A program made the translations under genes and the position numbers. The notes under the pieces are model-generated. The model did not search any database. It was given only the letters and a program-made list of their open reading frames with translations, and was not told the DNA's origin. Source: Euglena gracilis (lineage: Eukaryota). Taken from it: a DNA stretch of 64,000 nucleotides. Shown in pieces: positions 1 through 64,000 of the stretch (position 1 is the stretch's first letter; each line of letters opens with the position of its first letter). The DNA is taken from contig CP154954.1 of assembly GCA_039621445.1 (NCBI GenBank), positions 30,446,395-30,510,394 of the forward strand, in the 5' to 3' direction.

Positions 1-398
1 TTGCCACAGGTTACAGAAAAAGGAAATCTAAAAAAAACCGTTCATTGCTTTCTTTTTAATTATTTAATCATGACATAAAAGGCTCCATTTTTTTTTGCAT
101 GATTGGTCAACTTCTCTCGGGAGGTCTCGGGTTTTTTTAATTGGAATTTCATTTTTTTGTTGGTTTAACACTTTTAAGAGGGCAAAGTTCGCCTCCCCAC
201 CTTTGCTCAGGACATTGTGTGCTCTTGACACAGCTAATTGCGCATTCATAAAACGGTTTGCTTTCGCCAAACCGGGATTAGATTGCTTTTTTGTGGCAAG
301 GGCCCCAGTCCTCTGCCTTCGCCGTTGGGTGGTTGCTCTTGACAGATGTGCTTTGTGGAATGAGGTGGGTAATTTTCATCCTTCTTCTCCCTGGCTTT

Positions 399-3300
399 GG
401 CAAGTGGGAAACGGGAGAGATGTTTCAGGATTACCTCTCGGCGATGCGTGAGGTGTGTTTGACCGGAAAACCCAAATGAGAATGATCATCAAACAAGCAA
501 TTGCTTTACAGTAAACATTCGCCTTCCCAAAATGTACTACCCTTGGCCAACACTAACCTTCCTCAAATTGGAATCCTGCCTGGGTTGATTTGGCACCTTT
601 AAGAAGCCTTTTATTGCAGACAAGTTTTTTAATGTGGTTTTGGTTGTGCATCCTCACGTTGACACAGCGATGTCTTGAATCAGCAAAAATTGCTGACACA
701 CCACACTCGGACCATTGCAAAAAAGTCCAACTGACATTGATGAGCAAGAGGAAAAGAAGAAGAAGAAGAAGAAGGGAAGAGAAGAGAAAGAAGAGAAGGA
801 GAAGAGAAGAGAAGAGATAGGAGAAGAGAAGAGAAGAGAAGAGAAGAGATTGCCTTCTGGCCTTTCTCTCGTGAAGAAAGTAATATAATTAATACTACTA
901 ATAATGTTAATATACTATATAATATCATAAATATATCTAATTAATATAATATTATAATTATAATATAATAGTAATATAATCTAATATATAAATATAACAT
1001 ATAATACTAGGAACGTGATATAGATTTCCTAATATCAATACTATATATATATATCTAACTCTATAATCTCAATATTAATGTATATACATATTCTAATAAT
1101 GTTGTATATCTATACTTTAAGTCATAATAATATAATATGTCATTATAAATCCTCTCCTCGCCTCTACTTTCCTCTCCTACCTCTATGTATACTCTCCTCG
1201 CCTCTCCAATAAATTATCCTTAGTAATCCCTCATAGTATAATATAATATAGTATATACCATCCCCTCATACTCTCTAATAATCAGATCACTCTAATATAA
1301 TCATGCTATAATGTAATATAATAGCCTATTTATAATATATGTATAATAGAAGCCCTGTCTGGCCTGAGAGGGCTTTCTTCTTCGACTGGTTCAAACCCCG
1401 CATTCCATTGCACCCCCACTAAATTGACATAGATCTCTTCCCGTCTCCATTTTTTTTTTGCGCATGGTTTGGGCCCACTTCTCTCGGGGGATTTTGGGGA
1501 TTATTTGTGTTATTTTTTATTGGTATTGAATTTATTTTTGTTGGTGTGTAACATTTTAAGGGGGCAAAGGTCACCTCCCCACCATTGCTCAGCACATCGT
1601 GTGCTCTTGGCACAGCTAATTGCACATTCATAAAACGGTTTGCCTTCGCCAAACCACAAACCCACGGCTGTGTTGCTTGTTGCTTGGCCAACCCGCGCTG
1701 ACCCGCCCTCCCCCGGCCCAGGCCTTCGGCGCGGGGCGGGCGGTGGAGTGGACGTTCCTGACGGCGCCCCACGCGGTGGGGGACGCGAAGGGCGGCTGCG
1801 AGTGGTGGGCGCTGCCCCCTGGCGTGCGGTCGTTCCAGGCGACGGAGTTCGGGGGCTTCGAGGAGTCCGCCCGGATGGTGGAGGAGGCGTGGCAGCACCA
1901 GGGCCCAGACGTCCGTGAAAGCCCCCCTTCCCCAATCAACGTGTGCCACCCCAGCGGAGCATCCTCGACAAACGCGTGTCCGCGAGCATGATTGCCCACC
2001 GCTGATTGTGGGATTTTGTTTGCCAGAAGGCACCCCACCAGGCTTGTTTTTTTTTTTACTCGTCAGACCCACCCGCCCCGGGGAAGGGTGGTTGGTTGGG
2101 GTTTGGACCCCCCCTAAGGAGGTCCAAGGGGGAGACCCTGGGTCTTATACCCTGCCCCTCCCCGGGGGGTCCAGCCTGTCAGCACATTCTTTTTTCAGGG
2201 TCCAGCGAAATAAAGTTGGGGCCAGCCCAGCCCAGCGCAGTCGGGTTAGGCCAAAAATTTGTAATTGAGAGTGTTTGTAAAAAGGCGCCAAATTTTAGGG
2301 TTTGGACATTTTGCAGGAGGGAAGAAAACGGCTGAAGGTTGGTTGAAAATCCTTACGCAGCCGGATTTGGGCCTTTTTATGCATGTTTTTGGGTGCCAGC
2401 TGGATCCAGCCCGGCAGATGGCGTCCCCCCCCTGAATCCCACCCCCCTGAGAAGGGGGTGTCAAGGCAGCACCGCACCTCGTTCCAGGCAGCACCGCACC
2501 TCTTTCCAGCTGGCCGGGGTACCCACGGGGGCCTTTAAGTAGTTTACTCACAGAGAGGACGACTTGGTGTCCGCCACACTTCAACATCGTCCATGAGGCA
2601 TTAGGGATCCCTTTTTTTATGCATATGATGGAGCGGACGCCTGCTTCGACCATTTGATGCCGTGCTGGGCTTCTCCCAGGGGGTATGCCTTTTCATCGGC
2701 TGAGTTTTGGATAATCCCCTTCTGACCACACAGTAATTAGCCTAGCCCATCGACATAGCTCATGTTTTGAAATTCGGTGAAAGAATTAGCATCTCAAAGA
2801 CACCAGACCAGGCACCCCAGGCCCATCGGACCCCACCAGGCCTGAATGGGGTTCATACCCTCATCCCCATCCTGGTGTGCAGGAGACCGCCCCACCCCCA
2901 CACTCACCCCTTCCCGTTTCTTTTCAGGGGCCCGATTTTGGATTTTGGTCACAGTTTTCTTTCGCAGTTTTCGGAGCCGAAGGAATTTTTGCTTGCGAAT
3001 TGTCATAGTGGGTGGGGGGGTCAAACCACCCCTCCCCCACAGGCCTCAGCATGCAGCACATCTTCCTTGTCAAAAAAATTTTCGGCGCAAAAGTGCCGGA
3101 CGGGAAAAGTCTGACCATTTGGGGGGTCCAGCATCCTATGGGAGGAGTGCTGTTGCGGTTGGGATAAGCCGAAATCAGGGTTTACTGTAGCACCCCAGCC
3201 CACACACAGAAGGAGGCTCTGCAAAACCTAAAGAAAATGCATGAGTATGGCACGAGTTTTTGATGGGCAACTTCTTTCCATCCTCCCTTTTGTTGCCCCC

Positions 3301-3669
3301 TCAGGCGATGCTCTTGGCAGTCCTGCTTGCTCGTGGGCTGAAGAATCAAAGCGTCGTGAACAGAGTTTTGTATTTAATTGGAGGAGATGCTTATCTTTCT
3401 TTGAAGCGTATAAAGATATTGGCAAAAAAGGTTTCAGATGCCTATCTTTTTAAAATGTTGTTTTATATTTTGGTAGGATTTCAAGACTTTTGTGGTTGGC
3501 TTATTTAGATTGGTATATGTAGCCTGCAATATCAAATTTCCAGACCAGCATCGAAAGTCGTGCTATGTACGCATCCATGTGTGTACGAATGGGTGCATGC
3601 GTGTGCATGTATGTATGTGTGCATGTATGCATGTATGTATGGATGTATGTATTCGTGTATGTATTCGTG

Positions 3670-3703
<34 letters not shown>

Positions 3704-4092
3704 TGTATGTATGTATGTATGTATGTATGTATGTATGTATGTATGTATGTATGCAATGCAATGCAATGCAATGCAATGCAACGCAATGCAACGCAATGCA
3801 ATGCAATGTTATGCAATGCAACGCAATGCAACGCAATGCAATGTAATGTTATGCAATGTAATGTAATGTAATGAAATGTAATGTAATGTAATGTAATGTA
3901 ATGTAATGTAATGCAATGCAATGCAATGCAACGCAATGCAACGCAATGCAATGCAATGTTATGCAATGCAACGCAATGCAACGCAATGCAATGTAATGTT
4001 ATGCAATGTAATGTAATGTAATGTAATGTAATGTAATGTAATGTAATGTAATGTAATGTAATGTAATGTATGTATGTATGTATGTATGTATG

Positions 4093-4126
<34 letters not shown>

Positions 4127-4381
4127 TGTATGTATGTATGTATGTATGTATGTATGTATGTATGTATGTATGTATGTATGCAATGCAATGCAATGCAATG
4201 CAATGCAACGCAATGCAACGCAATGCAATGCAATGTTATGCAATGCAACGCAATGCAACGCAATGCAATGTAATGTTATGCAATGTAATGTAATGTAATG
4301 AAATGAAATGTAATGTAATGTAATGTAATGTAATGTAATGTAATGTATGTATGTATGTATGTATGTATGTATGTATGTATG

Positions 4382-4415
<34 letters not shown>

Positions 4416-6138
4416 TGTATGTATGTATGTATGTATGTATGTATGTATGTATGTATGTATGTATGTATGTATGTATGTATGTGAGTGTATGTATGTGTGT
4501 ATGTACGCATGTGCATATGTATATATGTATGTGTGTGTGCGTGTTCTTAACAATTTATGTGATTCTTTTTTTGGTGGATTGCGTTAATTTGAGTTTCATT
4601 TTATTGCTGGACAGGATTTTTTGACAGAAAATATGTAATTTCCAGTTAAGCAAAACACAACAAAATTGATTTTTGGTTCTGATATCACCTGAGGTTTTTC
4701 CTATCAATGATTTCTATGCAGAGATGAGCCCATGTTTGGCGGTCACTTCAAAGCCCCTTAGGCCGTTTAAAAAATTGGGGGGTTTAGTTGTCCTTTTTTG
4801 CAGCTAAATTTGTTGCTTCCCTGCTCAAATTCGACATTTTTAAAGCTTCTTGGAAGCACATCTGAGGTTCCATTTCGGGTGCGAGAGCCAAAAGTGCCAT
4901 TTTGTGCACTTTTTGGGCAAAAAATTCTCAAAAATGAAAAAAACAATGAAGCAAAAAGCGCCGGAAGGAAAATTTTGACCTTTTTGGGTGGGGTCCATCC
5001 CCCTCCCCCCTGGGTTGGTCCGGACCCCCCTCCGGTTTGGGGAGGGACACCCTCCTTATATCGAACCCTGCCCAATCAAATGTGCAAATAAAGCCCTGGC
5101 ACTAAAACCAACCCGAGCGATGCTGTTTGGATCGGCGTGGCCCAATCCATATGGTGACACGGTGACAGGCGTGGCCGACCTGGGGGATGTGCTGAAGGAA
5201 GGCCAGGGTTGACTGACCTAACCGCTTTGTCCTGCAGACCCCCTTTCTTTTCACCTGTTTTGATGACGATAAACTTGACATGCAAAAAATTCTAAATAAA
5301 CACAATTATTTGTTCTTCCTGAATTGTTCGCCATTCTGTTTTGGCCGGTTGGGATTTGCGTTGGTATTTGTGATGAAATCTGTGTTGTGATTTGTGTTGG
5401 GATTTGTGTTGAAATTTGTGTTGGGATTTGCGTTGGCGTTTATGTTGAAATTTGTGTTGGGATTTGCGTTGGCGTTTATGTTGAAATTTGTGTTGGGATT
5501 TGCGTTGGCGTTTATGTTGAAATTTGTGTTGGGATTTTTTTTTGGGATCTTGTTGGGATCCGAAGGGTTACCCCCATTTAGTACCTTTTCCCAGCTGGTT
5601 GGCTGGACCCCCTTGGGGGTTAACTCATGGTGGGGGGTTAAGAATTTCCCTGTATGGCATTCCCAGGGTCCTTTTTCACACCAGGCTTATAATCGTTGCA
5701 AACAGCTGCCCACCGCACCTTTCTTGCGCGCACTTCGCATTCTCCGTCAGCCATGAGGGCGGTTCCCTGAGGACGCTGCATGTGTACTCCCTGCAGGATC
5801 CGGTATCTCCCAGCCCCGCCCTGTTGGATGCGCGAAGGCATGGCGGTGTGGTGACGACAACAAGCCATTGTGGCAGCAGTGGCTCCCCACAACGCTAACG
5901 CGACGGCGGCTGCGTGCTGGGAGAGTGAGGACATCGTGGAGTATGGGTGCATCCCGCGCCGCCTGTCTTGGGCCCTTTCTCTGCAACGTACCTGCAGGTC
6001 AACCCGGGGGCGATGGCTGCGCGGGTGGCGGACTGCTACGGGCCCGCGGCGGAGCGGTGGGTGCACGACGCCCCCGCCCACATCGTGCCGCAGACGCCCG
6101 CCGATCTCCAGCGCTACATCCAATTCCTGGGCCTGTGA
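399..6138 (+). CDS. FSH1/OVCA2 (DUF341) family serine hydrolase, multi-exon, 5'-partial
   Basis: Exons 399-452, 1722-1902, 2648-2682, 3305-3357, 5104-5200, 5761-5802 and 5998-6138 join in frame: GKWETGEMFQDYLSAMRE-AFGAGRAVEWTFLTAPHAV...WWAL...GPFDAVLGFSQGAMLLAVL...KPTRAMLFGSAW...LRTLHVYSLQDPVNP...VHDAPAHIVP...FLGL*. Nucleophile GFSQG, Asp (QDPV) and His (AHIVP) are in FSH1 order. The first exon is not in the window. Confidence 0.85.
745..850. repeat. (GAA)n/(GAAGA)n purine tract
   Basis: Direct reading. Confidence 0.9.
1420..1660 (+). repeat. Dispersed repeat, copy of ~60-275
   Basis: Shared GGCAAAG.TC.CCTCCCC...GCTAATTGC.CATTCATAAAACGGTTTGC; both copies lie in introns of the FSH1-like gene. 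Confidence 0.8.
1903..2647 (+). other. Nonconventional hairpin intron (FSH1-like gene)
   Basis: No GT-AG. Stem CAGACGTCCG (1906) / CGGACGCCTG (to 2643). Removal gives Q-G-P-F-D. Spacing is 3+4 and the boundary can slide by 1. Confidence 0.8.
3358..5103 (+). other. Nonconventional hairpin intron
   Basis: gaaCAGAGTTTT...AAAGCCCTGgcact, with CAG at +4 and CTG at -8. Removal gives NQSVVKPTRAML. Contains a microsatellite array. Confidence 0.65.
3590..4540. repeat. Compound microsatellite (TATG)n/(AATGC)n/(AATGT)n with higher-order repeat
   Basis: Direct reading; blocks recur in the same order two to three times. Confidence 0.95.
5201..5760 (+). other. Nonconventional hairpin intron
   Basis: ggcCAGGGTTGAC...GTCAGCCATGagggc, with CA at +4/+5 and TG at -7/-6. 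Removal gives LKEGSLRTLH. Confidence 0.75.
5350..5535. repeat. 36-bp tandem repeat (GTTGAAATTTGTGTTGGGATTTGCGTTGGCGTTTAT, about 3.5 copies)
   Basis: Direct reading; lies inside intron 5201-5760. Confidence 0.9.
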
Positions 6139-6545
6139 CGCCCACCGCGACGTGCTCAACCTGTGCCTCTCAGCTGCAGCGTGTGGAGGTGCATAAACAT
6201 CCATTTTTCTGTATATTATGTGTATATTGCGCCTCTTTGCCCCCTCGCACAGCACTTTTCTTCTTCTTTCCGCACTCTTTTTCTGCTGTCTGTTTGCTTT
6301 TATAATTTCCTGCATTTTTTTTTCAGTCCTCGCCTGGATGTGGAAGCCCTGAGCAGGCTTCTGCTTAAGAAATTGTGGTGCCTCCAGGGGGAACTGCAGC
6401 TGGTCCAAAATCAGGGATCTGTTAGGCGTTGGGGAGAAGTTCTTGACCCCCAACCCAAAATGCCCTAAATGCCCATTTTTTGGCTTTTTGGGGGGGAAAA
6501 GCAACCAACAAAAATCTTTAAATGTTTCAGCTCCCCCCCCCAACG

Positions 6546-6890
6546 CAGGGTATTAAGTGGGTTCTGACTGGTTTTTGGCTCCAGCCCCCCCCCCAGTGGG
6601 CGGGGTCGCCAGGAATGGCTGAAAGTGACCACCTGGCGCCAAAAGGCCAATTTTGGGGGTGATTTTCCACCAAAATTCTTTGATTTTTGGCCATTTTTGG
6701 CCGACCGGCCAAAATGACCAACCCCTGCCCCCCCCCCCCCCCCGGGGGAAGGGGGGGACTGGTTTTTGAAAAGTGACTGACAGGTTTTTTTGAAAGTGGA
6801 AAGTGACCCCCCAGGGGAGGTCAGTAAGCAATGGTATGGTTCCGGCCTGGGGGGGAAGACCCTCCTCCTCCCCGTTCACTCAATACCCTG
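6546..6890. mobile_element. hAT-like MITE (TIR CAGGGTATTRAGTG), TSD decayed
   Basis: 14-bp inverted repeat with 1 mismatch; GC-run-rich interior. Confidence 0.6.
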
Positions 6891-7633
6891 CCTCCGAGAG
6901 GGAGTTCTAGCTGGTGAACTGTCTTCAGCTCAGTCCAGTGGACCCCATGGGCCTCGGGCAAAGCTGAGTAAACCTTTTAGAAGGAGCCGAGACAAGGATT
7001 TCAAGTAAGTTTGAAGGAAGCATCAGCAAGCAAGGAACATCAGCAAGCTTGCATGCACACGGAGCTGCACACATTACCACCAATGGCGAAAGAGGGTTTC
7101 ACAAAAGAAAGTGCATGGAACCGTTTCAACAAAAAACAGCAGAACCATTTTGAGTTCAGGAATTTGTGAAAATGAATCATGAAGACCCGATCTCACAACT
7201 GAAAGAGAGAATCTTGCGAACCAAGGCTTTGGTGCATTGGCGCAAGAGCATATTTGAAGGCAGAGCTGACCCCCCTGCCTGTCAGGCATAACTATTTTTG
7301 AAGGCGGAAAATTTCAAAAAAAATTAGGGTTTTAAGGGTTTTTTTTGCGGGCATTTGAGAAATTTTATGAAGCAATAAGGTGTCTATTTTCCAAGGGCGG
7401 TCAAAGAGCTGGTTCTTTTTTTTACTCGAAATTCGAAAAATTTTCCGGGGTGTATTTTTTGCGGATTTTTAAGGGTTTTTCAGGTTTTTAAGGCGCCTTT
7501 AAAATCATGCCTGCTGCCTGTTGGGAGTAAATTCTGGATGACCCCCAACTCGGAGGGGCACAACCTTCGGCTCGGTGCGGCCCCATTGGGAAGGAGGGGG
7601 CTCTTCCCCGCGGTGTTCCCCCCAGGGCCCCCC

Positions 7634-10600
7634 ATGGGCCGCTGCGGCGTCGCAGCGCTCCTGGTGGCCCTCTTTTCAGTGCTCTTCTGCCCCGGGGCCT
7701 CGGGGGCAGCCGTCTGTTTCAGGAAGGCACGCCCCCCCCCCAAGACTTGGGTGGCATGAGAAGGGAGGGGCACAGGCAGGGGATCCCCCTTTCAAGGAGG
7801 GCCAGCTTTTCGGGCTTTGGAGGTTATTGTGGTGCAGTGTACCCCTGGCTCCCCGCACCCAACCAACGGTTAGATTGCCAAACTAAAATTTTCTTTATGT
7901 TTTTACCGCCCGTAGATCGTGTTGTTATGGGTGGTCATGCACACAGACACGCTTTTTCCCCGCCACAGTTATCGGCCCGGTCAGTTTCCTGGATTTAATT
8001 AAAGAAGCAGCCCCCTTTTCAGTCCCTTTGATATCGGTGTCATTTTTCACCCCGGTTTTTCATATTTTTTTTCCACTCTGTGGCGGCGCAGGGTGCTTGA
8101 AGGCCCATTCTCATGGGAAATATGGTGTGTGGCTCCGGCCAGCCATGACCAACCCCCGAAACCATCGAAGGCAGGCACCCCGTAATGCAAGGGTGACACT
8201 CCCCGGCTGGGAAACAGAAGCCTGTTCGGGGGTGGGCGACGACTGCCTGGCGACCCGGCGGGTGGTGGTGTTCGGGGACTCGCTGAGCAGTATCGACGCG
8301 GGGCGGGTGTATTCGGTGGCCCGGAAGAGCAATGGCAAGTTGTGGGCCAGGGAGACCCGGGGGTGGGTGGAGGGCGTCCTTGTGGGTCTGCCAGCGGCCC
8401 GGGGACATGAATGTGTGACGTTTCTGCTCTTCCGCAACATATGTTCCCAAAGGTTTGGATGGTGGTAATGTCGTGTTCACACCGTAAGAACCAGGGCTGC
8501 CTGTGCTGGAGTTTTTTCTACGAATGACCACAACACGCTGAAGACATCTGACTAAAAGTGGAAAATCTGATATTCCCCATCATTTTCTTTTTCCCCCTCG
8601 GAATAGCACTGGAAGGTTCGGTTCCTATGCCCCGAGCCTGAGAAGATTTTTCTGGCAACGTATGACAATGGTGGTCTATTTACTCCTGCTGGTTTACACT
8701 TTCCCGGGTGTCGTCCAAACTTTCTTTTTGAGAAAGAACAATTATCGGTCAAAAAAAAAAAGAGAAAGAGGCATTCCCTCCAATCTTGACCCTTGTTTGT
8801 TCGTGGTAACTTTAAAGAGCAAACAAATAAAATCAATAAAATAAAATAAAGAAAACGCGCTTGAGTTCTGCATCCAGCTCAGGGGTGTGAGACACTTTTT
8901 TGGGGAGGGTTGGGTCGGCCCCCCACCGCTGGGGCGTCGGGTCTCCCTGCCACCGGTGGAGTATGCCGACCTGCCCATGCTGACGGACCTCGCGCTGGCC
9001 GGGGCCACGGCCACCGTGCAGTGCGCAGGGTGGGTCTTCAGGATTTTTATTATTGACGGCCGCCCTTGTGGACCACCCTTGAGGACCGCCCTCGAAAGCC
9101 GGCCAACAGCTGGTGTGGGGCCCGAACGGGGTCGAAAACGAAGGGAAAAAAAAGTGAAAAAAAATCTTTTCTTTTGGATGGGCGATGGCACGAAGATGCG
9201 ATAAACCAACCCTGTTGTCGACCTGCTTTCGCCGAGGAAAGGTCGATTTCCCGCTGCTTTGGAATGTGTTGAAACACGGGTTTCCCTCGTCAAGGATTAC
9301 CCTGGCCGCACGCCTCCGCCGCCATCTCCGCCACGGCGCCGCTCAGGCACAGCCCTTGGGCTGGGACCGACCCCCTCCCCCTCCCTCCGCCGACCCGTTG
9401 GCTGCGGCTTCAGCGGATCATGCCAGGCCCTCCTGCCCGAGAACACGGCCGTGTCCCTGTCAGCTGCTTCAGCACCGCTCTTTTTTTCCTGGTGCCGGGT
9501 CAGTACTGCCCAGCTCTGGGTGAGGTGTCTGCTGGGGCCCCCCCCGCGATGTGCCGTCAGCCGCGCCGTCCCCAACCCCCGCCGAGCCCTCTCCGGCCAG
9601 CTGCAGCAGTACCTGTCTGCCAGCCCCCCGGACTTGAACTCCAGTCACCCCGCCTCTTTCACCGCCTGCCCGGACAGCTGGGGCTGTAACCCTGGCACCT
9701 CGAGGCGGGGGGGGGGGCGAAAAAGTTGGTTCCGGTCACCTGGCACCCTGCCGGGTTATTTGGGGTGATTGCAATTCCTCTCTTCCCATTGGGCATCCCA
9801 CTTCTGGTATTGTGCGCCGGTCTGCCCACAGGTGTGTAATTTGGACCGCCATGGGTTGGATTTGGGCATTTGGTGCCGTGCCACCCAACCACCCAGCCGA
9901 CCGGTCAGGTCGCAGTCCTGGGGGGGGGGTCAGATTTGAAGCCCCACCAAACCCCCCACCCATCCATTGAAAAGAATACGATGAGGCTATGCTCAAGAAT
10001 TTTCAAGGGCTAGGGAATTCTAAGTTGATCGTATAAGCCCCCCCCCCCGGTTTCCATAAGGTGACAAAATTTGCGGTCAGAAAAGGGGGTTTTATTGGAC
10101 AGCGGTCTCCAAAAAAGGCCACATTCCACTCATGGCTTCGAACAGGGGTGGAACAACCAGGGTGTTTGTTGGGCGCGGGGTGTACGCACTCATTCAATTA
10201 GAAGTTCCCCACAACCTCACGGAGGAACAGCCTTGCATTGCATGCGAAATGACATCTTTTACGTCAGTCCATTCATCCCATGGCCTTCAGAATTCCATCC
10301 TGGTCACACTGAAGTCGCTGTCAGTAATGTACAATCCAAAGGCGAGCAACGTTGACGACCTTGCACCTTCCCGACCCTGTCTGGTCCAGGGGTCAACCCT
10401 TATAAGGTCAAGTATTTTTTGGGCCACAATTTTCGCCAAAACAGTGTCCCAAAAGCACATGTCGCTCAATTTTGGATTTGGCGGGGGTCAGGCTTCACTT
10501 GGCCCTGCAACCTTTCGGGAAAGGGTCTTCTCCCCACTAAACTGAGGGGGTGAGTCCAGCGAAAGGCGGGTGCGGCCAGCTGCTTCGTCGTCTTCATCGG

Positions 10601-13600
10601 GCAGAACGACATCAGCTACACCGCGGGGCAGCTGCTCAAGAGCAACTCCGACGCGGCCGTCATCATCGTGAACATCCTCACGGACATCGTGGGGGCGGTG
10701 GCCCGGCTGGCGGCACGGGGGTGTGCGCCGCCCCAACACGCAAACGGCCCACCGCGCCGTGCGAGATGGGCGGCCACCCAACTTCACTGGTTGGCCCATC
10801 TCGCACTTAAGCTTTTTTGGTCGATGTGCGCATTTTCGCACATCGACCAAATTTTTAATTGGGCGCCGGCATAACAAGGGGCGAGAACGAGAGGGAGCAA
10901 GATTGGACAAAATACGGGCGATTTCTCATTTTTGGGCACCGGCTCTCCGGGGAATTGCATGTTTTTTTGCCGTTTTTTTTTTTGAAGTCGGAATGGCGAA
11001 GACCCCCAGACCTATCCCCCCAAAGTGAAAAAAACACCGACAAAAACACCAAAACCCTGGTACTGCAACCCCCCATTTTGTGCGATGCGGCTCTGCTCGC
11101 CGGTTGTTGGCGGCCCTGGCTGGCTCTCTCTGGGGGTTTTGGCGCACTGTTTTGTTTTTGCAAGCCTCGGTCTTGTGTTCTTGGATGTTTGCCGGAGGGC
11201 GGGGAACAAGGATGGGGGGGGTTAGGGTGGGTCTAATCGCGTCACTGGACAGGGACACAGAAAGGAAGGTGTGCCTGGGGAAGGTTGCCTGGGGATTTTG
11301 CAGGTGAAGGGAAAGTGGTTTTAAGGGGAGGGAAGGGTCGCACGTCCTCACCGAACTTACAGTGGGGATATGTCCCGCCAAATTGTGTCGTGATGAAACG
11401 GGAGAGGGTATCACACAAATTTCAATGGAGTGATATATTACAGCCATATTTAGAAAAGGAATAATGTCGATGTGCGCAATTTCGCACATCGACCATTCAA
11501 TGGTTCCCCTGAAGAACGACCATAAACACCACAGAATTCGTTTTGCTGAATGCGGTGCGACAAATACCAATGAGTTTGGGACAGAAGATGGGGTCGCTTT
11601 GTGCAAATGCGCACACCGTCAATGTGTGCGCATTTGCGCAAACCGACCCCGTGTGTATTTGTGAAAGGGATGCGAACAAGTATCATGGCACATAAACAGG
11701 CCTCGCTGCCTTGAGTCTTTTGACACAACAATAGCTGGAAGGGCCTACGACGATTGCCTTGAAAACAGACAGAAATGCAAGGAAAAAACACATGTACCAA
11801 GTACCAGGTCGGAATGAAAAAAGTGGTCGGTTTGCGCAAATGCGCACATGGTCGGCGTGACACATTTTCACAAACCGACCACGGGCATAAAGATGGACGT
11901 CGTCGGAGTGCAAAATGGTGACACCACGATGTGCACACCGACCACGATAGCAAAATTTCGGACAACACATCAAACACGACCCCAGACATCACCAGCAGTG
12001 GCTGCTTCGGTGTGCAATTTCAGCTGCCACACACCTCCACCACGAGCTTTTTTCAGGGCCGATTCTTGCCCAGTGACAGGTCCAGGTCCATTTGGAGACT
12101 GCAGACCTCTAGTAGATGGTCCGCCGCTGGCACGTCGTGGCACACGTGTAACGGCGCCGCTTGGGCAAGGGGTGGCCCTCGAAAACCCCCACCACTTGCC
12201 CCATGGCTTGTGTTTTGCTGCAAAAGTCACATCAGGTGATGATAGGTGGTTGCATTTAAGCATCCACAAGGCTGTCATTAACCCCCCTGGTTCAGCAGCA
12301 GCCATCGAGGTGGCATTGTTATCCCCCACAACCGGGACGGGGGGCGGGCATGCTGCGGGTCGATGGAAACAATAGTAAATGGGAGCGTCTTAAATGTGGC
12401 CACAAAGCTCACTGTTTTGGAGGGAGAGAATATTTAATGTTTACACCTGGTTGAGTTGCGTGAAAGTATTGGGCCTCGGCACCCTGATGTTGTGTACAAA
12501 AACTGGTGTGCTGCATGTTTTCTGAGGGAAAAACGAGGCATCCGTGTGGTAAGAATGGAAAAACAATTCCCGGCCGAGGCATCAGGAAGATTACACATGC
12601 GTAATTTTGCAATTTTGGAAGTCGTTATTTTTGATGAAAGTGTCCAGCAATCACGGGGGGTTGCGCGTCATCAATTCCTCCTGCGCAACTTCCAAACTGA
12701 TGACGTGAAAACGATTGGTTGTGCGGGTTGGAAATAAGACATTGAAACCTGCCTATGGAGCAGACAAACTTTTTCCTGTCATAGAGCGTGTTCTTTACAT
12801 TTCGCTTTACCAAAAACCAGATTTCGTCACCACACTTCAAAAGTTTGTCGTCCACAATGGTCGGTATGTGCAAACGTGCACATCAACTGTTAAGGACGAA
12901 GAGCACACCATAATACGGAGGTAAAACAAAGGTAACCCCCCCAAATATAAAGCCCCCCCAGGGGGTTTGGTTTTGCCGCCTAAATGTAAAGCCCCCCCTG
13001 ACGTGGAGCCAGACGCTGGTGTCATTCAAGAAAAAGTTTGAATTTTTGGGTGGATACAATATTTTCCTCTCCAGAGATGCTGCATTTGGGATAAGAATTG
13101 CACATTTCTGCGAAAAATTGGAGGTACACAACGAAAATATGGCATAAAATTGGTATTTGGCCACAATCGAAGGCCGTTGAAGGTCATAGAGGCCACCCAA
13201 AAAAGTTTGATTCCCCCCCAAATATAAAGCCCCCCCAAATATGAAGCCCTCCCTGAGGGTATTGAAATCCTGTCCAAATGTAAAGCCCCCCCCCCCGGCT
13301 TTATATTTGGTGGGGGGTTTATATTTATTAGCCACCGTTCTTTGTCGCACATTGCAAACAGCACCCCTTCAAAACCCTTGCCCGAACCTTTTCTTCCAGA
13401 GCCAAGAAAAGGCAGGTGTTGTGTTTCATGTGGCAATATAAAAAATGTGGAGGATATTTCACAAATTCCAGCCCCGGATCCCCCCTCCCCCCCTATCCCC
13501 CCCAGAGGGGTCCAGCCAGCAGCTCATTTCCAGCCAGCAGCCTTTTTGCCAGCTGGACCCCCCCCCGGGGGTCCTTAAGAAAACCCCTGTGGGGTCACTA

Positions 13601-15012
13601 TTCGGAAGGTTGGGCGAAACCCGGGGGGACTTCTTGTGGGGGGGGGGGGGGCATCTTTGGGGGGGGGGGGGGCTTCTATTCAGGGGGGTTTATGGCGGGT
13701 TGCACTGCAGCCATTCCAAGATCCGCAAGCTGGGGGGGACGCCAGAAGCAACTATTCAACAATCAACAGGAGCAAAAAAAGAAGGTTAGCTACTAGCGCC
13801 AACGGCCGCAAATGCATTCTGCACAAAGCCATTTGCAAACAACCACATGTGCATCTGTTGCACCCTTCGCAATGGATGCCAAACCACAACGTTTCCTAAA
13901 AAGTTGGAGCAAATCACCACCCATCAAGCAGCTGGGCATGGTGATGGGTTGAAATCATCTGTCTTGTCTGAAGATTTATCGAATGAGATGTTTCCACATA
14001 TTTCTTTCTGCAATTTCTGAGCCCTCCCCCCAATGGTATCTCTCATCTTTTGCCATCGTGTGGGCTGTTCTGGGCTGTTCTGTGACGTGCTGTGGTGTAC
14101 GTTATGTGTTATGTGCCCCTCTGCCAGGCTTCTGCTTAAGGGTTTGCGGTGCCCCCTGGTGGGGGGCTCGACCGCCACAAGTCCAAATTTGGCTAGTGGA
14201 AATCCCAGTGGATCCCTGGGGAGTCCGCTGGCTGGGCTGGCCAGTGGGATTTTCCCACCCTAAGACAGCCAAAAATGCCCAGTTTTAGCTTTTTTTTTTG
14301 GAACCAAGTCAGACAAAAGCCTCATTTAAAGTCCCATTTCCACCTTGACGCGCAGCTCCGGAGGAAATTTTGTCCAGTCGGGGGAGGGGAGCCCAGCCAG
14401 TGGACCTTTCCCAGTATCTAGCAAATAAAATTAAAGTAAATTAATTAAATTGAATTAAATTGAAGATAAACAAAATAGCTAGGCATTTAGAATGAACACA
14501 GGGGACGGTTGTCTCCAGTTGAGGCTTCTGGTTGCATTGCCCCCCCCCCTACAGCGGCCGGTGTTTCTTCGTCTTCGACTTGCCGGACCTCCTGCGGTTC
14601 CCCGCGGTGCGGAACAGCCAGGGCCAAACAGGAATCCTTGGAACCCAAGTGGTGGTCGACCCCCCACCCCCATCCTGGTCGGGGATCCGACCTGCCTCCC
14701 CCCCCCCCCGTCTCCCGGGTCCCATCCCTCACCGAACCTTCTGGTCCTGGGGACAGCTTCCTCACCTACAGCACCGACATCACCACGCTCTCCGACATGT
14801 ACAACGCACTGCTGCGGGAGCAGCTCGCCGCCCTCTCCCTGCCCCGCGGCACCTTCCTGTCCAGCCGGGGCCCCACCCCGGACCCGGCAACCGCCCCCCA
14901 GCCCCCTTGGCCCCGTGTCCGGGGGGCGGGGGGGGGGGGGGGGCTACGGTTCGGGTGGGGCTGCGCCACCGTGGTGGATACGGTCTCCGCCTTCCACACC
15001 GCACTGAATGGG
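7634..15012 (+). CDS. GDSL/SGNH lipase-esterase with signal peptide, multi-exon, 3' end not found
   Basis: Exons 7634-7703, 8230-8344, 8955-9022, 9310-9344, 9559-9642, 10578-10720, 14555-14615, 14755-~14865 and ~14965-~15012. Hydrophobic N-terminus MGRCGVAALLVALFSVLFC; block I VVVFGDSLS; RKSNGKLWVEY; block II LAGATA; block III FIGQND; GGRCFFVFDLPDL; MYNALLREQL; VVDTVSAF. Block V (DxxH) not seen. Confidence 0.85.
7704..8229 (+). other. Nonconventional hairpin intron with residual 8-bp TSD
   Basis: The stem CAGCCGTCTGTTTC / GAAACAGAAGCCTG is flanked by CTCGGGGG (7699-7706) and TTCGGGGG (8225-8232). Confidence 0.8.
8345..8954 (+). other. Nonconventional hairpin intron
   Basis: Perfect 12-bp stem CAGGGAGACCCG / CGGGTCTCCCTG with +4/-8 geometry. 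Removal gives SNGKLWVEY. Confidence 0.88.
9023..9309 (+). other. Nonconventional hairpin intron
   Basis: gcgCAGGGTGGGTCTT / AAGGATTACCCTGgccgc. Removal gives TVQYASAAIS. Confidence 0.7.
9345..9558 (+). other. Intermediate intron (nonconventional CAC/GTG or GC-AG)
   Basis: aggCAC...GTGccgtc. Sliding by 2 nt (9347-9560) gives GC...AG and the same mRNA. Confidence 0.6.
9643..10577 (+). other. Nonconventional hairpin intron
   Basis: agtCACCCCGCCTCTTTC / GAAAGGCGGGTGcggcc. Removal gives DLNSSCFVVFIGQND. Confidence 0.78.
12913..13340. mobile_element. pogo-like MITE with AAATATAAAGCCCCCC repeats
   Basis: Imperfect TIR ACGGWGG; repeated direct and inverted AAAT(A/G)TAAAGCCCC motifs. Confidence 0.5.
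14616..14754 (+). other. Nonconventional hairpin intron with residual 8-bp TSD
   Basis: CAGGGCCAAA / TCTGGTCCTG flanked by GGAACAGC (14611-14618) and GGGACAGC (14750-14757). Confidence 0.85.
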
Positions 15013-15631
15013 CACAGCGCCGTTCGGTGCATTCAACATTGCCTCCTTGGGGGGTGTACGGAGTCCGAACAGATCGGGGCAAGTGAAAGCATTTAATTTA
15101 GGAGGGTTTCAGTGCAGGATTTCTCTCTGAAGAATTTAAAGGGTGCCTGAAATCAGGGGGGAAATCGGGGGGGGGGCAAACTCGTTGTTTTTTTTTGCGG
15201 TTCTTTTTGGCGCGGATTCGCATGTTCAATAAAACTGTCAGGGAATTTTGTAACTCGACAAGAAAAGTGCACTCCTGGCCGTCTAAGTTGCACAGCACAT
15301 TTTGAGTTTTCAACGTTTCTAGATTTCTGATGCATTTCTTGCAATCCGCATGGCCTGCTGGATCGGGGCAGGGGAAAGGGTTCTCGACTGACCCGGGACA
15401 CCCGCGATGATCCTCACCTGCACCTCTTGTCTAAGAACCAGGAAAGGAAAGCAGGGGACTTTAAGGGACAGGAAAGGTTTTTTTTTATTTTCTTAAGGCC
15501 CGTCCCCGTGCCGCCGAACCTTGCTTTTGGTCCCGCGGCACCGGGGAACCTGAGAATTGGCCCTCTTCAGGGACCAACTTAAGCCAGAGCTTAGGTTTCG
15601 TTTTGGGAAGATTTTTGAGTCGTCCGTTGGC

Positions 15632-16068
15632 CAGGGTTTGATATAAGGAGGGCGTACATGGTTTAGGTGGGGGGGGTGTCCCCCCCCCCCCCCCCCCCCC
15701 CTCCTGGCCCGCAGGGGGGGGTCCGGACCCCCCCCACCCCCACCTGCCAGGGGGTCCGGACCGACCCTCGGGGGGGTTCCCGGGACCCCCCCAAAAAGGG
15801 TCAATTTTTTCCTCCGGCGCTTTGCGCCGAAAATTTTTTGCATTTTTGGCACATTTTTGCCCAAAAAGTGCCCAAAATGGCACTTTTGGTCGTTTTGGGG
15901 GGTCAAAAATTTTCGGCCCGGCGCTTCGCGCCAGGCCATTCGGTAACCCAGACCGCGCAACTGTTTAGGTGGGGGGGTGTCTCCCCTCCCCCCGCGCCCC
16001 CCCCCCCTCCTGGCCCGCAGGGGGGGTCCGGACCCCCCCCCCCCCACCTGTCCTTATATCGAACCCTG
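15632..16068. mobile_element. hAT-like MITE family A
   Basis: TIR CAGGGTTYGATATAAGGA; perfect 8-bp TSD CCGTTGGC (15624-15631, 16069-16076). Near-identical to 61176-61564. Related ends at 5070 and ~25604. Confidence 0.92.
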
Positions 16069-16927
16069 CCGTTGGCCCCAAAAATGCCTGAATTCGGCCT
16101 AAATTCGTCCGCGGCCTCACTTCACCTTCACTTCACTCACTTCCCCTCACTCCTCACTCCTCCTTCGAAGATCGGGGAGCCCGACGGGAGGCCGATCGTA
16201 ACCCTAACCCTATTTCAATCAATAACCCCGACTTTCCCCGGAAGGTTGGACCCAGGTCCCACCATACCCCCCCCCCCCCTTGTCCAACGACCGAGCTTGT
16301 CTAACGACCTCCCCCACGGTCAGAGACGATCTTTTTGTATACTACGTTGGTTTGGCTAAAATTGCTAAAAAGTTGGTTAAAAAACAGTCAAAAATAGCCC
16401 AAAATGGCCTAAAATGGCCAAAGCCCCCCCCCCCCGATCCAACTATATGCCACCCGTAGTTGGGAGCTGCCTCATTTTTTCCCCGATGTTGACCTGTTCT
16501 CGCCGAAAAATGCCAAATTTCCTTACCCATTTTCCTGTGTATCTTTCATGGAATGTGCTGGGACAGCAAAGGTTGTTTTTTTTTTTTCATTTGAGGACCG
16601 CCCTGAAGGAAAGAGGGGCTGAACTGATCCTCGTCGAACAGAGGGGCTGCTCGGAAAGCTGGAAAGGGGTTGAACAAGTGGCCGCCGGGAGCTTTGCAGC
16701 CCAACTTCCCTGTCAGAAAGCCCCCGCCCCACACCCATCCATTCGCATTCGCCACGCGCACCGCGTGGCGGACCGCGTTCCCCGGGTGTGCCCCGCGCCG
16801 CAGCGCCCGGGACACGCCGCGCGACACCGCCCCGGGCCCGCCCGCCAGGCCGCGGCGGCTGACCGCGGCCTCCGCGGCGGAGGCGGGCGACGGCGGTCTG
16901 CCGGCCCTGGCCGGCCCCGCGCCGCTC

Positions 16928-18089
16928 ATGCGCCGGCGGCTGCGCCGGAGCTGCGACCTGGGGGTGCGGATGCCGTCCACCGACATGCTGCCCCCCGCCC
17001 GGCGACGGCCCTGTGGCCCGGCGCTGCTGTGGTTGACCCCCCCCCCCCAACCCCCCCCCTGGTGCGGGGGGGCGGGCTGGACCTCCCCCCTTTTCCAAAT
17101 TTCTGGGGCGATTTTTTGGGTCAAATGTTACTTTGCCCAGTGCCATGGTGGGCAGGGGACCTCCCCCCCCCGAGAAACTGTCATTCGTGTAAGTATGTTC
17201 AGTGTGCCTGCAACTGCCTGGTCAGGTTTGGTCCCAGTGTTCCGGTGGGATGGGAACGGTGCCGGTGCCAGGGGTTGACCTCTGGCCGCCACCGCCGGCG
17301 TCTGCCCACCGCCGTCCGCCCGGATCTCGGAGCGGCGGCCGGCGGTGGTGGGCGCGCCGTGGATGGTGGTGGATGACGAGAAGGTGTTCGTGCTGACGCG
17401 CACCGCATCCGGCCGGTGCCGGCGGCAGATGCAAGGCGGATCCCGCCCTGCGCAGGCGGGCCGACCGCACGAGGTTCTGGGTCCAACTCATCCCCCCCCC
17501 CCCCCGATGGACAGAGCACACTCAGTCTCAAAAGCCTTCATTTCTACCGTGCTTTACGCCTTTCTTGGAGACAGGAAGCAGGCTGTATTTTAGCCAAGTG
17601 CCGCCCCCCCGCCCCCGGGGGAGGTGCCTGCCTGGGCAGGCACTCCAAGACACAAAAATCCGACCCCCCCCCGGGGGGGGGGACAGGGCACTCCGCCAAA
17701 AGTGCCTAGCAGGCACTCCGGCACCGAAGGTGCCGGAAGGCTTTAAAAAGGCCTATTTTCAAGGGAAATGGCCTATTTTCTGAGGAAAGTTCCTGGGCAC
17801 AGGCCGAAATCCAACCCGGGGGGGGGGGGTAGTGCCTGCCTGGGCAGCACCCAAGGGCACTCCGGACCCGGTAAAAAAAAGCCTAACAGGAAGTTAAAGA
17901 CGGGTGTGTTTTTGCACGGCCTTTCTCAAAGCGATGGCATTAAGTGCATCACAGGGCCGGTGCCACTCCGATCCGGCTTTGGTTTGGCGGATGGCCCCCC
18001 TGGCCCCGCCGCCAAGCCCAGCATCCCGGTGTGACGCTTCTCGCTGCCTGGGCCCCAGTCCCCCCGGCCCAGCAGCTGCCTCCCTCTAG
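16928..18089 (+). CDS. Putative small hypothetical protein (2-3 exons)
   Basis: GC-rich segments ~16928-16999 and 17321-~17415 join in frame across a 321-nt insert bounded by a perfect 8-bp direct repeat (MRRRLRRSCDLGVRMPSTDMLPPARISERRPAVVGAPWMVVDDEKVFVLTRTASG). The frame of the last exon (~17955 onward) is ambiguous. No family recognised. Confidence 0.3.
17579..17885. mobile_element. hAT-like MITE
   Basis: Ends CAGGCT...AGCCTA; perfect TSD ACAGGAAG. Confidence 0.85.
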
Positions 18090-20659
18090 CGAACTGCCAC
18101 CCAAACGGCGGCGGCTGCAGTGTGCCCCCTATTTCAATGGATGTAATGGATGTTCTGTGCATTGGTTTGCCATTCATTCTCAGCGATTCTTGCGGTGCAT
18201 CTCCGGGGCCCAATCTCCCACCTCGTCTCTGGCCCTCTTCATGGGAGAGAGTGGACAGCAGTGTCCAATGAACACCCTGTGTCTCCCCTTTGTCTAAACA
18301 CCACCCATGCTAAGTGCCAACCCCCCAGTCCTTACCCATCTTGTTACAGGTCATCTTCTCGGGGAGGCGTCTTTTGTGTGTGTTTTTAAGAAATATTTCT
18401 CGGAAATTTTCAATTATAAGAATTTCTGAAAACTTATTTGGTGAGGTATTGTTAATTTTTGATTCCAATTGCCAACTGTGGACTCCAAAAATAAAAGATT
18501 TGATTTGGATTTGGATTTGGAACGGATGGCCTCCAACGCCCAAAGTGGGCAGTACGTCCATCCCGGAAAATATTGGGCAAAGGGAGTGGTAGGGGAGAGG
18601 GAAAGGGTAAGCGGGACAGGTGTATAATCGGAAGTGGGAGTGGATTGGCTTCAACTGACACCCAACCACCAACCTCAGATCCATACAAAGCGTAGACAAG
18701 AGAATGCAGGCAAAATGTGATTGTGGTGGGTTATGAAAGCGAAAATTGTCACACTCAGATAGCAAAGTTTAGATGGCATTAATAACATGGCGAAGGCAGT
18801 CAAGCGAGGGCAGTGACTAGCACTCAGGCCATCAAATGACCCTGTCTTCCACAATCAACCGAATATGGGAGGACGCATAGTTGACAGTATCGGAATGCAA
18901 GCAAACCGTCCGTGCATGGGGTGTTCATGGGATGTGGTGCCACCTCCCCGGCCAAGACTATTTTTTTTTTTTTCAGACCACATCACTGGATGGTGCATGC
19001 CAAGGGGGGCTGATATCTGGGCACACACCATCGTAGCTTCCCAAGACACACGTCAACAAGCAAACCCACCAAGCATCTGCATCAAAAATGGCCACCATGG
19101 GGACACGCATGAGAGTGGCTGGCACACCTTTGAGAATGGCGGAACAAAAATTGGTGACATACTTCACAGAGATTTGCAGACCTTTGTGGTCAAAGGCGAA
19201 CCACAACCAAAAAAAAAACCAGGCCCGAAGCGCTCACAACCAAGCCTGGAGGACACACAATAGGGTCCAGGATCATCTTGAAACATGGCACCAGAGGTTT
19301 CCACTCCAGTGGCCAAGAGACCCAGCGGCGTGATGGTCACAGACTCAGAGTTTAGCTCATGAAGCCCTGATAGAAACACAAAAGCCGAGGCAGCTAAAAA
19401 GGGGGGGGAATGGCGAAATGGAAAGGCCAATGAAAGGCCTCAAGCTTACAAAATGGACACTTCGCTACGTCCAAAAATAAAAGAAGTAGTTCTTTTTTTG
19501 TGTGAAGCGTTGTATTTTTTTGCGGTTTCTTACCCATACCTTGGCGAAATGAGCACCCCCCCCCCCCCGGTTCTTACCCATCTTTTCTAGACAGGGGGGA
19601 AACCTCATAGGTCCATAAGCAGCTGCTGCTTGACTGCCATGGATAATGTGCAGCTGTCAAATGAATACGGAGCCATAGCTGCCTGTTTTCCTGCTGCATT
19701 TTGTGGTAGTAGTGGGCCTCTTCGTCATATAAAGTCATACCTCGGCCGCTTTGTCAAGCCCTCTTTTGCATGCCTGATGTCCATTGCACCCGGAGCAGTT
19801 GTTTTATTTAAGTTTTGTGACCCAATGGATCCTGGCCGAGCCCCAACCTCGGGTCCCTGAGTGGTCCCCTGAGTGGGTACCCACCGGAAGCGGGGTTTTG
19901 TTCTATTTTCGGCAAGAAGCGCCGGAAAAAATTTTTGGACCCCAAAATTGAACCCCAAAAGTGGGTCCCCGAGCCCCTCCCCCTGGTGGGCCTGGACACC
20001 CCACAGAAAAGGTCCTAAAAGACCTCTGGCCGGAGGAGGGTAACCCCCCAAAGCATTAACCCCCAGCATTATATTTGGATGGGATTTCAAGACCCTCGGG
20101 GGTATTTGTGGGGGATCAAGTTTTGGATTGCCTCTGTGACCTTCGCGTCAAAATGAGTCAAATACCAAATTCATACCCAAATTTCAGTTGTACATTTCCT
20201 GGTTTCACCAAAGTGCGCATTTTTTTTGCCTAAAAATGGAGGATACAATCATTTGGTTGTTTGGTGGGCGTTACACTGCGGGGTTTCTATTTGCAGGGGT
20301 TAAGGCGTTGGTGGCTGGTTTGATGAGGGTGGCCACATTGCAATTGCTCACCCCGCCAAGTTGCCCATGCGAACTCCTTGCGCCACGTATGCTCAGGGAT
20401 GTGTCTGGATGCATACGTCATCATTGAGAAGCGTGCATGAGCATGGAGGGGCAAGGAAGCCTGTTGACTTTTTCCAATCTCGTACGCATTTGCATATTTT
20501 CTCATGCCTTGAATGCATATGGCTAAGGTGCATCCAAACACATTCATTTTTGGGTGAGGGCGTGTATGGGCCAGTCCGGGTGAAGTTAAGATACATGCAG
20601 GTTAAGGATGGTGCTCCATACCACGAATTGCGTCGTCCTTCGAACCAAGTATTCATACA

Positions 20660-20800
20660 TACCTCCCCCCCCCCTTGTCTAAGGACCCCCCTTGTCTAAG
20701 CACCACCCCCCTGGTTCTTACCCATATTTTGGCAAAATAAGCACCACCCCCCCGGTTCTTACCCATCTTTTCCGGTGCTTAGACAAGGGGGGGTGAGGTA
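20660..20800. mobile_element. TA-flanked (Tc1/mariner/pogo-like) MITE
   Basis: TA-CCTC(C)nTTGTCTAAG ... CTTAGACAAG(G)nTGAGG-TA. Partial relative at ~19530-19600. Confidence 0.65.
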
Positions 20801-21779
20801 ATCAGAACTCCATACTGAGTACGATGAATGCATTTCCCTTGGTGCCCACCGCCGTGAGCAACCACGCACTGGATACTCAGCTTGCACGCACAATTCAGAG
20901 GGCCGACAGGGGCGAGTGTTGCTCTCATCGAACCTCTGCCAACGAGTTGTCCATTCGAGGCTGTGGTTGCATCTCTTTGTGGAAGGTGCTGCCCTGTCCA
21001 CCATTTTCCCTCCCCGCTCCCTCGCCCACTTTCAGGCAGAGGGCAACCAATGGAAGACCCACACCCCCTTGGGGCAGCCAACATGGCTTTCGCAGTTGCA
21101 GGTCCAAAGAAGCTGGTTTTCTTTTTAGATTTCTTTGTCACGTTGTCATGGATAGACCACCTTTGTACATGCTTGATGAATGCAGATCTGTGGCGAGGGG
21201 TTCCCCCACCGGTGTGGGGTGGTTTCTCCCGGTCACCCTATAAATTTTAAATACAAAATGTTGAAGATGCCAAACTGAGATGAATAACAAAAAGTGATTT
21301 GCACAACATTGGATATATGTTGTATTCGGGACGCCCAGAGTTATTGGGTTTTTTCCCACACTCATGCTGTTGATGTGGCATTGTGCCACAGAGATATGCT
21401 GTTGCGCACGTGCATGCCGTGTGGGTGTGTATCTGCATGCATTTCTGTGTGTTTGCGTTTTCAGTGCACACTCTCTCCTACCACTGCTGCCGTCCCCTCG
21501 CACTGTTCCATCCTCGCGGTTCCATATAGCTACCGCCAACAGGAACCTTTTTTTTTGCTTCTTAGGGGAAACCACCACCCCGTTATGTCCCCAAATTGTT
21601 TGCTCATCGTTGCTGCAAGTTTTTGTTTTCTGCGCTACTTAGTTGGTTGATCTTGCATTTCAGCTGTTTCATGGTCTTGTGTCTAATTGCACAAATTTCC
21701 AATTTCCAATTTTTTTCATTTTTCCGGGTTAGTTCCAGGTTTTTGAACTGCAGTTACACACCGGCCTCTGCGTGTAGAT

Positions 21780-22011
21780 CAGGGTTTTTTTTGGGTCTGG
21801 CCGAACCCCCACTTCTTAAAACTCCACCTTAAAAAGCACCCTTGGTGGGGCCGCGGCATGCCGCGACCCTGCCAACGGCCGCCCTACCTCCCGTGAATGA
21901 CCACCCAGTCCCCCCGGGACCCTCTGCCCCCGGGGGGCGGGGGGGGGGTCCCAGGGGGTGGGCGGGTGGGGGGGACCCCACCCTCCCCCCTGGTCTTAAA
22001 AAAAACCCCTG
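21780..22011. mobile_element. hAT-like MITE
   Basis: Ends CAGGGTTTTT...AAAAACCCCTG; perfect TSD GTGTAGAT. Confidence 0.88.
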
Positions 22012-25000
22012 GTGTAGATATTCACCATCTTATGCAGACAAAATCCTGGGGAAAGGCAAAATTTGGTGTTTTTGGTCTTCCAAAACATATTTCAAATCCC
22101 TGAGCATCAGCGCCTTCAGCTGGTAAAACAAAATATGCAAATTGCACATCCCGCAATTCACATTAAGAAACGCGAAGGTTTCGAACTAGTTATTCTAACT
22201 CTGCAGCAGATTCATGCCCTTGTCTGTCAAATAGGTGGGTTGCACACCCTGACCATGACGTCCATGGGTTTTGGCGCGTCCGTGCTGCCTGCATTTGCGG
22301 GAGCTGGATACCTGTTTGATGGGGACCAGTTTTCCACCATTGGACAATGTCATGTTTGCACAAATTTATATGAGCTCGGTTTGTGCAAATCTGCGCACAT
22401 CAACGGTTCGACCTCATCCTCTGTCCCCAACTCACGGTCTTTGCCGCACCCTAGCAGCGTGAAACCTAGGGTATTTATGGCTGTTGTTCAGGGGAACCCA
22501 GGAGTGTTTGATGTGCAAAATTGCGTGCACCGACGTGCTTCTTTGTTCACGCCATGGAAGCAATGAATCGTTCCCAGAAAGTTGTGTGATCCCCTCTCCG
22601 GTCGCAGTTCAACAATTTGGCAGAACACAAGCCCCCTGGAAGTTTGGTGGGAGTTCCCGACCAGAGGAATTCGATTTTTTTTTTTTAAGTTTCATGACCC
22701 GGCGGGGGGGGGTCCCGGCCGAGCCCCCCCCCCCCCAGGGGGGTTGGGCTCAGTGGGTACCCCTGCAGGAGGGGATACTTTTGGAGAGTAGAGCCAGAGT
22801 TGATTTGCTTTGCATTTAAAAGAATAAAATCCCTTCCTATGGGGGAGATGGGCACAGCTTACGTCGGGGAAAGATTGGTGCCAATGCACCATTTGAGCAG
22901 TTGCATTTGTCGCCCTTTTGCGCAACTGCACACACTGCGTCCAACGGTTTTTAAAAAACCCAAAGCGGATGGTACCGTGCAGGACTTGGTCTCACCTGCC
23001 CTAACCCGTTCTAGCAATATCGCAAGTTGATGAGGCGGCGATTGGAAGGTTCCCAAACACACATTCCAGGCGTGCTTGCCCCGCATGCTGTGCGGACACC
23101 TGCTCCGGGGCACCCTGAGCCGTCAAAGCCTTTGCATTTGTCTTTACGGTACCAGGGCACCAGACCACCTCTTGATTGCATTGTACGGGTTTGGTGTTGT
23201 ATCCCAAGGTGTTTTTTCTGATTTCTTGGGTGACCGGAAACTTGGTCACCGGCACCCATGCTGTCTGACTTCTCTTTTTGACTTGTCATGTTGGAAAGTT
23301 CATTGCAATGCACTTGGGAAGTTGTCATCAAAAGCTTGTGCCGCCTAACTTGCCTGGGGGGAGATGTTCTTTAACGAAGTGATCTTTCGACCTGGCCCCC
23401 GAAAAAGTTCCTCGCCGGGCCTCGCAGCACCCTGCTCGCAGAATTGCGGTGCAGCGAATGCAGCACTTTATTTTGGAATCCGGAAGCGTTGCGAAGGGTC
23501 ATCTCGCCTCAACCACTGTGCCGTTTCTGGGTTGTAACCTGAGTAGACAGTGGTAGGGGTCCCCAATCTTGTAATCACTTTAGGGATGGCATGGGTTCCA
23601 TTTTCTTTTTCTGCCATCCAAACAAATGAATATTTTGCATATTTACAGTGGTTTTGTATCCGCAAATGAACATTTTTGGATGGTCATTATTTGGAGTAAC
23701 AGGGAAAGGGTTTCATTAAGTAATGAATTCTTGAGCAATGTTTTGGGCCGGCTGATTGGGAGCATGACAATGCCCAATAGGAGCAGTTTGTGCCTGCAAA
23801 TTCGAAACAGCGAGTGCATGGTATGTGCTGCGAGCAGTGAAACTCATGAAGTACAATTGTGTGCCATAACAATTGCATTGCTGGAATATTCAGGCAGATG
23901 GCCACAAAGATGACACGAAGATGGGACACATGGAACGCAGGTCCGCATGCATATTCGAAACGAAGGAATCCCTGCAGTGTTGACGAGATGGCCCTCTGCC
24001 CGTTTTGCTTGTGTCGCTTTGTCCCTTTGCCGCTGCCGCCACGTTGTCCGATGTGTTGCAGGGCCTCAGGTGACTGGAAGTGCCCTTCTCCCCTCTTCCT
24101 GTCCCGCTCTTGTGCTGGCCCGACCTGCCGGGGCTCGGAACTGATGGGGCCCTGCACAGTGCGGCCAGGTTGCCGTGGGGGCTGGAATCATGGAAAGTGG
24201 ACGCGCTTTTGGCACCTTGTTGGGTTCCCCCTGTGTATTAACCCTAGTTGGGCAGGATGGATTATTCTTAAGCGGAGATTTTCAAGCTTTTTTTATTTTA
24301 TTTTTTGAGGTTTTTTTTGTTGTCTCTTCAGGTAATTTGATGTTTTTTTTAAAAAATTAGGGCGGTCCAAGGATTGTCTGGGCATCGACCGTTCAAAATC
24401 AAAAAAAAAGTAGAATTTTTTTTTGAGTTTGGTTGGATAGAGAGCATTCCAGTGATGCCGAAAGCATGTTTTCCCCTGGAGTTGGCCTTTTTCACCGAGA
24501 TTTTGCAATTTCAATTTTGCTGTTGGGGAAAAAAATTTTGCCAGTGATTTTTTGAAGGTTTTGAAGGTTTTTTAAAAAAATTCTAAGGCATTTTGTCAAA
24601 ATTTTTGGGTTTTTGAGGGGTTTCAAAAGGTTTTCTTAAAGATTTTTAAAAGCCTCGAAAATAATCCCCATTGGGCAGCTCTTTGGATTCACTGGCATCC
24701 TTGAGGGGGCAAACTATTAAACAAATATGCACACACAATGCAACTGCAATTTTTTACGCTTCTAGACCCCTCCTTACATGCCCTCTTGGCCCTCCTAAGG
24801 TTGGCCCCCTGGCCTTACCTTCAATCATGGACAGGCCAAGCGCCCCGGGGGGGGGTACCCAACTTCGTCATTGGTTCTTGGCATTCGGCACCCGATGAGC
24901 ATTTTGCCGTTGTGTCTTCTGAAGGGCCCATCCGACCTTGACTGGTGTGCCAAACCCTGGCCTCCTTTCTGCGATTGCAGGCCCAGCGGCCGAAGCGCAT

Positions 25001-25908
25001 TTGCCTTCGCTGTACGATGCCAACAAAAGGTACCACGAACTCACACACACGATGTTCACAGTCGACACAATCTGTCCCGGGCGCAGGATCCTGCTTGCTT
25101 TCAGCATCTCCCAACTGTGGTTTACGGAATGAAACAATGCCGAAGCTGAAAGATGAAGATGATTTGACACCTCGATTGGGGTTCGTGAACAAACGTTAAC
25201 TGATGGTTCATCTGTCCAGAATGGTGCCGTCCCAAGTTTTGATAACAGCTTGATGCGGATACCCAAAACAATAACTGTCGCTCCGCCGGAAATGTCTCGT
25301 CCACGCAACGGTTGGAAACCCATCCAGAGGCATTTGGATCCGGCAGGGGGTGTGGGGTTTGCCATGGGTGCACCGCGGGGACTTGGGTCCGCGTTCCAGA
25401 GGTTTGAGGGGCGGGTGGCTGGGAGGGGGTTGCTGCCGCCCACTCCGGCCGCCCCTTCCCCCTTCAGGCACCCACCGAGGCACTCCGCGCCTGGTGGGGC
25501 TGCCGCGACGCCGGGCACATGGTTTCCTGCTGCCCCGGCCCCGGCGGAGGAGGGGTCCTCGCCCCTCCGTCTCCCCGCCCACCGCTCGCCCCCGCATCCC
25601 ATGTAGGGTTCGATATAAGACCCCCATCACCCCCCGGGTATCATTTTTCGCCTGAAGTCCCGGCCCGAGGGGGGGTACTATTTAGGGGGTATTTTTTTTT
25701 TCTTCAAATTTTCGAATTTTTTCGAAGATTCATAAAGGCTCAAAATAGCACCCAAAACCACCCTTTTTAGGGCAATTTTGCAGTTTTCACAATATTGTCC
25801 TTTTTGGAGGCCAGATGGTCACAAAAATATTTTTGTTTGTTATTTATTGCGTTAATCCTGTTTTTCAACCACATTTTTTCGGGCGAAAATCACGGTCAGC
25901 GGCCCAAC

Positions 25909-26218
25909 CAGGCTTGTGCTTAGTCGGGTGCCTACCCCACGGGGCGGGGGGTGCTAGGGGCAGGCACCCCATGGCACCCGATCCGACCCCCCCCCCCCGG
26001 GGGGGGGTAGGGTTTTGGGGGGTGCCTGCCCCTAGCAGGCACCCCCCTCCGACCCCGGCACCGAAGGCGCCGGGGGCCCGGAAAAGGCCATTTCCAATGA
26101 AAATTTTCTGGGTCCCCCCGGACCCCTATCCCCCCGGGGGGTGTGTGCCTGCAAGGGGCAGACACCCTATAGCACCCACCCACCCCCTCCCCCCCCCCGG
26201 TTGGTAAGCACAAGCATG
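25909..26218. mobile_element. hAT-like MITE
   Basis: TIR CAGGCTTGTGCTTA / TAAGCACAAGCATG; perfect TSD GGCCCAAC. Confidence 0.88.
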
Positions 26219-27321
26219 GGCCCAACACTCAGGGGTGTATTATTTTTTTCGATTCAAGGGAGGGGGGCTGTTATTTGGCACATGCATTATTATTTGGGTG
26301 GTATTATTTGGTTGAGGGTTCAGATAACCCCTCCCCGTGGTCACGAACCCCCTGTCCTTACCCGCCCCCCCCCCCCCCCGGGCAATTGACGCCCCCGGGC
26401 AATTGTCACCCCTGGCTGTGCCGCCAATTTGTCACCCCGGGAAATTGTCCCCCCCTTCCGTGCTGCCCAATTTGTCCCCCCCCCCCCCCACAGAAGATGT
26501 TTGTGAACTTTTTTTCGCCGGCACGACTCGATTGATCCTCTATTTTGCTACAACGTGCTGAGAAATGTCACATTCCAAATGCTCTGCACAATATCACAAC
26601 CATCGCTGCATTTTTTTCTTGTTCACTGGTTTCAGATGGTGTTCTTGGTCATTTGGATTTAATGTGGCCAAATTTAGGTTTTTTAAGGTTTAATTAAGCC
26701 GCCGTTGTTTGGGGCCTTCAGGCGCAAAGAAGTGCCCTTTCCCCTTCGCCGTGGCCTGGTTCTGTCCCCGAGTGCGGGCCTCACGGAGGCATGGGGGCCG
26801 GGGGCCATTAGAGGTGGCGAAAAACAATTCCGTGGGGGTCAGGGCATGGATTGAAATCGTGGGCGATGAAAACTCAATCCTGAGGTTTTTTAAGGTCAAC
26901 CTTAGGTTTTTAAGGAAAGGCAAACTAAAAAATAACTCACGGTAAACTTAAGGTTCAGGGCCCGCTCCTCCCTCCCCGATATCTGTCCCGCGCCTCGATC
27001 CATTTCTGCACACGGGTGGTCCATCGAAAGTGGTCCCAATGACACTCAAAAATCAACTCAGAGGACCGGCCGTCATTTAATCAACCGCCGTCATTAATGA
27101 GGGCACATCAAAAAACTTTGAGTTGATCAACGCCATCCTGGGGTTAATCCACACCGTAGACCGATTTGACCAATACCAGGAGTCATGCGGGTTTCCCGAG
27201 AGACATTCCACATCAGTACCAGCATCACCCGCAGTTGGCCGTTTGGCCTCGCTGGAGGTTCAGTTGGTTGGGGGAAAAAAAATTGCCCTGGAATTGGCCT
27301 GACCTGAAGCAGTTTAAAATT

Positions 27322-28870
27322 TAAGGCATTTTGTCAAAATTTTATGGTTTTTGGAGGGTGGTTCAAAAGGTTTTTTTCTTAAAGATTTTTAAAAGCCTCG
27401 AAAATAATCCCCCAAGCGCAGCTCTTTGGATTCACTGGCATCCTTGAGGGGCCGAACTATGCACACACACAATGCACTGCAATCTACAACGCTTAGAGGA
27501 CCCCCTCGTTACATGCCCTCTTGGTCCCCCTAAGTTAGGCCCTTGGCCCCCTGCCCTTGGGGCATCATGACAGGCCAAAGCGCCCTGTGGTACCCCCGTC
27601 ATTGTGGTTCTTGGCATTTGGCTCCCGATGAGCATTTTGCCGGTGTCCTGAGGCCCATCGGACCTGTTGACTGCCCAAACCCTGGCCTCCTTTCTGCGAT
27701 TGCAGGCCAGCAACCAGCGGCCGAGGCGCATTTCTTTCTGCGCTGTACGATATCAACAAAATCCGAACTCACACAACACGATGTTCAGTCGACAGTGTCC
27801 CGGGCGCAGGATCCTGCTTGCTTTCAGTGGCATCCTGCAACTGTTCTCCTCAACTGTGAAAGATGGATTTTACCCTCGATTGGGGTTCTAAGATGAATGC
27901 TTGACCTGGTGAGGGCGTTCGTGACACGCTGAACTGCTTAGGGATACCCAAAACTTGATGGCACTTCCGTGCGGCCCCCGCATGTCTCGTCCGGGCTGTC
28001 CTGTCCTGCAACGTTTCCCATCCAGAGTCCGGCAGGGGTGTGGCATGGGTGTTGCCACCGTGACTGGGTTTTGGGTCGGGGTTCCGGGTTTGCTGGTGAG
28101 GGGGTTGGCTGCCGCCCACTCCCCGCCCCTTCCCCTTCAGGCACCCCAGGGTGCACCCGCGAGCCTGGTGGGGGCTGCCGCGACGCCCTTCCCCACCTCC
28201 CCCTGCCCGGCCCCCGGACAGTCGCTCCGTCGCGCCCATGAGGTCGCTGACCCCGCCGGCCCCCACTCAGATAATAAGACCCCCCAGGGCATAGGGTCCG
28301 GCCCCGGGTATCATTTTTCGCCTGAAGTCCGGCCCGAGGGGGGTGGTTTGGGGGGTATTTTTGCAAGTCGCGAACAATACACCGCCCCCATAAAGGCCAA
28401 CATAGCACCCAAAGCCACCCTTTGGGAAAATGCAGTTTTCACAAACGTCTTTTTGGAGGGGCCGGGGGGGTGATCTGTTGTCACATTTATTGCCCCATTC
28501 TGTCTCGACCCCCCCACGGGGGGCTAGGTTCGGGGGGGGGGGTAGCTCAGGGCCCCCCCCCCGGGCAAGGGGCCGGTCCTGGTCCTGCCTAGTCAGGCAA
28601 TCCAATGGTTTCGCGCCCCCGCCGGCCCCTATCCCCCCAGTCTGCCCGGCAGACACAATCCCCCCACGGCCCCTATCCCCGCTGGCGGGCAGACACCCTA
28701 TATGCACCCACCCACCCCCTCCCCCCTCGGTTGGGCCCAAGGCATGGGCCCAAAACTCCCGTGTATTATTTTTTTTTGTTCAAGGGCAATTGTCACCCCC
28801 CTCTGTGCCCTCTGTGTCACCCTGGGAATTTGTCACCACCCGCTCCGTGCTGCCAAATTGTCGCGCAACA
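27322..28870 (+). repeat. Indel-rich direct duplicate of ~24584-26480
   Basis: Colinear similarity from TAAGGCATTTTGTCAAAATTT to CCGTGCTGCC, with dense small indels. Confidence 0.8.
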
Positions 28871-30978
28871 ATTACCCGGGGGGGGGGGTGGTATGTCAAA
28901 CCCTGGTCCCATGCCTGGCGTGAGGCACTGCACCCCCTGGCGCTGGAGGCCCCCTGGTCGCCTTCTGACCCGGCACTGCTCTTCCGCTGGTTCAATGGCT
29001 GCTCAGCGGCGGCCATCCTGACTTGTGGGCCCCCCCGAGACTCGGCGCGGGGTTTGGCGGGGGTGCTTGGCCCCCAGGTCTTGCCTGCAACTGCGGAGGA
29101 GGGCGCCGCTCCCCCAAGCGCCAAACCCCGGCCCAGTTTCGGGGCTTCCATCCCCCTTCCCATCTATTCTGTTCCCTTCCCTTCCGTCTCCTTCTCACGT
29201 TGTCTCTCTCTGGTCCCTCCCAGACCTTTGCTTAAGGATTTGCACAGTGGTCACCCCCCTCTCCCCGGGAGGGACAGCTGGTCCAAAGTCGGCCAGTCCA
29301 TTTTGCAGCACCCCTGGGGGGGGGGGGGGGCAAACTATTCCAGGTGGGGGAATTTTTTTCCAGTGACCGATGCGAAGCGCCGGATGTTTTTTAAATCCCC
29401 AAAACGTGCCGGAAACCCTCATTTTGACGTTTTAGGGACAAAATCAGCAGAACACACCCGGTCAAATGCAAAGCGCCATGGAAAATACATTTTTTTTTCT
29501 GGCAAGGACCCCCAGACCTCCTCGGGGGGGGAGGGGGCGGGGTCTCATTACTGAGCTTTCCCCAGTCGGTCAGTCTGTGACAGTCTCCCGCCCGTCGACC
29601 GGCCGGGGTCCTTCAGCCAATGCCTGGCCCCTCCCCTCCACCCGACCCGCCCCCTGGGGCGCCGTCCCAGGGCCCCCACCCCGGGCGGCCGAGGGGGGCC
29701 AGCGGGGGGCCGGCATCCCGCCCAGATTTTCATTTTGTGCGCTGCAGAATTTTTGTGACCGCGTGCGCCGCGGAATTTTTTTTTCTGTGCGCCGCCGCAA
29801 ACTTCGTCGCGGTGTACTAATTGAAAGTCTGGTCCCGCCGCCGCCCTGCTGGCCCCCCCCCCTGTCCCGCCCACGCGGTGCGCCTCGCCCTACCTCAAAC
29901 GCTTTGGCATTCCGGTGGCCTATGGCCTCCAGCACAAGTCCGGGCTGGGGCAGCTGCTGCAGGTCGCGTTTGCGGGTGCGTTGCGTCTGGGGCCCGCTGT
30001 CACCTCCGGGGAGGTCGTGGGAGGCCTCTGCTTCTGCTCACTGGCCTCCAGAGCGTGAGCATTGGGGGGTTGGCTCAGTTGTCCATTTTCCTGCACAGTA
30101 TTGAAGCCCAGATAAAAAGAAAAGTTGATTTGATTTATCTGGGTGAGCTTTCTGCCCCATATGGTTCAAAGCGCCCACATTCAGGTTAGTAGGTGTCGGG
30201 TGCTGTGGTGGAGGGGGTGGGTATGGTGGTGTTCAGAGTTTGAAGAGATGTGGGGGATTGGGGGATTTGTGAACAGTTTTTTTGTTGTGCTTTTTTTTGG
30301 TTTTTTTTTACAGTGAGGGGGAACGTCCAAGAGTGTTCACCACCCGAGACACAGGAAAGGAAATTTGGGGAAATTTGGTCCCCAACACAGAAGGGAGTTG
30401 TGGTTTAGGGGAAGGATCCGGGGCTTCCCTACCCCAATGAGGCCGAAGATCAATTCAGCATTTGGACCAGGCTTATACTGTGCTTGACACATTTTCCAAA
30501 AGCTTGAGTGCCAAACGCCAGAGGGGCATTCAAGCTTTCGGAAAATGTGTCGCAACCTCCTCCTTGCATGCAGACTTTTACCCTGAAGTTGTCCCCCATT
30601 CCTGCACCCCCCTCTTGCACAACAAGAGTACCGCCCCCATCCCTCGCAGCAGAAGTGTGGGCAGCAACCTGCCCTCCTGGGGGGGGCTTGGGACATGATC
30701 TGATGTGCGGCCGGGAGACCAAATTCATACATTGCAAACGTTGGCCAAAAAACCTGACCTGTCTTTGGCCCCTGCTCTCGGGTAGGACACGCCCTGAAGG
30801 GGGCAGGGGCGTTGAATGATCCATCCCCCGGTGGGACCCCCCCAATCCCTGCAGCGCCCCACTGCGGCTGCCAAGGCTGCCAGGGTTTCGCCGCCCCGGG
30901 CAACGGTGTGCACCGCTCCGCTGCAGCGCTCCGGGGTTCCTGGGGCCTCTCGCCGGGGCGGGCCCGTCCTGTACATAC

Positions 30979-31074
30979 CAGGCTTCTTTTTAAGTCAGAA
31001 GACCCCCCCCCCGGGGGAGGGGAGGTGGGGGGGTCCGGGCCGGACCCCCCCCGGGGGTCTTAAAAAGAATCCTG
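30979..31074. mobile_element. 96-bp hAT-like MITE
   Basis: TIR CAGGCTTCTTTTTAAG; TSD GTACATAC/GTACCTAC (7/8). Short relative of 59135-59419. Confidence 0.8.
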
Positions 31075-32917
31075 GTACCTACCACCCATGGCCCCCCTCC
31101 CTTCCTGCTACCGCAGTTGCTCTTCTGTGCTCCCTCGTCCCATTCACCGCCGGACCGCATTTTCCTGGCCACCCCGTTCACCGAGGACCGCATCTCTGGC
31201 CACACATATGGTTTTTTGACTCCGCCCTGTCGTGTCCCAGAGACGACTTTGCGGCCACACGGGAAGGTGTGTGCTTCGCTCATCGTGTGGTTGCAATATG
31301 CAAAGCAACATTTGAAAACCGGGAGCAGTTTTCTAAGAAAGGTGGCAACGCAAAATCACAATGGAGACACGTCAGGGATTTCGGAGCATGCCCAGAAGGC
31401 TCCTGATATTCCTGAACAGAAGAAGTTGGGGTTGCACATATTTGGGTGTATCCACTGGGGCGAGTCAATTTCAAAGCGTTGCCCCCCCCCCCCCAACGGA
31501 GCGAGCGTCCACGTCAAGAGCCTTGCTGTTTGGTTTCACAGGTTTCGCCGGGCCTCTGCAGAGGCTCCACCGCCGTTTGCTAATTGCCGTCGATGGTCTG
31601 AAAATTTGGAACCTTCATGTTCATTGTGTGTGTTCATTGTTCGGTTCGTGTTCATGCATTCCGGCTGTTTAAAGAGGATATTTAGGGGATCCGAAAGAGT
31701 TGCCTAATTAGATTTCAAAACATGGCGTGGCACCGAAGGTAAAAAGAAAGCAAGCCCCCCCCCCCCCGGAGTCCAGGAGTCCAATTTTGCAGGGAAATCA
31801 CAAAATGCGCAAAGAGAAGGCAGAGACCCCACAACGAATGAAGAGACCCATTGCAAAATTCTATGAAGGGAGAAACACTTCGGCATAAACAAGGGCAACA
31901 GAGGTCGGATTTCCCCCATTTCCGCCGAGCCAAAAACTGTTCGCACCTTCTGGAAAGGTACCTCTCTTATCCTCCATCATTTTCACTTTTCTCATTTCCT
32001 TTGGTTCCATTGTTTTGGTCGAATGGTTTTTTTCCTTCCATTTAAACATACTCTGTTTTTCTATCCATCGAAGTGAAACACGGTGAGTGCTCTTGGTTGG
32101 GGGGGGTGAACGGTTCAAATTTCGAGACCAGGGCGAGTTCTAAGACGCCCCCCCCCCCCCCCCCCCCAACTGCCATTTCTTTGTGAAACTGGTGCCCATT
32201 CTGTTGCTTGGTTCTCTGGGAGGGGAGCCCCCAGCGCAGTTTACAGATGTGAACTATTTCAGAATAGCAAGTTTTTTTCAACGTCGAATGGGAAGCACGT
32301 GAATGGAAAACACATTTTTTATGATCATCAAGTGGCGGCCTATAACAACAACCTTGCCCCCCCCCCCCAGGCCCGAGTAGTTGAATTGGGGGGGGGGCGT
32401 ATGGCGGGACCGGGTTCCACTTTCCAGATTTTTCGGCCTGGTTTGCGAAAAAAAATCATTTTTGAATACACAGAACACCGGAGCCAAGAAAAGCGATTTC
32501 CCCCGTTCGATTTTGGAGGGAACAAAACAGTGGGAGTTTTCTCAGGGACCCCAAACGCTCAAAGGTGCCATTGTGCAGCTTTTCCCGTGACTTTCCGTCC
32601 TTTTGTGGCAGACACTTTTGGGCTGGCTGGGGGGCTCCACCGCCAGGCTGGTCACTGACGCCCGGGGAAACGGTGCTGTAGGGGGGGGGGGCAGAGTCCA
32701 GCCCCAAACCCCGCCCTCTCACCAGTTGCCGTTGCGACCAAAATGAAATGATGTGCACGGTTTCCCGTCAACTTGAGTTTGCCCCGGTTCGGGGAACAGA
32801 ATCCACTCGGGGGACAGAAACCATGTCACTGCTGGTGGGAGTACCTCAACCCACCGATTTCTCCGGGCGACTCCGCGGGCGGGTCCGCCCAGCCGCTGTC
32901 CTCCCCCTCCCCCTGCC

Positions 32918-35900
32918 ATGCAGTGGCGGCTTCCGCGGCTTGCGACCGCTGTTGGGCGACAGCTGCGGTCCCTCACCTCCGCGATGAAGGCAGTCCAGGT
33001 CTGCCCCCCCCCACCGCCCGCCCCAGCCCGCCTATGCGCCTGTGCGGTGTGGTGGCGGAATCTGCACGCCTTGCATCCTGTCCTGTTGCATGTGTCCCTT
33101 TGTTTGGGGGGGGGGGTTCTTCATTCGGCCCTTCGGTATCCTTAGTTGGCATCTCCTGCAGAGATGGGGTTCAGCCAGCACCCTTTTGGCAGCCAGCTCA
33201 AACTTTCCCTTCTTCCACTCGGCCTGCCCTCCCCCCCCCCGATGATTTCAGATGCCCTGGCTATGAATGAATCTCCCCAGGCGTTGTTCCTGGTTTTTTT
33301 TGCCCACAAACACTTTCAATTTCGATTCTGAACACACATTTCGAATTTAGAAGCGCAACAATTTGTATCTTCTGGCATCCGGTTCGATTCATGGGGGTGC
33401 CGGAGGGTCAGCCAGCAGCTTGTTTTCAGCCAGCCAAAATTTCCCGCCTTTGAGCTGGGTGCTTGAAGCGCGAGGAGCGGTACAGCAGGAACCATCCAGG
33501 TGGGTGGGGTTGGGGGCTATTGAGGGCAAGCCCAGGGACTGACACGTAATCTGAATGAACAGGCAGTGCATTATGTAGGCATGTCCCTTGCGCTTTGGCG
33601 CAATGTATTTCCTCACCAAGCCTACACTCTGGCCGTGCAGAGAGGGGCCCCCGACACACCGTAACACATCAGAGGGATTCCCATAAGCTCAGGGGGCTTC
33701 CGATAACCATTGAGCTTAAGTGCAATCGTTTGACATTGCGCTTAAGTGCAAGATAAAACTATTGCGCTTAAGCACAACGTCTTTTCAAATAGAAATTGTA
33801 TTTCAATGTGTTCGTGCTGTGTGAGAACGTGGGGGATTGAGGAGAATGATGGGAATACAGATGTGTCAGCATGCCTTCCCTTCTCCGCCGTTGTTAATGG
33901 ACCCTTTCGATGTGTCAATTCCATTCGCTCATCCCCAAAGTTTTTTGCTTCAAATACTGGGTGAGAAAAGGGGGGTGACGAGCTTCTTTAAAACACGTTT
34001 TTCGATGCCTAAAACGGTTTCCTCGACTGTGATTCCAAGGGTTCATCTGGTCCTGTTCTCTTTAAAAAAAGAAAATTTCCGACTTTCAAAAGTTGGCCAA
34101 AAGAAGGGCCCCTCAGGCATGCTTAACTGCGAAGCAAGTGGGAGGAACCTCCGGCACTGGCAGTTGGGCTCACAATGCCTAGGACAAGAGACGTCTGGAT
34201 ATGAAGAAGTTGGTGGTTGTTTTCACACACCAGGGGTTGCTTCCTGTCCCAGGCAAGGTTTCCCTTCACCTTTGCTCTGTCCGCTCTGGTAATGAGATGC
34301 TTCCAGGACTCTCCACCCCGCAGTGATAGAAATGAGGAATTAAAAATTGGCAACTGTTGCGCCGAAGCGCAATGGGCAGGCTTATTAACAGCTTGAAAAT
34401 TATCTTACAACGGAGGGAGAGAACGGCTTTGGTAGAGGATGAACACCAGAGGGGATAGAACACAAAAATGTAGAGCAGGGGGACGAAAGCCTACCCTCGG
34501 TCACGTTGTCTTAAAATGGTCAACATTGCGCTTCGGCGCAACACCCACGCTGCTTTTACAGTTTTAAAATTGTATTTCTATTGCGCTTTGACGCAATGTA
34601 ACTCTTAAAATTCCATTCTACATAAGCGATATGATAATTATCTTATAATGATAATTAATAAGATTAATTTTCAAGCAGTATATTGCGCTTTGGCGCAACA
34701 CCCCGCTAACATAAAATTATAAAAATTGTGGTTTCTCTTGCGCTTTGGCGCAATGTAACTCTTAAATTTCCATTCTTCATAAGCCTGCCCATTGCGCTGT
34801 GACGCAATGGAAACAAATGTTGACACATATGTTACATCATTGCGCAAGTACGGCAATGGTCACCCACATGTTGAATTACAAAAAAGGTAAAAAGTTTACG
34901 CTCAAGCACAATGTGTTTTATTTTTTGTAATGAAAAAAAATCGTTGCGCCAAGGTGCAACTGTGCAATGGAGTCCCCTCGTTTCATCACCCGGCGCTTTG
35001 TATTCATGCACACTGGGCCCGGGAGCGCTGTGCCTTCAGACCATAGAGTTCCAAGTCGTTGGTTTCGTCCCCAGGCCCTTGGAGACACTAATGCGGGCTG
35101 TCTCGAGTCTCAGGCCCCGGTGTTCGAAAACAGAAAAATTCTTTGGCATTGCGCGTTGGCGCAAATTTACAGACATTTTCAAAGCTTAGTGCAAGTTAGG
35201 CCGCCTAAGCCCCGGAGGGAGGTCGTTAAGTGGAGCCGTGGGCAGGTGGTTTCCAACCTGAAAAGAAGTGGGTGGTGGGGGTTCTTGTCCCCAGCCCCCC
35301 CCCCCCCCGGAGGACACTGAGTGAACCCGTGTGGCACTGCCCCCCGCACAGGAACGTGTCTGGGGCTGGCCCAGCGTTGCCCGCCCCTCCGCAGATCCGA
35401 TCGCCCTCGGAGGGGCAGCCCCGGCCCGCCGACCTCTTCGTCCAGGACGGCATCCCAGTCCCTGCTGTGGACCCGGATGGCGTGCTCATCCGCGTGCACG
35501 CCACCGCCGTCAACCGCGCCGACACAGTCAGAGGCCCCCTCAGATCGCAGTTCTTTTGGAATGTGGAATGGAGGGATGGGTGGCCAGGGCGGCTCATATT
35601 CACCGCGCCGACGATGAGCGACCGTGAGCGATGATGAGCGACCAGGGCTGACCATGACCTCAAAGGTGGGAGATGCCCGGGATATTTTAAACCCAGAACA
35701 CCCCCAGGGGGTTCTCGGCCAAGCCCCCCCCCCCCCTGCGGGATTGGGTTGCGCCAAAAAAATTCTGGCTCAACCCATTGAGCCGGAAATTTTTGAAAAT
35801 GGTCGAAAAATGGTCGGAGAATGAAGCATTGAGGGGTTTGTTCTCTGGCCACCTGAAAAATATTGGCAAAATTCTGTAAATCAAAATGATGAAAACTGGA

Positions 35901-36002
35901 GTTTTGAAGTTTTTTTTGTCAGATGGGCCTGTTTTGTGACCCCCTCCCTGGGGGGAGGGGGTCACAAAAAAAAAAGAAGCCTGGTTCGCTTGGTGTATTC
36001 AA

Positions 36003-36037
<35 letters not shown>

Positions 36038-39000
36038 ACAAGCACATGCGACAGCTCCAAAAACAAGGGGCCACGCAAGTGCACAAAATCGACCACTTGT
36101 CATGGCTAAACAGACGGCTCAATTGCTTCTTTAGGGTAACACAATTTTTTAAACAGGTGCCATTGCTGGAGAAAGTTTGACCTCTGGGATTTGACAAAAC
36201 CTGGCAGTTGGGCATTGACGAACCTCAGCTTTTCAGAGTGAATTTGAAGCTACCCCAGGGAAAAACAGAAAGATGTTTCTGTCGAAGAAGATTCTGCAAG
36301 AATCATTGTTGCGTCGTATTTTGCTTCAATAAATTGTGGTGATTCTGGTGATGTTGTATCATGGGATAATGGAGGAGGGGCACAAGAATTGGCAGCTGAT
36401 GGGGTTAAACAGGTTTTGAATAGTGCTGAGTTTTACCTTGCGAGGTTTTCCACTGTAAAACCGAAAACGTGGCTCGGACACAGGGGCGGAGTATGGGAAA
36501 TTTTTTTCGGTACATTTTGGTGCTCATTTTCGGCTCAAAAACAGTTTTTCCGGGTCCGGGAGGCCAAAGAACATCGTTTCAAAAAATTTTCCCGGCTTTT
36601 TTCGAATTTTTCACCCTTTTGGGGGGACCTCGTGCATGGGTCCCAAAATGGGTCAAAAAAGCACCCGGCGCCGAAGGCGCCGGGAAAAAAATTTGGGTCC
36701 AAAAATTGGTGCCACCAGAACAACGGGAAGAGGTGGTGGGGGGGGGTCGACCCCCCCACCCACCACCCTGGCCGCGAGGCCGTTTCCCGTTCTGCCCTGG
36801 CCAGGGTCCTAGGGGTCCTGGGGTGGTGGACCCAAAACCCATGGGTTTCGGGACAAAAACAGGGGGCCAGGGGGTCGAAAAACACTCATTTTGGGCTCAA
36901 AAACAGTTTTTCCGGGAGGCCAAAAACATCGTTTCGGGCAATTTTTTTTCGATTTTTTTCACGTTTTTTTGACCCAAAATGGCCGAAAATGGCCAATTCA
37001 AAACAGGCCAAAATGGCCAAAAAATGGGCTGTCCAAAATGGCAGTACAAAATGGCCAAGTAAATGGCTGTACAAAATGGCCAAAATTGGCCAAAAAATGG
37101 CCGTAACTCGGGAGGGCGGGGACCCCAAAAACAGCCCAAAATGGCTCCAGAAATGGGCTAAAATTGGCCGAAAAATGGTCATAACTCAGGCTCACGAAGA
37201 GTTGGGGGAAAGCAAACCATGGTTGGACAGGGCATTCCAAGGTCTTCATTTTTGCTCTCCGGACTTTTCCTTTGATTTTGTTTCATAGTCGAGATCTTTT
37301 TGAAAAACAGATTTTTTGGCCAAAAAAGCGGGCCAAAAAAAAACACCCCAAAACGGCCGTTTTGGACCACAGCACCGCGCCAGAACACGGGCCAGGCGTG
37401 TCGGCGGCCAAAATGGCCAACGGGGGGTGATAGAGGGCCTCCAGGGGTACATTTTGTCAGCGGGACATTTCTGGAGATAATGTACGTTTTCTCGAGATAT
37501 TTTCGAAAAAACGATTTTTTGCCCCATTTTTGACCCCGGCGAAATGGCAGAGTCGGAAGAGGGGGGTCAGTACACAGTTTGGACCCCTTTCGCGCGTGAA
37601 TAACTCGGGCCTGGCGGGGAGTTGGGGATCAAACGGTGGTGATTCGGAAACTAGAGATCCAGTCGCTTGAGACTGAAAAAAAATTCCGGGAACGGAGCCG
37701 GGATCATGGTGATAATCCACCGGTTCTCGAGGTGGCCCCGACCCGGGGCGGGGGGGCGGGGGGGGGGCGACCCCCCCTTTTCCCCAGGGGTAAGCTTCGC
37801 TCTTACCCATAAAGGGATAACAGCTCAGCGACCCCGTCATAAACCCCCCTGTGGTCCTCCCCAAGGGGTATTTGTATGTAAAGTGTATTTTTGTTGAAGC
37901 AGAACATCATTTACGCAACGTTTTATTTGGCTAACATTTGCTGTCTTTCATAATTTGACTCACATGCTGTAAATGGGTACCCCCCCCCAATAGAAGCACG
38001 GGGTCGCTACAAGCGCAGGGCCCAAATAAAAGCGCACCCCCCGCCGCCGAAGGCACGAGTGCACCCCCCATTTTGATGGGATTTCTAAAGGAAATCAACA
38101 AAAATCGCGTGGGTAGGGTCCAAATAGAAGCGCACCCCCCGCCGCCAGAGGCGGCGGCTGCTATAAGCGCGCCCGCGCTTCTATTAGGGGGGGGGTTATG
38201 CCCGGGACTCTGAAACACATCGCAAAGTCTCAAAGATTTCGGGGATGCAAGAATTACGGCACCATAGCAGGCGACGGTGCATGAAACATTCCAGAAGGAA
38301 TCTGCAAATGTGCCTCCCAAAACAAAATGGCAAGAGCATTTTTTGTTCGCTTCCACGGTATCCTTCCTTTTGCCACCTGGCTCGCCGATGTGATGTCCTT
38401 CTGGGGATCCGTCTGTGTCGGTTTGGTGTTTGACCCAGACGGGGGGTTTCTTTTTTGTTCACAGGGGGGGGGGGGGGGCGGATTCACTCTGCCAACCCGG
38501 GGACGCTGAGGGCAATGCAGCGGCGGGGCTTGTACCCGCCGCCTCCCGGGGCGTCCGACATCCTCGGTGTGCCTGCTGTCCATCGCCCCACCCATCAAAA
38601 CGCAGTCGACCGAAGGCACTGGTGCATTTGACCACTGGCGAGGGGGTCTACATATGCACGCGTGTGCACGTGTGTGTAAAGTATGCACATATATGTATAC
38701 TTATACAAATGCATGTTTTTGTGCACACCTTTTCTTTTAAGTTTCTCTCCGGACTGTCTCGCTTGCAATGGGCCGCTTAGTAAATAAAAACCGTCTTGTG
38801 CGCTCCGTAAAATTTCGATTTCCTCCATTCGGGGGGTGGTTGGGCGGAATGTTTTCCATCTGCAGTCATCTTCACGACGCATTTTTGACCACGTGGCCAT
38901 TGGCGGTCCTGCCCCCCCCCCCTCCACAGGGCTGGAGGCTGCCGGCATCGTGGAGAAAACCGGGGCCAACGTCACCCAGTTCCGCCCGGGGGACCGGGTC

Positions 39001-42000
39001 ATGGCGCTGCTGAGCGGCGGGGGGTACGCCCAGTACTGCGTGGCGGACGTGGGGTGCTGCATCCCCATCCCGGACGGTGTCTCCTGGACCGATGCGGCTG
39101 CCATCCCAGAAGTGTGAGCATTTATTTATGTGTGGGGGTGAACGTGTGCCTATGTGTGTGTGTGTGTGTGTGTGTGCTTGTGTGTGCGTGTGTGCTGTGT
39201 GTTGTGTGTTGTGTGTGTTGTTCGTGTGTGCGTGCGCGCGCGTGTGTGTGGTGTGTGTGTGTGTGTGTGGTGTGGTGTGTGTGTGTATGTGTTTGGGTAT
39301 GTGTCTGTCTGAGTGTGTGTGTGTGTGTGCGTGTGTGTGTGTGTGTGTGTCTGTGTGTGTGCGTGCGTGCGCGCGCACATGTGCGTGGTGTTTGCAGTCG
39401 GTGGTGCGTGTGCGGCAACTGCTGTGTATGCCAGATGTTTTGAACCACTTTATTTTTGTGGCCATTGTCATGCACGCAGTTGTGCCTGTTTGTGTGTGCA
39501 TGCCAGGGCATGCACACACAAACAGGCATCGCTGGCGTCGCTTAAGCTGTAGTGGACCTGATCCCGGGGGGGGGGGTGTCCAGCAGCCTTTTTCCGGCTA
39601 GCAGCATTTTCCAGCATCGCATCCCTCCATTGACGAGGTTTCGAGTAACGGAATTTTTTTCTTTGGAGTTGCAAATTGGCCAATGGGCAAAAATATGGGC
39701 TCGGGCAAAGTTTGGGTGAAAATCGGTTGCATAATTTATTTTATATTATTACTTTATATTTTTGTATTATTTGCAGTTTTGGGGGCACCCTTTTTTGGAT
39801 ACCCCGTTTGATCCAGGTCAGGACCAGTTCCACCTGAGGGACTCCCGGAGGGGGCCTTATTCAAGCCAGCCCGGATTATCCAGCCTCTGAACTGCCCCCC
39901 CCCCCCGGGGGATCCCAAGCGACGCTTTGGTGGACGCAAACTGGTGCACAGGAACGTACCCCCCCATTTAAACTGACCCCCCCTTCCAAACCGACCCATT
40001 GCAGAATTTCAACCAAAAAAAGAAGGAAACCGACCATGGCAAGTTGGCTGACAAACATGCACAACATAATGGAAGCCGCCAACAGAAGGAGCGTCCAGGC
40101 TCATCGAATAACCCCCCCCCCCCAATAAGTGCGCAGTGCCCTACTGTCACATCTCAGGTCGGAAAGCACACACAATATTCAGAACTGTCTTTCTCCAACC
40201 AAATATCTCTATCGTCCAAGCCCAAATTTGATACATAATCATTTGACTCATAGCTTGAAATCACAAAACAGCGGGAAAATTAAAAAAGAGGGGTGGAATG
40301 TAAGTATTTTCGGCTTTGCCCTAAAAAGTGCGCACTGCCCTAATAAGTGCGCACCCCTTGGGGTCTGAAACGATGTCCTTAAAATGCGCGCACCCGTGCA
40401 CTTATTTGGGGGGGGGGGCAGTTATTTTTGCATGAAATATGAGCGGATGGAGCTCTGTTTGGTTGGCGGCACAGGTGACAGTGGAATGGACGCCGCACTG
40501 GAAGCCCGAACTTCCTCATCAAACTTTTTACCAATTTTGTCCAAAGGGTTATGAACAAAGGAAGGCAAGGTGAAGGGCTTAATGCCATCAGCGGGTGAGG
40601 TGTGGGTGTATCCAAACTGAGTGAGCTTTTGGTGGCGGGTTGGTTGAATCATAAGCAAAAGAGGACAGGACGGTGGAAAGTGTATCAGACATTGGCTGTG
40701 ACAGGAGAAACATGAAGTCACCCTCTGAAACCAACCCCCCCTCCACTGACCTCCTCCAAGATTTCCGCCAACCCAAAAGTCCTAAACCGATGGTCGGTTT
40801 AAATGGGGGGGGTATGCATCCTTTTACCTGTGAATGTGCCTTGCAGCAGACACTCAAAAGTTCAATGAGCGTTGTTTAATGAAGAAGACGAAGTAGTAAG
40901 TGCCAGTTGACTCTCCAAAGCATGACCTGGGGTACATTCCTGGCAGCTGTCGTTGGAAACTTTGTTTGGAATTATGGGTTGGAATTGTGCTGCCCAGGGC
41001 AAATTTTGGGTGAAAGCAATCGGCTTTTTGCATAATTAGCAGTTTTTGCCCCTCCTCCCCCGTTTGAGCACTTGGCCCCCATCCGCAAGGATTTTTCCCC
41101 GCGCTGAAGGTTTTTTTTGGCTTTCCTTCGACCCTTTTGGCCTTTTTGGGAGGACTTTTTTTTTCAATGCTGCTCACAAATCAAAAGGGCACACAACCTT
41201 CCTCGAAGAAGGCTAACCCATGAAAAAGGGGGAAGGGGTGGGGTTGAGTATCGGGTGCTGGCCGATAAGCAGCGAGTTCGGTGTCGCAGCATCAGCTGGT
41301 GGTTCGGTCATTGTTTTGCGGAAAGCCCGTGCCACGCTGTCTCGCAGGTGTTCCTCACCGCATACCAGTGCCTCTTTCAAAACGCCAAGCTGCAGCCCGG
41401 TACGCTCGTACCCTTCGTTCTCAAACCTTCATATTTCATAAGTTAACCCCCCAAATAACACCCCCCCCCCCGGTGTGTTATTTGGGCACCCGAGCTGGGG
41501 CCCCGGGGGGGGGGGGGGGTATTTGGGGGGTGCTATTTTTACATGGAAAACCAAACTAAAACAGGGGGGGGGTGTTATTTAGGCGCTCTAAATCGGCCCC
41601 CCGAGGGGGGGGGATGTTATTTGGGGGGTTTAAATACCCGCCCCTGGGAAACTGTCATGCACGAGAACCTGTCAGGGTCCTGCCGGGAAACTGTCAGGGT
41701 TCCTGGTACCGGCCAACCTTCTCAGGGTCATTTTCATTGACTTTCCCTTGAAATTCCCAACCCGTGAAACTGTCAGGGTCCTTGGCACTGGCCAACCTGT
41801 CAGCATAGGAAGTTGACAGGGTCCCTTATACCGGCCAACCTGTCAGGTAACAGTTTCCCGGGGGGGGGGGTAGGTGCAAAATGAAATTTTTTCACTGTGG
41901 AATCCTTTTTTTGTGATGGAGAAGAGGACGGCATTGCAGGAAGTGTTCAGGGGGGCAAGTGCGTTTCGCATTTTTGTGCATTTTTTTGATTTTTACTACA

Positions 42001-45000
42001 TTTTGTTTGATTTTTTGGCACATTTTCTCCCGCTTTTCCCAATTTTTTTTGCATTTTTGACCATTTCTTTGCAATTTTTTTTTATAAACTGGCATTTTCC
42101 TCATAATTTCATACAATATTTGTAAATGCCTCATTTTTGGGGTATTTTCGATTTTTGCGCCTTTTCTCTCACTTTTGAGCATTTTTTGTGCATTTTTTTC
42201 GCATTTTCGCGCATTTTTTTCCCGCATTTTTGCACATTTTTTTTCGAGTCCGGGCTGCCGCATCCCCCCCCTTTGAACCATCTTTCCAGTGTAGAAAAGA
42301 TCAACTCATTGTTGTTACCCTAAAGCTGATGAGGAAACCTAAATCAGGAAGTTTCTTTCCTTTGGATAAGAGGAATTCATTGTTATTAAGCTAAAGTCTT
42401 TTCACAGTGCATTTACGGCAGTGTTATTCAATAGTGTGGGTCCCCAAGGAGGGTTTTTGTTGATGTGGAGTGTAAACCCCCAACCAAACAATAATCCTTC
42501 CCATACTGCAAAAAAAAACAGAAATCATTTTGTGTGTCCAGTGGTTGTAAATGCATTTGCCAGAGATTTTACACAGCCAATCAAGGTGATGTAGTGTTTT
42601 TTTTCTTCTTCAAAAAACAAAATTTAAGAATTGTCCCGGGATTTCAAGAATTGTGAAAGTGACATGCCAACCCGTCAGTGTAAATGAGGGGGGTTTAGGA
42701 TAAACCCCCCTCCCCAAATGGCCTGGCGGGAGTCATCTTTTTTTGCCTGTCCCCCGCCAAGTTATTCGGCCACCACAGGAGCAAGGCTATTTGGGGGGGG
42801 GGGGTCAGGCATTCCACAACCTCATAATTGTGCCGTATTTTTCTCGCATCTGAACATTCTTTTCACTTTACAGTTGTATTTGGCCTTCTAAGAGTGAATC
42901 GCGTTTTTGAGAGAAAAAAAATTCTAGAATGGGGAGCTGTGGGTGTTCTGTGAGTGTGTCTCAATGCAATTTTGCCCTCATTTTTGCCCAACTTTTTGAA
43001 TTTTCTGGATAATCCCGCTGGGCACCATTTTTCAGGGCAGAAGGTGTCATTTTCCTCGATTCTGCTCGTGATCTTCTTTTCAGCACTTCGTGTAGGGTGT
43101 GTATTTTGTTGACAAATCAAAGCCCCCAGGAGATGTGGAGGTGTGGGGGAAAGAGGTTGTATTGGGGGGAGGGGGTGCACTTCAAATTGATTCCCCAGTG
43201 TCACGTTTCATTTCACACTACAAGCCACCCCACCATGACACATGTCATTGTTTCTTCTTGTACCACAAACGCCGCCCCCCCCCCCCCCCTCTGCGGTGCC
43301 CAGCCGGAGTCTCCCCCACAGGGCAGAGCGTGTTGATCCACGCGGGGGCCAGCTCGGTCGGCATCGCCGCCATCCAGCTGAGCCGCGCGGCCACTGCCCA
43401 GCACGTCATCACCACGTCCTCCGCCAGCAAAGTGGAGGTGTCCGCCAGGCCAGCCACTTTTCCATTTTAGGGCCTACCCCACCCCCGGGAGGGGGGGGGC
43501 TTTTGGCCAGTCAGTCACTTTGCATTTCACTTTGCAAAAACAAGTCAGTCACTCCCTTGGGGGGGGGGGGGATGGGACAGCAATGGTATGCCAGTGGTGC
43601 ATCTCACCTCACAGACACCCCCTCTCAGCCGAAGGCGCCGGAATTTTTTTGGAATTCTTTGAGACTTTTGGGCAATAGTGCCTTGCCAACATAAGCGCAG
43701 TCAAGAGTGGCCGATCCCCCCCCGGGGGGGGGTAAAGTGACTGACTGGTTGTTGTTGTTTTTTTTTGGAAAAAGTGACTGACTGATTTTTTCAGAGTGGA
43801 AAGTGGCCCCCCTCCCTGGCCCCCGGGGGTCGCTAAGCAGTGGTATGACCATTGGTACGGTCAGTCTCCAACTCCCCCTCACCTCCTGTAGCCTACCGGG
43901 TCCATGAGCCCCCCCCCCCTGGGGGGTAAAAACTTTGTGACCAATTGCCGAACTCGTTTCACAATTTGTCAAAGATTTTGGCATAGTTGTTTGTGATTAT
44001 GTTTAGTTAAATAACATGTCTTCCACCCATCGCTAAATTAAAATCCCTTTTCCATTTATGGGCAGTTTTCGATGTCATTTCGAATTGCTTGTTTTTCTGT
44101 GATGAATTTTGTTGACGACTGTGGTCGTTGTTGTTTTTTGCAAACGACGGTGGTTAGGCGTGGGATAAAAATTCGCAAAGTAGAAAGTTTACATTCCGTC
44201 AAGAATTGCAAACTCTTGGAGCAATGAGGAATAATGGGCGGAAAACCCACAAAACATTGTTGGGAAAATGAAAGGTCTTCCGTGTCTGGCCTGCCTGGTG
44301 GACTCAAAACTGCAACCCAAAAACATTATTTCCACAGAGAAGAGACCTTGACCATGGATTCACTCAACTGTGTGGCCCACCGCCCCAGGGGGTGAGTGGG
44401 TTTTTAAGGGTGGGTGGGTGGGTTGGGGCCTCCCGACCCCCCCCCCCCAGGGGGTGTGCCATGGGTCAGGTTTTTGCATTGCCGAAGGCCGGGCTGGATT
44501 TTTTTCTGCGTTTTCGGCCGGTTTTGGTTGGATTTTGGGTGTGTGTGTGTGGGTGGGTGGTAGACCCCCACAAGGGGGGGGTAGCAGGGGGGTGTTGCTT
44601 TTCGAAAAAAAGTGCGTGGGTTCATGGGTGGGTTTGGACCCGGGGAAAAGTCCCCCCCCCCTCTGGAGTCACAAACTGAATCTATGATCTTGACCCCCCC
44701 ATTGGTATGTAATTTTTCATAATGCTTTACGTGCGAATTGCCCCGAAATGGTGAATTGTGGGGAGATGTGATGTTCTTCTGTGTTTGTCATTTGAAAATG
44801 TCTGCCTAAAAGTATATTGGCATTTTGGTGGGGCAGGGGTTGTTTGACTTAAATTTATCAAAGCGATATTCCTCGCCTTCAAATTGTACTGTTTTGCCCT
44901 CTCTCGATGCCCTGGTGGTGAGAGTTGTTCGATTTCGTCTCGTTGCAGGTTTGCAAGAAGTATGGTGCAACCACCGCTCTTTCCCATCACGGCTGCCTGT

Positions 45001-48000
45001 TCTCCTGTAAATCCTTCACGAAGTCATAACATGATAACTTGTGAGTTGTGGATTTGCTTAGATGTTGGTTTTCGTTTGATGATTTTGCTTACTGCTATTT
45101 GGGAGTTGCCATCCCAATTCTGCCCATAGCAAGCACTCCCCCCTCCTGGGGAGGCCCCCCCAGGGGGGTGGGTGGGTGGGGGGGACCCCCCCGGTCTTAA
45201 AAAAAAAACCCCTGATGGGGGTCCCATCCATCCATCCACACCGGTGTCTTTGGCGGTGCCCCAGCACTGGTCTGCCCTCCCCCCAACGCCGGCAGCCGGG
45301 CCCGACAGCCCACCGGTCCCCACGCCCCGGCCAGGGCAGCCCAGTCCCCCGACCGGCAGGCCTCCCCTACGCGCCTTCAGCCAAACATGCCCCCGCGGAA
45401 ATGTCGGTCGGTTGGGGCCCAAAGGCAAAAAAAAATTCTACCCCCCCCCCTGTGTGCACTGTGGCTGTTTGTTTGGTGCCTTTTATCCCTTCTTCTGGCC
45501 TGGCGCTGTTTTTCGCCTCTTGCCACTCCCCCCCCCCCCGGGAAATTGACACCTCCCAGTTTGGCAAATACCGGGGACCCGGAGAATTTTCTGGAACCCA
45601 CCGGGTTCTCGTGGTTGGTGTCATACCTTTTTCCTTGGCCAAATGCCTCGGGGGGAGGTCCCCAACCGTTTCCCGCCCCGCCGCTGGAGGGTGCCTTGCA
45701 CCGGATCTTCGCCGCGGACGTGCAGGACGTGGTGGGGGCCCACGGGGTGGACGTCATCCTGGACCCGGTGTTCGGGAACTACATGCAGGAGAACGCGGAG
45801 GTGCTGGCGGTGGACGGGACCATCGTCATCATCGCCATGATGGGCGGTGTGCCCTCCCAGCCCACCGCAGATTCGTCCAAAAAAGGCCGCCTGAAAGGTA
45901 TTGGCAGGACTTTTGCCTGCCAAATTAGTCCACACAGCTTTTATACCCCCCTTCTGCAAGAGCCGCAACAGCAGGGTCGCTCTTGCAGGGCAGCAACATT
46001 CAGCTCTGTATCAGAACATGTTCAGGTCTGCAGAACCCCAGTTTCTTTTAAACTCCCGTTCTGTCCTCGGCCAACTTTTAACACCATTTTCTTTCTTCGC
46101 TTGGATGACATCACGATAGTCATTTTCATCCTACTGCATAACATTTGGCTGATTATTTTCCTCTGGTGCTTTCCCTGTCGTCCAGATTGAATGTGTGTGT
46201 GCAGCTAATGGCAATTGTGAAAATGGGGCGGCCCTGTTTAGCCAAAGTAGCTCTGTCATTGTGGGCTTGAGATTGGGAACAGAGAACCCTGCATTCCAAA
46301 CCGTGGGCGGAGAATCATTGGGATTTGTTGAACGTGCCCCCCCCCCCCCCCGGGGTTCATGCGGGGTTTGGGGTGGGCGGTCCCCGCGGACCGCTGTGCC
46401 TCCCCTCGGCAGGGTCCACCATTGACCCGCCGGCCAGCATGCCCACCCTCTTCCGCAAGCGGGCCACACTGAAGTTCTCAACGCTGCGGAACACCAGTGT
46501 GTCCCCCGGCGGATGGACCCTCTCCCGCAGCATCGTGCCGTGCCAGGGTGTCAGTATATTCACAAAGCTGGGACAAAGATAAGAACTTCGGAACTTTTTT
46601 TTCTGATAGTCAGCATATCGCCAATGTCCGCCAGCCACCTCAGACCCCCCTCCCAAACAGGGTGGTCCGTAAGGGACGGGATTTTTTTTTTTAAGTTAAG
46701 GACCGCCCCCCACCACCTCTTCCCGTATTTCCGGGAGCACCAATTTTTGGACCCGAAAATTTTTTTCCATCGCCTTCGGCGCCAGGTGTTTTTTGCCCCA
46801 TTTCGGGACTCATATGGGAGGTCCCCCCCAAAAACCCCTCAAAAACCCCATTTTTTCACACCTTCCAAAATTCAACATTTTCTCAAAATTTTGATTTTGA
46901 GAGGTTTTTGAAGCAAAAAAAATGTCATTGAAAATCCAAAAAATTTCACAGAGAAAAAAAATGTCAGTAAAATTTGGCTGAGCCATAATTTGGTCCATTT
47001 TTTTTGACCTTCGTTTTTTTTTTTCACCCCCCTCCTAAAAACTACGAATTTTTAACCCTGGAATTTTTGATATTTTTTTGGGAAAAATACGGTTTTCCAT
47101 CAAAAAATCATGTATTTGGGTTCATTTTTCAAAATAATTTTCAAAAATTTTCCCCAGCCAAAATCCCCGTTTTCCCAAAATTGGTGAAAATCTGTGGTGG
47201 GTCCTTATTTTTCGGTTGAAGTGCATTGGGACATATATTTTTTTTTAGTTAGGGACCGTCCTGCTCCCAAATAGTTCACACAGGACAGGCTTCCACACCA
47301 TGCTCATGTGGGTGGGTCCCGTCAGGGGGATTGCACCTCGGGTCAAGTTCAAAGGCTGGCCAAAAATTTCATTGAAGGGTGTGCCACTGTTTTTTGTGCC
47401 ACCCCCAGGGATCTGAACAAATTATTTTTGCACGTATCAGTTTCATGACCAATCTTCAATCGGCTCACCCGGGGTTCTGCAAGGATGTAAAAGTCATATT
47501 GTCCAGAAAAAAAGCTTTTTTTTCGGGCGTGATAAACTGCGGGAATTTGCAAATTCCCAGAAATCGCTCCTCCATCACCCAGAGTCACAGGGATTGGAAA
47601 GGTGGGAACACCAAGGACTTCCACCTGAATGAGCTCCCGGCTTGGAAAGGAGGGAGGACCATTGGGCCATCCGGTGCCATCGCGGGAAGAAGGAAGATTG
47701 GCATCCGGGTGGGTGGATTGCGGTGATCAGCGTCGCTGAGAACGAATGTTGGCAACGTGCTCCCTTGTAAGATAATGATACCTGACACCTTCCCTATTGG
47801 AAGGTGGTCTCCCGAAAAGAATTGGCCTCGGGTGCTCGCCAATTTGGGCCTACCCGAAGAACAAAGCTCTTTCGGGGTACAACTCCCTGCAAGGCCAGGT
47901 CGGCGACAGGCACCTACGGCCGACCAGGACCGACCACGGCCGACCAGGGCCGACCAGGGCCGACCAGGGCCGACTATGGTTTTCAGGACCCCCATAGGTG

Positions 48001-48866
48001 GGGGTTCCGACCAGGGCCGACCAGGGCCGACCAGGGCCGACTAGGGCCGACCAGGGCCGACTTGCATGTGGTTGGCCGACCGAAGGGGAATGGATGAAAG
48101 AATTCGGCAGCTTTGCCTCTGGAACAAGCACCTCTGATGATGTTGGGCGATGCAGGGCGATGCTGGGTGATTCTGGATTTTTGGAGACCAGCGGTTGGGT
48201 TCTGATGCGGCGATGCAGGGCGATGCTGGGTGATGCTGGCAGTTTTTTGTATATATTTTGAAGAACTAAACCCATCTTTGGATAATTTTCTCACAAATCT
48301 CCAGTTTTACACCCATTTTGGGCTATTATGGATCAGTTTTTGCTAATTTGGGGGCTATTTATCACTGATTGGGCAAATATTGGGCTAATTTGGGTCAATC
48401 TGAGCATTTTTTATGGCATTTTGGCCATTTTGCGCCCTCTTGGTAATTTTTGGGTCATTTTTCACAATCTTTTGTGGATTTTGTTGGCATTTTTGGGTAA
48501 TTTTTGGTTATTTCAAGCCATTTTAGGTCATTTTGGTTGCTTTTGGGGAGCCAATGGAGGCCTTATGGGGCACTTCCTTTTGATCTTGGCGAGACAATTC
48601 AGAAAATCATTGCATCCCCCCTTCACATTTTTTCTGTGACGGATACCCCCACCTATGGCCGACTATTTGCCGACCAGGGCCGACCAGGGCCGACCAGGGC
48701 CGACCAGGGCCGACCAGGGCCGACCAGAGCACCAAAATGGGAAGTGACCATAGGTGCCTGGTCGGCGAGCACAGGCCCAGAGGCCAATTTCTCAGGCAAG
48801 ACAGGAGTTCGCCTGACCCTCCTATCAAATTAATTTCCAATCAAAAAAAAACCCTGCATATATAAT

Positions 48867-48941
<75 letters not shown>

Positions 48942-50963
48942 CTGATATATTAACCCCCCCCCAAAAAGACTTGGGTCTTATTTTTGGGTCCATTGCTGGA
49001 AACCTCCAGGGGGGGTGTTATATTTGGGGGGTCTTATTTTTGGTTTTTTCTTGACCGACCCAAGCCCGAAAAAACATCATTTTTCAGGTTCAGCAGTAAA
49101 AATTTTCCTTCGGCTCTTCGTGCCATGTGTAAATCGGTGTAAGTTGACATTTGGCATGTTTTTTTTGAACTTCAAAAATCTGAAATTTTTTGAAATTTCA
49201 TTATTTTTGTCTGTGAAATTGGGGATTTTGGTAATTTTTCAGGGAAAATTTTCACCGTCTTCGGCGCTTTGCGCCGTCAGGGGGGTCTTATTTTTGGATT
49301 TTTGCTCGTTCGGCCCAGAGGGGAGGGGGGGTGTTATTTTTGGGGGGTTCTTATTTTTTGGAGGGGGGCTAAAAATGTATTTTGTATAGTTTATTCTTAA
49401 TTGTTACATTAGAATCAAAAGTTTAAACAGAGGGGGAGATCGTGGGTGGGCGAGGTTTTTGGGGTTGTCGTGGTGTTTTTGGGCCCAGGGGGCCGTGCCC
49501 CACCCCTGCCGGCCCCAGGCAAGGCGTACAAGGCGGCGCTGGTGCGGGACTTCTGGGCCTTCTCGGAGCCGCTGTTCCGCACGGGCCAACTCCACCTGGG
49601 GGCCCCCCTGTGCCCCCCCCCCCTGCCTGGCCCTCACCCCCCCCCCCCTCCACCGCGCCGCCCAACCCTCATCTGGGGTTGGCAGACCTCGGGGGATTTT
49701 TTTTAAGTCTGGGGGGTGGATCGTGAGCCTGTTCACAATTTACAGGGCTTTGTATATTTTGGGGGTCCAAGTAATGCCCTGATAATCGTGAACAGAAACC
49801 GTTTCTACAAAGAAACCCACATCTGGATCCGGGATTCTGTCCGGGAAACCCAGAAAACAAGAGATGGGCTTACGTCCAAGCTATTGGGGGATGCTTTGGG
49901 TTTTGGGGGGGGGACCCGAAGGCCCCCCCCCCCAAAGGCCCTCACAATGCTTGGACCAAAGGCAATTTTCAGTTTAGAGCCCAAGGGTGGTTTCCGTTCA
50001 GTTCACCATACCATTCCATTGTGTTCCATTCTGTTTTAATTCTGTGGCCATCTGTTGAAAGCCCTTCGAACCAGTTGCAACAGGGCAACTGAATTGCGAA
50101 ATCTGACCAACAGATAGTTCAAATTTCAGATCACTCGATCGGACAGAAACAAGAGTGCTATGCAGCGTGGCTGAATTCTGTGGCGGTCTGTCGAAAGCCT
50201 TCGGGAAGACTTTTGTGCAACAGTTTCCTGAGTTTGTATTTAATCAAAATTCTCTTCACAATTTCAAGCCCTAATAATCGTGAACAGCCTGTTCACGATT
50301 ATCAGGGCGTTATTTGGGGGGGTCCAAACAACGCCCTGCAATTCACGTTCATGTCCACGAAATTCAGGGCAGGCGCCGGGCCTCTGTTCCCAGTGACAAA
50401 GAGGGAGGATGAGACAACTTGGAGAAATCCTCATTTCACAATTGGTCGAATGGTATTCAAGCCAGGCACTCATTAATGTCTAACAGTTTTCAAGACGGGC
50501 GCGACGCTATAAAACGGTTTTCAGAGTGGCGCCGTTTTCTTGGTGAAAAGAAAAACAAAAACGCCAAAAAAGCCACCGTACGGGTTTTGAATCGTCGAAC
50601 GTTGAACACAGGCGTGCGGTGTTTCGACTTAGCCGTTTGTGGGCTATTTTTTCGTGGGTGGGTGGGTGAGCCGGACCCCCTCCCCCTGGGGGATACCCCA
50701 AGGGCCTCGTGGGTCCCAACCGGAAGTGCGCCGAATTCTTTGGCCCCGGACCCCGGGGGGTACCCCTGGGTGGGTGGGGGGCACCCCCCGGTCTGAAAGA
50801 AAGCTCCCCGGACGGGCGCCGGCGAGAGAGGGGCCCCCCGCCCCGGCCGGTGGTGCACGCGGTGCTGCCGTGGACGGAGGCGGGGGCGGCCCACGAGCTG
50901 ATGGAGGCGAACCGGACGGAGGGGAAGGTGGTGCTGCTGGTGGAGGCCCCTGAGGCGGCGTGA
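32918..50963 (+). CDS. NADPH:quinone oxidoreductase, PIG3/TP53I3-like (MDR superfamily), with probable mitochondrial presequence
   Basis: Exons 32918-32998, 35395-35525, 38514-38566, 38930-39111, 41348-41399, 43322-43437, 44949-~44984, ~45704-45846, 46413-46496, 49519-49592 and 50844-50963. Motifs: [117 protein letters not shown]. The junction 44985-45703 is unresolved. Confidence 0.92.
35526..38513 (+). other. Nonconventional hairpin intron (3 kb, quinone oxidoreductase gene)
   Basis: agtCAGAGGCCCC / GGGGACGCTGagggc. Removal restores the conserved [10 protein letters not shown]. No AG at the 3' end. Confidence 0.8.
37978..38198. mobile_element. TA-flanked MITE
   Basis: TA(C)nAATAGAAGCACGGG ... 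CCCGCGCTTCTATTA(G)nTTA. A similar element is at ~40109-40420. Confidence 0.6.
39130..39420. repeat. Degenerate (GT)n microsatellite
   Basis: Direct reading. Confidence 0.9.
41443..41873. mobile_element. Two adjacent palindromic TA-type MITEs
   Basis: ~41443-41635 (AACCCCCCAAATAACA inverted) abuts ~41636-41873 (GGGAAACTG / CAGTTTCCC inverted). Confidence 0.55.
46658..47263. mobile_element. hAT-like MITE
   Basis: TIR CAGGGTGGTCC / GGACCGTCCTG; perfect TSD CTCCCAAA. Confidence 0.85.
47907..48760. mobile_element. Non-autonomous hAT element with subterminal GCCGACCAGG arrays
   Basis: TIR CAGGCACCTAYGGYC; perfect TSD GTCGGCGA; internal inverted repeat CATAGGTGGGGG (47993, 48657). Interior is homologous to ~62380-62760. 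Confidence 0.88.
49593..50843 (+). other. Nonconventional hairpin intron (boundaries approximate)
   Basis: No GT-AG. Stem CTGGGGGCCCC / GGGGCCCCCCG. Removal gives TGQLRPVVH. Confidence 0.65.
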
Positions 50964-53149
50964 GGCGGCGCCCCCCCCCCCCCCACCGGTGCCCTACATG
51001 GCACGTGCCCCGCGCACCGTTCCCCCAGCCCGGCTCGACCTGGGGAGACCATCAGGGCCCTCTCCCTGGCGAGAGGCTGAACAGGGGGGGGGGGCAGACC
51101 ACGACTCTCCAAAGCAACGATTTGTATAAGTTAACCACATTTAATGCAGTTGTGAGACCAAGGGATTGATATTCTTTTTTGGGTTGGGGGGGATTGGTGT
51201 CGGTCTTCAATAAACGCGACTCAACAAGATTTGGAAGACTCCAGAAAACTGGTACATCCGATTACAAAAGTTTCAGTCAGGGCATGCTGCAGGCATGGCT
51301 GATGCCTAAATTGGCATAATGCACAAAACCTGTGCAGGAGGAGACTCGCACGAAATCAGCGTTGTAAGTATTCTGGGTCAATTCATCAAGACACCAATGG
51401 TTACTCTAAATCTTAGTTAGAATTGTAATTAAAATAGGCTTGGGGACAACTGCTTTGAGGACCACGTGCCTTTTCAGCATTTTGAGGAATCTGTAGAAAT
51501 TTATTTAGTCTGCAGTTCCAAAATAATTCTTATTTTATTCATTAAAAGTTGTGTCACCATGAGCAAAACGTCACCACAATATGCGAAATAAATTGCATAA
51601 TGTTCCGGAACAACCCGGAATCAAACCCCTGAATAAATGAGTGTCAAAAGCGAAGCCTTCTGGAGGAATACCAACACATATTTTTCCCCAGGGGGTTGGA
51701 GTGCACACCAAAGAAGGAAGCTCACCCGCCAGTCAACGACGCTGTGCTTTGTACAGCAGTTTTGTCATCAGTCCATCACCGCCGACAGAATAGCTAGTTA
51801 TTGTTGTGCTGCCTTTGGTCGGTGTTCGTGCCTCTTCAAGGATCATCAAATTTTGACAGGTCAGCGTGGTGGGCATTTTTCCGCTCAATCGCTGCAAGTT
51901 CCGGCAGAAAGCACCCCCTCCAGCCCCCTCCAGAACTCCCTTGCACTCCCTTGTACTCCTTCCAAAAGGCACTCCGAATTCAATGCCCTGGCTTCTTTTT
52001 ATGTCAACTCACCCCCAATTCGCAGCCCAGCTAAGATGGCCCCGGAAGAGGAGCCGGTTGGCTGCCCCCCCCCCCCCCCGTCCTGGCCCCTGCCCCCACG
52101 CCCCCTGAGGCTCCCCATCCCCCCAGCCCGGAGCTATAAATTACAAGCGTGGCCCGCTAATTGACAGCAACGGATGGTGCCAGCCGATCACATGGCACCT
52201 AAGCTGTGGGGTCCCAATCTAAGTCCAAATCTCCAGCGATTAAATATTAGTTTGGGGATGGTTTGGCTGGTAGACTGAGGGAGGGGAATCAAGTGAACGA
52301 TTAATCCAAAACACCCAAAATGTTGGACTGTCTGTCTTTTGGCATCGAAATGCCGGAAATGGCAAAAAACAAAAAGCCTCTGTGGCACTTGTGTTCTGAA
52401 ACTGTCAGCCTGCGAACGTGTCGGGGTTTCTGGCATGGAAATTTGTTCGGGCCCCTTGGTATTAGCCAACCCGCAGGGACCAATCAATTTCCTGAAACCA
52501 CCCTGCCGGAATTGTGCCAGCAGCCTGCCCAGGAGCCTCGTGAGGCGTCCCCCGGCGACCAACGGTTGATCAAGTTCGAGGACGGACGAGGGGAAATTTG
52601 ATTAAATAGGCATCGAGGGAGAATTCAGAATTTTTTTCGAAAAAAAACATAGAATGCCGAATTACTTTGTTATAACACCCCAAAGAAGAAACAGCCACTG
52701 GGAGGGTCCTTCGTTTTTTCACAATAAAGGGGGGTTATTAGCGCGTTTGGTGGGCCAGCCCGGGGATTAATGAGTGGTATGAGTGGGGGGGGGGGTGGAT
52801 GGGCAACATCCTTTCACATAAACCGCGTGTCAGAACAGACCCAGCTGTACGGTTTTGCAGAGAGGGCAGAATTTAAGTCCGCCGCCCCCCCCCCATAGCC
52901 GTGACCCCATGTTTTACTTTTTTTTTTTTTCCTGGGTGGACCCGGGTTCACCGTTAGCTGCAACGTATCATTACCCACTTCTGTTTGGTGGTTTGACTCC
53001 CTGGGGCCACCCACCAACCCAGATCCGTGCAACCGTCTGGGGTGTTCAAAAGGGAGGGGGGTTAGTGGGGGGAGGCACGGGGGGGATCGCGGGCCTGGGA
53101 GGCCGGCCCTGTAGGTGTCGCTCACAGGAACGTAGGGGCCCCGTCACGG

Positions 53150-56100
53150 ATGGCGCCCGGGGGGCTGGCCGACGGCTATCACAGCACGCGGACTGTGCCG
53201 GGTGTGCCATTGTGCTTTGTCTGCAAGTTCCGGGTGCAACGGAAGTGAGCTGGCGGATTCCCCTCAAATTTCCTTTTTTTGTGAAACACTATTCAAAATC
53301 TACCCCCCCCCCCCCATGCCCAATGAACAAATGCCTTGACGTTTGTCACCTGAGTGTTCATGGGGGGTTCTCCCTTTTGGCTGGGGGCTATGAGGTGTAT
53401 TTTTTTTATAGCCAAAAATGATTTGTGACCACTTTTTTGCATACACATCCTTTCAAAGAATATGAGTGAGATTTTCATTTTGGTAAAAAAAACCTCCTCG
53501 AAAAGGGTGGCCGAAAAATGGCTCTCAGATCAAGAATGCACTGTTGCAGAACCATACTGGTAGCACAGTTGGATTTGCAGGCATGGATGGATGGTCTTAT
53601 GGTGCCATGGGGAGGCGGGGGAGGTTGACTCTCCCACCCGGCAGGTGGGGGTCTGTACCATCAGAAATTTTTACACCCACATCAAAATTTCACCCCACAG
53701 AGTAAAGGGAAGGAGCGACCTCTGCCAGCATGTAAGGTTTCTGGGCTTGGATAACAGTTGGGGGCGGGGGGACTGTCGACCCCACCCACCAGGGCATTGT
53801 GCACAACGACGTTTGGCATTTGTTGAATGCCTCCGCACATTTTTTTTTGCTTATTTTGCACCTTGTTTCCCCTTATTGTCGTTCTTTTGTATTGAGGAAT
53901 ATGGAAGCCGCGTGCATATAAGAGTGGTTGGTGTGTTGCGTACAGTGGTCTGCCTCTTTTCCCGGTCGGCTCTCAGCCCCCTCAGAACACCAGTTCTTTG
54001 CTCTTTGCTCGTCTTCTGGTGCGCTGCCTCCCCAGGGACGCCGTGCTTCACGGTGGATGGGTTCAGGCACGTCCGCCCCGAGTGTCAGCACTTCTTTCTC
54101 ACGTATGTTCACGGCGTGCAAGCTGCCATCTTCACAAGCTACACACACACTCGGCGCGCACAATGAAACGAGCCGAAGGCTCGTCGGATGGTTTGAACCT
54201 TTCATGGGACCCAAATCCTTTTTGTATGATCCTTTTTTTGAAGGGAAGACATTTCTTTCAAACAAAGTTAACTTTGATCAATGGAGGGTGAATGTTGTAA
54301 ATAAATTGTTCCCCGTATGTGTATGTGTGTGGGTGAGTGAGTTGCTTGTCTCATGTTTGCTGAAGGGCACCATTCTCTCTGAGGAGGGGCATGGGACACG
54401 ATCTGAGGCGTCATCCAGAGTTGAATGACCCACCCAAATCGATCGGGGCGGGGTCTTTTTGCGGTACCGGGGAGGGGGGGGGGGGGAGGGGAGGGCGGTG
54501 TACCCGGACCTGACAACCCCAAATGGAAGGAATCTTGCCCACAGAACGCCGCTATGCAAAGCCATTTCCATATTCAGTTTTTTTTGCTCCAAAAACTGGC
54601 ACCAGGGGTATATAGCACCACCCCGGTCTATTCCTCTTCCTTTCCAGTCACTTCCACACGGACCACTATGAGGGGCTGCGCAAGACGTTCCATGCTGGCA
54701 CCATCTGTATGCCTCAGCATACCCACCTGTATGGAATATGAACAATTTTTAATGAGCTGACTTGCTGCATTTAGAAATGTGTATATTTCAATCTGATTCA
54801 TTGCCGTTCCTCGGGTGACGGCAGCACCCGGGGCCATGCAACACGCGGAGCCGCTCTCCAGGTGGGTGCCAAGGGGCCGTGTCTCGCCCGCTTGGATTGA
54901 GCCGTGGGTGGCCCTGAGGGTCGGCATACCCTTGGGGTCTATGACGCGCCCACCCGCGGAGCATGAGCGCCCCGTCACCAGGCGGTCTGCCCCCACCAGC
55001 CGGGCGTCGGGGGCATCGACAAGGAAGGCCAGGCTGGATCCGAAACCGCCTGGCTCCTTTACCGCTGTGTGCGGAAAAGAGAGAGAGACGCGGGAAACCG
55101 CGGCCACCCCACAACGGGTGGAACAAAAGTCCCGGCCTTCCTTCCGGGCAACTAGCGCTTGCGAGCCCTTCGAGGCCAGGCGCATGGGACTGAAGCGCTT
55201 CCCCACACAGCCCAAGACGGCTAGGGGCTTGGAGTCCAGGTTGAGCCGACGCCGCAACCGCCCACGGCAAAAAGAATATGGGCTCCCGCCAGCTGACGCG
55301 GTTACAAACATCAGCTAGGCCACCCCACGCAGCAACCAAGGTGGTGCCTCTCGGCCTGCAAGCACTTGAGCGCAAAGTCCCGCCCGCACAGTCTCCAGTG
55401 CAAGTCGGCACAGAGGAAAGAGCCACGTGCGGGTGAAGCCCTTTACCCTCCTGGTGAGTCGCGGGTCGGGCTCCCCATACCTTGCTTGGGGTCGAAGCAA
55501 GTGGCTCTCTGCGGGAATTAATTGGCAGCTTTTGTCCCAAAAAAAGATGACTTTAGATAGATCGCCAAAACTCAAATGTGGAACTGGCACTCTGGAAATG
55601 AGTTGCAGAATGGCACGGCACATCTGATGATTCATTGAAAAAATATTTCAGACAAACCGAAAAAAGGGCCCCAAACTACACCAAAATGGTGCAACACTTG
55701 CCTATGTGGACATGGCAATTTTCAGACAAATTTGTTTGCAACCAGGGCAGGCAACTATTTTTTTTTTAGTGTTGGACCCGGGGGGGGAGTGGGGAGGGGG
55801 GTGGGGGGTGGGCCCCCCCCCCCGGAGGGTCCCCCCAGAGGGGGGTGGGATATATTTTTCAGTGTCGAAGGCGCGAAATTTTTGAAAAAGGTGCTATTTT
55901 TAGCATTTTCGCAATTTTTGGCCTTTTCGGGTAAAAGTGGGTTGGGTCCCCCGGGACCTCCCCCCGGTGGTGGGTGGGTGGGGGGACCCCCCCCCCCCGG
56001 TTTTAAGAAAAACCCGTTTGCAACCTCTCTGTCCCATAAAGCTCTGATGAGACACCAGATTCGTTGTTCTTTGCAGAGTCACACAGGAAGCATCTTTTAA

Positions 56101-59100
56101 AATTTTAAGCAATGGAAGGGAGGCGTGAATTTGAATTGTGCAATTTTTCGCACGTTTGGCATTTTTTTCTGTTTTCTTTTTTTTTTGCATGCCCTTGGAG
56201 GAAGGATGTACACGGGATATTTTGTGTAGTTTCAAAGGTTTTTATAGCTTTTCCCCCTGCCCCATGGACACACGCACTTGTCTGACAGAGTTAGTAAATC
56301 TGTTATCAAATTTCAATTCAGGGGAATATCAATAAAAAAAATAGTATCAATCGATTCTCGAAATGCTTTTTTGTATTTGGCCATGAGATGGCCACAATTC
56401 AGCCGCAGGAATTGTGAAATTTTTGTTGTTCTTTTTATCCAGGGGCTTAGACGGCCGGGAATTCACTTTTCATTTTTGGTGGTTTTTTGCGCACCTGCGC
56501 ATTCTTTTGTGACCAAGTGTGTCGCCATCACTTGACGGGGCGGCCGACCTGTCAACTGAAACCCCTGGTACCAAAGTGGGTACCACTGCTTTCGACCCCT
56601 GGGTTTTTTCCTGGGCAAACCGACTTTTTTCGTTTTGAAAATGACGGTTTTGCACCTCCGCCGACCGAGGGAAAACCCCCATCTGCCGAAGTAGGTGCGA
56701 CACAAAACACTGTTTTACGAGGACGAAACCTCGTCAGGTGGAGGCGTTGTACCTGTCGCTGTCCCCCCTGCTTTGTGGTGCCGAGTGAATGCGCAGGTGC
56801 GCATTCACCCTCCTCCCCGTCCTGGCCTGTTCCTGAAGCTTTGGACGGTTATTGTGGCTCCCGGGGGTGGTTGTGGGAAGGGGGTACCGTGGTCTCTACG
56901 GTTTGGGTGGAGAGGAGGTTCTGTGCTCTGTGCTGGAAGCAGGGCACGAGGGGGCGCTAGCGAATGTTTGGGGTGTGCGTGTAGTCTGTATTCAGAGAGT
57001 GGTGGGGTGTGTGTTAAAATCCACACCAGATGTCTGTAGGGGAGGGCTCGTCACCCTCCTCAGGCTGCCTGCTGTTTGCAATCCCACACGGTGCACTGCA
57101 CCCCTCCTTGACACTTGCAGGCACAGCATCCCTCCAGTAACGCATGCAGTCTGCTCCTCATGTGCCTTCTCATAGGCACCACGGCACATCACCATGTGCG
57201 ACCACCTGTGTTAGGTCTGACGTTTGGGATGTGGTGCTGGGTATGGAAGGGGGGGGGGCTGGCTTGCACTCCTCTCCTGTGTGACACTGGTTTTAAAAGC
57301 TACGGAGCGGAGCCCCACTTCAACCCTTTTTGCCACAGACAACACCCTCCCGAACAGCCCTCACAAACGATGTAAAATGGCTCCTCTCCGAGCTTGCATG
57401 AGGCTCAAGAATGCGCACGTGCGCACTCTTGAGGCCATTCCTTCGCTGGCTGGTTGTGATTATATCTGCAGGAGAGCAGGAGGGGAGCAGTGCTGGGCAA
57501 CCACAAGAGTGCGCCTGCGCATTCCGTGAGGGGGAGTGCGCAGGTGCGCATTCTCTGTGCTGTGGGGAGCTGTGTCTCGCACTCCTGAACCCAGTGCCAG
57601 CACAGCATTGTGGCAGGGCCACTCCCATGGTGCACTGCTGGCCTTTTTGTTGACGATTTCAGAGGCATCTCATTGCACAGGTGGATGCCGCCAGAGCAGG
57701 GCGGACGTCTCCCTGGCTGTGCCTCCACCTTGTGTGCTGAGTTGTTGGGCATGGCCTTGTACAGCAACCTCCTCCTACCAGGGTGCTTTAAGGGGAGACA
57801 CAAGAAGGGAATGTGCATGTGTGCATTCACCCTGATGCGCCATGTTTGACTGCAGCCATCGCGGATGGGGTGTGTGGAGAAGGTGTGTGCATATGTGCTT
57901 TCCCTGGTCTTCACAGCGGCCAAGGGTTGTGCAGTTTGCAGTGTTGGTGCGTCGACTCTGAGTACATGATAAAAAAGGGTTCTATGTGGTGGGTGGTTTT
58001 TGTTGCCAACAAGGCCACAGGTGGTGGTCATCCTCTGCCTTGTTTCGCTCCAGGGCTGCCTCGTCCTCGGACACCATTCGATCCTCGCAGGGAGGTCTAC
58101 TCTTCAGCCGTGTGGTTTCAAACCCAGGCCAGGCGGGGGGAGTTGGCGTGGGTGGTGGCATACCCACCTGGGAGTGAAAATATTCGACGGTGTGGCTGTC
58201 ATTCAAAGAAAGGCACAGGACGATTTTTTTGCGCATGTGCGCATTCACCGACTTTTCATTCATGCCATGAAGGACTGCTGACCGCATTTGGGAATCAGGG
58301 TGCCCGTCACCGAGGAATTTCCTCGGGCACTGAAGTCCCTTTCTCATCCGTATGCCCTTGGTACGACACAGTGTAATACACAGAAAAAGCAGAACGAAAA
58401 ATTTCTTGGGTTTATCGGCAAGTTTTTGTTGTGATGTGCTTGTGCCTGTCACACGATCTCAAGGGCCTGGAGAAAATTTGGGGCAAGGACTAACCAGTGG
58501 TGTTCGCTTCTTTGAGTCCATTTGGATTGTGAATTAATTCTGTGTTCACAGACCGTTTTTGGGAATGATGTCGAAGGTGGTGACAGGCGTGTTTCGCTCT
58601 CGGGGTGCCAACCCCGTGGGCTGTGTGTGGTACCAGACACAATCCCCTGCGTTGACCCTAATTGTGGGGCACAGTGCTCCTGGCACCATGCACTGCAGCC
58701 CAACATAAGGTTGTTCAGGGAGCCAAATAGCTGTGTGATGCCATGCACGCTCTGGGGCGTGGGGTCGGACAACGCTGGCAGCAGCCTCCCTATCACCTCC
58801 CCCAGGTGGGGGACGGTTGCATGTGCGTTGTGACTTGCTCCACATGTTCATTAGAGCAGTGTCACTCGGCTGGGCACTGGACTGCAGCGGGTGAAGTGGA
58901 ATGCGCAGGTGCGCATTCTGATTTGTTCGGTGACTTGCACTGCAGCGGGTTAGTTCCCCTGTCACTGAAGGACATTAATTCGTGCCTTGACACCTGCCGT
59001 CGCCGAGCCCAGGGTTTTCTATGCTGCTGCAGGTGTCGTGTATCAGGGTGTTGTCTAGTACCGCGACATGGTTGCCCAGGGTGATTTTGTTGGTGCATCT

Positions 59101-61930
59101 CCCCCTCACACACCCATGTTCTGCAAGCCCGAAACAGGCTTCTTTTTAAGTCACCTGACCCCCCCCCCCCCCGGGGGGGGGGGTGGGTGGGTGGGTCCGG
59201 GCCGGACCCCCCCCCGGGGGGGGGGGTCCCGCGCCGGAGGCGCTGGGTATACCTTTTCGGCGCGAAGCGCCGAAAATTTTTGAAAATTGCCTTTAACGGG
59301 CCCGATTTTGGGGGGGTCACCGGACCCCACCCCCCCCACCGGGGGGGGGGGCCCGCGCCCCCCTGGGTGGGTGGGGGGGACCCCCCCCTCCCCCCCCGGG
59401 GGTCTTAAAAAGAAGCCTGGCCAAAAACCACATCACAGCGGTGCACAGCTCGCATTCAAGGCAGGCAAACAACAGGCCATACCCAGTGTGCCCTTCAATG
59501 CGCGTGTGCACATTCCCCCTTTCCATAGCCTGTGCCCATTCCAAAAAATGCGCACCTGCGCATTCTTTGAGGTTTCCAAAAATGCGCAGGTGCGCATTCT
59601 TCGGCCCTGATATTCAGTGACACCCCCATTGTTTTGACCTTGGGAGGGCTGTGTCTCTGTGGCTGCAAGGTGTTCCCTCCCATGCTCATCCCAGGTTCAC
59701 CAGGCCCTGCCCCCAGAAGCCATCAGCACACATCGGTGAACACAAGGTGTCACACCCAGGTCCAGGTTGGCTTGCGTCGCCCGTGTTCCGCATGCCATGT
59801 GGAGTGTGCCCAGTGTGGTGTCCATCCACGCACTGTACCACAGTCGTCGTAAAACATCCGTAAACAGCATGATACGTGGTTGAAGCAGGATACTAGGGGG
59901 TGGTTCCTGGGGTCGCGTTGAATCCAAACAGCTCATTTTTATGGTGTTTACCCCCAGTCTGGAAGACGCACAGAACCATCCGGAATGCGCACCTGCGCAC
60001 TCCGCGTCCAAAATGCGCGTATGCGCATTTTCACTAAAACTGCCTAAGTTTTGTGACTCAACAAGAAAAGTGCATTCCCGGCCGTCTAAGAGGGGTTTAT
60101 GTTTGAGTTCAGGAATGCAGCCTCACAGTTGATACATCAAAATCTGATTCTAGTTTTTTCTTTAAAAGCGGCCTTTTTTTTCAAAGTATTAGGGATCTCA
60201 GTGACAAATGCGTATAATACGGTTTGTATGTCATTAGTTTGTTTGTTAGTCAATAGTCCCCCCTCCTCGACCGCTCCAGACTGCTCCCCGATGACGGCCA
60301 CCCTCGTCATTCACGTCCTCGGTGTCAGCCCGGAGGTGGTCCGGCCACTGCCCCTTGACACCGAGGTGGACGTCTGCGGTGTGCTCCGCTGTGGCTGCCC
60401 CCCCCCCCCCCCGCCGCCTCCCAGGGGGACAGGCAGCTCCCCAGCTGACCACAAAGCACCGACAGAGAAATGCGCATGTGGTCGCGCATTTCTTGAAAAG
60501 TCAACACGTCTGTGATTCCCCGGAAATCGGACGCGTCGCCGTGGCCGGGCAATTCAACTCTGGATGGGCCGAGGGATGGGTTTTGGTCGGGACCGCGGTG
60601 CGTCCGCATCGGGTGGCGGGGCCGGCAGGCATCCGGGTGGTGGCGGTGAACGCAAACCACTGCCCCGGCGCGGTGATGCTGGTCTTCCACACCCCCGCCG
60701 GCGTGGCCCTCTTCACCGGTGTGGTGGCCCCATCCCCTCCGTCCCAAGGACCCCCCCCCCAGAGCCAGACTGCAATCTCAGGCGATACCTTCACCCGGGG
60801 GGGGGCCGGGAGGTATGGTCAAAGTGCCTGAACACTCAGTCCAGAGAATGCATCTCTTTAAGGTTTTGCAGCCCCCCCCCCCCAAGGGGCTGCTTAGCCT
60901 GCCCGGGTTTTGGTCCACCCCACCGTAGCACCCCAAGGGCCGGTGGGGGAGTTGCTGCTAACCCACCAAGTGTCTCTTGTTGTTGGGTCTGCCGATTTTT
61001 TTTTGGGAAAAGTCACAAAAACGAGCCGCTTTGAGGGATTTAAGAGTTCACAGTGCTTGCTTGCTTGCTTGCTATCGCATGATGACTTTTTTTGAAATCA
61101 ATTTGTGGTTGCTCTTTTTTTTTGACAGTTTTCGAATTTCAAAAGCGCTGGCCAGCCCAAGTTTTAAGCCTGAGCCAGGGTTTGATATAAGGAGGGCGTA
61201 CATGGTTTAGGTGGGGGGTGTCCCCCCACCCCCCCCCTCCTGGCCCGCAGGGGGGGTCCGGACCACCCCCCCCACCTGCCAGGGGGGTCCGGACCGACCC
61301 TCGGGGGGGGTTTCCGGGACCCCCCCAAAAAGGGTCAATTTTTTCCTCCGGCGCTTTGCGCCGAAAATTTTTTGCATTTTTGGCACATTTTTGCCCAAAA
61401 AGTGCCCAAAATGGCACTTTTGGTCGTTTTGGGGGGTCAAAATTTTTCGGTCACCCTAACCGCGCACCTGTTTAGGTGGGGGGGGTGTCCCCCCCACCCC
61501 CCCCCCCTCCTGGCCCGCAGGGGGGGGTCCGGACCCCCCCCACCTGTCCTTATATCGAACCCTGGCCTGAGCCCAGCAACCCCCCAGGTGATCGTTAAAG
61601 GGCTGTGTGGTTCAGAGCACTCCGGCCCCCAAGGTGCCGGAAGCCATTTTTTGTCAAATCAACACCCACCGACCGTTCCGCTTGTGCCAACCCCCCCTTG
61701 AATCAAAAACAGCAGGTACAGAACCGCCATGTGATGCCACGCCCAGGGGTGTACCATCCGCCCTCAGGGCTCCCTGTCCCTCCGCAGGGGACTTTCGGTA
61801 CACCCCGGAGATGCGCCGCCACCCGCTGCTCCGGGAGTTGGCTGCGCAGCCGACGCTGTGCGGTGTGGACCGGCTCTTCCTCGACAACACGTTCGGCCAG
61901 CCGAAGGCTGCATTCCCACCGCAGGCCGAG
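53150..61930 (+). CDS. DNA cross-link repair SNM1/PSO2/DCLRE1-family metallo-beta-lactamase (beta-CASP) nuclease, 3'-partial
   Basis: Exons 53150-53201, 54036-54102, 54648-54706, 60280-60378, 60629-60718 and 61788-61930, all with GT-AG introns: FTVDGFR...HFFLTHFHTDHYEGL...IYCSPMTA...ANHCPGAVMLVF...LFTGDFR...LFLDNTF...FPPQAE. HxHxDH motif present. The gene continues beyond the window. Confidence 0.92.
54804..55627 (+). mobile_element. Structured SINE-like/retroposed insert
   Basis: Flanked by the direct repeat TGATTCATTG (54794-54803, 55628-55637). Many hairpins and no recognisable ORF. Confidence 0.5.
55743..56016. mobile_element. hAT-like MITE
   Basis: Starts CAGGG; right end of the TTAAGAAAAACCC type; perfect TSD TTTGCAAC. 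Confidence 0.75.
56446..60090. mobile_element. 3.6-kb TIR DNA element, superfamily unassigned
   Basis: 26-bp TIR CTTAGACGGCCGGGAATKCACTTTTC; AGGGG on both flanks (5-bp TSD); about 10 internal AATGCGCA-NN-TGCGCATT palindromes; solo end at ~15225-15287. Confidence 0.8.
59135..59419. mobile_element. hAT-like MITE nested in the 3.6-kb TIR element
   Basis: Perfect TIR CAGGCTTCTTTTTAAG; TSD GCCCGAAA/GCCAAAAA (6/8). Confidence 0.8.
61176..61564. mobile_element. hAT-like MITE family A
   Basis: Same TIR; perfect TSD GCCTGAGC (61168-61175, 61565-61572). Lies in intron 5 of the SNM1-like gene. Confidence 0.92.
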
Positions 61931-62810
61931 GTGTGTGGCACACAGCCCCGCGTGCACCGGGGACCCCTCTAATGTGCAGCCTCAATGTCAGACACCCACA
62001 CCCATACCCACACCTATACCCACACCCGCACACACTCCCGCACACATGCACACACGCGCGCGCACACACATGTGCACACACACACACACACCCATATGCA
62101 AGCACCTATAGTAAAAATGGCCGAAAATGGCCGAAAATTGCCGAAAATGACCGAGAATGAAATTTTGGGCTCTATAGGTGGGGGTTCCGAAATTTGCCGA
62201 AAATGGCCGAAAATGGCCGAAAATGGCCGAAAATGAGAAAAAATTTGTTGCAAATTTTTTTCGAGTTTTTTTTTTGCCTGACAGTTTCTTTTTCCCTGAG
62301 GGGCAATTTTCAGTGCGACTGATTCTTGTCTCTGTGCAGCCTCTCTTCTTTTGTTATTATGCCAGGCCCTGCAACGCATGCTGCTCAAAGAACCACCTCC
62401 GAAAGGGTTATTTGGGCCAAAGCTGAATGTTTTGATGGCATTTCAGAAAATTTTGGTGACAAGGGCGATGCTGGCATTTTTTTTTAACCCATTTTTGGGA
62501 TAATTTCTTCACAAATCTCCAGTATTACACTCATCTTGACCATTTTGGATGATTTTTTGCTAATTGGGGATATTTTGCACTGATTCAGCAAATTTTGGGC
62601 TAATTTGGGTCAATATGAGCACATTTGTCAATATGGCATTTTTGTCCATTTTGCGCCATTTTGGTGAATTTTTTCACATTTTTTTTGTGGTATTGTTGGC
62701 GTTTTTGGGCAAGTTTATGTTATTTGAAGCCATTTTAGGTCATTTTGGTTGCTTTTTGGGACTTTTGTGGTCAATTTTAAGCTTTTTGTGGTCATTTTTG
62801 GGGGTTTCTG

Positions 62811-63337
62811 CAGGGGGGGGGGGGGAATTGATATCCGCAATTTTTCCGCAATTTCCGCAATTTTCCGAAAATTTCCGCAATTTTCCGAAATTTTCCGCAA
62901 TTTTTCCGCAATTTCCGCAATTTTTCCGCAATTTTTTCCCATTTTTTTTCCGCAGAATTTTTTTCCCACCACCGAAGATGGAAGATGCAATGAGTTCAAG
63001 CCATTCTTCAAATGGATCAACAGGTGTGCTATTGTGTTTTGTTGTTTTTTCCCCCCAGTTTACCAATTTTTCTCACAGGTGCACCACTGGTCACAGGATT
63101 GGGTGCGTCCCACCTGTGCAAAGAACATCAAGCGTTTTGATTTGTGCTCGCCTGCATCGACGTGGGTGTTGCGGTGTTCTGAACCTCACAATTGAAAATT
63201 TTCTAAGTCCCCTCAGACAGAAATGTGTATACCCGATATCAATTTTTCCGCAATTTTTCCGCAATTTCCGCAATTTTTCCGCAATTTTTCCGCAATTTTT
63301 CCGAAGGCCTCCGCTATCAATTATTCCCCCCCCCCTG
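62811..63337. mobile_element. MITE with TTTCCGCAA subterminal arrays
   Basis: Ends CAG(G)nAAT...ATT(C)nTG; flanked by GTTTCTG on both sides. Confidence 0.7.
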
Positions 63338-63369
63338 GTTTCTGTGGTCATTTTGCTAGGTTGGGAGCC

Positions 63370-63725
63370 AGTGGATGCAGTGGTTGCAGATACTGGACAA
63401 GATGCAGTGGATGCATATGCTGTACAAGATGTAGACACTGGACAAGATGCAGATGCTGGACAAGATGCAGATGCTGGACAAGATGCAGATGCTGGACAAG
63501 ATGCAGATGCTGGACAAGATGCAGATGCTGGACAAGATGCAGATGCTGTACATGATGTAGATGCTGTTCAAGATGCAGATGCTGGACAAGATGCAGACAC
63601 TGGACAAGATGCCGCTGCCGTACAAGATGCAGATGCTGGACAAGATGCACACACCAGACAAGATGCAGTGATTACTGATGCAATGGATGTAGATATTGGA
63701 CAAGATGTAGATGCTGCACAAGATG
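63370..63725 (+). repeat. 18-bp minisatellite GATGCTGGACAAGATGCA (reads DAGQDA)
   Basis: About 19 variant units, in frame with the hATC-like segment. Confidence 0.9.
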
Positions 63726-63820
63726 CGATGTTGAACAAGGTGCAGACATTGGACAATTGGGTGAGCGCATTTGATGTCAATATTTCAACATTATGGGCCG
63801 ATCACATGTTTGTTTGCTTT

Positions 63821-63958
63821 TATTCTGCCGCTCAAGCTGAGCGCATTTTCTCCCAATTTCGCCACATCCAGACGGATGATCGTCTCAACATGACGGATGA
63901 AATTTTACATCAAGGCTTCTTTGAAGTCATGCCTCTCTTCTCCTGCCATTATGCCTGA
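63821..63958 (+). pseudogene. hAT transposase C-terminal dimerisation-domain remnant
   Basis: YSAAQAERIFSQFRHIQTDDRLNMTDEILHQ fits the hATC pattern S-x-x-x-x-ER-x-FS...T-x-x-R-x-x-L/M-x-x-E. It lies downstream of a CAAGCACCTATAG end (62099) related to the 47907 TIR. Confidence 0.6.
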
Positions 63959-64000
63959 CCGTGGAACACATGCTGCTCAAAGAACCACCTCTGAATGGGT

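Follow-up and report, generated by a model that had tools for sequence, protein, structure and literature searches.

The lipase locus and its splice junctions

The window analysed here is a 64-kb stretch of Euglena nuclear DNA, and its exons agree with proteins from the E. gracilis transcriptome at ~95-98% identity. A GDSL/SGNH lipase gene with a signal peptide and GDSL and GxND blocks lies at 7634-15012 on the forward strand, as do all introns described below. Exons 1-5 of the gene are at 7634-7703, 8230-8344, 8955-9022, 9310-9329 and 9574-9642, and exons 6-9 at 10578-10720, 14555-14615, 14755-14860..62 and 14969..71-15012. The gene matches residues 1-232 of EukProt EG_transcript_10818 (P0121, PF00657); residues 233-330 of this transcript were looked for in the window and not found. 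An FSH1-type hydrolase gene is located upstream, and the window also contains a quinone-oxidoreductase gene. The best explanation of the interval, which we consider probable as a whole, is a Euglena GDSL-lipase gene broken up mostly by typical euglenid nonconventional introns.

Junctions were checked by alignment to transcriptome-derived proteins (P0001, P0121), so that the evidence is at the protein level. Nine introns lacking a usable GT-AG pair had been listed in the initial annotation. Six of them were matched exactly by transcript proteins (7704-8229, 8345-8954, 9023-9309, 9643-10577, 14616-14754 and 35526-38513), and for two (3358-5103 and 5201-5760) only the length fits a homologue of 72-76% identity. 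The remaining one, 9345-9558, was contradicted, since the transcript protein reads AAIS|NPRR and places the intron at 9328..9330-9571..9573 instead. The unsupported intron is nested within this transcript-supported one (G4, 9330-9573), which replaces it; the start of G4 slides over 9328-9330, its stem is ACGGCGC/GCGCCGT and its spacer sum is 7. At least four non-GT-AG introns had been missed (1903-2647, 14861-14968, 44986-45303 and 45354-45701), with spacer sums of 5-9, not 8. A further non-GT-AG intron near 49593-50837 resisted mapping.

The first intron of the lipase gene, G1 (7704-8229), has a protein-supported junction whose start slides over 7699-7707. Its element (7707-8224) has CAG...CTG tips and a terminal inverted repeat (TIR) matching at 12/14 positions, and the flanking 8-mers, CTCGGGGG (7699-7706) and TTCGGGGG (8225-8232), match at 7/8. 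G2 (8345-8954) reads GGC-CAGGGAGACCCG...CGGGTCTCCCTG-CCACC, with a TIR of 12/14 and flanks matching at 2/8. G3 (9023-9309) reads GCG-CAGGGT...ACCCTG-GCCGC, with flanks at 5/8 and a single junction solution, and G5 (9643-10577) reads AGT-CACCCCGCC...GGCGGGTG-CGGCC, with flanks at 4/8. G7 (14616-14754), AGC-CAGGGCC...GGTCCTG-GGGAC, is flanked by GGAACAGC and GGGACAGC, again a 7/8 match. The last intron, G8 (14861-14968), was absent from the initial annotation; it has CAG...CTG tips, a spacer sum of 6 and a start that slides over 14861-14863.

Outside the lipase gene, the confirmed intron Q1 of the quinone-oxidoreductase gene (35526-38513) reads AGT-CAGAGG...ACGCTG-AGGGC, with flanks at 3/8. For intron U4 of the hydrolase gene (3358-5103), supported by length only, the homologue favours 3353-5098 by two residues, and it is closer to the intronic copy of the repeat than to the exonic copy. 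Intron U5 (5201-5760) reads GGC-CAGGGTTGAC...CAGCCATG-AGGGC, with flanks at 5/8 and length-only support. Three of the newly added introns also lie here: U2 (1903-2647), homologue-mapped, with the TIR CAGACGTCCG/CGGACGCCTG and a spacer sum of 7; Q6 (44986-45303), with CGG...CCG tips and spacers of 4+5; and Q7 (45354-45701), which starts with CAG, has no CTG at -8..-6, and carries an ACCGG repeat at the junction with a spacer sum of 6.

Splice geometry of the nonconventional introns

A recount in the sequence bore out the end motif given by the initial annotation: all nine listed introns carry CAG/CAC at +4 and a CTG/GTG/ATG whose last base is at -6. A purine opens the downstream exon in all nine. 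Intron positions +1..+3 match the first three nucleotides of the next exon at two or more of three positions in each of them (20/27 overall), as had also been claimed. A matched GT/GC...AG pair is absent from every junction solution of the six confirmed introns (G1, G2, G3, G5, G7 and Q1). These genes also contain eight clean GT-AG introns; the lipase intron at 10721-14554, filled with repeats, is a conventional GT-AG intron.

The splicing code of nonconventional introns has been given as 5'-N3CDG...CH'GN5-6|R (Nomura et al. 2025). The CDG/CH'G code with 3-nt and 5-6-nt spacers fits five of the six confirmed introns, all CAG...CTG; the sixth, G5, is CAC...GTG. Among the 13 non-GT-AG introns that were mapped, five, or about a third, are off the 3+5 geometry, with spacer sums of 5-9 (1903-2647, 9330-9573, 14861-14968, 44986-45303 and 45354-45701). 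Minimum-energy folding placed the +4/-6 helix in G2, G3 and G7; the global fold of G1 and that of G5, both long introns, lacked it.

According to PMC12501133, experiments define the code as a cut 3 nt upstream of CAG and another 5 nt downstream of CTG. Both spacers (3 nt and 5 nt), the CAG/CTG motifs, the stem and the purine are described there as necessary, and as sufficient in synthetic 50-bp introns. The same paper reports that introns with altered flanks, synthetic or transplanted, still splice normally and that the upstream exon tolerates every substitution of its final base, so that splicing does not need a flanking repeat. Under the 3+5 code, an element with CAG...CTG tips and an 8-bp target-site duplication (TSD) would be removed with exactly one copy of the TSD.

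Direct repeats at the intron flanks

The flanking 8-mer match of 42/72 reported earlier was reproduced, as 4+5+7+2+5+5+4+7+3 over the nine listed introns. When the k-mer before CAG was compared with the k-mer after CTG for k = 4-12 in these nine window introns, the anticipated peak at k = 8 was found, with an identity of 0.58 compared to 0.17-0.39 at other k; since the splice sites are fixed, k = 8 is the sole register able to show junction microhomology, and the peak therefore shows a repeat filling the 8 positions and does not measure the length of the TSD independently. The cross-pair control identity was 0.32 (binomial p = 3.6e-6). Own pairs matched at 37/64 positions in the eight fitting introns, a score reached by 0/14,833 derangements, and at 28/48 in the six transcript-confirmed introns, reached by 0/265. 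Conventional introns of the same genes showed the consensus G|G only, at a level equal to that of their cross-pairs. The flanking 8-mers of each intron form a direct repeat that has decayed and is particular to that pair, not a shared consensus.

The 7/8 repeats of G1 and G7 adjoin the CAG and CTG tips exactly. With these two introns removed, 14 of 32 positions matched in the confirmed set, compared to a rate of 0.31 in cross-pairs (p = 0.09). The signal is thus carried mostly by the two 7/8 introns and is weak without them.

Free-standing TIR elements in the window

The initial annotation had pointed to MITEs with CAG...CTG ends and 8-bp TSDs in the window, and an unbiased TIR scan confirmed them. 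The scan returned 40 CAG...CTG candidates, where 30 block shuffles averaged 8.1. At k = 8, six candidates had a TSD with no more than one mismatch, compared to 0.0 in the shuffles; every other k gave 0-2. Four of the six are perfect and two are 7/8, one of the latter being the intron at 7704-8229.

Elements are given here without a strand. MITE family A is represented at 15632-16068, with the TIR CAGGGTTTGATATAAGGA and the perfect 8-bp TSD CCGTTGGC, and by a second copy at 61176-61564 with the perfect 8-bp TSD GCCTGAGC. A nested family A end and a microsatellite were observed within 3358-5103. The other two perfect 8-bp TSDs belong to a CAGGG...CCCTG element at 21780-22011 (GTGTAGAT) and to a CAGGCACCTA...TAGGTGCCTG element at 47907-48760, within an intron of the oxidoreductase gene (GTCGGCGA). 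MITE family B includes a 96-bp element at 30979-31074 (CAGGCTTCTTTTTAAG; TSD 7/8) and a second copy at 59135-59419 (TSD 6/8). The TIRs open with CAGGG, CAGGC or CAGAG, and 12-14 of their 14 positions match.

Comparison of 11-13 introns with nine in-window MITE copies gave no collinear pair, and similarity was limited to nested fragments and poly-C/G matches; this comparison spans 64 kb and has no power, the genome of the related E. agilis being reported at 1.4-1.5 Gb. No repeated intron copies were found within the window, a metagenome scan returned chance matches only, and no transposase domain was detected in the ten long ORFs of the window that were tested.

Origin of the introns

Judging from the layout of the sequence, the introns probably descend from hAT-like insertions, under a splice rule that would remove one 8-bp duplication together with the element. 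In the ancestral step, hAT-like non-autonomous DNA transposons would insert into exons. Hairpin introns of this class are cut 3 nt before the 5' CAG and 5 nt after the 3' CTG, by a machinery other than the GT-AG spliceosome, and this geometry would take the element plus 3+5 = 8 nt, that is, one copy of the duplication. An insertion with a purine at position 6 of the duplication would leave a scarless mRNA in either orientation, and once spliced out it could be retained as an intron and decay over time. The hAT assignment is putative and was inferred solely from the 8-bp length of the duplication and the CAG termini. That hAT-type MITE insertions, now fossil, gave rise to most nonconventional introns of euglenids, and that the splicing machinery of these introns is in effect a precise RNA-level excision tuned to the transposon footprint, is a more tentative proposal, to which we would give somewhat less than an even chance. 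The interpretation in the initial annotation stands in part: the own-pair 8-nt repeat and the nearby elements with the same tips and 8-bp TSDs speak for it, while a third of the introns are off the geometry and the signal is weak without two of them.

The insertions could also come from TIR transposons of another or undescribed euglenozoan superfamily with 8-bp duplications, with 3+5 still equal to one TSD. An 8-bp TSD, CAG-type termini and short TIRs are the classical hAT combination, which makes this alternative unlikely, although several observations agree with it. The hAT target consensus has T at position 2 and A at position 7, a preference that the TSDs of the window do not show consistently; two of five MITE families begin with CAGGC and not with the YARNG pattern; and no transposase was found among the long ORFs tested in the window. 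Splice-signal preferences (pyrimidine|purine at the junctions and a purine at the exon start), together with chance in two introns, could produce flank similarity that is neutral as to origin. Cross-pair identity is indeed already 0.43-0.51 at 2/8 positions, and leaving out the two best introns takes the excess below significance. However, own pairs beat every derangement, and the normal splicing of introns with altered flanks (PMC12501133) shows that the repeat is unnecessary for splicing; we consider this explanation very unlikely.

Finally, the repeats may be footprints of intron gain through staggered double-strand break repair, the 8-nt fit to splicing being coincidental. Milanowski et al. 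2016 interpret the eight-nucleotide direct repeats of a recently gained E. agilis gapC intron in this way (PMC4770533), and other registers do occur here, such as ACCGG at 45354-45701 with its spacer sum of 6. Break repair would nevertheless give variable repeat lengths without inverted terminal repeats, whereas the repeats here adjoin the tips of CAG...CTG TIRs, and free-standing elements with the same tips have duplications of exactly 8 bp, four of them perfect compared to 0.0 expected. This route is thus quite unlikely, and descent from hAT-like insertions is the reading that we prefer.

Several pieces of this picture are already published, namely a proposed MITE origin, TIR- and TSD-like ends, the 3+5 code and, in an intron gained recently, an 8-nt repeat (PMC11282704, PMC12501133 and PMC4770533). 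The link between 3+5 and one 8-bp hAT duplication was not found in print; in a term search of papers on euglenid nonconventional introns, hAT was unnamed and the equality of 3+5 with one 8-bp duplication unstated. The origins of these introns are said to remain unclear (Nomura et al. 2025). To these pieces the window contributes the arithmetic link, along with a small data set of local scope, and not a new kind of element. If the 8 nt beyond the hairpin are one target duplication, intron origin and the 3/5 cut geometry share one explanation. The published E. agilis and E. gracilis assemblies carry annotated junctions by the hundreds of thousands, and a knock-in splicing assay exists. The system would also be a non-spliceosomal counterpart of introners, in which RNA processing by the host renders a family of DNA transposons harmless and thereby allows its spread through coding regions on a large scale. 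Under the more tentative proposal, exonic insertions of CAG...CTG elements would be neutral from the start in either orientation, which would account for the ~70% of Euglena introns that are nonconventional.

Comparison with known systems

MITEs of the hAT superfamily have 8-bp TSDs and short TIRs starting with CAG or TAG. The elements at 15632-16068, 61176-61564, 21780-22011 and 47907-48760 share an exact 8-bp TSD and CAG...CTG tips, and the introns at 7704-8229 and 14616-14754 are laid out alike, their repeats matching at 7/8. Unlike hAT families, no transposase or autonomous copy was seen in the window, where the introns are single-copy. Maize Ds, a hAT element, is reportedly spliced from transcripts, in work attributed to Giroux et al. 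1994. It shares the RNA-level removal of an exon-borne hAT-type element, but that removal is imprecise, uses the ordinary spliceosome and cryptic sites, and does not take exactly one copy of the duplication. The introners of Micromonas and Aureococcus are said, on the account of Huff et al. 2016, to be exon-inserted DNA transposons spliced out with part of the target duplication. They likewise restore the coding sequence through RNA removal of the element and part of the duplication. In contrast to the window introns, which rely on a hairpin, lack GT-AG ends and have no repeated copies within the 64 kb, introners are spliceosomal, with GT-AG ends and many near-identical copies.

Introns of Amoebophrya have non-canonical ends and inverted and direct repeats, and a MITE-like origin was proposed for them (Farhat et al. 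2021, PMC7789003); their direct repeats are 3-5 nt according to PMC11282704, unlike the 8 nt here, and the lineage is another one. The MITE-derived introns of Fritillaria, as described in PMC11282704, also have non-canonical ends, TIRs and short direct repeats, in another lineage, with other repeat lengths and removal presumed to be spliceosomal. The ends of euglenid nonconventional introns are themselves termed TIR and 'TSD-like' in this 2024 review (PMC11282704). Unlike introners, euglenid nonconventional introns are reportedly released as circles and not via the GT-AG spliceosome. The window introns share with them the lack of GT-AG, CAG at +4 and CTG ending at -6 (Milanowski 2014, 2016; Nomura 2025), together with the terminal stem, the purine at the exon start and junctions that slide because of direct repeats. 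CAC...GTG in G5 falls outside CDG/CH'G, and five more introns deviate from the euglenid code in spacer sum. Most of the introns here are plain members of the euglenid nonconventional class, not different in kind.

Splice-site geometry of the listed introns

The initial annotation described nine introns with a terminal stem whose tips lie 3 nt inside the 5' splice site and 5 nt inside the 3' splice site (the 3+5 geometry). At all nine (3358-5103, 5201-5760, 7704-8229, 8345-8954, 9023-9309, 9345-9558, 9643-10577, 14616-14754 and 35526-38513), the sequence N3-CAG/CAC ... CTG/GTG/ATG-N5 was indeed read. When the 8-mer formed by exon -5..-1 and intron +1..+3 was compared with that formed by intron -5..-1 and exon +1..+3, the reported 42/72 matches were reproduced. 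Intron positions +1..+3 agreed with the first three bases of the next exon at two or more of three positions in every intron (20/27 in total), as had also been claimed. The identity between the k-mers preceding CAG and following CTG of the nine introns was 0.58 at k=8 and 0.11-0.39 at the other values of k from 2 to 15, while flanks cross-paired between different introns gave 0.32 at k=8 (binomial p 3.6e-6). With splice sites and 3+5 geometry given, junction microhomology can appear only at k=8, and this peak is therefore not an independent measure of the length of a target-site duplication (TSD). It does show the presence of a repeat that occupies all eight positions as far as the tips of the terminal inverted repeats (TIRs).

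Mapping of the junctions on transcript-derived proteins

EukProt transcriptome-derived proteins were searched with single window exons as queries. Window exons matched EG_transcript_24767 (P0001), a quinone oxidoreductase, and EG_transcript_10818 (P0121), a GDSL lipase with PF00657. The identity of about 95-98% to both proteins indicates that the window DNA belongs to Euglena gracilis or to an organism very closely related to it, and that the two proteins derive from a non-identical allele, paralogue or strain. For the upstream gene, no same-species transcript protein was found in EukProt, only an FSH1-type hydrolase homologue of 72-76% identity from another transcriptome (P0122). Residues 233-330 of P0121, which include the C-terminal catalytic block, had no match in the entire window (15013-64000 included), which may mean that the GDSL lipase copy is a truncated gene or a pseudogene, or that an assembly problem has interrupted it.

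Junctions were placed where the spliced translation reproduced the transcript-derived proteins, and this confirmed six of the nine listed introns (7704-8229, 8345-8954, 9023-9309, 9643-10577, 14616-14754 and 35526-38513), each with its expected equivalent slid positions (for 9023-9309, a single junction solution). The two introns of the upstream gene, 3358-5103 and 5201-5760, agreed with the homologue in length alone, and 3353-5098 fitted it two residues better than 3358-5103. The transcript protein contradicts the remaining listed intron, 9345-9558: its reading ...AAIS|NPRR... places the intron at 9328..9330-9571..9573, and it lacks ten residues (ATAPLSRAVP) that 9345-9558, nested in 9330-9573, would retain. 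The 9345-9558 version has no support; the difference could be allelic or could reflect alternative nested hairpin splicing.

The same mapping yielded eight clean GT-AG introns and four unlisted non-GT-AG introns (1903-2647, 14861-14968, 44986-45303 and 45354-45701). In these four and in 9330-9573, that is, in 5 of the 13 mapped non-GT-AG introns, the spacers sum to values within 5-9 other than 8. The listed set was therefore in effect selected for fit. The proportion of misfits agrees with Nomura et al. 2025 (PMC12501133), who give 61.2% as the share of E. agilis nonconventional introns that follow the splicing code. Decay, an origin from other elements, or different processing may account for introns with other spacer sums. 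Introns above 500 nt showed no terminal helix in their global MFE folds, and a simple helix-finder was unreliable for defining TIR tips objectively.

Two further features of the oxidoreductase gene were observed. Its conventional introns (starting at 38567, 39112, 43438, 45848 and 46497) begin with GTGTG or GTGTC in nearly all cases, an unusually uniform 5' splice-site consensus. Its last intron, at about 49593-50837, is seemingly non-GT-AG, with G/C-rich palindromic ends CTGGGGGCCCCCC ... GGGGCCCCCC that carry no CAG/CTG; distant homologues gave no junction placement for it.

The flank repeat compared with consensus and chance

Own-pairs (both flanks of one intron) were compared with derangements, in which flanks come from different introns. 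For the eight fitting introns, own-pairs matched at 37/64 positions, a value above the maximum of 33 (mean 19.6) among 14,833 derangements. The six confirmed introns gave 28/48, equalled by none of 265 derangements (maximum 25). The eight conventional introns matched at positions -1 and 0 only, at the same rate as their own cross-pairs, and these matches are consensus only. The own-pair signal of the nonconventional introns leans on two of them with 7/8 repeats, 7704-8229 (CTCGGGGG/TTCGGGGG) and 14616-14754 (GGAACAGC/GGGACAGC). In the other four confirmed introns, 14/32 positions matched, where cross-pairs gave a rate of 0.31 (p 0.09).

Inverted-repeat elements in the window

The TIR scan considered every CAG...CTG pair 60-4000 nt apart with terminal complementarity of at least 12/14. 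It returned 40 candidates, whereas 30 block shuffles averaged 8.1. Flanking duplications with at most one mismatch numbered six at k=8 and 0-2 at each other k from 4 to 12, and averaged 0.0 at k=8 in the shuffles. The claim that MITEs in the window have CAG...CTG ends and 8-bp TSDs was borne out: perfect TSDs of exactly 8 bp flank both copies of MITE family A (15632-16068 and 61176-61564) and the elements at 21780-22011 and 47907-48760, and a 7/8 TSD flanks 30979-31074, a copy of family B. The sixth element is intron 7704-8229. At least one intron is therefore indistinguishable in layout from the MITEs of the window. Intron 8345-8954 was also among the 40 candidates.

In BLAST searches against the window and nine MITE copies, a 64-kb sample too small to decide the matter, none of the introns matched a MITE family of the window from end to end. 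Intron 3358-5103 contained a nested family A fragment and 35526-38513 one repeat; the other matches were nested, low-complexity or poly-C/G. The family A fragment (5051-5070 and 4888-5031) includes the right TIR of the family and sits inside intron 3358-5103 at its 3' end. Read inward from its 3' end (8209-8224), intron 7704-8229 begins with 10 nt (CAGGCTTCTG) identical to the family B TIR, a match too short to call kinship. No transposase domain was found by Pfam in the 10 long ORFs of the window. A metagenome scan with the family A TIR gave 17 loci, all attributable to chance, with similarity confined to the pattern itself.

Other repeats were noted. Solo ends of family B lie at 6354-6369 and 14125-14140. 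In the region 56794-59995, the terminus CAGGTGCGCATTC occurs at 56794, 57541, 58906 and 59587, and its inverted counterparts end at 59558 and 59995. The arrangement suggests a further CAG-tipped element in clustered copies, nested or in tandem, for which 8-bp TSDs are not clear. A palindromic motif, TGTGCGCA(N2-6)TGCGCACA, flanked by GTCGA/TCGAC, has at least seven copies across 10825-11848 and 22380-22934, the majority within the large conventional intron 10721-14554, and may be a separate small repeat family. At 3607-4536, intron 3358-5103 contains a compound microsatellite of about 900 bp, (ATGT)n/(ATGTAATGCA)n, whose higher-order unit measures 277 bp. Near the end of the window, at 63410-63746, about 18 copies of an 18-bp unit, GATGCAGATGCTGGACAA, form a tandem repeat. 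Overall, the DNA is eukaryotic and GC-patchy, with poly-C/G tracts, microsatellites and numerous short inverted-repeat elements; Rfam and tRNA scans of the window found nothing.

Origin of the introns and relation to published work

The cut positions and their sufficiency were established by Nomura et al. 2025 (PMC12501133). Their knock-in experiments showed that CAG, CTG, the 3-nt 5' spacer, the stem and the exon-start purine are all required, that a 3' spacer of 5 nt is required with 6 tolerated, and that the same features suffice in synthetic 50-bp introns. To this the window adds the geometry, the own-pair repeat, and co-resident elements with the same tips and 8-bp TSDs. A CAG...CTG-tipped element inserted with an 8-bp duplication would create N3-CAG...CTG-N5 in either orientation, and a purine at duplication position 6 would complete the published code. 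Removal would rejoin duplication positions 1-5 with 6-8 and so return the mRNA to its state before the insertion. Insertions of this kind would be close to neutral and would decay later, which matches the two young-looking introns (7/8) and the older ones (2-5/8).

The initial observation was thus largely real, yet selected and partly mis-mapped. Its reading of the introns as hAT-MITE insertions is favored by the geometry, the own-pair repeat and the co-resident elements; against it, none of the introns matched a MITE family over its full length within this 64-kb sample, which is too small to decide the point. Transposon insertion is plausible, consistent with independent published data and only partly supported here, and the assignment to hAT is unproven. 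A different origin was proposed for one published intron. In E. agilis gapC, Milanowski et al. 2016 (PMC4770533) describe an intron of recent gain whose direct repeats, at eight nucleotides, exceed those of other introns in length, and they interpret the repeat as double-strand-break repair.

Full-text literature searches found no paper combining Euglena, hAT, TSD and intron, and 'nonconventional introns' with hAT returned an unrelated barley paper only. A term search of the accessible text of Nomura et al. 2025 (PMC12501133) did not find the words hAT, duplication or TSD; that text suggests a MITE-like source, and reports junction direct repeats in 84.4% of introns, with 'slidable' ones set aside. 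In the freely searchable main texts of papers, no passage was found that equates 3+5 with one 8-bp hAT-type duplication and thus makes splicing scarless. A MITE origin was proposed earlier by Milanowski et al. 2014, and a 2024 review (PMC11282704) names the intron ends TIR and the repeats 'TSD-like'. With the MITE origin, the TSD-like repeats, the 8-nt gapC repeat and the 3+5 code in print, all ingredients are thus already published; the 3+5 link itself was not found there. The introns are typical representatives of an already described class, to which the concept of 3+5 as one duplication adds a modest but testable refinement.
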